From positions 1 through 64,000 of IMG/VR virus record IMGVR_UViG_3300025626_000013: a DNA stretch of 64,000 nt. One strand, given 5' to 3'. This DNA comes from a virus (lineage: Duplodnaviria; Caudoviricetes). Shown here one piece after another: positions 1 to 64,000 of this stretch; the first letter of the stretch is position 1; each line of letters opens with the position of its first letter. Position numbers and translations under genes: made by a program. The notes below the pieces were generated by a model, which was not told the origin of the DNA, searched no databases, and was given only the letters and a program-made list of their open reading frames with translations.

Positions 1-1884
1 CCCCGCCGCAAGATCTGCAAAATCTGTTGTTGGTCTATTATCACTATCTAATTTCCGCAAGAATAGTTGTTCACCAGAATCAACTATGGCAAAATCTTTA
101 AGATAAATTGCGCCAGTTTCTTGTTTTAAAATAGTTGTTTCGGTACCAGCCGAATCTACGGATTTAACTATAAATTCGCCTGTAGCATCGGAAATTGACA
201 AATTACCAATATAAATTGTTTCACCAGCAACATATAAACCAGCAAATTTTCTATCGGGTGAACCCAAATTATATAAAGTATCGCCATCTGGGATAATATC
301 CCCAGTGACTGTTACCCCAGCACCACCAAAAGCATCCGCATTACGGTCAGCAATATTAGCTAATACTGCTTGTTGTGATTGAATATACGGTGCATCTACT
401 AATGATAAAATATCACTATCTACGCGCGCGCTAGTATAATAAAGATTGTTTCCTTCCGGAAGATTTTCTGTTGTAAACATTGCAGAAAATTCTGCACTAT
501 CAATACTTAAAGTATTATTAACAGTATTATAGGTTAGTCCAAGACCATCAATCGCCGCGGCATCAAGAGAAGTATTAAAATCACTATCAAAATTGGATTG
601 GGTATAAACATGTTCAACATCAAAAGAAAATTCGCCGGATGCAGAATTATATGATAAATCACCAGCAGCCGAAAAATAATTTCTAATTGTTTCTTGAGAT
701 ACTGTATCACCTAATGCAGAATCAAATCTGCTTCTTGTGTAATAAAGATTATCACCTTCAACAATATTAGTTGTTGTTTTAGTGGCTAGTCTTTCATCAA
801 AAGATGAATCAAATCTTGCATCAAAAGCACTATCTGCCCGAGCAGTTGTATAATAAAGATTATCGCCTTCAGCAAGATCTGCTGTAGTTTTTGTTAATAG
901 GCGCGCATCAAAATCACTATCAACTCGGGCCCGCGTATAGAATAAATTAAATTCTTCAATTAATTCTTTTGTTGTAGTGGCTGCCAATGATATAGCGGCT
1001 TTATTACCACTATTATCTTTAATAACAAGAGTACCACCAGAATCAGAAATTACTAGGCTTCCCATCATAATGGAATTGCCGCTTAAATATAAATCTCTGA
1101 ATCTTTGGGTATTGGTTCCAAGATCTACTGCTTCAGTAGTACGAGGAATAATATTAGTTGTAATATCTTGTATTGCTGAATCAAAATTAAATACCGGGGG
1201 CTGATCAACTCTCGCATTAATATATGCGCTATCAATCAAACCAATTGCATTACCAGAATCAAAAGTACTACCCGCAACAATTCTTGCGCTGACATATGCA
1301 CTATCAATAAGATTAATTGTTTGAGCAGTATCAAGTTTAGTATTAGTTAAATTTGTAATAGTAGTAACAAAATTGGCGTCATCACCAATTGCTTCTGCTA
1401 ATTCATTTAGGGTATTTAATTGGTCGGGAGCTAGCCCAATCACAGAATTAATAGCGCTGTCAATAGCAGCAGTTAATTCCGATTCCATTACTAATTCAAC
1501 CGGGATGTTTGTTAAATTAGCCCAATCTAAATAATATGAAGCAGATTCGCCATTAAATTCCGCAGCATTAATACCTAAACCATCAATATGGCTTTTGTTG
1601 ACAAATCGTAGAATTTGGTCATCTAATCGGATACCAACATAATTTGAATCAACCGTTGACGCAATTAAAGCTGCAATATCACTAGAATCAAAGCCGGATG
1701 GTGTTGATGAAATTAATGATACAATTGCATTTGAATCTAAAATTGTTGGAACATTATTTAAATTAGTAAAGTCGGTGTAATACCCACTAGATTCACCGCC
1801 CAAAGTTGAAGCATTGCCAGCAGCTGCAGCGGAAATATTACCAGATGGTACACCTACAATTATTTTTGTTATTTTAGTAACCAC
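1..1884 (-). CDS. Tail fibre-like structural protein; its C-terminal end runs off the window start
   Basis: Hand translation from GTG at 1884 (MVTKITKIIVGVPSG...) is open to position 1 (628 codons); absent from the ORF track because it has no stop. Contains TxDLxEGxNLYYTxxRxDS repeats, APDQLNTLNELAEAIGDD and IIPxxxxxxxLGxxxxxF fibre motifs. Confidence 0.8.
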   Translation of the reverse strand, partial: MVTKITKIIVGVPSGNISAAAAGNASTLGGESSGYYTDFTNLNNVPTILDSNAIVSLISSTPSGFDSSDIAALIASTVDSNYVGIRLDDQILRFVNKSHIDGLGINAAEFNGESASYYLDWANLTNIPVELVMESELTAAIDSAINSVIGLAPDQLNTLNELAEAIGDDANFVTTITNLTNTKLDTAQTINLIDSAYVSARIVAGSTFDSGNAIGLIDSAYINARVDQPPVFNFDSAIQDITTNIIPRTTEAVDLGTNTQRFRDLYLSGNSIMMGSLVISDSGGTLVIKDNSGNKAAISLAATTTKELIEEFNLFYTRARVDSDFDARLLTKTTADLAEGDNLYYTTARADSAFDARFDSSFDERLATKTTTNIVEGDNLYYTRSRFDSALGDTVSQETIRNYFSAAGDLSYNSASGEFSFDVEHVYTQSNFDSDFNTSLDAAAIDGLGLTYNTVNNTLSIDSAEFSAMFTTENLPEGNNLYYTSARVDSDILSLVDAPYIQSQQAVLANIADRNADAFGGAGVTVTGDIIPDGDTLYNLGSPDRKFAGLYVAGETIYIGNLSISDATGEFIVKSVDSAGTETTILKQETGAIYLKDFAIVDSGEQLFLRKLDSDNRPTTDFADLAAG

Positions 1885-1896
1885 GTGAATATACCT

Positions 1897-2244
1897 TTAT
1901 TTTGTAACTGATGGGTTTACAGTCATACGACCTTCAAGTATTCTTTCCACAATCTGTGTATTATCACTATCAAAATATGATAATTCAACATCATATACAT
2001 ATCTACCGGCTTTCAATCCATCGGATTGAGCATTTGAAAGCGACATAGTAATAATTCCAGCAGTAGCCGGTTCTTTTACAGCACAGGTCCAATCAGTAGA
2101 TGTTGAGCTGCGATGTGTTTTTTTCATTTTACATGCTATAGACACATTGGTAAGATTTTTAACAGAGCCATCTATATTATTAGTATGCAGCTCAATTGAA
2201 ATATCACTCCCTTGGTCAATTTCAATTTCTTCGTATCTAGCCAT
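1897..2244 (-). CDS. Small virion structural protein (BppU N-terminal-like Ig fold)
   Basis: IDQGSD...LKAGRYVYDVEL...RILEGRMTVNPSVT motif typical of T4-like virion adaptors; late promoter upstream. Confidence 0.65.
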   Translation of the reverse strand: MARYEEIEIDQGSDISIELHTNNIDGSVKNLTNVSIACKMKKTHRSSTSTDWTCAVKEPATAGIITMSLSNAQSDGLKAGRYVYDVELSYFDSDNTQIVERILEGRMTVNPSVTK

Positions 2245-2281
2245 GTATAGCTCTCCACATTTTTAATTGCGCATTTGATAT

Positions 2282-2289
2282 TATTTATA
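2282..2289 (-). promoter_or_regulatory. T4-type late promoter TATAAATA
   Basis: Exact TATAAATA on the minus strand, about 38 nt upstream of the ORF start at 2244. Confidence 0.8.
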
Positions 2290-2323
2290 TCTTTTGCTAT
2301 CAGTAAATATATAAAATATCAGT

Positions 2324-4513
2324 TTAAGATAAATCAGTTGTAGTTCCATCCGCATTATAACGTGTAATTGTCGTTGAGTCTGCTGCTGCCACATTAGTTG
2401 ATGGGAAAGATCTACTACCGGGCCAAATTATTCTAACTGTACCATCTCCACCAGGCAATCCTGGCTTGGTGGGGCTATCATCTTCTGGCGCGCCCCCGCC
2501 ACCGCCATATTCTCCGCCACCGGCCGAAGAACCGTTAGTACCGCCTGACCCACCATTTCCAGGAATGGCAACGCCTCCACCGCTGCCATTAGCGCCAGAG
2601 CCAAATATACCTACACCGCCACCAGCGTTATCTGGTTGTGTATCGGTTCCAGTACCACCACCGCCTCCGCCACCGCCTCCAGCGCCTGCTTGCCCACCAT
2701 AACTATTCCCAGTACCACCAGCGCCGCCAGTACCGGTGTATCCACCAGCGCCACCGCCACCGCCACCGCCAGCATTGTATTGGCCTGCACCGCCATTGCC
2801 GCCATTACCACCAGCTTGTCCGGAAATACTACGATATGAAGCGCCAGCCCCACCGTTACCGCCTGTTCCGGCCGGCGAGCTATTTGCGCCAGTACCCCGT
2901 AAACCACCTTGCGCCGCTAAAATATATTCAAGCGGGGAGTCTATCCGAATATAAGATTCTACTCCGTATCCACCATTACCTCCATTAGCTGTTCCACCTA
3001 CCCCACCAAGGCCAGAAAGAACCCGATATGTGGTGCCCGCTGTGACAGCATAATTGTTTACATATGATAACCCGCCACCGCCACCGCCGCCGCCAGAATA
3101 ATTGCTGCCAGAACCACCGGCGCCACCGCCACCGCCAACAGCAATCATACTAATAGATGTAACACCCTCCGGAACTGTCCAAATATATGAGGTACTTCTT
3201 GCTACAAACCGAGCTTCACCAGTAGAAGATTCTCCTTGACCAGGATCGCCACTACCGCCGCCACCACCTGCTGCTGGAGGAGTATACGTTGTTGATGTTG
3301 AAGCAGAGGTTGAATAGGTTTCAGTAGTAAAATCATTACTAGTAGAAATATTAGTAGCTGGCCACGAACGAGACATATTACCATCATCATCAGTCCAATA
3401 TATTCTTACAACACCGCCGCCGCCGCTGCCTTCATAATAATTATATGTACTATTAACTGATGGAACATCATCATCGTCTAAACCACCGCCACCGCCGCCA
3501 TATAAACCGCCTCTACCATAACTTCGGGAGGGGCCGCCGCCAGATCCGCCGCCGGCTCTTCCTGCATCAGTGTTAACACCAGTTTGGCCAAGACCAGTTA
3601 TATATGAACCATTCCTACCAGTAGCGGCAAGACCCTCAGTACCATTAACACCGGCACCACCACCACCATTATGCATAAAAGTAAAAGATGAACCATTATA
3701 TGGATCATATTGTCCTCCACCTCCGCCGCCTCGAGTGCCATCACCACCATTTTGATTGGCGGAATTATTTCCGTTACCACCATAGCCAATTGTATTACTA
3801 ACAATTGCTGCTCCACCAGCGCCACCGCCACCGCCGCCATAGCCATAATTTGCATCAAGGCGCCCAGTGCCGCCATCGCCACCGTAACCCCTAAAATCAG
3901 CATTCGCAAATGTAATAGGATTGCCGCCAGCTCCTCCGGAACTACCACCAGATCCACCACCAGCCCCACCACCAACTTTGCGAATTATTGTAGTAGCATC
4001 AGTAACAGCATTAACAGAAGAAATAATGCTGTCTCCACCATTTTCGCCTGTTGTTGCTGAGCTAATATCTAATCCAGCGCCATTTCCACCAGCACCAACT
4101 TCTATTTTTAAAACATCTCCGGGTGTCACACTTATATAAGACATATCCGGGGTAGCTATAAATGCGCCACCGCCTCCGCCGCCGCCGCCCCAAAAATCAT
4201 TTTTATTGGAACCAGCGCCACCACCACCGCCAACTAATATAACACCAATATTAGTTACGCCAGCTGGCACATCCCAATAATGATCGGAATCCGTATAAGT
4301 AAAAATTACACTACCAGGATTTACTCCACTACCCGAACCACGGAAATCACCAAAGTCTATTGTACCTGAGGTGGGAATAGCCGCATTATTTGATTGTGTG
4401 GCATCTACCTCGCCCCCACCTTTGTAATATTCAGAAAGAGAAATCGGGGCAGTGCCGCCATGTTCTGCCTGTATAGCTTGTAAACTAATTGGTCCGGTGA
4501 GTGGAAGTACCAT
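2324..4513 (-). CDS. Glycine-rich tail-fibre adhesin (gp38-like) with two tandem polyglycine domains
   Basis: N-terminal GPISLxxIQxExGGTAPISLSEYY fibre-docking motif; two repeats of WxVPxGVTxI...VGGGGG...VRIxW; directly downstream of a fibre gene with an S74 chaperone. Confidence 0.7.
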   Translation of the reverse strand: MVLPLTGPISLQAIQAEHGGTAPISLSEYYKGGGEVDATQSNNAAIPTSGTIDFGDFRGSGSGVNPGSVIFTYTDSDHYWDVPAGVTNIGVILVGGGGGAGSNKNDFWGGGGGGGGAFIATPDMSYISVTPGDVLKIEVGAGGNGAGLDISSATTGENGGDSIISSVNAVTDATTIIRKVGGGAGGGSGGSSGGAGGNPITFANADFRGYGGDGGTGRLDANYGYGGGGGGAGGAAIVSNTIGYGGNGNNSANQNGGDGTRGGGGGGQYDPYNGSSFTFMHNGGGGAGVNGTEGLAATGRNGSYITGLGQTGVNTDAGRAGGGSGGGPSRSYGRGGLYGGGGGGLDDDDVPSVNSTYNYYEGSGGGGVVRIYWTDDDGNMSRSWPATNISTSNDFTTETYSTSASTSTTYTPPAAGGGGGSGDPGQGESSTGEARFVARSTSYIWTVPEGVTSISMIAVGGGGGAGGSGSNYSGGGGGGGGLSYVNNYAVTAGTTYRVLSGLGGVGGTANGGNGGYGVESYIRIDSPLEYILAAQGGLRGTGANSSPAGTGGNGGAGASYRSISGQAGGNGGNGGAGQYNAGGGGGGGAGGYTGTGGAGGTGNSYGGQAGAGGGGGGGGGTGTDTQPDNAGGGVGIFGSGANGSGGGVAIPGNGGSGGTNGSSAGGGEYGGGGGAPEDDSPTKPGLPGGDGTVRIIWPGSRSFPSTNVAAADSTTITRYNADGTTTDLS

Positions 4514-4516
4514 TGT

Positions 4517-7500
4517 TTAATTCTTATTTTTTAATTGAATTTCAAGAGCTTCAACTTTTTGGGTTAGCTCTTTAATAGCTTCAATGTATATAGAATGGAG
4601 TGCATCATAATTAACGGTTTTATATTCTGCGCCGGTATTTTTATTAATATTTTCAAAAACTGCCTCGGGTAATACTGTTTCAACATCTTGCGCAATAACT
4701 CCAGCCGATTTAATTCCGCTCGATATCCATTCAAAATTAACACCATTTAAGTGTTTAATTTTTTCAAGTGGAGCTTCAATATTAATTATATTTTGTTTTA
4801 GCCTTTGATCCGATACAAATGTTGCTTGATAGGCAGTAATATCACCATCTGCTTGAAAATGGCCAGATGAAATGTCAAAAGCAAATCTTACTGTATTGGC
4901 ATTATTTCCATCTCTAATAAAGAAATCGCCAGAGTTAACATCCATAACTAAATTTGAAGCTGAAAGTAATTCTACATTGCCCAAATTTAATGTTTGATTA
5001 GTTGGAATTGTTGCGCCAGCATTAAATGTTTGTAAACCAGTCCAGGTATTCGCCCCAAGTGTTATATTAGACGTACCAGCGCCGATGAGTGATCGTATTT
5101 CCGATGCAGTCACGCCAGTAGCTAAAGTAGGAGTTCCACTATTTCTATTAATAGCCGGTTCATTTGGAATTGTTGGCAGATTACTTAAATCATTATAATT
5201 TCCGCTAAAGCCTAATGGGGCAGCCGTAAATGTGAAATTGCCACTACCATCAGTTGTTAATATTTGTCCATTAGAACCATCAGAAATACCCAAATCGGTT
5301 AAATCTGATGGAATTGTTGGTAAATTACTTAAATCATTATAACTAATTATTCCAACCGAAGTAATGTAGCCAGCATCATTTGTGAAGTCCGATACATTAG
5401 TCGGTGCATCGGTTAGGCTGGAGTAAGCAAAGTCTTGAGCTGTCTGATTTGTTTGAATATATGTAGCATCAACAATGTTAGTTATATTTGCTGAATCTAG
5501 TATATTTGGCAATTCGCTTAATGAAGAATATGCACCATCAAACAATGTTGGCAATCCACTCAATGAAGAATATGTACCATCAAACAATGTTGGTAAATTA
5601 CTTAAATCATTATAATTTCCGCTAAAGCCTTGAATTGCATTTATAGCAGAAAGTAAATCGGCATCTCCGCTTTCTAAAGCTACTGCTAATTCGTTTAATG
5701 TATCAAATGCTGGGCCGGCCCCATTAATTAAATTCGCAATTTGAGTATCGACATAAGATACTCGAGCAATAGTATTTGGAATAGAACTAGAATCTAGACT
5801 TAATGCGCCGCCATTTATATCAGCAAACCCAAAATTACTAGCAGCTGCATTATAACTTAATGTTGCAACGGTGGTTCGATTGGCACCTTCGCCAGAAGTA
5901 AAGTTAATAGTTTGTGAATTAATAAACAAATCTGCAGCATGTATTGCATTAAATCTATGTGAGGAATCTCCTAGCGAAATACCTTTATCTACTGACGGAA
6001 TAATATTAGATGTTAAATTACCATTAAGAAGAGCCGCAACATTATTATCACCATAACCAGCTGGTAATGTCGAATTTGTCCAATATTGCTCAGCATTATT
6101 CCATGTAAGAACTTGGCCATCACTTGGGGTTAATGCATCATTTACATCACCAATATCTGATAAAGACGCACTATCAAGAGCGTTTCTGGCCGCTGTTGTA
6201 AGATCTAATCTACGCGGAGCATTTGGACTATCTTGCTCAAAAATATCACCAAGTGATAAAACAAGAGATCCGCTAAATGCATCAAGAAAATCCGAATCAA
6301 ATCGCGATCTATTATAATAAAGTCTAGCACGGCTACCTTCATTTAAATCATTTGTGCTTTTTGTATTAAAGTCTGAATCAAATCTAATACTTTTATAATA
6401 AAAATTATCATCTGTTTCGGCTAGATTGTCAGTAGTCTTAAGATTAAAATATGCATTAAATCCAGTTTGAGTGAGATATCTATTAACAGATCCTTCAGCT
6501 AAATCATCTGTAGTAACAAGTTCTAATGCGCTATTAAAAGCGGAATCAAAGCCAGAATCAAAAGCGGTATTAAACGAAGTGGCAAAACTAGCGTTAAATC
6601 CAGAATCAAATAAAACCGGAAAGTCGCTATCAATTGCAGATTTAAAGGCAGTGTCAAATACTGGCTGGAAATCTGCATTAAATGCTGAATCAAAATGACT
6701 TTGAAACTCACCTTCCCGAATATAATCTGCTTGACTTTGGCTATAAGCAGTATTCCAATTAGTAACATCGTCGTCAGTAGCAGAGATAATAGTTGGGGCA
6801 ATATTATCGGTCATCCAGCTATCAATTTCGGTATTAATTGACACAGCACTAAGATAGCCAGCAGTAGAATGATCACCCCATCCATATGCAGTATTCCAAT
6901 TAGTAACATTGGCATTAGTAGCAGATATGATATTAGCTGCAAGCGCGGAGGATAACCAACTATCTGCTAATTCATCAGTATGTAAATTATCAATTGATGC
7001 ACTGGTTAAATATCCGGCAGAAGCATGGTCTCCCCATCCAAAAGCGGTATCCCAACTAGTACCATCAGCTGTTACTAATTGTTGTACAAATGTTAAATCC
7101 GAAAATTCAGATAATGTTGCTAAATTATCAATATCTCCTGATGTTATATTAGCGGCAGCATGCGCCGAAAATATTGGATCAGTTTCGGTAGTAATAAAAT
7201 CAGCAATATCCGCAGCGGTAAGGAAGGTATCAGTATCAGCTGAAGGTGAAAATGTAAATATTCCATTAGAATAAGTTAACTTCCCACCCGGATATCCTGC
7301 TGCACTGGAATCTTCTTGAACAACCGAAAGATAATTATTAACTCGAGCATTGGTATAATATAAATTATTAGGACCTTCTGCTATTGAGTCGCTAGTAAAC
7401 GCTAGTTGTAAGCCTTCTTCAGAATCAAAATTAAATCCTTGAAGAACAATATTAGCAGAAATTTCATATTGAAAAGCCGGTAGGCTTTGTCTAAAGGCAG

Positions 7501-9064
7501 AATCAAATCTTTCATCTGACCAATAATAATTTAAATTGCCTTCCCTTAAATCATCAGTGTGTCTATGATGCTCCGATATAAGTTGCGGCTGCGGAAGATA
7601 TCTATCAATATACCAAGTTTTTCTTAAAACCGGATTATGATAAAATCTACCGGCTTGATATTCGGAATCACCGCCAAAATATTCACTATTATAGGTATTA
7701 TCAATTAAATACGGATCCGGATCATTTGCGGCATTTTTATAATATGCTATTCCAGGATGATTATCAATTTCTGTAAAATAAATAATTCTATTTAAACTGT
7801 CGTATTGTTCAAATAATGTTGCGCCAGGATCATAATCGGTATTAAAATCATTAGCATAATTGGCTTCAGCAATGCCCAGATCATTTGCAGTATGGGCATA
7901 TCGACCAATTCTCATTAAATTTAATTCTAATTTTCTATCAGTAGAATTAAATTTAATATCTTGATATAAATTTATTGCTGTACTTAAAGAAGAATCCCAA
8001 TCAGAATCAAATTGAATATAATTACCGCTATAACCTAATTCTGTTATTGAATTTGTTTTAATGCCAGCGCTATCATATAGATATAATCCAGTTTGCGTTA
8101 ATAATACAATAGTATCGCCATCGCTATCTTGAATAGTAAATCCAGCATCATCAACTCGAGTATGGCCAGCATCACCTGCTTTTACTGTCTCAATAGTAAG
8201 CCCAGTATCATCAAGTTGAATATTATCGCCCAAATCAATACCAGCATTACCAGTTAATGTGAGTCCAACCGAATCAATAAGAACATTACCCACCAAAACC
8301 GAACCAGCAGTGATACCGCCCGTAACATCAAGGCTATTTGTATCAATACCAGTTGAATCAACAGATGTGTTTTCAATAGTTAATACATTCGAAGTTATTC
8401 CTGTTGAATCAACAGACGTGTTTTCAATAGTTAATGCATTGGAAGTTATTCCCATTGCATTTATTGTAGTATCAGTTAAAATATTTAATTGTTTATTTAC
8501 TTCCCATGCATCTGGAAGTGAAGCATAAATTATATGCGGTTTAATTAAATTTGCACTATCATAAAAAGAACCACCAATAGTAAGCCCCGCGCCATTTGCA
8601 GAAAAATAATCTACGGCAGAATCAGCCAATACAATATTTTTATCATTAATAGTAACTGTTTGGCTATTGATAGTTGTTTCTGTTCCCTGAATTTGCAAAT
8701 TGCCATAAATTTGAACATTACCACTAACATCTAAATTATCATTGATAATTAAAGGGTTGCCACCAATAGGAGATCTTAAGTCCCCAGCTATAATAACATC
8801 ACTATTAAATGTTGCAGAATCCTGAACCGCTAATGGGCCAACAATTGTAACATCACTATTAAATGTTGCAGAATCCTGAACCGCTAATGGACCAACAATT
8901 GTAACATCACTATTAAATGTGGCAGAATTGCTAGTAATTAAATTTCCATTAATGGTAACAATACCGCCAAGCGGATTTAATTCTATATTTTCATTTTGAG
9001 TTATAATAACCGTAGTATCGGAATAATTACGATTATCTAAGCTTATTGTTTTAATAAATGCCAT
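4517..9064 (-). CDS. Long tail fibre protein with C-terminal peptidase S74 intramolecular chaperone
   Basis: 1515 aa; SDQRLKQNI...GVIAQDVE...VNYD...IEAIKEL S74 signature; internal fibre repeats. Confidence 0.85.
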   Translation of the reverse strand: MAFIKTISLDNRNYSDTTVIITQNENIELNPLGGIVTINGNLITSNSATFNSDVTIVGPLAVQDSATFNSDVTIVGPLAVQDSATFNSDVIIAGDLRSPIGGNPLIINDNLDVSGNVQIYGNLQIQGTETTINSQTVTINDKNIVLADSAVDYFSANGAGLTIGGSFYDSANLIKPHIIYASLPDAWEVNKQLNILTDTTINAMGITSNALTIENTSVDSTGITSNVLTIENTSVDSTGIDTNSLDVTGGITAGSVLVGNVLIDSVGLTLTGNAGIDLGDNIQLDDTGLTIETVKAGDAGHTRVDDAGFTIQDSDGDTIVLLTQTGLYLYDSAGIKTNSITELGYSGNYIQFDSDWDSSLSTAINLYQDIKFNSTDRKLELNLMRIGRYAHTANDLGIAEANYANDFNTDYDPGATLFEQYDSLNRIIYFTEIDNHPGIAYYKNAANDPDPYLIDNTYNSEYFGGDSEYQAGRFYHNPVLRKTWYIDRYLPQPQLISEHHRHTDDLREGNLNYYWSDERFDSAFRQSLPAFQYEISANIVLQGFNFDSEEGLQLAFTSDSIAEGPNNLYYTNARVNNYLSVVQEDSSAAGYPGGKLTYSNGIFTFSPSADTDTFLTAADIADFITTETDPIFSAHAAANITSGDIDNLATLSEFSDLTFVQQLVTADGTSWDTAFGWGDHASAGYLTSASIDNLHTDELADSWLSSALAANIISATNANVTNWNTAYGWGDHSTAGYLSAVSINTEIDSWMTDNIAPTIISATDDDVTNWNTAYSQSQADYIREGEFQSHFDSAFNADFQPVFDTAFKSAIDSDFPVLFDSGFNASFATSFNTAFDSGFDSAFNSALELVTTDDLAEGSVNRYLTQTGFNAYFNLKTTDNLAETDDNFYYKSIRFDSDFNTKSTNDLNEGSRARLYYNRSRFDSDFLDAFSGSLVLSLGDIFEQDSPNAPRRLDLTTAARNALDSASLSDIGDVNDALTPSDGQVLTWNNAEQYWTNSTLPAGYGDNNVAALLNGNLTSNIIPSVDKGISLGDSSHRFNAIHAADLFINSQTINFTSGEGANRTTVATLSYNAAASNFGFADINGGALSLDSSSIPNTIARVSYVDTQIANLINGAGPAFDTLNELAVALESGDADLLSAINAIQGFSGNYNDLSNLPTLFDGTYSSLSGLPTLFDGAYSSLSELPNILDSANITNIVDATYIQTNQTAQDFAYSSLTDAPTNVSDFTNDAGYITSVGIISYNDLSNLPTIPSDLTDLGISDGSNGQILTTDGSGNFTFTAAPLGFSGNYNDLSNLPTIPNEPAINRNSGTPTLATGVTASEIRSLIGAGTSNITLGANTWTGLQTFNAGATIPTNQTLNLGNVELLSASNLVMDVNSGDFFIRDGNNANTVRFAFDISSGHFQADGDITAYQATFVSDQRLKQNIINIEAPLEKIKHLNGVNFEWISSGIKSAGVIAQDVETVLPEAVFENINKNTGAEYKTVNYDALHSIYIEAIKELTQKVEALEIQLKNKN
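8349..8452. repeat. In-frame 51-bp tandem repeat (2 copies; ITSNxLTIENTSVDSTG)
   Basis: gttgaatcaacaga at 8352 and 8403. Confidence 0.85.
8794..8928. repeat. In-frame 54-bp tandem repeat (about 2.5 copies; ATFNSDVTIVGPLAVQDS)
   Basis: taacatcactattaaatgt at 8794, 8848 and 8902. Confidence 0.9.
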
Positions 9065-9378
9065 TATACTTCCAAATAACTAATTGTAAGATTTAAAGCA
9101 GGATCAGCCGATGCAACAGCTACAATAGAATCTCCGGCGTCTAATACAATCCGTTCAGCATTAAGAGTAAATGTATCGCTTGCCTGAATATTTACAGCCT
9201 TTAATATTAAATTTCTATTCGATGCAGATTGACCAGATGGTATTATATAAAGTGTTAATGAAGCAGTAGAAACCGATATATTACAAGAAATAATTGAAAT
9301 AATTGCATATCGTGTGGCAGCAGGAACAGTTAGCATAGTAGTATTAGAGGTGCTAAGATTATTATTGATAATAGACAT
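9064..9378 (-). CDS. Small beta-rich virion structural protein
   Basis: 104 aa, coupled to the fibre gene; TMLTVPA...IVLDAGDSIVA...TISYLEV pattern seen in T4-like structural modules. Confidence 0.55.
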   Translation of the reverse strand: MSIINNNLSTSNTTMLTVPAATRYAIISIISCNISVSTASLTLYIIPSGQSASNRNLILKAVNIQASDTFTLNAERIVLDAGDSIVAVASADPALNLTISYLEV

Positions 9379-9388
9379 TTTTTGTTCC

Positions 9389-10054
9389 TTAAAAAATTAG
9401 ACTGTATAGTATGGCACGATTTTTACTAATTAATTCATCTTTTTGGCCATTAGCATGGGAAAAATATAATGATGTGTCGCCATCTCCAATAGAATCCATA
9501 TACAACCAAGTACCAACATCCGGAATAGGTTTACTTTCATAAGTCTGAAAATGAATTCCCGATCCAATATATTCTTGTACCCGATTATCAGTATAATATA
9601 AATTATTACCTTCAACAAGATTAGTAGTAGATTTTGTAGTAAACCTTACATCAAAAGCACTATCTGATCGTGCAGTAGTATAATATAAATTATTACCTTC
9701 AGCAAGATCTGTTGTAGTATGATTTGCTAAATCAGTAACTTGACCTTGCACAATAATATTATTTATTATTCCACTTGAGTCGGTTGGTATAAAAAAAGTA
9801 ACTTGACCATTACTGTCTTTTAAAGTTGGGGAATTGTCACCAATATTAAAATTAAGATTGGCAGAATCTGTTTGTATAACTGGGTCAGCTTCTGTGGCTA
9901 TTAATGTAACGGCATAAGTAGCAAAATCTATTGCGGAAAGCTTTTTAAACGCAGAAGAATCATTTCCTTCTACGCTAATATCATTAATTAAAATCTCATC
10001 GGTAGGTGATAAGTCGACTAAACTTAATTGGGATAAATTTGAAAACCGTGCCAT
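9389..10054 (-). CDS. Fibre-associated structural protein with TTDLAEGNNLYYT repeats
   Basis: Two repeats shared with the 1-1884 and 4517-9064 proteins; late promoter upstream. Confidence 0.65.
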   Translation of the reverse strand: MARFSNLSQLSLVDLSPTDEILINDISVEGNDSSAFKKLSAIDFATYAVTLIATEADPVIQTDSANLNFNIGDNSPTLKDSNGQVTFFIPTDSSGIINNIIVQGQVTDLANHTTTDLAEGNNLYYTTARSDSAFDVRFTTKSTTNLVEGNNLYYTDNRVQEYIGSGIHFQTYESKPIPDVGTWLYMDSIGDGDTSLYFSHANGQKDELISKNRAILYSLIF

Positions 10055-10079
10055 AAAGAACCCTTAGCTTGCTTCAATA

Positions 10080-10087
10080 TATTTATA
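10080..10087 (-). promoter_or_regulatory. T4-type late promoter
   Basis: TATAAATA about 26 nt upstream of 10054. Confidence 0.8.
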
Positions 10088-10098
10088 TGTTTTAAGGG

Positions 10099-10755
10099 CT
10101 AAATATATAAATGTTTGAACATCTCTGAGTCATGGGGCTTATTTAATGATGTTGTAAAATGAATTAATTTAATATCTTCATTAAAATTACCGTCTTTTAT
10201 TAAAGTGCCCGGATACTTTTGGCTAATATATTCATTTTTAGTTGAGTTTTGAGTCCACCGAGTAACCCATGATTTTGGTATAAGTTTAAGATTTAAACGT
10301 TCTTTTAATGTATCCTCAACAAAAAACTGTTCACCATTTACCGGGCCAATAGTTGTACCATTTTCAATATAATGTCTTTGCCATTTTTTAGGATCTGCAA
10401 TAAACTTATCAAAAATAAATTTACATTCTTTAGGATAATATTTATAAAATCCACCATTTAATTGATAATTAGTTTTCTTTGACCACCATGCCGGAATTCC
10501 TAAAAATTCGCCAGGTTGAATAGGGTAATCAAATAGTTGAGTATAATCATTTAAAAGAATAGTATCTATATCCATAACAACTATTGGATCATTAGAATTA
10601 TATGCCATTAAAAACATCTTATTCCATTGCAGTGCAACAGCAGATGATAATGGTTGATGTATCCACTCTACATCATAGTGTTTTAGTTTTTTGTTCAAAT
10701 ATGTTTCATATTCCGGGCCATATTTATTTCCTATTCTAAAAAGGAAAATTTTCAC
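10099..10755 (-). CDS. GT-A fold glycosyltransferase
   Basis: GNKYGPEY N-terminus, WNKM, DID (DxD), LNGG, GEQ and LIHF motifs. Confidence 0.7.
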   Translation of the reverse strand: MKIFLFRIGNKYGPEYETYLNKKLKHYDVEWIHQPLSSAVALQWNKMFLMAYNSNDPIVVMDIDTILLNDYTQLFDYPIQPGEFLGIPAWWSKKTNYQLNGGFYKYYPKECKFIFDKFIADPKKWQRHYIENGTTIGPVNGEQFFVEDTLKERLNLKLIPKSWVTRWTQNSTKNEYISQKYPGTLIKDGNFNEDIKLIHFTTSLNKPHDSEMFKHLYI

Positions 10756-11642
10756 AGGTTTCTACCTTCATATTTTATATCTGGCCAAATTAAATCAAAT
10801 CGTTTATTAATAGCATGAATCATTTTATATTCTGGATTTATTGCATCATCATCAAGTCTTCCATGCCAAGCGTCAGTAAAAGAAGCATAATCAATAGGCT
10901 GAGTTTCTACTAAGTAACTAAATATAGTTTCATTATCAAATGCAAATCTATCATGTAAAGCCTTAGGGAACATTGTAGCGGTATCATCTTGTAATGCTTT
11001 CATACAGTCTACCGCGTATTCAAATTGCCCATCCCAATCAAGCTTTTTAATAGCTTCACTACCACCTAACATTGTACCGGTATTAATAGCATTATTTTCC
11101 GGGTCAAAGCCTTGAGATAATAATAAAGCATAACAATTCCAATATTTGATAACCGGATTTCGATCACAACTATTATATTTTGTTAAATCGGCATGTTTAC
11201 CCCACTCGGCCAATTCATTATTGTTTTTAGCATAAATTTTATTTAAATCGTGAGCATCAAAAACACTTTCTTTAGTCCATGGAATAACATCTAAATCAGC
11301 ATAAAAAACAGCATCATATTGATCTGCAAGTTTACGCATTAAATGATGTTTATAATAATTCACAATATGGTACATTGGCAAATTATGATAAACTTTTTTA
11401 CAATAAAGATAATAGTCAATCCATTCTTTATTGTAAGTGTATATAATATAATCGGCATCAATATGATCGGCATATGCCTTCATAGTCCAAATTAAACGAT
11501 TATTATAAGCATTTAATTTGTCTTTAGTCTCTCCGGCACGATTAACTCTGTGTTTATTTTTTCCAGAATGAACAGAATATCCGGTTTCATCTAATAATTG
11601 TTCTGGAATATCAACATGAATTGAATAAATAACTTTTTTCAT
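10752..11642 (-). CDS. Glycosyltransferase (GT34/MNN10-like)
   Basis: YADHIDADY, YYKH, YADLDV (DxD), INTG, NETIF, MIHAINK. Confidence 0.7.
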   Translation of the reverse strand: MKKVIYSIHVDIPEQLLDETGYSVHSGKNKHRVNRAGETKDKLNAYNNRLIWTMKAYADHIDADYIIYTYNKEWIDYYLYCKKVYHNLPMYHIVNYYKHHLMRKLADQYDAVFYADLDVIPWTKESVFDAHDLNKIYAKNNNELAEWGKHADLTKYNSCDRNPVIKYWNCYALLLSQGFDPENNAINTGTMLGGSEAIKKLDWDGQFEYAVDCMKALQDDTATMFPKALHDRFAFDNETIFSYLVETQPIDYASFTDAWHGRLDDDAINPEYKMIHAINKRFDLIWPDIKYEGRNL

Positions 11643-12274
11643 TCCTTAATTCCTATTGCAAAATACTGATTATACTCTTGCTTACCCATATCATCTTCAA
11701 AATTAAATTGCATTGTATCAGTAAAAAGTATAGAAGATAATCCGGTCTGGTTAATTAATTGATCAACTGAATTAATTAAATTGATATGACCACGTTTTGA
11801 ACAATCATTACCAGATAAAACACATAGCTTACCAGTCGGAATAATATCTTTCATATAATAACTATGTTCACAACTGGTATTAATCCAAATATCTGCAGAT
11901 ACATCTAATAATTCTCTATCAAAAATAATATTATTCTGGTGATGTTCAAAAATTGGAAAATAAAATCTATTAATATCTCTGGAAAGAATATCGGTGGTAG
12001 GATCCATATCATAGGCATTAATATGTTTAGCACATTTTTCATAGCAAAACGGTACTGAATAAAATCCAATGCCCGAGGAAAGAATATTAACTTTTTTATC
12101 AATGAGATCTATTCGATTAGCCCACCATTTTTGAATTTGAAATTCAGTATCACTTATTTGATCCTTTACTTGATCAAAAAACCAAGGGAATTCCCATTTA
12201 ATACGGTTAAATAATTTACTGTATCTTATAGCATCAGTGGGTTCAATATTATACATACTTAGACTTTTCTTCAT
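11639..12274 (-). CDS. Class I SAM-dependent methyltransferase-like protein
   Basis: ILSSGIG, YDMDP, INTSCEH and RGHIN motifs; likely start MKKSL at 12274. Confidence 0.6.
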   Translation of the reverse strand: MKKSLSMYNIEPTDAIRYSKLFNRIKWEFPWFFDQVKDQISDTEFQIQKWWANRIDLIDKKVNILSSGIGFYSVPFCYEKCAKHINAYDMDPTTDILSRDINRFYFPIFEHHQNNIIFDRELLDVSADIWINTSCEHSYYMKDIIPTGKLCVLSGNDCSKRGHINLINSVDQLINQTGLSSILFTDTMQFNFEDDMGKQEYNQYFAIGIKE

Positions 12275-13004
12275 TAGATAATCCTTCCAACATATGAATA
12301 ATTCCGGCTTCTCCGTCTTCAATAGAATTAATTCTTTCGGACGTTATAATACCTTCATCAAAATATTGAAAGTGGTTTTTATTTTTGCTGCTGTTACAAG
12401 GACCAAAGTTATGAAACATAAAAGTATCCATTGATGGATAAGTAAAAAATACTTCGTCAGTGTATTGCGCTATATGATTATATATTGGTTTATTTTGGCC
12501 GGGTTTCCATAGCATAGTTGAACTATTAAATAATGGGCAACGGGTAATAGAATATTGTCTTTTCCATTCTGAGCCGCTTTCAAAATAAGGATGGTCCCAC
12601 CAATAATTCCAAACTATATATGGCTTATCAATATTTAAATCTTCAAAAAAATACGCCAAATCGCCAGTGATAAGTGTATCTAAATCTAAATACAAAATTT
12701 TGTCATTAGGATTAAATTTTTTATCTAATTCAAAAAGAAGAATTTTCCTATAGTGAGGAATTCCGCCAAAATCATCTCTATGATAATTATTTTGAACCAT
12801 ATCTTTTCGATAATCTGGTTCATTCGATGCTCTATAATGTTTCCATTTATAATCTTCCCAATCGGATTCTAAATTTTCAAAGCACTCAAATTCAATGTCA
12901 ACAGAACAATTTTTTTGTACAGAATTATACAAATTTACAATATCTTTATCTCCATATCCACTACCCCATTTAGTGCATATAATTCTATTTTTTTGGTTTT
13001 GCAT
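12249..13004 (-). CDS. GT-A fold glycosyltransferase
   Basis: CTKWGSGY, YRK, YLDLDTLI, FNSSTMLW; likely start at 13004. Confidence 0.75.
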   Translation of the reverse strand: MQNQKNRIICTKWGSGYGDKDIVNLYNSVQKNCSVDIEFECFENLESDWEDYKWKHYRASNEPDYRKDMVQNNYHRDDFGGIPHYRKILLFELDKKFNPNDKILYLDLDTLITGDLAYFFEDLNIDKPYIVWNYWWDHPYFESGSEWKRQYSITRCPLFNSSTMLWKPGQNKPIYNHIAQYTDEVFFTYPSMDTFMFHNFGPCNSSKNKNHFQYFDEGIITSERINSIEDGEAGIIHMLEGLSNEEKSKYV

Positions 13005-13179
13005 ACTTAGATTTCTTTTCAATAAATGGTGGACAAACTTGCCATCGGTTCAATGATAACTGAACATAATCCCAACTAGCATCGGGATTCTGATAATGAC
13101 ATATTTTTATTAAAGTCATTGCCCCACCAGCCCAGACCATACTATATGTTATAATTGCAAGCGTCCATACTTTAATCAT
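12985..13179 (-). CDS. Small exported or membrane protein
   Basis: Hydrophobic N-terminus, two Cys; overlaps both neighbours in operon fashion. Confidence 0.45.
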   Translation of the reverse strand: MIKVWTLAIITYSMVWAGGAMTLIKICHYQNPDASWDYVQLSLNRWQVCPPFIEKKSKYAKPKK

Positions 13180-13883
13180 GTTAAAATAATTTTATTCTTT
13201 AATTTAATAGGTTCACCTGCCATATTTTTTATAATGGCATTACTATTATTAGAATACCAATCAACAGCTAAAGGGGGCAAAAAATTAAAAAATTCTTTTA
13301 CTCCGAATCTATACCATACATAAGCATCAACTCTGCGATAAGTAAAAAATATTTCATCTTTATACTGATTAACTAAATCATATACTGGTTTTAATTGACC
13401 CTTTTTCCAGACAGTAACAGATGTATTGATCGGAGTAATATTCTGATTAATAAAATCTTTTATTAATCTATTTTTATCTGTTTTTTCCATATTATAATCA
13501 TATTGTACCCAAGGTTTATCAAAATTTAAAGTTGTAAAATATTTTAAATCCGCGGTGATTAACATATCTATATCCATCATAATGATAGTATCATTATCAT
13601 CTGCGAAATCATCTAAACCAAAGGGATACATTTTTCTATAAAGAGGAATACCTCCTAAATTATAATGGTGATAACCATTTTGAAAACCTTCACCTTGTAC
13701 AACAGATGGATTACCCTCTCCTCGAAACCATTTCTTGCTATAATGCTCCCAATCGGTATGGCAATCTCTAATAACTGTTAAGTCCCAATCAACAGTAGTG
13801 TATTTTGCAATACTTTCTTTAAGTTTGTCTATGTATTCCTCTCCATACATATCCCCCCATTTAGAAACAATAATTCGCAACAT
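13176..13883 (-). CDS. GT-A fold glycosyltransferase (paralog of 12249 and 15869)
   Basis: SKWGDMYG, GGIPLYRK, MDIDMLI, INTSVTVW. Confidence 0.75.
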   Translation of the reverse strand: MLRIIVSKWGDMYGEEYIDKLKESIAKYTTVDWDLTVIRDCHTDWEHYSKKWFRGEGNPSVVQGEGFQNGYHHYNLGGIPLYRKMYPFGLDDFADDNDTIIMMDIDMLITADLKYFTTLNFDKPWVQYDYNMEKTDKNRLIKDFINQNITPINTSVTVWKKGQLKPVYDLVNQYKDEIFFTYRRVDAYVWYRFGVKEFFNFLPPLAVDWYSNNSNAIIKNMAGEPIKLKNKIILT

Positions 13884-14446
13884 TACCAGGCTACAATATA
13901 GTAATTATTATTTAATTTACGAACATCTGGATTAAACTGCTCAAATGCTTTTTCTAATTGTTCTTTAGTATACCTATAATAAGTGTCAATAATACCATCA
14001 ACATAATTTTCATCATAAAAAACAAAAAAAGCATGCTTACAATTCATATGGTTGTAATGTTGCAAAAGTGTATCAATACCTAAATAATTAGCTGTTCCAA
14101 ATATACTTACCAAAATATCAGCATTAGTATCGATCATCTTATTACAATCATGATGAGTAAAGCTATAATCTGGAAATTTTATTTTTGCATTATCTAGCAT
14201 ACCTTGGGATATATCATACCCCTCAAAATTATTTGGATTTGGCATATCAAGGATAGGAATGTCTTGACCAGATCCACATCCCAAAGATACTATTTTTCCA
14301 GACAAATTTAACATTGACCAATACTGCCATGCGTCTTTTTCGTCTTTCATGTAAATATTATTTTCCCAACCGCCATTAACATATTTTTCTTCGTACCAAA
14401 CTGCAGCATCATCATATGCTTTGTCTATATTAATTATATTTACCAT
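13883..14446 (-). CDS. Class I SAM-dependent methyltransferase
   Basis: SLGCGSG motif I and GYDISQGML motif II. Confidence 0.8.
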   Translation of the reverse strand: MVNIINIDKAYDDAAVWYEEKYVNGGWENNIYMKDEKDAWQYWSMLNLSGKIVSLGCGSGQDIPILDMPNPNNFEGYDISQGMLDNAKIKFPDYSFTHHDCNKMIDTNADILVSIFGTANYLGIDTLLQHYNHMNCKHAFFVFYDENYVDGIIDTYYRYTKEQLEKAFEQFNPDVRKLNNNYYIVAW

Positions 14447-15120
14447 CCTATATTCCCATATTTTATCATTGCGTCTTTTGTCATTTCATCAAGAGTAGTA
14501 CCAACCTTTGGTGAAAGTTGTTCCCACCCCCATTTTAATTCACAGCACCCCATACAATCATTACACGGGATTTCTGCATGAATATTACATGAAATTGTTT
14601 GTTGATAAATTTGTTCAAAATTATTTCTTACTCCTATATCCAGTACATGATATTTTTCTAAATGTTCAAATGGATTTTTTAAAAATTTATCGTTGGTCAC
14701 CCAAGGTCTTTTAGCTATTCCTTTTTGTTTCACATCCCATCTAGGAAACCATTGTGGATGAGGTGGAAGAATATTTCCGCAATAAAGTTCTTCGCAATCA
14801 GTAGTATCTCGTATTTCTTGAAATGCTTTACATAATCTAGGATAATGGGCATGCATAGGCCAATTCCATCTAGACTTGCCAACAATTTCAAGTTCTAGTG
14901 GAATTTCAAGTTGATCTAAAATTTTTTGTATTGTGGGTTTTGCTGGGTTTTCACTTGTTTGAACATTAAAAAGTCTTATATTAATATCTTTAAAGTTATC
15001 CCAAATAAGTTTTAAAAGGGTAGTACTATCCACACCAGATGAAACTAAAATTCCTATCTTAGAAGCAGGATTTAAATCAATTACTCTTTCATCCCATGTA
15101 GGGCCAGTTAAAAATTTCAT
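14440..15120 (-). CDS. QueC-like PP-loop ATPase
   Basis: LVSSGVDST PP-loop, NPFEHLEK, TISC and PCNDCMGC zinc motif. Confidence 0.7.
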   Translation of the reverse strand: MKFLTGPTWDERVIDLNPASKIGILVSSGVDSTTLLKLIWDNFKDINIRLFNVQTSENPAKPTIQKILDQLEIPLELEIVGKSRWNWPMHAHYPRLCKAFQEIRDTTDCEELYCGNILPPHPQWFPRWDVKQKGIAKRPWVTNDKFLKNPFEHLEKYHVLDIGVRNNFEQIYQQTISCNIHAEIPCNDCMGCCELKWGWEQLSPKVGTTLDEMTKDAMIKYGNIGW

Positions 15121-15144
15121 AATTCTTCTTTCATTATATAACTT

Positions 15145-15174
15145 ATTATATCATAAGAAAGTACAATAGTAAAT
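15145..15174 (-). promoter_or_regulatory. Early sigma70-type promoter for the QueC-like/MTase/GT operon
   Basis: TTTACT-N17-TATAAT with extended TGn. Confidence 0.65.
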
Positions 15175-15206
15175 GCTAAAATGTTAATTTTTTTATATTT
15201 AAGGGG

Positions 15207-15235
15207 TTGACAAATTGTCAAAACGAGTGTATAAT
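15207..15235 (+). promoter_or_regulatory. Perfect sigma70 consensus promoter, antisense to the late operon; -35 lies in the palindrome TTGACA-aat-TGTCAA
   Basis: TTGACA (15207-12), 17 nt, TATAAT (15230-35). Confidence 0.75.
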
Positions 15236-15266
15236 AAAGAGTAGCTTTTATGAAAGGGGAGATACA

Positions 15267-15881
15267 TTATGTAGTACCAATTACCAAATATTTTGTTTCA
15301 TCTCCAAAAGATTTTTCCCCAGAATAATTAATATTAATTAACCCGCTTTTTTCTATGAAATCTTCCAGGCTATTCGATACATTAATATTTCCTCTTTTAA
15401 AGGAAGAAGATCCCATAAAACAGTATACGGTATTAGCTGGATAATTTGTAATATCTATATAATTTTTCATATAAAACATAGATTCACAGGAATAATTTAT
15501 AACAACTCCATTATATAAATCATTGCGCACATATTCATAATCTAAAAATACATCTAAACATTTTTGTGAAATTAATTTTTCTTCACGTATTTTTTTTAAT
15601 GCATGCCAATTCAACGATAATGCTTCTTTATCTAAATCATAATATACAATATTATCTATATTCATTATCTTTAAAAAATAATCATTAAACATTACAAAGC
15701 CTGCACCAATAATATTTGCGGTGCGCTGTTCTTTATAAATTTTATTATATTCTTCAGCTAACCAAAACTTTGCTTGTAATGCTTGGGGCTTAATTGAATC
15801 ATAAAAATCTTTTTTTCTATAAGGCATGTTAGAATCAATATATGCTAAACATGATATTAAGCTATCATTTAATTCAAACAT
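15267..15881 (-). CDS. Methyltransferase-like protein (paralog of 11639)
   Basis: KFWL, IIGAG, YDLD, INYSCES, RGNIN. Confidence 0.6.
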   Translation of the reverse strand: MFELNDSLISCLAYIDSNMPYRKKDFYDSIKPQALQAKFWLAEEYNKIYKEQRTANIIGAGFVMFNDYFLKIMNIDNIVYYDLDKEALSLNWHALKKIREEKLISQKCLDVFLDYEYVRNDLYNGVVINYSCESMFYMKNYIDITNYPANTVYCFMGSSSFKRGNINVSNSLEDFIEKSGLININYSGEKSFGDETKYLVIGTT

Positions 15882-16633
15882 ATTTTATTCTTTTCATTCA
15901 TAGAAAGGCCTGCTAATGTATGGATTTTAGTATTATTTGTCATATAACTTGGGTCTGACACTACAATGTCTTTATCAAAATGATTAAAAAAATTTCTATC
16001 ATCTTTACTATATGCCATTGGACCAAATCTATGAAATAACCAATTATCATTTACTCCGTATTGAAAAAATGATGCTTCTATTTTGACTGGATTTGTAAGC
16101 TGATTAAATATTTTTCTACATTGCCCGGGTTTCCATACCATAACAGAACTATTGAAATATGGACAACTTCTTAAATTATATAATCTTTTCCATTTACTAT
16201 CTTTATTAAACTGCCAGCTGCGTGCAATCCAAGGTTTAGAATTATCTAAATCGAAAAAATATGATAGATCGTTTGTAATAAGTGTATCTAAATCAACATA
16301 TAATATAGTGTCATCTTTATCAAAATATCTATCATCGTCGTCTCGCATGAATAAAATAAATTTACGAAAGTGTGCAAGACCACCGGCATCTTCACGAACA
16401 TATGTATCGGATGAATTTTCGGTTATAGATGAGTCTACGTCCAAATCACCTCTATAATATTTTTTTTGTAAAGATTGCATTTGATCAAAGGCAGCGCCTT
16501 CATGACAGCCTTGTACCGTCATAAAGTCAAAATCTACTGAACAATTTTTATTGATTTGATCATATAATCGATCTACATGCTCTTGAGTATATCTATCACC
16601 CCATTGCAAGTAAACAATTTTATTTTTACTCAT
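15869..16633 (-). CDS. GT-A fold glycosyltransferase
   Basis: QWGDRY, GGLAHFRK, YVDLDTLI, FNSSVMVW. Confidence 0.75.
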   Translation of the reverse strand: MSKNKIVYLQWGDRYTQEHVDRLYDQINKNCSVDFDFMTVQGCHEGAAFDQMQSLQKKYYRGDLDVDSSITENSSDTYVREDAGGLAHFRKFILFMRDDDDRYFDKDDTILYVDLDTLITNDLSYFFDLDNSKPWIARSWQFNKDSKWKRLYNLRSCPYFNSSVMVWKPGQCRKIFNQLTNPVKIEASFFQYGVNDNWLFHRFGPMAYSKDDRNFFNHFDKDIVVSDPSYMTNNTKIHTLAGLSMNEKNKICLN

Positions 16634-16636
16634 AAT

Positions 16637-17182
16637 TTAATCCAAGTATTGCATAATTGATACAAGATGCATCAAATCTTTACTTTCTTCAATATCTCTT
16701 TTTAATCCAGAATTAATTATTTTTTCATTTTTAAATAATTTTACTTTTAATGGAAAAATAATACCTTCATCATATCGATTATCCATTAGCATTTGTATGG
16801 CATCATTTACTGCTTGTACTTCAACTTGCCTGTTCTTTTTTTGTCTTGGAATATAAGCAGGTTTAACCGGTGCCTCATCTGGAACTATCTCAATAATTTC
16901 AGCTGTATTATTAATAATTTCAATATTTTTAATTGATTCTTTACTAATTTTTGCAATAGGAATAGATTCTGAAATATGCACAGTTGGCTTATTATATGTG
17001 GCCTTTTCAATATCTTCAAGAGATACTAATTCCATTAAAGCTTTAAAATCTGGATGCTCATGATCCACATCAATAAGATATGATGAATCTTTATTGTTTG
17101 ATTCATATATAATTTCTATTAAAGTATTTTTTGGAGGATTAATAAATTTCGCGGTTTTAAAACCATTAACAAATGTCGTCAT
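16637..17182 (-). CDS. Hypothetical protein
   Basis: 181-aa ORF in the operon. Confidence 0.55.
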   Translation of the reverse strand: MTTFVNGFKTAKFINPPKNTLIEIIYESNNKDSSYLIDVDHEHPDFKALMELVSLEDIEKATYNKPTVHISESIPIAKISKESIKNIEIINNTAEIIEIVPDEAPVKPAYIPRQKKNRQVEVQAVNDAIQMLMDNRYDEGIIFPLKVKLFKNEKIINSGLKRDIEESKDLMHLVSIMQYLD

Positions 17183-17190
17183 ATTTCATT

Positions 17191-18168
17191 CTATCCTTTT
17201 TTGATCCTTAAATTATATATGTTCGCTGTTGTGACAGGTCCAGCCGGAACTTGCTGAACAATATCATAATCGTAATCTCCGGGAATGCAGAGATCAGCAA
17301 TTGCCCAATCTTTAAACCCAGAACCCGAATACACTGTATTTGACATAGCACTACCTCTTGTATTGCCATCTGTATATGAATATCTAATTAATCCGGCTGA
17401 ATTTGCAGAAGCAGTATATCTAATACTTTTTTCTAATAGTGTATTTAATTCGTTAGCTCCATAAATTTTTAAATTATTATTATCAGTAATATAAAGCGGA
17501 TAAGAAATTGGTGCTAAAATTCCAGCATTTGCATCTATTCGGTGCAAATAAAATTGTTGAATTTGAATTGGTCTATCGTTTTCATATGGCCCACAATATT
17601 CATAATCGTATTCATAATCATAATCATAATCGTCATTTCGGAAATAATTAAGGTCAGCTCGAGTATCTATGTAAATAGGTAGAGGGTCAACTAAAGTTGC
17701 ATTAGCAACATTATTAGTAGCTGAAATAAAATATGTGCCAGGCTGTTGAGAAGTTGTATTTCCACTTGTTAAAATATCAATTGCTGGTAAAATAATTGTA
17801 TCATAAAAATCAATATCTGTCATTGCAACAATATCACCACTATTATTTAAATAGACTGGATATTCTTTAAGTGACGCGTTATTAACTGCTAATTCACTTT
17901 GTACTGTTTGATTAATATTAGAAAATTCTATGGTTTTTATTGTAACCGGTGGTGCACCATCAGAATCTGCAGCATACCCATTTACTATTGATCTTGTATC
18001 GTATATTGAACCTAAATTACCACCTGTACCTACACGAGAAAGAACAACTGATGGATTTAAACCATATGTATAGATAGCTTTTAGACGTAAAGCTGTTAAC
18101 TCTGCATCAGTCATCTGGCGCAGCACGCCACCAGTATTATCATAAGTTAATGGTCTATGTATAGCCAC
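17191..18168 (-). CDS. Putative virion structural protein containing a (D/E-Y)n run
   Basis: 325 aa in the baseplate late operon; three PxYxxxxxxL-like internal repeats. Confidence 0.55.
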   Translation of the reverse strand: MAIHRPLTYDNTGGVLRQMTDAELTALRLKAIYTYGLNPSVVLSRVGTGGNLGSIYDTRSIVNGYAADSDGAPPVTIKTIEFSNINQTVQSELAVNNASLKEYPVYLNNSGDIVAMTDIDFYDTIILPAIDILTSGNTTSQQPGTYFISATNNVANATLVDPLPIYIDTRADLNYFRNDDYDYDYEYDYEYCGPYENDRPIQIQQFYLHRIDANAGILAPISYPLYITDNNNLKIYGANELNTLLEKSIRYTASANSAGLIRYSYTDGNTRGSAMSNTVYSGSGFKDWAIADLCIPGDYDYDIVQQVPAGPVTTANIYNLRIKKG

Positions 18169-18170
18169 GA

Positions 18171-18416
18171 TCAGCTAACTCCAGAATCAGCATAACCATA
18201 TATGGATTTAACAACTGTCCCACTTGCATCTAAAATTAATAACCTTTCGGTTCTAGGACCACTCAATGCATAGAGACTATTCAGTGCCGCAACAACATCG
18301 CTATCATCACTCCAGGTAAGATTATCTAAATCACCAATATTTTCAGAAATTAAATTAGTTTTACCACGCCATGCAGCAATGGTATCACTTAAATCTACGT
18401 AATATTTTCTAGCCAT
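18171..18416 (-). CDS. Small structural protein
   Basis: DTIAAWRGKTN...IGDLDNL...VVAALN motif typical of fibre N-termini. Confidence 0.55.
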   Translation of the reverse strand: MARKYYVDLSDTIAAWRGKTNLISENIGDLDNLTWSDDSDVVAALNSLYALSGPRTERLLILDASGTVVKSIYGYADSGVS

Positions 18417-18622
18417 TAGTCAATCTTTCTTATTAGCATAGCAAGTAATTCTTTAATTTCGCTTACTTCTGCTCTTAAATCGGTTATTTCATTCTCTTGC
18501 ATTTTTTTTAATGCTTTAGCTTTTTTAATTTTAGCTATTTCATCATGATAATTTAAATTTAGGATCGCGCCAGTTTTAATATCTTTTACTAATTTTGGTT
18601 CGCCTTCTATTTTCAAATACAT
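18416..18622 (-). CDS. Conserved T4-like hypothetical coiled-coil protein
   Basis: KIEGEPKLVKDIKTGAILN...LRAEVSEIKELL; likely start at 18622. Confidence 0.65.
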   Translation of the reverse strand: MYLKIEGEPKLVKDIKTGAILNLNYHDEIAKIKKAKALKKMQENEITDLRAEVSEIKELLAMLIRKID

Positions 18623-18623
18623 C

Positions 18624-28818: not shown

Positions 28819-31356
28819 TTATCCAACTGATATTGGAATATTTCCATTTCTAGCTATGTTAAAATTGCCGCCTTCATTTTTTGCAGCACTAAAATGCATA
28901 GGATCTTTTTTACTATTCCAATCACCGCCCCAACCTAAACCATGTTTTGCAGCAAGTTCTCTAATATTATTAGGCATATCTGTAACCATCCCAGCGCCAA
29001 ATGAAACACCATACTGAACATAATTTTGGGCTGGGTTAATATCAATTGCTGCTCCATGCGCATGCCAGCTTTTTTTACTTGAATTGGCGATATTTCTATT
29101 GCTATAACCATGCAATACTTTAAACTCATAACCAGCTGCTTCTAAATCATTAATTAATCCTTGGAAGTTCGGAACAAATACTTTAGCAATAGATGTTGAT
29201 AACCCATTCTTTGTTGTAATTTTGCCGAGTGGTCCATTATAAGAATTATCTGCTTGTGTATTTGAATTATTTACCGGCACATTTGGATCAGCTGGGTCAT
29301 ATGACATATCTACTACGCCAACATTTGGGTTAGTGCTAAACTCATTAGTTTGATCAAATTCATCTGATGTTAATAGTATTAAATCGCTCGAGCTCTGTAA
29401 TATGTCATTGTAATAAGTAGCAACATTCATTTTATAGGTATTAGTATATGATGAATTAATTTCTGGAGTGATCACCGCAATCTGCATATTCATTATACCG
29501 CTAGGATCGTAATCATCATATCTTAATTCAAGGGAATCAAAATAGCAAAAATCTTTTATAGCTTCAGCCATTTCAAAAGTTTTTTCATAATTTATTTTAC
29601 CGGCGGTATCATATACTTCATAAGCAATGGCCCGACCTTCTGTTGATAAATCAATAAATCCATTAGGTGTTAATTTTTCGGATTGAATTGGAATATAAAC
29701 CCCTTCCGCAACAACAAAATTAATATCATTTAATTTTTTTAATGTTTTAAATGTATTAAATATTTTAGTATGGGGCACAAGATTCTGCGCAATTCTTATT
29801 CGTTTTCCCATATCATCAATTTTCTCAATTGATTTTCTATCTCCTAATGACCCCATAAATTTAGAAATAGGAATATTTGTATCTAATTCGGTTTTCTGGG
29901 TTATTTCTTTAAAATTTGTAGGATTGAATTCTGGGCTAGGTGCAATGTTTACGGTTCTTGCCACTGCTTTTTCCCGCGGTTGAACTCGACTATATGGGTC
30001 AGACATTCCATTAATAGGTTCTGATTCAATTCTTGGTATTGAAACGCTAGTTTGACTCGTACTTCCACTTGGGCTAGTCAATCTAGCAAATTGCGGCGAC
30101 AAAACACCAAATTCAAATTGTTCTTTTAAAAATTCATCATTAGCTTTATTTAATGGATCTTTTAATTTAGCTCTTACTTCAGAAGTTGTTAAAATCCTAT
30201 CTGTTACTCCACCAGTAGGTGCAGTTTTTTCAATTGAATTTTTTAATTCTTCTGTGGGGTCAATGCTGATTTTTTTATATCCAAGCGATGAATTTTCAAC
30301 ATATTGCTCCATATTAGTAGCTGTCGGTTTTGCTGATTGTGCATTGTTTCGTTGTACATTATTAATTCTAACCGATGCACCGCCGCCGCCTAAACCGGCC
30401 GATACATTTGCACTCACGGCTCTTAAAGCATCACCAGACAAGTCTCCAAAGAAAGTATCCGCAAACATTGCTTTAGCAGAAACTGTTTCGGCATGAACTG
30501 TTTTTTCTGTATAGGAATTAAAATTATACATGTAAATGCCTTGGCCGCCAATAGTTCCGGTGCTGCCAATAACAGACATGTCCTGCGCCGCAATATTCAT
30601 ATTTGGTGCAGTTTGAATAAATTCATTTGCGGCAGTAATATACAAATTATCACCAGCATGTACTTCTATTTTATCCTCCGATCTTAAAGTATATTTACCC
30701 TTTACCGAATCAATAACTGTACCAAGTGTTGTTGAAACATAATTTCCAATATTAGTAATGTTTTTACTTTTTTGAACGATCTCTTGCCAATGTCCAACAA
30801 TTTTTTTACGATAATCGCCTAAAACATTAATCATCCAGCTTCCACCAACTCTTAAATAAAAGTCGCCGCCAACATCCATATCTAAATCGCCGGAAACATT
30901 TAAGCTAAGGTTTCCATAATAAGTTAAATGACCATCACCTTCAACAGCCATATAATAATTATCATCTACTATTTCAACTCTATTGCCTTTAGAATTTATT
31001 AAAATTGTGCCATCTGGTTTAATATCAATACCGGCACCAATTGTATGTTTTAGCAATATTCTTTCATTGGCTAATGTGTCATTAAATTCAAAAACATGTC
31101 CTGCTGGCGTTTCATGAACATCATTTAAAGGATATTGAGCAGACAGCGGCGCATTTAAATCTAAATCTACAAATGGAATTCCATTTGATATATCTAATTT
31201 ATGGAATTTAGCATTTCTTGCAGCCAAATTAACAGAACTTTGATGCCAATATTCTGGTTTAGGGTATGTACCTGAACCTTCTACAAACCCATTAGAGTTT
31301 GACATTATTTGGCTTTCGCTTATAATTGCTTCTTCTTTTTCAAAATTTGTTGTCAT
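28819..31356 (-). CDS. gp5 C-terminal (spike) part fused to an M15-family peptidoglycan peptidase
   Basis: YPLNDVHETPAGHVFEFNDT...ERILLKH gp5 motif; C-terminal SWHAHGAAIDIN...WGGDW...DPMHF zinc-peptidase signature. Confidence 0.8.
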   Translation of the reverse strand: MTTNFEKEEAIISESQIMSNSNGFVEGSGTYPKPEYWHQSSVNLAARNAKFHKLDISNGIPFVDLDLNAPLSAQYPLNDVHETPAGHVFEFNDTLANERILLKHTIGAGIDIKPDGTILINSKGNRVEIVDDNYYMAVEGDGHLTYYGNLSLNVSGDLDMDVGGDFYLRVGGSWMINVLGDYRKKIVGHWQEIVQKSKNITNIGNYVSTTLGTVIDSVKGKYTLRSEDKIEVHAGDNLYITAANEFIQTAPNMNIAAQDMSVIGSTGTIGGQGIYMYNFNSYTEKTVHAETVSAKAMFADTFFGDLSGDALRAVSANVSAGLGGGGASVRINNVQRNNAQSAKPTATNMEQYVENSSLGYKKISIDPTEELKNSIEKTAPTGGVTDRILTTSEVRAKLKDPLNKANDEFLKEQFEFGVLSPQFARLTSPSGSTSQTSVSIPRIESEPINGMSDPYSRVQPREKAVARTVNIAPSPEFNPTNFKEITQKTELDTNIPISKFMGSLGDRKSIEKIDDMGKRIRIAQNLVPHTKIFNTFKTLKKLNDINFVVAEGVYIPIQSEKLTPNGFIDLSTEGRAIAYEVYDTAGKINYEKTFEMAEAIKDFCYFDSLELRYDDYDPSGIMNMQIAVITPEINSSYTNTYKMNVATYYNDILQSSSDLILLTSDEFDQTNEFSTNPNVGVVDMSYDPADPNVPVNNSNTQADNSYNGPLGKITTKNGLSTSIAKVFVPNFQGLINDLEAAGYEFKVLHGYSNRNIANSSKKSWHAHGAAIDINPAQNYVQYGVSFGAGMVTDMPNNIRELAAKHGLGWGGDWNSKKDPMHFSAAKNEGGNFNIARNGNIPISVG

Positions 31357-32888
31357 GATATATCTCCCAAAATTTGAGCTGTTGTAGGAGCACCTTTTGT
31401 TGGATCAAATTTATTTTTTCTTTTAAACATTGAAGGCAACCATTCTTCTGGCCAATCGGGATCTTGTTGGGTGCTTGGTTTCATATCCATATGTCCATAA
31501 ATTTCTCCGGCGTCCCATACACTATAAAAGCATTCAGCAATTAATTTAAAAGTTTTTGCTTGAGCATCACTATACCACCGTCCGCCGTATGGATAGCCCT
31601 GCGTACTAAATTTTTCGCCTAATTCGCTTTGCCAATATTCTCGAGTAAGTCCTATGCCCCCGACGCCAGCAACGCCTATTGTTCGCTGATCCATATCTTT
31701 CACATGATTGCCTACTATATTTACTGGTCGACCTCTTTGAATTCTACCATCAGATAAAATAATATAATGATATCCAATACCAGAATAATTATATGGCGGA
31801 TCCATATGCATATCATGTATATGTTGGGCAGTAATCACAGAATCATTTTTAAAATGACCTGTCCAATGATTTACCAATGTTGTAATTTCACGATTCTCTT
31901 TTGCAAAATTAAAATCTGCTATAAGTTCTTCTTTACCAGCAACAATAGGAAATCTATATGGCATATTGGCAGACTTAGTACTAGTTTGATATCCAGCAAA
32001 TTTTTGCGAGGTGGTAATCGGTGCTGTACTTATTGCTGGATTCGGAATTGAATTGCCATTTGTAGTATTAGCAGTAATACTAGTATCTATTCCAGCAACA
32101 GCTTCTTCAATTTCTTTAATTTTTGCGTCACTGCGTTCATTTAATGGTAATGCTTCTATAATTTTATTAATAGCCGTATTCTTATCGCCATTTATAACTA
32201 GCGGAATAATTTTAGATTTTACTTCATCATTTAAGTTTAAAAAAGATATAGCATTTTCAATTTCATTATTTTTTGATGATGAATAAGTTGCTAAGAATCC
32301 AGCACTTTCTGTTAAATTTTTATAATTGTTATTAACTGATCCTAAAATAGAATTAAGTATGGCTAAGCGAGACTGAGTTAACGCATTAGTAGCACCGGGC
32401 ATAGCAGCATTATAATTAGAAGTAATAAATGTTTCGCTTGCTTGTGCATTTGTTTCAATTGGAATAAACGGAGAAATTATATTAAACGGTGCCTTTGTAT
32501 TTGTCACTTGACTTAGTGCATTAGCCATTGCAAAGGGTTTACCTAAAGTAAGAATGAAATTATTTTCGCCATCTCCTACCAGGGAAGATGAGGTCATTTT
32601 AGTAATATCTTGTTTTTCACTTGTTGCACTTCTTAATATATTTTCATAGCCAGGTACAGCTGGGGTAAATTCTACAACTTTTGCATCCGGTATACTTATA
32701 TTTTTTGATTTAATTTCTGGTAAGGATTGAGTATAGTTTAAGATACCGTTTACCACTAATCCTATTTCATTAAAAACTTCGTCTTCTAAATTTTTTAATC
32801 CATAAACACCCTTTGCTACATTAATAATAGGGGTATCGCCTGGAAATCTTGCTGCCAAATTTCCAAGTAATTGTGAAATAGTACTCAT
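31353..32888 (-). CDS. Baseplate-associated N-acetylmuramoyl-L-alanine amidase (Amidase_2)
   Basis: VNHWTG, GIGYHYII..DG.IQRGRP, GNHV, TIGVAGVGG, YGHMD and DP. Confidence 0.8.
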   Translation of the reverse strand: MSTISQLLGNLAARFPGDTPIINVAKGVYGLKNLEDEVFNEIGLVVNGILNYTQSLPEIKSKNISIPDAKVVEFTPAVPGYENILRSATSEKQDITKMTSSSLVGDGENNFILTLGKPFAMANALSQVTNTKAPFNIISPFIPIETNAQASETFITSNYNAAMPGATNALTQSRLAILNSILGSVNNNYKNLTESAGFLATYSSSKNNEIENAISFLNLNDEVKSKIIPLVINGDKNTAINKIIEALPLNERSDAKIKEIEEAVAGIDTSITANTTNGNSIPNPAISTAPITTSQKFAGYQTSTKSANMPYRFPIVAGKEELIADFNFAKENREITTLVNHWTGHFKNDSVITAQHIHDMHMDPPYNYSGIGYHYIILSDGRIQRGRPVNIVGNHVKDMDQRTIGVAGVGGIGLTREYWQSELGEKFSTQGYPYGGRWYSDAQAKTFKLIAECFYSVWDAGEIYGHMDMKPSTQQDPDWPEEWLPSMFKRKNKFDPTKGAPTTAQILGDIS

Positions 32889-33793
32889 TATCCGTAACTC
32901 CTCAATGTCTCTTCAGCAAAATTAATTCTTTTTTGCAATGATGGCGAGGTATACACTCCATTAACTATCGTATTTTCAGGCCTCTCATAATATCTCGAGA
33001 CAGTATATGCCGCTTCTTTTGCCGTTTTAGCATTTAACAGACGATTATTTGCGCTTCTTTCTTTTCCCCGCAATTCATGCAAAGTAAATGCTAATTGCGT
33101 ATTAAGGGCTCTATGATCACTACCTTTTTGTCGAGCAAATTCTTTTAAGTCTGTAAGTCTTCCTGCTCGCCATTGAGCCAATCCTTCGGCCTCCATCCCT
33201 ACATCATCAGGATTATATGCTTTAGGATTTAAAGCCGATTCTGCATAAAAGTTACCAACTATACCGGCAGACTGTGCTGGTGAATAACCGGCGTTAACAA
33301 AGTAATTAAATATTTTTTCTGAATTATTATTACCAACTAAATTTTCATCTATTTCGGTATCTGATTGTGTTGTTTGGTTGCCAAGTGGAGATGGTGAACT
33401 AGCTGGTGAGCTAATCGGAGAACTTGTTTGGGTTTGAGCCGGCAACGCTGCTTCGGCAGCTGCTTGTATTTCGGAAGGAGATTCTATTGTTAGCACCGGC
33501 CCCAATATAAGAGGAATTTGCGATGCTTCTCCATCTAAAAAGAAACCAAATACTTGAGCGCCAGGCAGCATTCTTGGCATATCGCCTAAACCAGAAATAC
33601 CGCTTGAGTTTGCTGGCATTACACACTGTGCCCATGGCAAATACTCATTCGGAACTTCAGCCGAATTATTAGTATGCAATCCATGAATTCTAACTTTAAA
33701 TCGGCCAATTTCAAGAGGATCATCGTTATCGACAATTTTCCCAAAAAACCAATTTGCACTTGCTCCACCAAGCTGATCAGATATAGTTTTCAA
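32888..33793 (-). CDS. gp5 N-terminal OB-fold fused to phage tail lysozyme (Phage_lysozyme2)
   Basis: WFFGKIVDNDDPLEIGRFKVRIHGLH...LPWA...VFGFFLDG OB fold; AGIVGNFYAES...GLAQW...YERP lysozyme. Confidence 0.85.
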   Translation of the reverse strand: MKTISDQLGGASANWFFGKIVDNDDPLEIGRFKVRIHGLHTNNSAEVPNEYLPWAQCVMPANSSGISGLGDMPRMLPGAQVFGFFLDGEASQIPLILGPVLTIESPSEIQAAAEAALPAQTQTSSPISSPASSPSPLGNQTTQSDTEIDENLVGNNNSEKIFNYFVNAGYSPAQSAGIVGNFYAESALNPKAYNPDDVGMEAEGLAQWRAGRLTDLKEFARQKGSDHRALNTQLAFTLHELRGKERSANNRLLNAKTAKEAAYTVSRYYERPENTIVNGVYTSPSLQKRINFAEETLRSYG

Positions 33794-35196
33794 AATTCCA
33801 CCGTTTGACTTAGAATGTTTCCGTAAGTGCTTAATTTGCCTAATGTATGATTGACCCTGTACTCTTCATCTGAAAAAGTATGCCGTGTAGCGTATATTAA
33901 ATATTCGCCGGATCGCTTAGTATCAAAAAGCTGATAATTTTTATTAATATATTCTCTATCATCATTATTTCGCAAAAATTTAATAACAATTTTATTCCCA
34001 ATTGTTAAATTCACGCCTTTTCGTAAAAAATGTAAACCAGCAATGGTTACTGACATTTGAGGTTTTAAAATCCATTCTCTTAAAGCTTTTCCTATTACTT
34101 TTAATTTATGCATTGTTGGGTTAGGCTCTTCATAATAATTTACCCGAAATGGTGAATTTTTTTCAAAATGCATTTGAGACGGTGCAAGTTGAAAAAAATC
34201 CGTAGCTGCATGATCACTAATAATTTTATTATTAATTTTTGTTTCATTATCTAACAAAAAAGTTGACTCTGCCTCGGGTAAAATATTTCGAGAAAGTAAA
34301 TCTTGGTATTTTTCTTTCATTTTAAAATCTATAGGAGTATTTTTTCCGGTAAGTGGATCATAAAAATCCCATTGAGAATTAACTAACCCCTTAATTGCAA
34401 AATACAAATGATTTTCACTATTCAAGGTTTCATAACTTGTAATCGCCCTCCCCTGCTCAAAAATATCTTTATTTTGAGTAGCGTCAGTAATCATTGCCTG
34501 AGAATACCAATATTCATTCCCAGGGCCTGCATTTTGCGCGGGGGTATTTAATAAATTTTCCAAATCAACAAATCGTATAATATCATCGGCAAGACTCGAC
34601 CACATATAAAAGGGAGAACCCGTTTCAGTATTACATCTATCTTTTATCCAATTACAAACTTTTAATGCCGGTGTTCCGGGCGCAACAATTTTCATTTTTT
34701 CTGCAATAAACGGCTCAGCATTTTTGCCAATTTTTATTTCTCGATTAAGCTCATTATTCATTATTTTTTCAATAATTTTAAATGGTTCATCTTCATAACC
34801 ACCGTCAATACTATTTATGGACGACAAATATGCATGCTCTTCAACCAAATGTATTGCATGTAGCTCGGTTTCATCATTCGATTTTTTTGAAAGAGTAATT
34901 TCACTGATTCTAAACACTTTTGTAATTGCATTTGCGTCTGCATTTTCTGTTGTACTAACTGTAACTGTAACTCTTTCAGTACCAAGTAAATTCATTTCGC
35001 TACTAAGATTGCTATTATCCATAAACAATAATGAAGCGGTTAAATATGGCTTATCAATATGTTCAAAAATATCCAATTGCAACGTCATATATGTAATGTC
35101 CCAAGCTTCCATTGAGGCCGCAACACCAGTATCAAATCTTTCAGATTGAATTTCTATTTTTTTAAAATAATAATCATGTGGATTTTTTGCCGACAT
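33790..35196 (-). CDS. Putative baseplate hub protein (gp27-like)
   Basis: IFEHIDKPYLTA...GTERV; SGEYLIYATRHTF; positioned between gp53 and gp5. Confidence 0.6.
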   Translation of the reverse strand: MSAKNPHDYYFKKIEIQSERFDTGVAASMEAWDITYMTLQLDIFEHIDKPYLTASLLFMDNSNLSSEMNLLGTERVTVTVSTTENADANAITKVFRISEITLSKKSNDETELHAIHLVEEHAYLSSINSIDGGYEDEPFKIIEKIMNNELNREIKIGKNAEPFIAEKMKIVAPGTPALKVCNWIKDRCNTETGSPFYMWSSLADDIIRFVDLENLLNTPAQNAGPGNEYWYSQAMITDATQNKDIFEQGRAITSYETLNSENHLYFAIKGLVNSQWDFYDPLTGKNTPIDFKMKEKYQDLLSRNILPEAESTFLLDNETKINNKIISDHAATDFFQLAPSQMHFEKNSPFRVNYYEEPNPTMHKLKVIGKALREWILKPQMSVTIAGLHFLRKGVNLTIGNKIVIKFLRNNDDREYINKNYQLFDTKRSGEYLIYATRHTFSDEEYRVNHTLGKLSTYGNILSQTVEF

Positions 35197-35197
35197 A

Positions 35198-35932
35198 TTA
35201 ACGGCCCGCCATCGAAGTTTTAAATATAGAATCTACAAATTGAATAGTATCTGGTTTAATCACTTTAATTATTTTTAATTTTTCATTTTCTGTATTAAGA
35301 CGATCAAAATGTGTTATTTCTGTTAACAATGCACCTGGGCCGATTGCTGGATCTATATCCACTGTACTATTATTATATTCATAATGATGCGCACTTAAAT
35401 GTTCTCTTGCAAATGAATCTATTGCAATAGATTTCGTAATACCATTATAAACATATGACAACAATTCTCCTTGAGAAAATGCTTTTTCACCGCCAATAAC
35501 AAGCTGATTCAAATCTAAATTTCTTTTTATAATTTGCCCAGAAACTCCGGACGTCATACCTCGAATTGTTGTTCCAACGGTTAATTGCTCATTCATTCCA
35601 GCTATTAATACATCTCGTATTACTACCGTTGTATTTGGATATATATCTTTAGCTTTTTTTAAAAGCTCTGCATTAGTAAGTGGCCAACCTTGTCGTCTTA
35701 AATGATCATTAAGCAAAAAAAACGTCCAATAAAAATTATCATTATTATATAATTTTTGCGAAACATTATCTGGTCTATCACCTTCTAAAATAGTATATTT
35801 TATATATGAACCCGCTGCATCTTTTAATTTATCAACCACATCAGTATATGCAGACAAATTTTGTATACTTGATGGAGTAATCTCATCACCAAAATAATAT
35901 GGAACCCGCGGAAAAGTAGAAAAATATGACAT
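35198..35932 (-). CDS. gp53: Baseplate wedge subunit gp53
   Basis: YFSTFP, YTILEGDRPDNVSQKLY, YWTFFLLN, WP. Confidence 0.88.
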   Translation of the reverse strand: MSYFSTFPRVPYYFGDEITPSSIQNLSAYTDVVDKLKDAAGSYIKYTILEGDRPDNVSQKLYNNDNFYWTFFLLNDHLRRQGWPLTNAELLKKAKDIYPNTTVVIRDVLIAGMNEQLTVGTTIRGMTSGVSGQIIKRNLDLNQLVIGGEKAFSQGELLSYVYNGITKSIAIDSFAREHLSAHHYEYNNSTVDIDPAIGPGALLTEITHFDRLNTENEKLKIIKVIKPDTIQFVDSIFKTSMAGR

Positions 35933-36858
35933 TAGTAACCTCCCAAAATATCGTCTTTAGTGAGTGTGGCTTCTTCCATAAATGTCATAGAAATATCTAC
36001 TTCCGAAAATTTGCCCCCGTCTAAAAAGGACATGCTGCTAGGATTATATGTTGCACTAAAGCTTTTTAAATGAGATTTTTTAATCTTAGTTGCTAAGCGG
36101 TTTTCGCTAGAGCCATATACCAACTTAATATCAAATTTATTTGGGAATCTATATGCGACAGGTAGTCCTGTCGATGCTTCTTTTATAGTCTCTGGATAAA
36201 GCTCTGTTCTAAAAAACTTTATAATATTTGTAATCGCATCGCTTTCATCTTGTGTTGTTGGTTGCAATTTAAAAATAAAGCTAAATTCCCGCATATTTAC
36301 AGATCTAAAAATTGCTCTAGTATTTGGATTTGGAGTAGTTTGTAATGCTGATGTGACAGCGCCAGCAACTCCTTCACTTAAAAATTTGGTAGAGTACCGG
36401 GCAATTAACGCCCTCGCCATATCTTGAGAAGCATTACCACTGATAGCAGTAAGCATATCACTTGCTTCTTGTTTACCAGCATCAAATAATGCCGCCAAAG
36501 TACTGGCCCCACCCACTGCTCCTAACGCTTTATTAATTCCAGCACCAAATGCCATAAGATCAACTGGACCAATATCTACTCCATCATTAATTTGTAAAGA
36601 AGGTGGCATATATAATACTACCTTTTTTCCAACATTGATACTTTGATTTCCATTTGTATTTTGTGACACAGCACTACCGGATTCTTGCGAACCACCAATT
36701 CCAAGTTGTGTTATATCTACTTGCCCATCTAAGTTTCGGCCGCGCGGATCACCATTGCTTACGCTAGGTGGATTAGTTACTGAGACTGAAAAAATAATCT
36801 TTGCTTTATACTTATCCGTGCGCTCTAGAGGAAACTGTAATTTTTGAGATTCGGCCAT
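35932..36858 (-). CDS. gp48: Baseplate tail-tube cap gp48
   Basis: LYMP, NPNTRAIFRSVNMREFSFIFKLQP, FPNKFDI, MTFME. Confidence 0.8.
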   Translation of the reverse strand: MAESQKLQFPLERTDKYKAKIIFSVSVTNPPSVSNGDPRGRNLDGQVDITQLGIGGSQESGSAVSQNTNGNQSINVGKKVVLYMPPSLQINDGVDIGPVDLMAFGAGINKALGAVGGASTLAALFDAGKQEASDMLTAISGNASQDMARALIARYSTKFLSEGVAGAVTSALQTTPNPNTRAIFRSVNMREFSFIFKLQPTTQDESDAITNIIKFFRTELYPETIKEASTGLPVAYRFPNKFDIKLVYGSSENRLATKIKKSHLKSFSATYNPSSMSFLDGGKFSEVDISMTFMEEATLTKDDILGGY

Positions 36859-36910
36859 TTAATTATCCAATAAATAGAGGTAGAGTCAATGAAAACATCT
36901 TACTAGTATT

Positions 36911-36918
36911 TATTTATA
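36911..36918 (-). promoter_or_regulatory. T4-type late promoter (gp48 operon)
   Basis: TATAAATA on the minus strand. Confidence 0.75.
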
Positions 36919-36923
36919 TAAAA

Positions 36924-37421
36924 ATGAAAAAAACATATTCGGGCAAATTTGTTCCAAAAAATCCTAATAAATATGGCGGTGATTATACTGCTATAGTGTA
37001 TCGGTCCTTATGGGAGCGCCATTGCTTCAAATGGTGCGATCAAAATAGTAATGTCAAATCTTGGAGCTCAGAAGAAGTTGTAGTGCCATATTTTTATGAT
37101 GTTGATAAAAAATATCATAGATATTATGTTGATTTAAAAATAACCTTTGTGGACAACAAAACTTTATTAGTAGAAATTAAACCAGAAAAAGAAACCCACC
37201 CACCAAAAAATCCTGGACGTAAAACTAAACAATATTTGCAAGAGGGGCTAACCTATGTTAAGAATGTTAACAAATGGAAAGCTGCAAATAATTATGCTAA
37301 AGATAGGGGTTGGAATTTTGTTATTTGGACAGAAAATACATTAAATGAAATGGGTATTATGCCTAAAATGAAACCACTAAAACCTTTGAAACCTATGACA
37401 AAAAAGAAAAAAAAGCTATAA
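36924..37421 (+). CDS. gp4: Head completion nuclease gp4
   Basis: YSGKFVPKNPNKY, YRSLWER, WSSEE, HRYYVD, VEIKP, NVNKWKAA; true start MKKTYSG at 36924. Confidence 0.9.
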   Translation: MKKTYSGKFVPKNPNKYGGDYTAIVYRSLWERHCFKWCDQNSNVKSWSSEEVVVPYFYDVDKKYHRYYVDLKITFVDNKTLLVEIKPEKETHPPKNPGRKTKQYLQEGLTYVKNVNKWKAANNYAKDRGWNFVIWTENTLNEMGIMPKMKPLKPLKPMTKKKKKL

Positions 37422-37460
37422 TTCTTAAGCAAAATTTTCAAAATAAATTTAAAATATTAT

Positions 37461-37468
37461 TATAAATA
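37461..37468 (+). promoter_or_regulatory. T4-type late promoter
   Basis: TATAAATA immediately upstream of gp2. Confidence 0.8.
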
Positions 37469-37473
37469 GTATT

Positions 37474-38061
37474 ATGACAGATATATTTAATAAATTAGAG
37501 TTAGAAGCATTCAAAGCCGGGATAACTCCACGAACAAAAGAATCAATTGCGTGGTTTCGCAAAAAAGCGCAGAGCATGCGTAATATAAATCGTTCTGCTC
37601 TTTTGAAAGATGAAACCCTCGAATTAGGTAATAAACCTATTGTGGGTAATATGTTTATGTTCTTTTATGATCCTAAAACAAAAGATACTCTTCCATATTA
37701 TGATTCTTTCCCTTTAACTATTATTGTAGGAAAAGCTCCGGGCGGATTTACTGGGTTAAATTTACATTATCTTCCACCTGTACTTAGAGCCAAAATGCTT
37801 GATGGATTAGTAGAAATTACAAATAATTCAAAATATGACGAAACTACTAAATTTAAAGTAAAGTATGATATGCTGCAAAAAGCAACTTCTTTAAAATATT
37901 TTAAGCCATGCTTTAAAAGATATTTAACAGCACATACTCGTAGCCGCTTTGCTTATGTGCCACCACCCGAATGGGAAATTGCCACCTTTTTACCGACCGC
38001 GGATTTCCAAAAAGCAAGCAAATCTACTGTCTATGCGGAATCACGAAAGGCTATAAGCTAA
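37474..38061 (+). CDS. gp2: DNA end protector gp2
   Basis: FYDPKTKDTLPYYDSFPL, GLNLHYL, PCFKRYL. Confidence 0.92.
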   Translation: MTDIFNKLELEAFKAGITPRTKESIAWFRKKAQSMRNINRSALLKDETLELGNKPIVGNMFMFFYDPKTKDTLPYYDSFPLTIIVGKAPGGFTGLNLHYLPPVLRAKMLDGLVEITNNSKYDETTKFKVKYDMLQKATSLKYFKPCFKRYLTAHTRSRFAYVPPPEWEIATFLPTADFQKASKSTVYAESRKAIS

Positions 38062-38591
38062 TGACTTTTAGAATAGATGATTTTTTATCTACTATTGGTG
38101 GCAGGGGCGGTTTAGCCATGCCCAATCTTTATTCAATTGAACTTCCGGCAATAGCTGGTTCCAATTTAACACTTAATGAAAAAAATATTACGTGTAAGGC
38201 TATGAATCTTCCGGGTAGACAAATTGCTACTGCTGAACGATATATTGGTCCTAAAGCAGAAAAAGTTCCATACACATTTATGCAAGATGATATATCTTTA
38301 TCGTTTAATATTACAAATGATTATGCAATACGAAAATATTTTGATCTTTGGATGAATTTAATTGTTAACCAAACGACCTACGAAATATCATATAAAACAA
38401 ATTATCAAAAAGATGTTATTTTACGCGCACAACAAAAAACCGAATCTAATGGAATGATAAGCCCTTATAGTGTGCGATTAGAAGGCGCATATCCTACAAC
38501 AATGAATGCTAATGAATTTAATAATGAAACGACTAACGGACTAGTAGAATTAAATGTCCAATTGTCTTACTATAACTGGAGCCCCTTATAA
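38061..38591 (+). CDS. Tail tube initiator / tube-like protein (gp54/gp19 family)
   Basis: GGLAMPNLY, NLPGRQI, YFDLW, LEGAYP, VQLSYYNW; start MTFRIDD at 38061. Confidence 0.7.
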   Translation: MTFRIDDFLSTIGGRGGLAMPNLYSIELPAIAGSNLTLNEKNITCKAMNLPGRQIATAERYIGPKAEKVPYTFMQDDISLSFNITNDYAIRKYFDLWMNLIVNQTTYEISYKTNYQKDVILRAQQKTESNGMISPYSVRLEGAYPTTMNANEFNNETTNGLVELNVQLSYYNWSPL

Positions 38592-39301
38592 TGGCATTGC
38601 CTAAACTGAATGATATCCCAAAATATGAATTAACAATTCCGTCAACTAACCAAACAGTTAAATTTAGACCATATCTTGTAAAAGAAGAAAAAGTTCTAAT
38701 GTTGGCGTTTGAATCCCAAGATCAAAATGCGGCGTTGAATGCTGTTGTTGATACGTTACGTGCATGCATACAAGAAGATCTTGATATAGATAAATTAAAA
38801 TTATTTGATATTGAATATATTTTTACAAAAATTAGAGCCAAATCTGTTGGAGAATCAGTAGATATTATTGTAACATGCGTCGAATGCGAACACCAAAATG
38901 AAGTAAACATGACTATTGACGATGTAAATGTAACTATACCAGAAATATCAAATAAAATTAATATTACCAAAGATATTTGTGTTGAATTGCAATGGCCAAC
39001 ATATATTAAAACAATTGAAAATTCTTTACTTATGACAACCGAATCCGAAACTATTCAGACAATTGAATTAATGGCGGACTGTTTAGTCTCACTTGAAACA
39101 GAAGAAGAAAAAATATTATTTAAAGATGAGACTAGAGAAGAAATTATTAACTTTTTAGGATCTATGACTAGCACACAATTCGATCTTATAAAATCTTATA
39201 TTGAAAAAATGCCGGTTTTAGAAAAAAAGCATACCCACACATGTGAAAATTGTAAACATACTAGTGAAATACTTATCCGGAATCTTACCGATTTTTTTTA
39301 A
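38591..39301 (+). CDS. gp26: Baseplate hub assembly protein gp26
   Basis: MALPKL..PKYEL.IPS...FRPYLVKEEK, FDIEYIF.KIRAKSVGE, two CxxC, ends DFF. Confidence 0.88.
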   Translation: MALPKLNDIPKYELTIPSTNQTVKFRPYLVKEEKVLMLAFESQDQNAALNAVVDTLRACIQEDLDIDKLKLFDIEYIFTKIRAKSVGESVDIIVTCVECEHQNEVNMTIDDVNVTIPEISNKINITKDICVELQWPTYIKTIENSLLMTTESETIQTIELMADCLVSLETEEEKILFKDETREEIINFLGSMTSTQFDLIKSYIEKMPVLEKKHTHTCENCKHTSEILIRNLTDFF

Positions 39302-39480
39302 TATGGTCGAGTAATGATTCATTATATAATCATTATAAGACCAACTTTGGGTTAATGCAACATCATAATTATTCTCTACATGAGTTGGAGAATATGATGC
39401 CCTGGGAACGAGAAATTTATGTGGCTTTATTAATACAACACTTAGAAGAACAAGCAGAGAAAATTAAGAGGAAAATGTAA
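39301..39480 (+). CDS. gp51: Baseplate hub assembly chaperone gp51 (probably reached by -1 frameshift from gp26)
   Basis: Hand translation IWSSNDSLYNHYKTNFGLMQHHNYSLHELENMMPWEREIYVALLIQHLEE; the first in-frame ATG (39355) lies inside the conserved motif. Confidence 0.8.
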   Translation: MWSSNDSLYNHYKTNFGLMQHHNYSLHELENMMPWEREIYVALLIQHLEEQAEKIKRKM

Positions 39481-41594
39481 TGGCTACGTTAGCAAATATT
39501 AATGCCCGGCTCTCAGCTGAGAATGGAGACTTGCAAATAGATCTTGCAAGCCTGGCCGAAAGCATTTCCATACTAGCCGCAAATACTTCACAAACTAATA
39601 ATAGTATTTCATCAAATCAATCTCTTTATTCTTTAACATCACAATTTGATTTATTCATAGATAAACAAGAAGAACTTATTAAAGCTGCCACTCTTTCGAA
39701 CGCACTTCTTACGGATATAAAAAAGAGTGGTATATCTGGCAAGATGTCTTTTGGTAATCGTATTAAAGAACAATTTGCAAATAACCCAATAACCAGAGGT
39801 GCTGCAGTAACTGCTAATATTTTAGGAGCTCCTCGTCGCGCATTGGGCGGCATTATTAATAGCGCTAAAAATATAGCAACTATTCCAGGGCAAATGCTAG
39901 GCGGTGGTCTTGATAAAGCTAAGACAGCAATAAAAGGTGCATTAAAAATGCCATTTACTGCTGTTGGCAATGCATTCCAATCAAAAAGTGTAAAAACTCT
40001 TGTTCTGTTAACAGAAAATAATATAGACATTCAAAAAGATATATTAAATGAATTAGTTACTTTAAATAAAACTATTGCCGATTATATTAAGGCCAAAAAA
40101 CTAAAGAATTTAGACAATCTCGAAGATCAGCGCGAAGCTAAAAAAATAGTCAATCGCGGTTTATTTGCTTCTGCCCTTGGTAATAGTAATAATCAAAATA
40201 ATGAAGACGAAAATGCTGGCAAGAGCGGAGAGGGATTATTTAGGAAGCTGGGTGGTTGGCTATTAAAAGGGGCCGGCTTAGGGGTTGGCTTAGGTGCACT
40301 TAATAAAATTAGAAAAATGTTTAAAAAACCTACTGCACCAAAAGCAAAGATTGGCTCAACCCCAAAAGTAAGACCCACTAGTATTCCAAATGTACCTAAA
40401 TCAGCGCCTACTGCACCGAAATTATCACCACCAGCTATACCGCCTAATTCATCCACTGCGCCTAATTCATCCACTGCGCCTAAATCAGCGCCTACTGCAC
40501 CGAAATCAGCACCTACAGCGCCTACTGCACCGAAATCAGCACCTACAGCGCCTACTGCACCGAAATCAGCACCTACAGCGCCTACTGCACCGAAATTATC
40601 ACCACCAGCGCCTACTGCACCGAAATTATCACCACCAGCTATACCGGCTAATTCATCTACTGCGCCTAAATCAGCGCCTACTGCGCCTACTGCGCCTAAA
40701 TCAAACCCGCCAGCTAATTTAAATGTAAAACCTACGCCTAAAGCGGCTTTAAATAAAGCAATAAGACAACAATTAATTAAAGAAGCGACTGAAAAAGCTG
40801 CAGCAACTGCCGCTCAAATAAATGCCGGAAAAACTGCAAAAGCATCTCTAGCAGCGGCTGAAAAAGCCGCATCAAAAGCCGCATCAAAAATAGCCGCAAA
40901 ACAAGTGGCAAAAGCAGCTGCAAAGTCCGCCGCTAAAAAATTGCCATTTGGCCTTGGCCTTATACCTGCTTTAGCTTTTGCAGTAAGTGAAGTTATGCAA
41001 GGAGATTTCACAGGCGCCGCAATGGAAATTGCATCTGGCACAGCGGCAATTTTGCCGGGACCAGGAACAGCTGCATCAGTCGGTATTGATGCGGCTATTT
41101 TAGCTAGGGATTTAAATAGCACAGACCCAAATGTTGAAAAAAATGAAAAAATAGAAAAGGCCAAAAAAGATTCGGTTCAAACCAAATTAAATGAATTTGA
41201 TGCCGACCAGGCTAAAAAGAAAACATTGTTAATACACGAAGCTTCTAAAGATGTTGCTAAAAGAGCTGACTATGAAAAGGCCGGCATTGCCGCAAAAGAA
41301 TTAGTAAAAAAAGTAACTATAACTAAACCTGTGATATCTTCTAATGAAATAATTATAAATGTAGCCCAGCAAAAAATATCGGCAAATCTTTCAAATGATC
41401 AAACCAATTTATCACAAAGGTTACAAGAAGCCCAGGGAACTTTTGATGAAGTAAAACAGCAGGCAAATACTACTGTAATAATGCCTGCTGTTCCAAATAA
41501 TATTGATAATAGTTCAACTAGTGTTAGTCATACAACACTTACTGCATCAGGGTCTAGCTCAATAGATAGATCCGATAAAGTAGTGCCCATTTAA
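39480..41594 (+). CDS. Putative tape-measure/hub protein (gp29-like) with Pro/Ala/Thr/Lys repeat insert
   Basis: Ala/Gly/Lys-rich helical protein after gp26/gp51; KKLPFGLGLI...GDFTGAAMEIASG...PGPGTAASVGID segment. Confidence 0.6.
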   Translation: MATLANINARLSAENGDLQIDLASLAESISILAANTSQTNNSISSNQSLYSLTSQFDLFIDKQEELIKAATLSNALLTDIKKSGISGKMSFGNRIKEQFANNPITRGAAVTANILGAPRRALGGIINSAKNIATIPGQMLGGGLDKAKTAIKGALKMPFTAVGNAFQSKSVKTLVLLTENNIDIQKDILNELVTLNKTIADYIKAKKLKNLDNLEDQREAKKIVNRGLFASALGNSNNQNNEDENAGKSGEGLFRKLGGWLLKGAGLGVGLGALNKIRKMFKKPTAPKAKIGSTPKVRPTSIPNVPKSAPTAPKLSPPAIPPNSSTAPNSSTAPKSAPTAPKSAPTAPTAPKSAPTAPTAPKSAPTAPTAPKLSPPAPTAPKLSPPAIPANSSTAPKSAPTAPTAPKSNPPANLNVKPTPKAALNKAIRQQLIKEATEKAAATAAQINAGKTAKASLAAAEKAASKAASKIAAKQVAKAAAKSAAKKLPFGLGLIPALAFAVSEVMQGDFTGAAMEIASGTAAILPGPGTAASVGIDAAILARDLNSTDPNVEKNEKIEKAKKDSVQTKLNEFDADQAKKKTLLIHEASKDVAKRADYEKAGIAAKELVKKVTITKPVISSNEIIINVAQQKISANLSNDQTNLSQRLQEAQGTFDEVKQQANTTVIMPAVPNNIDNSSTSVSHTTLTASGSSSIDRSDKVVPI
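40395..40703 (+). repeat. In-frame VNTR (30-bp and 18-bp units; PTAPKSA, APNSST)
   Basis: About five 30-bp units cagcgcctactgcaccgaaat... at 40486-40639, plus 18-bp gcctaattcatccactgc units. Confidence 0.9.
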
Positions 41595-42514
41595 TCACTC
41601 ATCAACTTTGAAAAATATGACATAGTGTCATCATCCTCTGTTGACGTTACTGTATCTAGTGAAATATCAGCTGCATTAATGGTTTCTTCTGCAGCAGCTT
41701 TATAAGTTGGCGCTGTTGCTTCTTCACCAAGACTTGCTTCTTGTGCTAAGCTCGGTGTACCCATTGTTGCATTAGCTTCTCCTAATACTGATGTAAGTTT
41801 AGCACTCAATTCATTATAAGTTTTATATGATGACGGATCAGTAAATTCAGCCAAGCCGTGAATCTTATTATAAATTGCCTCTAGCTCATCATCATCTTGG
41901 GACAATGGCTCTTGCCGTGAAAATTCGGATTTATCGTAATTACGATAACCTTCAACATCACGGATTTTAAGCTTGAAATTTGCGCCAGTCCAAAAATCAA
42001 ATGGATTAATTGGATCTTCATCATCAAATTCCGGTTGCATAGCATCCATCAATTTATCAAAGATTTTTTTACCATATTGATATAGAAATACTTTGCCTTC
42101 ATTGGCAGGATTGCCTGGATCACTTACAACATAGATGTTTGATACATAATGAAGCCGCCGCTTTTGTTTACGAGCAGTTTCTTTATCCGCTTCTAAACCA
42201 GTATTCCACAAACGCGAATTGAGTTCACCTACCGGATCGTTTTGGCCAATTGAAGTAAGAGATTTTTCAATATACCATTTACCTGTCGGGCCCTTGAATC
42301 CATGATCCCAATAGCGAACCCACGGAAGGTCTGTACCCTCAGCCGCCGGAAGAAAGCGGATAATAGCATATCCATTATTTGCTTTATCTACTGTTGGTTT
42401 CCAAATACGATCGTCTGTATATTTGTTATTTGATTGGCCACCACCAACAGCTTCGGCTGCCGCGACTAGTTTAGTGATATTTGAGGTATTACGTTTTAGT
42501 GATGCGAATGACAT
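41591..42514 (-). CDS. gp32: Single-stranded DNA-binding protein gp32
   Basis: DDRIWKP, GYAIIRFLP, HGFKGPTGKWYIE, GKVFLYQYGKKIFDK, GANFKLK, NYDKSEF, acidic tail. Confidence 0.97.
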   Translation of the reverse strand: MSFASLKRNTSNITKLVAAAEAVGGGQSNNKYTDDRIWKPTVDKANNGYAIIRFLPAAEGTDLPWVRYWDHGFKGPTGKWYIEKSLTSIGQNDPVGELNSRLWNTGLEADKETARKQKRRLHYVSNIYVVSDPGNPANEGKVFLYQYGKKIFDKLMDAMQPEFDDEDPINPFDFWTGANFKLKIRDVEGYRNYDKSEFSRQEPLSQDDDELEAIYNKIHGLAEFTDPSSYKTYNELSAKLTSVLGEANATMGTPSLAQEASLGEEATAPTYKAAAEETINAADISLDTVTSTEDDDTMSYFSKLMSD

Positions 42515-42551
42515 TAATATTTCTCCATATGTCTGTAGTATTAACTGTATT

Positions 42552-42593
42552 ATTATAGTATGTTTGTGTCACAATGTACACGCTTTATTTATA
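42552..42593 (-). promoter_or_regulatory. Tandem early (GTGTACA-N17-TATAAT) and late (TATAAATA at 42586-93) promoters of gp32
   Basis: Both motifs read directly from the sequence. Confidence 0.7.
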
Positions 42594-42594
42594 A

Positions 42595-42840
42595 TTATTC
42601 AAAGATAAGTGCGTTTTGTTTTGGTAAAAAGTTTAAAGATTGTGCTTCAGCTTCTACTTTTTCTTTAATAACCGGTGAGATATATTTTTTTACATCTTCT
42701 GGGTCAATGCCTGTTTCTTTACAAGCTTCTACAATAGCATCAATCCAAGTTAATTTTTTTTGAATTGCATGCTTTTCAATAATTTTAGTAAATTTAGATT
42801 TATTCATAAATTCTTTATCAATAATTGGTTTATCAATCAT
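42595..42840 (-). CDS. gp33: Late promoter transcription co-activator gp33
   Basis: FTKIIE, WIDAIVEAC, ISPVIKEKVEAEAQSLNFL. Confidence 0.88.
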   Translation of the reverse strand: MIDKPIIDKEFMNKSKFTKIIEKHAIQKKLTWIDAIVEACKETGIDPEDVKKYISPVIKEKVEAEAQSLNFLPKQNALIFE

Positions 42841-43940
42841 TTATCTAAAGCCCTCAATATAAGTGTTGCATTATTCATACGGCCATTTGCCGCACTATTT
42901 TTGGTAGTTAAATTAGACCATTCTTTATTAATCTGATTAATAGTTTTCTTTAAAACAATATTTAAGAATTCGGCTGGTTTACGCAATGTTGTACAGCGTG
43001 AAAGCTCAACATCAATTCCACGGATTGTAGAACCAGATACTTCAAATCCATTAGGTCTATCTGAAACTAATTCGGTTAGTTTTTTATATTTAGTATTAAA
43101 TACATATATGCGTCTTGCCCCAACTATCATTGAAGGATTAATTGAAGATATTTTAAAGGTAGTATCTTCTTTTTGATAGGTTAGTTTTTCTACTTGTTTA
43201 TATGCAGATTTTACTTTTGGCTTTCGGGCTTTACGTGTTGCTTTCTTTGAAGCTAAATACTTTTCTGCATCATCAACAAGAGTTGTAAAAAATTCTAAAT
43301 ATTTTTTCCGGGTTTTAACTGGCATATAAGAATAAGCCTCAACTAAATCTTCGCTTTTTTTATTAACAAGTTCAGCAATTTCTTCTTTTTGAGGAGTATA
43401 ATAATCTAATATATGTTTTGCAGTAATGCCTGCAGCATCAGCAGCTTTTAATTGAGTAAATAATGAATATTCGGATTGGGTTTCCCAATCATCAACCACT
43501 GCCTCAATATCTGCAATAAAGTCCGATGTTTTTTCTTTTAAAATCTCACTAATAGTTTTTTTAGTGATTGGTATTGAACCGCTATCTGATTCGTTAGATA
43601 TAGCTTTTGTGCCGCGATTTACATAGTCTGCCAAATATTTTTCAAATAGTTTAGTGGCATTCCATTTTAAAGGAAGCTCTCTATTAGCGGATTGCCAGGC
43701 GATAGTTGCAGCTAATGCAGTATTATTAAATGACCATTCTGGCGCTTTCATTGCGAGTTTATAATCTTCTTTAGACAAATTTTCTTTCAAATACCGTTTA
43801 ACTGTATAAATGATTTCTTTTTTATCTACTTCACAGCGAAGATATTCATTAAAATTATGAAAGGTGTCTACCGGTGCGGCTGCAATTCCAGTACTAGCTT
43901 TACGCGAATATACTTTTTTAACTTTTGCTTTTTTAGCCAT
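42837..43940 (-). CDS. Conserved T4-like hypothetical protein
   Basis: 367 aa; SINPSMIVGA..IYVFNTK, TLRKP, NGRMN; own early promoter. Confidence 0.7.
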   Translation of the reverse strand: MAKKAKVKKVYSRKASTGIAAAPVDTFHNFNEYLRCEVDKKEIIYTVKRYLKENLSKEDYKLAMKAPEWSFNNTALAATIAWQSANRELPLKWNATKLFEKYLADYVNRGTKAISNESDSGSIPITKKTISEILKEKTSDFIADIEAVVDDWETQSEYSLFTQLKAADAAGITAKHILDYYTPQKEEIAELVNKKSEDLVEAYSYMPVKTRKKYLEFFTTLVDDAEKYLASKKATRKARKPKVKSAYKQVEKLTYQKEDTTFKISSINPSMIVGARRIYVFNTKYKKLTELVSDRPNGFEVSGSTIRGIDVELSRCTTLRKPAEFLNIVLKKTINQINKEWSNLTTKNSAANGRMNNATLILRALDK

Positions 43941-43971
43941 AATAAACCCTCATTTATTTTGTTCATAATAT

Positions 43972-44001
43972 ATAATAACATAATTTAAATAAAATGTAAA
44001 C
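43972..44001 (-). promoter_or_regulatory. T4-type early promoter
   Basis: GTTTACA-N17-TATTAT, extended TGn. Confidence 0.7.
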
Positions 44002-44003
44002 GT

Positions 44004-44246
44004 TTATTTTATTTTATTTTCATCATCATCTAACGCCATGATTTCATCAATCTCACCATAGGCATCACGGGTATATTTGATACAATTATTACTTGCTAAA
44101 TAAATAATTGTGTTATTAATAATTTCTTCAATATTATCGCTCTGATCTCTTTTGGCCCAAACATATCCAGTAAATGCTGCAAGACCTATAGTAATTAAAG
44201 CTAAGAAAAATACTGATATATCCATAGAAAAATTAATATCTAACAT
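44004..44246 (-). CDS. Small membrane protein
   Basis: One N-terminal TM helix. Confidence 0.55.
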   Translation of the reverse strand: MLDINFSMDISVFFLALITIGLAAFTGYVWAKRDQSDNIEEIINNTIIYLASNNCIKYTRDAYGEIDEIMALDDDENKIK

Positions 44247-45091
44247 GTAGACTCCTTATTAAAAACTGTTTCAAATTTTTTATTAATTAAATGAATGAAG
44301 TTGCAATGGGATGGTATAGGGTTATTCATATTTCTATGATTATATGGATAATTCCATGTTTCTCCTATGAAAATAATATCTATAAAATATTTATGTAAAA
44401 GAAAAGAAAAAATTGACTCATTATTATAGCTATAATTTATTATGATATAATCCGCATAATGTTCCATCAAATTACTATTTTTTGATATGTCAATTAAACG
44501 TTTTGTTTCTTTTAAATTTTTCATATAATTTAGTTTTTGTATAGTTTTTTTATTTAAAAGTATAACCCCAGTATTAATTACATATTTTGGATATTGATCA
44601 TTACTTCTATGGAGAGTTTTACACAAAGTATTCATTAATGCTTTTTTAGTAGAAATACTTCTTTTATTTGGAATATATGAAAGTGTGCCAGTTTTAATTA
44701 ATGATTGTACATTTGATGCTAAATCATCTTCAAATCCATGCACATAAACAGTTTCGCTATTTTCATCTATAAAATCAAAAATATTTTTCTTATTTTGTAT
44801 AAAAATATCCAAATCTATGTATAAAATATAATCATAAATGGCACTAAAATCATATATTAGTTTGTGCTTATAATGCTGTAATGCTTGATATACATCTTCG
44901 TACATTCCAAGAAGGGTTAATTCATTACAAAATTCTTTGAAATCATCCCCGGGTATTACTGAAATGTATTCTGCATCAATGCAGTTAGCGTATTCTTTAT
45001 GATTATTTTGCAATAATTCGACATAATTATGCATGCGTCTATCTGGATTATTAGCATCATCATAATATATGCTAAAAATTAGTTTTTTCAT
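44240..45091 (-). CDS. Glycosyltransferase (GT34-like; paralog of 10752)
   Basis: YANCIDAEY, HYKH, YIDLDI, INTGV, NNESIF, FIHLINKKF. Confidence 0.7.
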   Translation of the reverse strand: MKKLIFSIYYDDANNPDRRMHNYVELLQNNHKEYANCIDAEYISVIPGDDFKEFCNELTLLGMYEDVYQALQHYKHKLIYDFSAIYDYILYIDLDIFIQNKKNIFDFIDENSETVYVHGFEDDLASNVQSLIKTGTLSYIPNKRSISTKKALMNTLCKTLHRSNDQYPKYVINTGVILLNKKTIQKLNYMKNLKETKRLIDISKNSNLMEHYADYIIINYSYNNESIFSFLLHKYFIDIIFIGETWNYPYNHRNMNNPIPSHCNFIHLINKKFETVFNKESTC

Positions 45092-45099
45092 ATTAATTG

Positions 45100-45927
45100 T
45101 TATTCCGCTGATACATCTATTTCAGAAATTTCTTGTCTAAGTTTTGCAAATCTATCTCGATTTTTCCAATCTCCGCCGGTTATACCGCGCACACCATGAA
45201 TACCAATTGTTGGCATAGCATAGTTCGAGGCTTGTTCTAATACGGCGGGATTGCCATGTTCATCAATAAAAGGATATTCTGTACCATTTTCAAAGCGGTT
45301 AGATTCAATATACGTATGGGTTGTAGCACCATACTCTTCAGACAATAATGCAATATCGTCAAGATGATCCTGGTTATGTTTGTGAATAACTGTTTTATGA
45401 TCAATTTCAACTGCTTTACCGCCAGCCTCAGCTAATGCTTGCATATTAGCTAAAATTTTGGATAAAATTGTTTTGCGTCTATACATATTTTGCATTTCTT
45501 GATTAACGCCCTCGATTGCAAAACTAATCCGCAATGGATGGCGACCAACATATTTTTTAGCTATAAGACCAAGTTCTTTCCACCATATAACACTTCTTAA
45601 ACTGCCATTGGTATCAATTCTAATATTAGCGTCAGTCTTACATTCATAAATATATTGTATTATTTTAGCAATGTCTTTTGCCATAAAGGGATCACCCCAT
45701 GTGCCACAAATTTCCCATACATTAATCATAGAAATAATATGCGGTGGATATGCAGCTTTAAATTCATCTAGCGTCCATTGTACAAGTGGTAGCCAATCAA
45801 TTTTACCTAATCCACCACTTTTATTATCAACTCTATGGCATTGCGGGCAACCCGCATTACAAAATGTAGAAATATCTAAAAATACCTGGAGTTTATTGTT
45901 TTTTAAAATATCGCTATATGTTGGCAT
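45100..45927 (-). CDS. Radical SAM protein (core only, no SPASM)
   Basis: CNAGCPQC (CxxxCxxC), CGTWGDP, TNGS, FAIEG. Confidence 0.85.
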   Translation of the reverse strand: MPTYSDILKNNKLQVFLDISTFCNAGCPQCHRVDNKSGGLGKIDWLPLVQWTLDEFKAAYPPHIISMINVWEICGTWGDPFMAKDIAKIIQYIYECKTDANIRIDTNGSLRSVIWWKELGLIAKKYVGRHPLRISFAIEGVNQEMQNMYRRKTILSKILANMQALAEAGGKAVEIDHKTVIHKHNQDHLDDIALLSEEYGATTHTYIESNRFENGTEYPFIDEHGNPAVLEQASNYAMPTIGIHGVRGITGGDWKNRDRFAKLRQEISEIDVSAE

Positions 45928-45958
45928 AATATTATTTCCTTATAATGCATCAATACTG

Positions 45959-46204
45959 TTATTTATTAACGTTTTTAGGTGATGTTAAATACAATCCTTC
46001 GGTATGATTCATCGAAACAAATAATTCATTAAACATATGCGGAGATATTTGGATTACTTCATGACGATTATAGATTTCATTCCATTGACGGAAAAAAACT
46101 ACATCATCACTAACTATAATTTGAAAATCTTCATATTTTGCATCATTATCAACAATAGTAATAACACTTGCATCAAATTCTTCTTCAATACTAAACATCG
46201 TCAC
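45959..46204 (-). CDS. Conserved hypothetical protein
   Basis: MFSIEEEFD...VFFRQWNE...EGLY. Confidence 0.6.
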   Translation of the reverse strand: MTMFSIEEEFDASVITIVDNDAKYEDFQIIVSDDVVFFRQWNEIYNRHEVIQISPHMFNELFVSMNHTEGLYLTSPKNVNK

Positions 46205-46301
46205 GGTTTTCTTTAATTAATGTTTTTATTGTATTAATTTCGGCATTAAGTAAATCGACCTCGTGCCTTAGTGAAGACACAAGATCATTTATAGCATACA
46301 T
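46191..46301 (-). CDS. Small hypothetical coiled-coil peptide
   Basis: MYAINDLV...; fills the gap in the operon. Confidence 0.35.
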   Translation of the reverse strand: MYAINDLVSSLRHEVDLLNAEINTIKTLIKENRDDV

Positions 46302-46323
46302 TTTTATTTCAAGATGTTTTGGA

Positions 46324-46614
46324 TTAATCCCAGTCATTGTCAAACCTTGTTGTTTCATACAAAACTTCACCATAATATTCTTTTGCATATTTCGGTGCAT
46401 CTGTATATTGATTAATATTAATAGTTGGTTTATTTATTTCTTTTTCAAGACTTGATTCTGTACGTACAGCCCGAGCATTTAGCATAGCACGACGAGCGGC
46501 CGCAGATTTTTTCTTAATAATTTCCATGCGAGCTGCGCGCGCAACGGCTTCTTTACGACGAGTAGCAATTTGCTTAATAAGGTCAATCCGCTCTGCTTGA
46601 GTTTTTGCGATCAT
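46324..46614 (-). CDS. Basic hypothetical early protein
   Basis: RBS aaggaac; directly after an early promoter. Confidence 0.65.
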   Translation of the reverse strand: MIAKTQAERIDLIKQIATRRKEAVARAARMEIIKKKSAAARRAMLNARAVRTESSLEKEINKPTININQYTDAPKYAKEYYGEVLYETTRFDNDWD

Positions 46615-46649
46615 GTTATAAGTTCCTTAGTTAGTTTCATTTATACATC

Positions 46650-46679
46650 TTTATAGCATATAAGAAAGGGAATGTAAAC
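46650..46679 (-). promoter_or_regulatory. T4-type early promoter
   Basis: GTTTACA-ttccctttcttatatgc-TATAAA. Confidence 0.75.
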
Positions 46680-46712
46680 CCCTAAAATGCAATTAATCGA
46701 AATTAATTTCAA

Positions 46713-46979
46713 TTAACCCCAATCTTTTTTATCTCCGAGTTCTTCATTACGTTCATAACCAGCAGTATATTGTAAGATTTCGTCATTTGACATATTATGC
46801 CACGTAATACATTCACCATTATTAGTACCATATGGCCACCAATGTGGATTATATGCGCGATGATAATAACTATCAGCGCCACCCCGATCAAATGGGCCAC
46901 CATGACGAATCATCTCATTACTATCCGACCACGTAAGATCAAATTCAACACCATTATAAGTGTATAATTCTTTCTTCAT
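46713..46979 (-). CDS. Conserved phage hypothetical protein
   Basis: RHGGPFDRGGADSYY motif. Confidence 0.65.
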   Translation of the reverse strand: MKKELYTYNGVEFDLTWSDSNEMIRHGGPFDRGGADSYYHRAYNPHWWPYGTNNGECITWHNMSNDEILQYTAGYERNEELGDKKDWG

Positions 46980-47023
46980 AATATATACCCTTTAACTATT
47001 TTCATTTATTGTAAAAAAGTTTT

Positions 47024-47245
47024 TCAAAAATTGCGCGCATAGACCTCCGTTTTGACCGCAATTGCATTCGCAGCAAAGCTTTTTTCTTCCATACGTATTA
47101 CATTAATCATTGAAAACTTTTCATTTGGGTTTTGCAACCTATTATAATAATGTTGAACTGAAGTGGCAGAAATTCCAGTTGCCCATTCAATCATTTCATA
47201 ATTACCGTTTTCTTTGGCATAAGCTTTAACTTCATACTTGGTCAT
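47024..47245 (-). CDS. Hypothetical protein
   Basis: 73-aa ORF with RBS in the early operon. Confidence 0.55.
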   Translation of the reverse strand: MTKYEVKAYAKENGNYEMIEWATGISATSVQHYYNRLQNPNEKFSMINVIRMEEKSFAANAIAVKTEVYARNF

Positions 47246-47247
47246 AA

Positions 47248-47586
47248 TTATATTCCTTCAATTTTTTTAAATCCCATACCGGCACATAAGAAAAATTCTC
47301 CATTTAATTCAAAAATATCACCAACCGAAGAAGATGTTCCGTTATCACCTAAAACATCAACATACCGCTGATTGTTCCAAAGATTAGTCCATTCAAATGC
47401 TTCTTCAAGATTTTCTGTTTCAACTTCATATGCCGCAGTATAAAACTCTGAGAAATAATTAGCTTGAACCCGTTCGGCATCACCAAATTGCAACTGCATT
47501 TTGGCATCAAACTTTGGAACAGTCTCGTTGCGATTTATTGCATCAATTTCTGTTGGAGTGAGCTGTATTTGGTGAATAGTAATCAT
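47248..47586 (-). CDS. YodL-like domain early protein
   Basis: LEEAFEWTN...SSSVGDIF...CAGMGF resembles the YodL motif; start MITIHQ at 47586 with RBS gagg. Confidence 0.55.
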   Translation of the reverse strand: MITIHQIQLTPTEIDAINRNETVPKFDAKMQLQFGDAERVQANYFSEFYTAAYEVETENLEEAFEWTNLWNNQRYVDVLGDNGTSSSVGDIFELNGEFFLCAGMGFKKIEGI

Positions 47587-47611
47587 AGTAATTCCTCTAT
47601 ATGTTACATAG

Positions 47612-47641
47612 AATATAACATGCAAAAACAGGAATGTAAAC
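47612..47641 (-). promoter_or_regulatory. T4-type early promoter
   Basis: GTTTACA-N17-TATATT, extended TGn. Confidence 0.7.
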
Positions 47642-47690
47642 ACTAAAATACATTTTATTTGTATTTTATTTTAACTGAGACATTTTTGTA

Positions 47691-47987
47691 TCAGTAATAT
47701 GTTTTATATAATTTTTTAATTTTATCTAGCTCGGGATGTTTATGAATCCATTGACCGGTACTAGCATTAAATTCTTTTTTAAAAAATGTATCTAATTTTT
47801 TATTAGTAGTTTTTATTGAAGTATCTACTTGTAAACATTTTTTATCAAATTCTGCATCTGACATAATTTCAGAATTTTTAAATTCATAAGCATATGCAGC
47901 AATGCTTAATTTAATACGCAACCAAGTTTGAAATTCAATTTCAGTTTTTTGTTTGGGAGTATTGTGCATAAATTGTTCAAGAGACAT
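47691..47987 (-). CDS. Stand-alone NAD-dependent ligase domain Ia-like protein
   Basis: AAYAYEF...IMSDAEFD matches the LigA Ia pattern (YY....ISDAEYD); start MSLEQF at 47987. Confidence 0.6.
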   Translation of the reverse strand: MSLEQFMHNTPKQKTEIEFQTWLRIKLSIAAYAYEFKNSEIMSDAEFDKKCLQVDTSIKTTNKKLDTFFKKEFNASTGQWIHKHPELDKIKKLYKTYY

Positions 47988-47988
47988 A

Positions 47989-48462
47989 TTACTTTTTTGC
48001 CCATTTGGTAATTGTTCCGAATGGTGTAATACTGATTTTTCGAGGTTCAAATAATTTAAAAATTTCTGCTTTTGGTAAATGAACATCACAATTATAATTT
48101 TTGCCAACATTATTTAGCCATAACTCATCAATAATATCTAATGAACTATTTACTAGTTGTGATCCACCAATAATCCAAACATCTTCATATTGAGATATTG
48201 TATTCATTCTTGATTTGTAAATATCCGGGCGTATAATTTCTACACCGTACTGTATTTTCATTTTAGAGGACACTACTATGTTATGTCTATTAGATAGCGG
48301 TTTAAATGGTAAACTTTCCCAAGTAGACCTACCCATAACAACAGTAGAACCATTAGTGGATTCTTTAAACCATTTTAAATCTTCACTATTTTTAGGCCAC
48401 GGCAAATCATTATTTTTGCCAATTCCCCAATGTTTATCGTGGGCTAGAATTGCTCTAATCAT
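47989..48462 (-). CDS. frd: Dihydrofolate reductase
   Basis: GIGKNNDLPW, DLKWFK, VVMGRSTWESL, PLSNRHNIVVS, WIIGG. Confidence 0.95.
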   Translation of the reverse strand: MIRAILAHDKHWGIGKNNDLPWPKNSEDLKWFKESTNGSTVVMGRSTWESLPFKPLSNRHNIVVSSKMKIQYGVEIIRPDIYKSRMNTISQYEDVWIIGGSQLVNSSLDIIDELWLNNVGKNYNCDVHLPKAEIFKLFEPRKISITPFGTITKWAKK

Positions 48463-48464
48463 AA

Positions 48465-48665
48465 TTAAGTTAATCCATTAAGTAATTTTACTACTAATTC
48501 TTGGCTTTCGGCTATATGATATGTTGATCCATTTGAGGTAAAAATTCTGGTACATGACATATTTTCAACATTATCAGTATAAATTGCCATAATATGGTCA
48601 GAATTAAGATATATCTTATCTCCAACTCTACCTTCGGCCATATTTTCAAAACATATAAAACTCAT
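48465..48665 (-). CDS. FlbD/SwrD-like small protein
   Basis: IYLNSDHIMAI...TRIFTSNG..YHIAESQELVVKLL; start at 48665. Confidence 0.45.
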   Translation of the reverse strand: MSFICFENMAEGRVGDKIYLNSDHIMAIYTDNVENMSCTRIFTSNGSTYHIAESQELVVKLLNGLT

Positions 48666-48666
48666 A

Positions 48667-49032
48667 TTATTTTTCTTCGTCAAAAAGACAAAAGCGAATA
48701 CATTGCTCAGCAACGTTTTCACCATTTTTCCATGATTCTGGAAGTGTTTTAGTAAACCACTCATGTTCAACAATTTCTTCGAGTGGTTTGTTTTTAATAT
48801 TTAAATCATGAGCATTTTTTTTATACTCATTCATAAGATGCCCGACTTGCCAATCCGCAAATTGGGTACGGTATTCACTATTACCAAGATAACAACATGG
48901 CAATACTCCACCATCCGGATTAACTAAAATACGGTTATTTTCCATCCATTGGCATTTTACTTTAATTTCGCCACTTTCAAGCCGAGCACAGTTCTCATCG
49001 CTTATAATATAATCTCTATTATATTTTTTCAT
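48667..49032 (-). CDS. Stand-alone SPASM/Twitch-like Fe-S domain protein
   Basis: CQW...LVNPDGGVLPCCY...LNIKNKPLEEI...SW...CIRFC. Confidence 0.7.
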   Translation of the reverse strand: MKKYNRDYIISDENCARLESGEIKVKCQWMENNRILVNPDGGVLPCCYLGNSEYRTQFADWQVGHLMNEYKKNAHDLNIKNKPLEEIVEHEWFTKTLPESWKNGENVAEQCIRFCLFDEEK

Positions 49033-49289
49033 GCTTTATAAATTCCGGTTAATTTTGTTTCAAATGCTTCAACTTTTGCCAATCTATTAGGCCAAAGAAT
49101 ATATTCTTTTTCGGGATTTGCTTTTAAATTATTTAAAAGCGGAATAATTGCATTATATAATGCGTCTAATTTTTCTTGTGTACTTTGTGCGTTAGCTGAT
49201 ACTGATTGGGTGGTCGCCTGCAATTCTTGTACTGCCTGCAATTCGTCTTCGTCAACAGCAGTAAATCCGAAATCAAATAAATCATTCAT
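49029..49289 (-). CDS. Conserved T4-like hypothetical protein
   Basis: FDFGFTAVDEDEL...PLLNNLKANPEKEYILWPNR. Confidence 0.7.
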   Translation of the reverse strand: MNDLFDFGFTAVDEDELQAVQELQATTQSVSANAQSTQEKLDALYNAIIPLLNNLKANPEKEYILWPNRLAKVEAFETKLTGIYKA

Positions 49290-49360
49290 TATTTTTAGCC
49301 TTTTCATCTTCTTCTCTGTATTTACGCATTATATACGCGTAATAAGATTCTCTGGGTTCT

Positions 49361-49858
49361 TTATTGACCATATGGAACGTCCACATAGACAGTATCACCA
49401 ACAGAATAAAAAGAATCTGAATAAATATAGCCACGCAAATTCTGGCGCTTCCAATGAATAATATATGTATATGATTGAGTTTCTACCGGAACATTAACTG
49501 TAGTACATACAGTTTCTGAACGATATCCAGATACAACCCGTTTATTACTGGTTTTATCTGCAGCAATAACAGCGCCAAAAATTGCTCCGGCCGCGGCACC
49601 TTTATCATTTCCGCTAACACCTTTACCAAGCAATCCACCAAGAATCATTCCAGCAAGAACATCTCCGCTATTAGATCCAGACTCAATATTGCGATAAACT
49701 GGAACATTTTGTAATGAGCATTGTTTTTGGTTTTGATATGATGTTTGCACTTGAGTAATTTTTTCAACATGCCAGACTTTAGCTGAACGTGTTACTGCAA
49801 ATGCCGCAGTACTTGCAAGACTGGCTATAACAGCCAATGGTATAAGTGATTTTTTCAT
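49361..49858 (-). CDS. Exported glycine-zipper protein
   Basis: Signal peptide; LAGMILGGLLGKGVSGNDKGAAAGAIFGAVIA glycine zipper. Confidence 0.7.
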   Translation of the reverse strand: MKKSLIPLAVIASLASTAAFAVTRSAKVWHVEKITQVQTSYQNQKQCSLQNVPVYRNIESGSNSGDVLAGMILGGLLGKGVSGNDKGAAAGAIFGAVIAADKTSNKRVVSGYRSETVCTTVNVPVETQSYTYIIHWKRQNLRGYIYSDSFYSVGDTVYVDVPYGQ

Positions 49859-49884
49859 AGCAATTTCCTCATATGATTTAATTT

Positions 49885-49914
49885 ATTATAACAAATAAAA
49901 TACAGGATGTAAAC
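49885..49914 (-). promoter_or_regulatory. T4-type early promoter
   Basis: GTTTACA-N17-TATAAT, extended TGn. Confidence 0.8.
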
Positions 49915-49932
49915 AGTTAATTTCACTTTTAT

Positions 49933-49969
49933 GAAAATAAAGTGACCCACAATTTCTGCAGGCCACTTT
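49933..49969 (-). terminator. Intrinsic terminator after the endolysin
   Basis: AAAGTGGCCTGCA-gaaat-TGTGGGTCACTTT hairpin (13 bp including GU pairs) followed by ATTTTC. Confidence 0.6.
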
Positions 49970-49973
49970 ACTA

Positions 49974-50843
49974 TTATAAGAGTACTGCTAAAGTGGCTGG
50001 ACCAGCAATACCATCAGCAGTTAAGCCATTTGCGGCTTGCCATTCTTTTAATGCGCGCTCAGTGCCTGGACCAAATACGCCATCCGCACTAATACCCAAA
50101 GCTTCTTGCATCATTCCAACACCTGCGCCCTTGCAACCTTTACGTAGCACACCGATGTCATCTACATCAAAATCATCATCACCAGCATCTTCGCTAAGTG
50201 AAACCGGATTACCAAACACTTCCATTGCTTTTGAATATCTGCTTTGACGATCCGCAAGACCAATATTTCCGCCGTTAATTTTTTTTGTCATTTTCACAAC
50301 GTCATCAGTATCTGCAATAGCATTGAGGTTATTGGCATCCCAGAACCAGCACGCTGACTCTACAGCGCCCTTAGGTGTTGCTACATAGATTGCAGCTTCT
50401 TCTGCACTAATGCCAATGCTACGGCCAAATTTGGTATAATTTTCGCGACCAGTTAATTGCTTAAGCCCACGACCCCGAAATAACCAACCATCACCTTCAT
50501 TAACATTGCCCATTTTATATTTGCGGAATTCATCCATATAAACATAATTAGCAATTTTTTCGGGATTACGAGCATAATCAGCAGCATTGCGTTTATGTGG
50601 AGCTGAGCCAAAATAACGTCCAAACACTGCGTTGAGCGCTTTTTCACTATAGTTTAAATTTTCTGATAATGAGCGGAAATTATTAGATTCATGTGCACAC
50701 TGAGAAATAAAATGCGCAGCCCGTCGTTCAGTAGTAATATCATATTTGGGCATTATAGCAACTAACGCTTCATACCAAGAATCAATATCTTTATTACCGG
50801 GAATTAGCTGTGCAAGTTGTTCTTTTTGTAATTCAAAACTCAT
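49974..50843 (-). CDS. Endolysin: GH19 catalytic domain plus C-terminal PG-binding domains
   Basis: FISQCAHES, ENLNYS, FRGRGLKQLTGRENY, INGG..GL.DR; QEALGISADGVFGPGT and GLTADGIAGPAT. Confidence 0.92.
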   Translation of the reverse strand: MSFELQKEQLAQLIPGNKDIDSWYEALVAIMPKYDITTERRAAHFISQCAHESNNFRSLSENLNYSEKALNAVFGRYFGSAPHKRNAADYARNPEKIANYVYMDEFRKYKMGNVNEGDGWLFRGRGLKQLTGRENYTKFGRSIGISAEEAAIYVATPKGAVESACWFWDANNLNAIADTDDVVKMTKKINGGNIGLADRQSRYSKAMEVFGNPVSLSEDAGDDDFDVDDIGVLRKGCKGAGVGMMQEALGISADGVFGPGTERALKEWQAANGLTADGIAGPATLAVLL

Positions 50844-50863
50844 GGTTTATATCCTTTTCAATT

Positions 50864-51622
50864 TTATAAATTGTTTTTCAAGTTAGCTTCTATATTACTT
50901 ATATATCCATCAATTGAATGATCAGTTAGTGGATCGGCTGCTCCGGATGTCCAAATACCATCCAAAAATTCTTTTAATTTAAATAAAAGATTGCTTTTAC
51001 GTTCAACGCCTTCGGCGTCAAAATAACATTCTGTGCCATGGTGCTTATATCCCATAATTGCTAATGGAACCCGGCAAACAATATCATTATTATTTACCCA
51101 TCTCATATGTGGGGTTTGCAGATTTTTAGTATAGCCCTTTAATCCAACTCGTGGGGAGCCAAAGGTAAAAATTGCCATAGGATCGGATAAGTGTGCTGCA
51201 TTAAAACATCTTGAAGCCATAATAGTAGTCATGCCAGCCCCTAAGCTATGCCCAGTAAACCAAAGATCTCTATTTTTAACCGCGCCCACTCTAAGTTTAG
51301 ATTCTAGTAATGGCCATAAATCATCTGCTTCCGATTTAAATCCAGCATGAACTCTACTTTTAGATTCCGATTTTACTGGCCATGCATTTAAATCTGCTTT
51401 TAAATCATTTAATTCAGTTGGTTCTGTGCCACGACAAGCAATAACAGTATCATCAGCACTTTGAAAACGATAAGCTTGTGCTCCATCAGCATTATAAAAT
51501 TCAGCAAAATAAAAGCCTAATTTTTTACTTTCAATCTTAGCTTTAGTGGGCTTCATATATGCAATTTTTGAAAGCTTTGCAAATAATAATGCTTGTTCAT
51601 ATTTTGACATATTTCTTATCAT
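50864..51622 (-). CDS. Lipase class 3 (alpha/beta hydrolase)
   Basis: RGTE, VHAGF, TGHSLG nucleophile elbow, TFGSPRVG, NNNDIV..VP, DHSI. Confidence 0.9.
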   Translation of the reverse strand: MIRNMSKYEQALLFAKLSKIAYMKPTKAKIESKKLGFYFAEFYNADGAQAYRFQSADDTVIACRGTEPTELNDLKADLNAWPVKSESKSRVHAGFKSEADDLWPLLESKLRVGAVKNRDLWFTGHSLGAGMTTIMASRCFNAAHLSDPMAIFTFGSPRVGLKGYTKNLQTPHMRWVNNNDIVCRVPLAIMGYKHHGTECYFDAEGVERKSNLLFKLKEFLDGIWTSGAADPLTDHSIDGYISNIEANLKNNL

Positions 51623-51632
51623 TTTTCTGTCC

Positions 51633-53417
51633 TTATAAAGTAAGTATTCTACTCTTATCTATTGTAACTTCATCAACATTTTCATAATAAACAGTTTCTT
51701 CTTTTTTTACAGTTTTTGGTTTAGTAGAATTTTTATATTTTTTGAATCCCATATTTGCAGCAATTAATAGTAAAACTGCAAGTGGATCAAATACAGAAAT
51801 AATAATAATTATTACCCATCTGACAGCTTCTTCTAATAAATCTTCGGTTGCATCTTCTCTATAAATGAATTCTGCAATATATTTTACTGGTCCAACTTCA
51901 GTTTCGTATTTACGGTATTCAGATTCTAAATTAAATTTTTCCACATATAAAGATTCTATTTCGGAATTTTTTGCGATAATAGCAGCTTCTTCAATTGTAA
52001 TTGCATTAGTATTATCAGTAGTAATTCCAATTGATAAACTATTTCTTAAGCTAACAATTAAATTTTGACTTGCTAATATTTGGGCATTTACAGTCTCTCG
52101 TATTTGGTCTATTTTAACACGGGCTTCATTAATTTTAGCACTTTCTGTGTTTTGTAATTCTTTAATTGTATTTTGAGCTATAACTCTTTTATCCCTATTC
52201 TGAATAACAAGCGTATTTTCAATATTATCAATTTTTGCTTGTATATCATTTTGAACATTATTTAATTCTTTACTAGAATCTTTTCTGATATTGCTAATAA
52301 TATCTAATGCTTCTTGTTTTGAGTTATTTATTGATATCGACTGATTTCCTCTCAAGTCATTAATCAAATTGGCTAGCCGCTGTTTTTCATTATCTAACGC
52401 TGTTTGTGCAATTGATCTTAAATCTAAAATTTGATTTTGTAATTCAATAATTCTTTCTCGCTGAGATTCTATCCAAACATTATAAGCATTTCTAGTATTA
52501 TTACCAAATAGCCCATCAGAGGTAACACCAATCACTGCTTGGCCTTGCTGTATTTTATCTATATCTTTACTCTGTAGATTATTTGTTACTATAATAATTT
52601 GATCTTCAATTTTTGCTATTTGAATTGCAATAAGTTCTGCTGAACTATTATCAATTTTTAATGTTGATAGTTTTTCTTCGTATGCAGCAGCAGTTTCGTT
52701 TATTGTTTTTAATTCATTATTAAGCAATTCTATTTGGCTTAAATATGGCGCAGTTTTTTCTTCAATGCTAGAAACATCAGCATTATTTAATTCTTTTCTA
52801 TACTGATTAGTTAATGCAACCAATCGAATTAATTCATTATCAAGACTTTCAATATCCGCTTCAAAAGATGCAATTCTCTTCTGGCGATTAGAATTTTCGG
52901 TTTCAATAATTGCTAATTGTTCATTAATTTGTGGTTCAACTCTGGCATATGCATTGTTGATACGAAGTTGTTCTTTATCTAGTTGTTCTTGTATAGCATC
53001 ATTATTAGCAAAAGCATTTTCTCCTATAGTTATAATCTTTTCTTCGGATCGTGCTATAGCAGTTTTTAATCTAGCAATATCTTCATCAATTCTTTCAATT
53101 TTAGCCAATCCATCTTTAGCGCCGGCAGTTTGCTCAATATGAGCTTTAGACAAGAAGCCAAAAATACCCATGCTTGTAATAAACATAAGCAGCACTACCG
53201 AAAGTGTTAAATAAGATTTTAAAAGAAATGGGGTATTTTTCCAATTATCATATAACCAAGTAGCAGTTATAAGTTTACCAGCCTCTAATACGCCACCCAT
53301 AATAGCAACAGGAATAATAGCCGCTGCAAATATTGAGGTTAACCCAATTATTGAATAATATGCTGCAACTGCAGCAATTGCTAATGAGCAAATAAATGCT
53401 AAAATATTAATAAACAT
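51633..53417 (-). CDS. Membrane-anchored long coiled-coil protein with an internal PG-binding-like motif
   Basis: Three N-terminal TM helices and one C-terminal TM (VFDPLAVLLLIA); coiled coil between them; QAVIGVTSDGLFGNNT motif. Confidence 0.7.
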   Translation of the reverse strand: MFINILAFICSLAIAAVAAYYSIIGLTSIFAAAIIPVAIMGGVLEAGKLITATWLYDNWKNTPFLLKSYLTLSVVLLMFITSMGIFGFLSKAHIEQTAGAKDGLAKIERIDEDIARLKTAIARSEEKIITIGENAFANNDAIQEQLDKEQLRINNAYARVEPQINEQLAIIETENSNRQKRIASFEADIESLDNELIRLVALTNQYRKELNNADVSSIEEKTAPYLSQIELLNNELKTINETAAAYEEKLSTLKIDNSSAELIAIQIAKIEDQIIIVTNNLQSKDIDKIQQGQAVIGVTSDGLFGNNTRNAYNVWIESQRERIIELQNQILDLRSIAQTALDNEKQRLANLINDLRGNQSISINNSKQEALDIISNIRKDSSKELNNVQNDIQAKIDNIENTLVIQNRDKRVIAQNTIKELQNTESAKINEARVKIDQIRETVNAQILASQNLIVSLRNSLSIGITTDNTNAITIEEAAIIAKNSEIESLYVEKFNLESEYRKYETEVGPVKYIAEFIYREDATEDLLEEAVRWVIIIIISVFDPLAVLLLIAANMGFKKYKNSTKPKTVKKEETVYYENVDEVTIDKSRILTL

Positions 53418-53448
53418 TAATGACTTTCGTATATAAGTAATGTATACT

Positions 53449-53456
53449 TATTTATA
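53449..53456 (-). promoter_or_regulatory. T4-type late promoter (lysis operon)
   Basis: TATAAATA about 32 nt upstream of 53417. Confidence 0.8.
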
Positions 53457-53473
53457 TATTAAAAGCTGTTAAA

Positions 53474-53662
53474 TTATGCTTTTTCGCCCAAAACAAATAC
53501 GCAACCAGCTTCGTAATTGGGCGGAAAAAATTTACCATCTCCGCCTAGCATTAAAGATAATACTGATCTATTGTATATACATTCATCAGGAGTAGCATAT
53601 AGACCAATAGTCGATGCGTCTAACTTACCGCTAACAAATACCACATAAACTAATGCCCACAT
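53474..53662 (-). CDS. Small exported Cys-pair protein
   Basis: MWALVYV...EC...GCV; RBS agga. Confidence 0.5.
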   Translation of the reverse strand: MWALVYVVFVSGKLDASTIGLYATPDECIYNRSVLSLMLGGDGKFFPPNYEAGCVFVLGEKA

Positions 53663-53674
53663 TTATTTAATCCT

Positions 53675-54205
53675 TTAATCCCATAGATTTTCATAGAAAC
53701 GACCAAATAATTTAAATCCATCAGTCATTCTACCTTGATGCGCTATAGCATCTTCATTATCCCATTTATAGTCATATTCAGATATCCAACAATCTTTGCA
53801 TTTTTGTTCAAACGCCCAAATCATTTCGTCTAAAATATTGTCCCATTCTTCTTCACTTAATTCATGTGGATAACTATGCTTTGTTTCTTTTAGCTGTTTA
53901 AGCATTGGTAATATAATCAAAGCAAGCGTATTATCCATACTCCATGTATCCCATGGATCTATACGAACCTTAACTTTTTGTACTCTTTTGTCTAGCCACA
54001 ATCGATTAATTACATCGTATACTGACTGTACAGCATTTTCAATTTTTTCAAGAAGCATTTCTTTAAACGGTTCTTGAACTGGTAGTAGTCCCTTTTGTTT
54101 ATAATCAGGCCGTAACTTTTTCAGAGCATCATATTTTTTATCCATATAATTTGTATGAATATCACAAATCAATCTATCTGGATATTTTTTAATCCGTACT
54201 TTCAT
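53675..54205 (-). CDS. Conserved phage hypothetical protein
   Basis: IDPWDTWSMDNTLALIILPMLKQLKETKH...WDNILDEMIWAF...NLWD. Confidence 0.7.
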   Translation of the reverse strand: MKVRIKKYPDRLICDIHTNYMDKKYDALKKLRPDYKQKGLLPVQEPFKEMLLEKIENAVQSVYDVINRLWLDKRVQKVKVRIDPWDTWSMDNTLALIILPMLKQLKETKHSYPHELSEEEWDNILDEMIWAFEQKCKDCWISEYDYKWDNEDAIAHQGRMTDGFKLFGRFYENLWD

Positions 54206-54220
54206 AGCATATTCCTTAAA

Positions 54221-54228
54221 TATTTATA
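54221..54228 (-). promoter_or_regulatory. T4-type late promoter
   Basis: TATAAATA about 16 nt upstream of 54205. Confidence 0.65.
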
Positions 54229-54715
54229 TATTATTGAGTTCAGGCCAGCCGCGGCCATTTGCAATTTTATCTGCCCCGACAGAAGCGGCCCAACTATCGG
54301 GCTTAAGCTTAGGTTCAATACCGGTCATTCCTAGTACGTATCCAGCGGCTTCATTTGCAGCACAATTTGATCCGTGTTTTGGATCAGTATTAACATCAAG
54401 ATGAATTTCAATTTCAAACTCATCTATAAGAGGACCAATTTGATAATAAAGTTCACATACTTTTTGAACCTCTTTCATCATTCGCATTTTTGGCCTATTT
54501 GGTTTCATATCATAATTTGGCTCTTTACTGATATGAGAAAATATTTTGCAACCGTTATTTCCATTTTTATGTACAATTAAAACTGTTGCATATCGAGCCA
54601 TAGAAATATTATTTTTTGAATATCTAATAGAATCGCAGCCCAAATACACTTTTGTATCCGGGCTGCACTCCAGAAGGAGTTCTATAATATTATTAATTTG
54701 TATATCCGTAAACAT
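54224..54715 (-). CDS. RNase H-like YkuK family protein
   Basis: YLGCDS, RMMKEV, EIHLDVN, KLKPDSWAASVGAD. Confidence 0.8.
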   Translation of the reverse strand: MFTDIQINNIIELLLECSPDTKVYLGCDSIRYSKNNISMARYATVLIVHKNGNNGCKIFSHISKEPNYDMKPNRPKMRMMKEVQKVCELYYQIGPLIDEFEIEIHLDVNTDPKHGSNCAANEAAGYVLGMTGIEPKLKPDSWAASVGADKIANGRGWPELNNI

Positions 54716-54716
54716 C

Positions 54717-55013
54717 TTACATGATTAACTTACCCGCAGCAGGATCTGTAATAATTCCTGATGTGGCTTCTTGATATGGCGCTGTTAACTGTTCAGATGT
54801 TTTTGTCATGAGACAATAATTATAAATTGTAATTTCTGCAGGATTTTCTTCGCCGGACATAGCCATAGTTTGAGCAAAGCCAATTCCCTGTTCAGTCGGC
54901 ATAACCATAAATGGCTTGCCAAGTTTTACAAATCTGTCATCGAAATCTAAAAGCTTACCCAAATATTCTCGGCCATTATCTACAACAACAGTCACAACGT
55001 CATTCACATTCAT
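54717..55013 (-). CDS. Sm/LSm-like fold hypothetical protein
   Basis: VVTVVVDNGREYLGKL...VKLGKP resembles an Sm1 motif; C-terminal YQEATSGII. Confidence 0.5.
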   Translation of the reverse strand: MNVNDVVTVVVDNGREYLGKLLDFDDRFVKLGKPFMVMPTEQGIGFAQTMAMSGEENPAEITIYNYCLMTKTSEQLTAPYQEATSGIITDPAAGKLIM

Positions 55014-55046
55014 TTTATTTACCTATCCATAACTTATTTTATATAA

Positions 55047-55074
55047 TAAGCAGTTTAGTGTCTTGCTTAGGACA
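55047..55074 (-). other. H-type RNA pseudoknot in the leader of the 55013 gene
   Basis: UGUC-C-UAAGCA-A-GACA-CUAAAC-UGCUUA: S1 4 bp, S2 6 bp, L1 1 nt. Confidence 0.55.
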
Positions 55075-55126
55075 TTCTGGGCACCATTCATTTAATTATT
55101 TTAAAAGAGAAATGAAACTCTAAATA

Positions 55127-55203
55127 TGGTACTCCCCGAGGGACTCGAACCCCCAACCTAAGCGTTATGAGCACTCAGCTCTAACCAATTGAGCTAGAGG
55201 AGT
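55127..55203 (-). tRNA. tRNA with CAT anticodon, probably Ile2 (otherwise elongator Met)
   Basis: Full cloverleaf, loop CTCATAA, encoded CCA; C4-G69 and C5-G68 pairs fit TilS/Ile2 determinants. Confidence 0.9.
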
Positions 55204-55208
55204 ATATT

Positions 55209-55292
55209 TGGTGGGGGGTAATGGAATCGAACCATTCGTGAGTCACCTCGGCGGAGTTACAGTCCGCTGCCACACCTTGTAGCATACCCCCC
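55209..55292 (-). tRNA. tRNA-Tyr(GTA)
   Basis: GCGGA-CTGTAAC-TCCGC anticodon arm, long variable arm, CCA. Confidence 0.92.
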
Positions 55293-55303
55293 GATTATAT
55301 AAT

Positions 55304-55364
55304 TGGACCCTTATTCATTATCCGATTACCGGCAGTCTATATCAGGTCTCACCCGCTGGAGGGT
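55304..55364 (-). ncRNA. Candidate small structured RNA ending in CCA
   Basis: ACCCT/AGGGT terminal stem plus CCA and two internal hairpins; GC-rich within an AT-rich spacer. Confidence 0.35.
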
Positions 55365-55373
55365 GTAGTGTTT

Positions 55374-55402
55374 TGGTATGAGTGGTGTGATTCGAACCCA
55401 CA
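55374..55402 (-). pseudogene. tRNA 3'-half remnant (T-arm, acceptor strand, CCA)
   Basis: GTGGGTTCGAATCACACCACTCATACCA with no 5' half. Confidence 0.6.
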
Positions 55403-55411
55403 TTATTCTTT

Positions 55412-55543
55412 TTAGCGATCTTTAATTTCATAAACTTCTTTATAGATATTACCAATATCTTTTGCCCCTTGATTATAACCAACAAGCCATCCAATTGCGC
55501 TGCCACAAATAACTAAACAACCAGCAATTAAAACCATTTCCAT
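55412..55543 (-). CDS. 43-aa membrane peptide
   Basis: Hand translation MEMVLIAGCLVICGSAIGWLVGYNQG...; RBS ggag. Confidence 0.55.
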   Translation of the reverse strand: MEMVLIAGCLVICGSAIGWLVGYNQGAKDIGNIYKEVYEIKDR

Positions 55544-55569
55544 AGTAAACTCCATTATATATTTTTAAT

Positions 55570-55644
55570 TGGCTCCCCAACTTGGATTCGAACCAAGGAC
55601 ACACGGATTAACAGTCCGATGCTCTACCGCTGAGCTATTGGGGA
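55570..55644 (-). tRNA. tRNA-Asn(GTT)
   Basis: Cloverleaf, loop CTGTTAA, ends GCCA. Confidence 0.93.
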
Positions 55645-55670
55645 ATATTATAATATTATATATCTTTTAA

Positions 55671-56291
55671 TTAAGATGATGTTTCGAGAGAATTGCCATT
55701 TTTATCACATTCAGTAATAACTGGATTACAACGCATTTCAAAATAATTTTCTACAAAAGTCCAACCCAATGCTTCAATACCTTCTTGATAGTCTTCATCG
55801 TACGTCGCTTCAATTTCGTCTATCATTTTATCAACATCTGAAAGCTTAGGTCCACTTGTTCTAATGTCCCAAATGTCTTCCCAAAAACAATCATCTACAC
55901 AAATCATTTCGGCATCTGGATAGTCTTCAGTAATATCAACATATTCCTCATCTATAGATGGTACTAACATTTTATGCATAATTTGAAATGGGGCCATATC
56001 CGGATCTACAATAATATTATTGGATTCATCAATAATATGAAACCCATGTTGATCAGCAACATCTTCAATATTATTATAATATTCAGAGGCATTAATCCAT
56101 TCAGCAATTTCGGCATCAGTTTCCGGCACTTCAATTAACCACTCACCCCAACGCCATCCCATTTCTTTTGAAAGATAGGCCCATTTACCAATATCTTTTT
56201 CATCGTTAGTTAATTCGTTAAGCGGGCGTTTAAAAGTATAAATTTCAGTAATAGCTTTTTTATAAGAAGATTCTAATTTATAATATTTCAT
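55671..56291 (-). CDS. Acidic hypothetical protein
   Basis: 206 aa; EMGWRWGEW motif; RBS agga. Confidence 0.65.
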   Translation of the reverse strand: MKYYKLESSYKKAITEIYTFKRPLNELTNDEKDIGKWAYLSKEMGWRWGEWLIEVPETDAEIAEWINASEYYNNIEDVADQHGFHIIDESNNIIVDPDMAPFQIMHKMLVPSIDEEYVDITEDYPDAEMICVDDCFWEDIWDIRTSGPKLSDVDKMIDEIEATYDEDYQEGIEALGWTFVENYFEMRCNPVITECDKNGNSLETSS

Positions 56292-56316
56292 ACTGTTAAT
56301 CCTATAATTAATTTGG

Positions 56317-56390
56317 TGGAGCGGGTAAGGAGAATCGAACTCCTATCATCAGATTGGAAATCTGAGGTCTTACCATTACACAATACCCGC
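56317..56390 (-). tRNA. tRNA-Gly(TCC)
   Basis: TCAGA-TTTCCAA-TCTGA arm, U73, CCA followed by a second CCA. Confidence 0.92.
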
Positions 56391-56437
56391 TTAATATTAT
56401 TCTTCCATCAACGATTTGAGTTTTTTAGCTTCTTGAG

Positions 56438-56789
56438 CTTGTTTTTCAATAGCTCTATTTACAATCCCAATATTCTACGAACAGCCACAGGATCATCGGT
56501 CATAATGCTGCCACCGTCATTCATCTGCTTCCCAATACCTACAATAAAAGTGTTTGCCACACGCATCAATCTCTGCTTGTGGATAACCTTGTTCCAACAG
56601 CCAAGGAATAATACTTTCATCTTCGAGGAAGTCTGCTGGCAAGGGCTTAGGAAACCCATACTTCCATCCGCTGGGCGGATCACACATCAATAGTTTCGAC
56701 ATCTTGTTTTTCAATAGCTCTATTTACAATCCCAATATTCTACGAACAGCCACAGGATCATCAGTCATAATGCTGCCACCGTCATTCAT
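56438..56789. repeat. 87-bp direct repeats (56438-56524 and 56703-56789, 1 mismatch) flanking one small gene
   Basis: cttgtttttcaatagctct...ccgtcattcat read twice. Confidence 0.92.
56517..56702 (-). CDS. Conserved phage hypothetical protein
   Basis: CDPPSGWKYGFPKPLP...WLLEQGYPQ...RYW. Confidence 0.65.
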   Translation of the reverse strand: MSKLLMCDPPSGWKYGFPKPLPADFLEDESIIPWLLEQGYPQAEIDACGKHFYCRYWEADE

Positions 56790-56939
56790 ATGCTCTACAA
56801 TTTGTTCAAAATAAAAGCGAGCATCCGCATCTTCATCCAAAAGGCTAGCTGCAGTTCGAAAGAAGTTACGTAACTTCATATCACTTGTGCCATCATTGGC
56901 CGCCGCTTTATATGTTTTACCTGGACGCTGATTACCCAT
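56724..56939 (-). CDS. Hypothetical protein
   Basis: 71 aa; RBS gaggag. Confidence 0.6.
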   Translation of the reverse strand: MGNQRPGKTYKAAANDGTSDMKLRNFFRTAASLLDEDADARFYFEQIVEHMNDGGSIMTDDPVAVRRILGL

Positions 56940-56955
56940 TTTTATCTCCTCTTAT

Positions 56956-57039
56956 TGGTACCCGCGGCCGGACTCGAACCGGCACGCCTTACGGCCACAG
57001 ATTTTAAGTCTGTTATGTCTACCATTCCATCACGCGGGC
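56956..57039 (-). tRNA. tRNA-Leu(TAA)
   Basis: ACAGA-CTTAAAA-TCTGT arm, long variable arm, CCA. Confidence 0.92.
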
Positions 57040-57045
57040 TAACTC

Positions 57046-57273
57046 TTATTTGTCCATCAATTCAGCTTTACGCTTTTCAACAGCTGCAAGTCGCTGTGCT
57101 TCTAATTCGATACCAGCTTCTTTATCACGACCCATAACCAGCAAAATGATTGCCGAAATAAGAGGCGAAATCAATAGTGTGACTACAAACCAAAGCCATC
57201 CATTTCGGCCCCAATTGTTAGCCCAATAGCCAACTAGTGCTGAAAACACTACTGCAATTAAAATAATATCCAT
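57046..57273 (-). CDS. Small membrane protein
   Basis: YWANNWGRNGWLWF...LISPLI; two hydrophobic segments. Confidence 0.65.
   Translation of the reverse strand: MDIILIAVVFSALVGYWANNWGRNGWLWFVVTLLISPLISAIILLVMGRDKEAGIELEAQRLAAVEKRKAELMDK

Positions 57274-64000: not shown

Follow-up and report, generated by a model that had tools for sequence, protein, structure and literature searches.

The closest described counterparts of the locus analyzed here are holins, spanins, the lipolytic LysB proteins, and the peptidoglycan (PG)-binding domains of phage endolysins. Holins are usually small (under about 220 residues), with at least one transmembrane (TM) helix and a charged C-terminus, and are poorly conserved; in T4 holin T, the periplasmic domain serves lysis timing. 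The i-spanins, such as lambda Rz and T4 PseT.3, are phage inner-membrane proteins anchored by a single N-terminal TM helix; their periplasmic coiled coil ends in a free C-terminus, which binds a lipoprotein of the outer membrane. Mycobacteriophage LysB, encoded downstream of the endolysin gene lysA, is a GxSxG serine hydrolase. PG-binding domains are also present in some LysB proteins (PMC8309991). The PG-binding domains of the KZ144, EL188, PVP-SE1gp146, and 201phi2-1gp229 endolysins are described by the consensus D-G-(Pho)2-G-K/N-G/N-T (PMC3352856).

The window studied here comprises 64,000 nucleotides of an 84-kb contig that covers ∼40% of the genome of a marine T4-like myovirus. Its minus strand carries a three-gene late cassette encoding, in order, a 594-residue membrane protein identified by ORF calling (hereafter CC594, 51633..53417), a 252-residue class-3 lipase (50864..51622), and a 289-residue GH19-type endolysin (49974..50843), followed by an intrinsic terminator. 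The lipase gene lies between the other two, with gaps of only 10 nt and 20 nt. With a probability of about one half, this cassette is a late-transcribed accessory lysis or envelope module, not a complete lysis system.

The transcription signals are those of a T4-type late unit. A late promoter box, TATAAATA (53449..53456, minus strand), is located 32 nt upstream of the ATG of the CC594 gene, within the 20-40 nt range of such units, and the window also encodes a gp33-like late-transcription co-activator (42598-42840; phrog_254, E 8.6e-19). The octamer is not enriched in the window, where it occurs 12 times versus an expected 19.6; by our reading, 8 of its 10 minus-strand copies precede a minus-strand ORF start by 16-72 nt. 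At the other end, directly after the endolysin stop codon, the terminator (49929..49972, minus strand) consists of a 16-bp stem followed by a U-run (UUUAUUUU), with a hairpin energy of -21 kcal/mol (z -5.49) that none of 200 shuffles equaled. The 3' boundary of the cassette is further marked by a sigma-70-like promoter that starts the next unit (TTTACA-17-TATAAT with an extended TG, 11/12 matches; 49885..49913, minus strand). All cassette features listed in the original prediction are present on the minus strand at the coordinates given here. The bounds that it drew, the box at 53449 and the terminator, are also real, but the transcription unit may begin earlier, since a second TATAAATA box (54221-54228, minus strand) precedes a 176-residue gene (phrog_11543) and a 62-residue gene (53474..54228, minus strand), and the terminator scan returned nothing resembling a terminator from 53418 to 53473. 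Read-through from this upstream unit may thus reach the cassette. The evidence from RNA libraries consists of contigs only, which cannot show transcription.

CC594 is the sole membrane protein encoded within the operon. In agreement with the topology originally proposed, hydrophobicity and structure prediction place 3+1 TM helices around an antiparallel coiled-coil hairpin of ∼416 residues (AF2 mean pLDDT 87.2, nearly all helix). The hydrophobic stretches span residues 1-50, 62-92, and 530-558, and the modeled helices run from 2-29, 31-57, and 64-133 at the N-terminus to 525-564 at the C-terminus, with a loop at 297-305 (VTSDGLFGN). The N-terminal three-helix membrane domain (residues 2-91; 53145..53414, minus strand), defined by AF2 and a 58-sequence alignment (A3), contains the invariant residues E45, K48, and W54 and an invariant I80-G87 stretch (ITSMGIFG). 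The same alignment, together with hydrophobicity and AF2, delimits TM4 (about residues 530-556; 51750..51830, minus strand), which carries an invariant D544-P545-L546-A547. Charge distribution, averaged over the 58 sequences, predicts that the hairpin is periplasmic and both termini are cytoplasmic: the C-terminal tail is lysine-rich (5.45 K+R in its first 25 residues) and the TM2-TM3 loop is positive (net +1.64), while the membrane-proximal flanks of the hairpin are negative (net -1.26 and -3.76). Two low-confidence breaks in the model (136-138 and 464-466) give each arm an elbow ∼165 residues from the tip. A straight arm of ∼205 residues would measure ∼30 nm at 0.15 nm per residue, which is more than normally separates the wall from the inner membrane and counts against the accessory-module reading.

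Several known architectures resemble parts of this protein. As an inner-membrane protein with a predicted periplasmic coiled coil, encoded in a lysis-gene neighborhood, CC594 recalls the i-spanins; its four TM helices, a hairpin that returns to the membrane, and the absence of a lipobox ORF in the operon rule out that assignment. Foldseek searches with the CC594 model retrieved antiparallel coiled coils only, the best matches being the Rad50 hook, SMC/MukB arms, the dynein stalk, and the chemoreceptor hairpin. These share the two-helix antiparallel stalk, the functional tip, and an elbow-like paired break; unlike the predicted periplasmic hairpin of CC594, however, they are cytoplasmic, and the similarity is one of fold class only (TM-scores ≤0.25), with no sequence relation. 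The arrangement in which TM helices are followed by a large extracytoplasmic loop and one closing TM helix is likewise found in DUF4407 (PF14362) and Tetraspanin (PF00335). DUF4407 is a domain of no known function, and the tetraspanins are eukaryotic proteins with a cysteine-rich globular loop. In the Pfam search, CC594 itself did not match DUF4407, two of its homologues did so below threshold (25.7-27.8 bits versus 31.3), and its Tetraspanin match (23.7 bits) fell below the cut-off of 32.1. Among the DUF4407 literature retrieved, no item was phage-related judging by its title or the start of its abstract.

The tip of the CC594 hairpin (residues 286-315; 52473..52562, minus strand) is a helix-DGLFGNNT loop-helix element delimited by alignments, BLASTP, and AF2. 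Its core, D301-G-L-F-G-N-N-T308 (52494..52517, minus strand), matches the consensus of the endolysin PG-binding domains at 8/8 positions and, as in these domains, has an xxLQxxLG helix before it and a TxxAxxxW/F helix after it. It is flanked in the AF2 model by helices 286-296 and 306-423. As originally noted, this motif at the loop midpoint resembles the PG-binding repeat of the cassette's own endolysin (BLASTP E 2e-6, single comparison). It is invariant in 18/18 aligned homologues of ∼50% identity, its D, G, and G do not vary within a 38-sequence alignment (A2), and an IxxLQxLVGxxxDGxYGPxT form occurs in 47 of 76 viral-contig ORFs. In all 46 relatives compared, the motif occupies the midpoint of the loop, even though loop length ranges from 199 to 469 residues and the N- and C-arms differ by no more than 16 residues. 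A profile of the tip searched against the PDB matched PG_binding_1/PG_binding_3 endolysin domains, with PG-binding proteins accounting for 10 of the 11 matches at E≤1 (best 9.7e-4). Structurally, the tip corresponds to the first two helices, or half, of a PG_binding_1/3-type domain. Unlike the endolysin domains, it is a single helix-loop-helix repeat, lacking the third helix and second repeat of the full three-helix bundle, and is spliced into the coiled coil of a membrane protein instead of being attached to an enzyme. It also stays below the Pfam gathering cut-off (PG_binding_3 13.2-14.3 bits versus 24.6; PG_binding_1 not reported), as do the tips of relatives (PG_binding_3 14.6-20 bits in 4/14), and tip-only fold searches gave Foldseek E>2 and a VIA Z of 2.7 for 7dnp. 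Predicted topology, the hairpin model, the consensus and profile matches, and the midpoint position together favor the proposed inner-membrane rod that would grip PG, and suggest that the tip would tie the inner membrane to the sacculus or set its position with respect to it.

CC594 belongs to a very large, unnamed family (5,728 clusters at 50% identity). In the nearest Atlas clusters, 98-100% of members with known taxa are viral, and no family scored above threshold in the copies of Pfam, PHROGs, or NCBIfam used; CC594 is a phage-specific inner-membrane protein. The membrane core varies hardly at all between phages that infect Alphaproteobacteria (Mosig), Gammaproteobacteria (Xanthomonas and Stenotrophomonas jumbo phages), and Bacteroidota (immuto). 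Genomic neighborhoods vary widely among relatives, encompassing replication (often), Clp, translation, and metabolic genes, and genes of the family start 0-50 nt behind genes such as those for an SNase-like nuclease, DnaB, or gp59. A TATAAATA box lies within 80 nt upstream of the membrane-protein gene in 1 of 76 relatives (background 28/1184 ORFs). Late timing is therefore not a family trait, which also counts against the accessory-module reading. The PG motif is missing from the short forms (13/76) and from some of the long ones. The varied neighborhoods, the scarcity of the late box, the forms without the motif, and the frequent proximity of relatives to lipoproteins and secreted glycine-zipper proteins are what would be expected if CC594 had no role in lysis and were an accessory envelope factor, for example a superinfection-exclusion factor or an envelope-stabilizing tether between inner membrane and wall, that happens to sit beside lysis genes in a hyperplastic region. 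This alternative is a minority possibility. A signal-peptide-bearing Hydrolase_2 cell-wall hydrolase is encoded within three genes of a CC594 relative in 19/61 lineages, and an envelope-targeted neighbor of any kind in 30/61; no PG hydrolase lies within three genes in 42/61, and the presence of the motif is uncorrelated with hydrolase adjacency (12/37 versus 7/24). Against a purely coincidental placement, CC594 here shares a single late-promoter unit with the endolysin, and three non-homologous families of wall hydrolases occur near it or its kin in distant phages: GH19 (this phage and immuto), Hydrolase_2, and the "glucosaminidase" whose gene adjoins the Mosig homologue. With ∼200 genes per genome, chance association with three unrelated families is difficult to sustain.

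The second gene encodes a protein with a Lipase_3 domain (PF01764, E 2.8e-19, 69.9 bits versus a cut-off of 22; also phrog_21992). A GxSxG elbow is present as GHSLG (residues 124-128), and Ser126, Asp180, and His235 show no variation among 23 distinct homologues; as is general for the Lipase_3 family, these residues would form the catalytic triad. Neither a signal peptide nor a TM helix was detected, and the product is predicted to be an intact, cytoplasmic Ser-Asp-His class-3 lipase. It resembles LysB in being a GxSxG serine hydrolase encoded beside an endolysin. Unlike LysB, which is cutinase-like and cleaves a mycolyl-arabinogalactan ester absent from Gram-negative hosts, its Pfam match is to Lipase_3 and not to cutinase, so that it is not a LysB. 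The lack of export signals would also suit an auxiliary metabolic role, in which the enzyme scavenges energy or precursors from host lipids and owes its place in the operon to late expression only. Consistent with such a role, metabolic genes (heme oxygenase, bilin reductase) lie upstream in 9 of 37 lipase loci (L097, L098, L107-L110, L112-L114), and, of three cultured-phage records with homologues, the two examined for gene context (Cr-LKS4 and SCTP-2) place the gene outside lysis contexts. A purely metabolic lipase is nevertheless unlikely, if far from negligible: the gene is wedged between those of CC594 and the endolysin, 26 of the 37 related loci carry a homologue of a 92-residue TM protein that lies beside the spanins of this phage, wall hydrolases are adjacent in 11/37 (Hydrolase_2 in 9, a CHAP-like lipoprotein in 2), and LysB provides a precedent for lipolytic enzymes in lysis (PMC8309991).

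The third gene product matches phrog_181 (E 1.4e-73) and shares 47% identity (E 1e-43) with the "putative chitinase" encoded beside the holin annotated in Flavobacterium phage immuto_3-5A. This family match and this homology to the immuto GH19 lysin identify it as a probable GH19 endolysin, although the Glyco_hydro_19 model (PF00182) scores just below its cut-off (23.1 versus 25.5 bits). A PG_binding_1 domain occupies the C-terminus (residues ∼234-289; 49977-50144, minus strand; match at residues 251-288, E 1.5e-13). No signal peptide or TM helix was detected in the endolysin.

An endolysin devoid of export signals in a late operon whose first gene encodes the only membrane protein raises the question of whether CC594 is itself the holin, or part of the hole, with a PG-bound periplasmic hairpin that sets or senses timing in the manner of T4 holin T. 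The lysine-rich cytoplasmic tail would fit such a giant holin, and scanning ORFs of the 84-kb contig turned up neither a PHROG-labeled holin nor a match to the T4 holin-T family. The idea is nonetheless improbable. CC594 itself does not match that family (PF11031); at 594 residues and four TM helices (up to 928 residues in relatives) it is at least three times the size of known holins, which excludes it as a typical small holin despite its charged tail, and its membrane core is highly conserved across phages of three host groups. In immuto, the CC594 homologue belongs to one co-directional cluster with the GH19 endolysin and a separately annotated holin. The late box is missing in 75/76 relatives, and the contig represents only ∼40% of the genome. 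A more conventional candidate is also available. The same contig encodes, 25 kb from the cassette, an Rz/Rz1-type i-spanin/o-spanin pair (PHROG matches to "Rz-like spanin" of 8e-8, 5e-6, and 1.2e-5), in which a 171-residue protein with a TM helix and a coiled coil overlaps by 110 nt a 131-residue lipoprotein (LMAC lipobox), and the pair is followed by the 92-residue single-TM protein (pair and small protein together at G000:C1 77597-78680). The 92-residue protein is the leading holin candidate, and CC594 is the less likely one.

The original prediction found no recognizable holin or spanin pair, which holds inside the operon only, and it named a canonical holin and spanins elsewhere, with no lysis effect of CC594 and the lipase, as evidence against itself; the overlapped pair just described is such evidence as regards the spanins. 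A self-contained, non-canonical system in which a PG-gripping rod and a lipase replace both holin and spanins, as was originally put forward, agrees with the endolysin's lack of an export signal but is very improbable, given this spanin pair and the adjacent 92-residue protein, the lack of co-inheritance of lipase and CC594 (among conserved neighbors at 80 CC594 loci, lipase 0/80 and GH19 1/80; the two genes 40 kb apart in one 182-kb contig), and the 60% of the genome that lies beyond the contig.

Under the favored reading of an accessory lysis or envelope module, all three cassette proteins would accumulate late. A holin, for which the 92-residue single-TM protein is the leading candidate, would open the inner membrane, and the endolysin released by this opening would cut the wall. 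The lipase might then attack membrane or lipoprotein acyl esters and so speed envelope breakdown, while the separately encoded spanins would handle the outer membrane. The hairpin of CC594, if periplasmic and bound to PG through its tip, would tether or position the inner membrane against the sacculus and might influence lysis timing.

The neighboring, separate transcription unit encodes a secreted glycine-zipper protein of 165 residues (49361..49858, minus strand). One homologue of this protein (L036) matches the Rick_17kDa_Anti glycine zipper (E 7e-7), and its homologues adjoin genes of the CC594 family in four lineages.

The cassette lies on the minus strand and consists of three closely spaced genes encoding, in order, a membrane protein of 594 aa (51633-53417), a lipase of 252 aa (50864-51622) and an endolysin of 289 aa (49974-50843), with intergenic gaps of 10 nt (membrane protein/lipase) and 20 nt (lipase/endolysin). 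A late promoter box, TATAAATA (53449-53456, minus strand), is located 32 nt 5' of the first ATG, and a terminator on the same strand, composed of a 16-bp hairpin and a U-run, directly follows the endolysin stop (-21 kcal/mol, z -5.49, with 0/200 shuffles equally stable). The octamer is not enriched overall (12 observed versus 19.6 expected); by our own reading of the scan output, 8 of its 10 minus-strand copies are positioned 16 to 72 nt 5' of ORF starts, a placement like that of T4-type late promoters. A second copy at 54221 precedes two small genes ahead of the cassette, and the scan found no terminator-like site between these genes and the cassette, so read-through from upstream is possible. 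On the other side, 3' of the terminator, a sigma-70-like promoter (TTTACA-17-TATAAT, 11/12 matches) starts the next unit, the gene for a secreted glycine-zipper protein of 165 aa (49361-49858).

The viral record is 83,948 bases long, the window being its first 64 kb, and is ~40% complete according to CheckV, with ~60% of the genome outside it. Its gene set is that of a T4-like myovirus, including baseplate wedge and hub, tail tube, a gp32-like SSB, a gp33-like late co-activator and DHFR, with RNR further on. Among cultured phages, the sole match to the cassette DNA is 155 nt in phage Mosig. The same stretch is present in four RNA libraries from two studies, two of them with even coverage over the whole 12 kb, in every case as assembled contigs that are uninformative on transcription, strand or operon ends. 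Contigs from these libraries accumulate and break at a six-tRNA cluster on the minus strand (55127-57441; Met-CAT, Tyr-GTA, Asn-GTT, Gly-TCC, Leu-TAA, Arg-TCT).

Structurally, hydropathy places three hydrophobic stretches in the 594-aa protein (residues 1-50, 62-92 and 530-558), which AF2, given a 58-sequence alignment, splits into four membrane helices (mean pLDDT 87.2). The modeled helices span residues 2-29, 31-57 and 64-133, with more up to 296, followed by a loop (297-305), helices over 306-519 and a last one at 525-564. All Foldseek matches to the full model are antiparallel coiled coils (Rad50, SMC/MukB, dynein stalk, chemoreceptor). Over 58 family members, mean net charge is +1.64 in the TM2-TM3 loop and -1.26 and -3.76 in the hairpin flanks, and the tail after TM4 carries a mean of 5.45 K+R per 25 residues; by the positive-inside rule, this distribution predicts cytoplasmic termini and a periplasmic hairpin. 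Low-confidence breaks at 136-138 and 464-466, each ~165 residues from the hairpin tip, look like an elbow in the model. By our arithmetic, a straight arm of ~205 residues would measure ~30 nm, a large span for the space separating inner membrane and wall, so that on the predicted structure the elbow, a tilt or a reach past the wall must be invoked. The predicted homodimer of residues 230-375 scored 0.00. In many of the longer homologues the cytoplasmic tail is acidic and of low complexity and ends in a conserved WKxxNPxxTxKxxKxxYIxGKIxxLPWE...QNxEQ (alignment A1, columns ~830-880), which the window's protein lacks.

Beyond the membrane domain, the hairpin tip is the most conserved stretch of the protein: among 18 homologues of ~50% identity, G292, Q293, I296 to G305 (IGVTSDGLFG), N307 and T308 are invariant. 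This tip resembles the endolysin's own peptidoglycan (PG)-binding domain (BLASTP E 2e-6, a single pair), and its DGLFGNNT matches, at 8/8 positions, the consensus D-G-(Pho)2-G-K/N-G/N-T that PMC3352856 gives for PG-binding domains of Gram-negative phage endolysins. A 38-sequence tip profile searched against all PDB sequences yields 11 matches at E<=1 (best 9.7e-4). Of these, 10 are to proteins that bind PG or act on the wall, such as SagA (7dnp), 1lbu, an L,D-transpeptidase, SleB and phiKZ gp144. In distant relatives the tip reads IxxLQxLVGxxxDGxYGPxTxxAV, nearer still to PG_binding_1 than the window's version. Pfam PG-binding models score under threshold on the tip. Whereas a PG-binding domain contains two repeats, the tip contains one, and on its sequence it is best described as a half-domain and not as a formal member of a PG-binding family. 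Folded alone, the tip reaches a pLDDT of 95.8 and has no significant fold match: the best Foldseek E is 2.2 (7dnp and 2nr7, both PG-binding, rank third and fifth), and VIA-align gives Z values of at most 4.1 (2.7 for 7dnp).

The motif of the distant relatives was detected by regular expression in 47 of 76 viral-contig ORFs, the 47th (in locus L057) being spurious. In all 46 others, the arms flanking it differ by no more than 16 residues over loops of 199 to 469 aa; the near-equal arms keep the motif at the tip whatever the loop length. Thirteen short forms are motif-free (0/13), with loops of ~102-104 aa in 12 and 116 aa in the 13th, and the remaining loops fall into length classes of 199-252, 269, 301, 332-335, 416 and 469 aa. 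The combination of a conserved transmembrane core with a hairpin of variable length and a tip predicted to bind PG suggests a physical bridge between inner membrane and wall. The original prediction of an inner-membrane rod that grips peptidoglycan is well supported as a prediction, by the hairpin model, the charge-derived topology and the tip motif.

The family to which this protein belongs is very large. Of 8,000 candidates from a word-indexed search, 4,891 scored at E<=0.001, and a profile of the 13 short forms run against 1.84 billion representatives gave 5,728 matches at E<=0.001 (2,725 at E<=1e-30), so that the family comprises no fewer than 5,728 clusters at 50% identity. Relatives are encoded in at least 593 IMG/VR stretches, and a protein identical to the window's is encoded on a 203-kb contig. 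The nearest ESM Atlas clusters, none of them named, are 98-100% viral by their members of known taxon. Tblastn recovers the family from 13 cultured or assembled phage records, among them Pelagibacter phage Mosig and Flavobacterium phage immuto, jumbo phages of Xanthomonas and Stenotrophomonas, and Salicola SCTP-2. No entry in the Pfam, PHROG or NCBIfam copies searched names the 594-aa protein, the sole hits in the family being sub-threshold ones to Tetraspanin and DUF4407. Precomputed annotation of some homologues lists PF27984 and PF25887, which may be existing DUF entries for the family; the Pfam copy scanned returns neither and has no PF27984. Literature searches on DUF4407 and on pelagimyophage lysis returned nothing on the family.

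The second gene encodes a class-3 lipase of 252 aa (PF01764 at 69.9 bits, cut-off 22; also phrog_21992), with GHSLG at residues 124-128 and Ser126, Asp180 and His235 invariant in 23 distinct homologues; no hydrophobic stretch was found at its N-terminus. The third encodes a GH19-type endolysin of 289 aa (phrog_181, 1.4e-73) with a C-terminal PG_binding_1 domain (1.5e-13), and since it has no export signal it needs a holin. Further lysis genes are present on the same contig beyond the window, in a stretch designated L083. A 171-aa i-spanin (L083:14165-14680, minus strand) combines an N-terminal TM helix with a coiled coil and matches 'Rz-like spanin' families (8e-8, 5e-6), and its gene overlaps by 110 nt that of a 131-aa lipoprotein with an LMAC lipobox, the o-spanin (L083:13879-14274; phrog_812 'Rz-like spanin', 1.2e-5). 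The latter came from inspecting the ORFs beside the i-spanin candidate, a strict lipobox scan of all ORFs having given no match. After the pair comes a 92-aa single-TM protein without a family (L083:13597-13875), a candidate holin; the three genes together span L083:13597-14680, or 77597-78680 of the whole contig. The proposal that rod and lipase replace the spanins is contradicted by this pair. The T4 holin-T family PF11031 has no match in the 84-kb record, a negative of little weight given the ~40% completeness of the record and control genomes that are likewise unmatched.

Genomic neighborhood analysis of the lipase used 39 viral loci, of which the 37 containing the lipase ORF serve as denominator. 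Homologues of the 92-aa protein occur within ~1.5 kb downstream of the lipase in 26/37, a Hydrolase_2 protein adjoins it in 9/37 and a CHAP-like lipoprotein in 2/37. The gene contexts of the lipase homologues in Cr-LKS4 (a Cylindrospermopsis phage) and SCTP-2 (a Salicola phage) are uninformative. Literature searches on lipases in Gram-negative phage lysis cassettes gave nothing on the membrane-protein family. We read the lipase, the 92-aa TM protein, the spanins and the wall hydrolases as a set of lysis genes with loose linkage, reshuffled from phage to phage.

For the membrane protein, 80 viral loci were ORF-called by the same simple procedure as the lipase loci (ATG starts, >=45 aa, greedy non-overlapping, which misses overlapped genes such as an o-spanin), and its gene was recovered in 76. 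Recurrent neighbors were found by clustering neighbor proteins and scanning representatives. Across the 80 loci, neither homologues of the window's lipase (0/80) nor of the 92-aa protein were found, and the window's GH19 enzyme has a homologue in one. A Hydrolase_2 (SleB-like) wall hydrolase with a signal peptide lies within three genes of the membrane-protein gene in 22/76 loci. Collapsing at 70% identity leaves 61 lineages; Hydrolase_2 lies near the gene in 19 of them and an envelope-targeted neighbor of any kind in 30. Motif presence and Hydrolase_2 adjacency are not correlated (12/37 versus 7/24). Other recurrent neighbors are S21, IF3, ClpX/ClpP, GMP reductase, an SNase-like nuclease, DNA polymerase, UvsX, DnaB and gp59. 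In phage Mosig the homologue comes after a 'putative glucosaminidase'; in immuto (gene immuto35A_85) it shares a strand with an annotated holin and a GH19 enzyme 47% identical to the window's endolysin, six genes downstream of them; in XacN1 it is found among replication genes. A positional analogy to T4 gene 40, based on relatives beside uvsX or the gp41 helicase, was considered and dropped.

Glycine-zipper proteins also recur beside the membrane-protein gene among the 76 loci; homologues of the window's own (49361-49858), with a Rick_17kDa_Anti glycine zipper, are encoded directly 5' of it in loci L027, L036 and L038 and two genes 5' in L064. Two unnamed lipoprotein families lie just 5' of it, one of ~170 aa (LGAC lipobox) in 13 loci and one of ~160 aa (LSAC or LVGC) in 14 (L012:4729-5972; also L013, L015, L016, L028, L031, L033, L042 and others); Pfam and NCBIfam match neither. 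The +1 position is occupied in 35/76 loci by a ~130-aa cytoplasmic protein without a known family (e.g. L004:8219-8611), which is absent from the window's cassette. TATAAATA occurs within 80 nt 5' of the gene in only 1/76 relatives, and most of these genes sit 0-50 nt behind the preceding one; this rarity and tight packing indicate that late expression is a trait of the window's phage and not of the family.

In the window's phage, a single late operon combines the membrane protein with the lipase and the GH19 enzyme. We read the membrane protein, at a probability of about one half, as an accessory module of lysis or of the envelope whose tether would bind PG. That it is an envelope factor unrelated to lysis is rather unlikely. 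That it is itself the holin the endolysin needs is improbable, given the holin candidate on the same contig. The protein could also belong to a new class of lysis-control or envelope-coupling device, in which a near-invariant four-helix core bears a periplasmic coiled-coil 'ruler' of quantized length, usually tipped by a PG-binding half-domain; this reading is tentative and less likely than not. The hairpin would then link the inner membrane mechanically to the sacculus, the link would either gate or time how endolysins reach the wall or shield the envelope of the infected cell, and the protein would have been recruited, with the lipase, into the endolysin operon of this phage.

Lysis by marine T4-like phages is poorly charted; a term search of one pelagimyophage genomics paper (PMC7029224) finds neither 'lysis' nor 'holin'. 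The cassette joins a standard GH19 endolysin, a lipase whose relatives co-occur with a small TM protein and with wall hydrolases, and a member of a huge uncharacterized family of phage membrane proteins. If that family controls lysis timing or envelope integrity, the holin-endolysin-spanin scheme would gain an extra component and thousands of 'hypothetical' ocean-virome genes an annotation. Two phages that encode members, Flavobacterium phage immuto and Pelagibacter phage Mosig, can be cultivated, which opens the family to testing.

Elsewhere in the window, several structural or tail-associated proteins carry wall-hydrolase domains (28822-32888 and 39480-41591), among them a gp5-like hub that includes a domain of endolysin type and two proteins of 511 aa (amidase match) and 704 aa (peptidase or endolysin match); these are entry enzymes, distinct from the GH19 endolysin. 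Among early-type genes, a radical-SAM-like protein and a small protein with a SPASM domain (PF13186, 8.5e-7), at 45103-45927 and 48667-49032, may form a pair that modifies peptides or nucleotides. At 2001-4000 the GC content reaches 0.49, against ~0.33 elsewhere, within a 729-aa gene adjoining a long tail-fiber gene.
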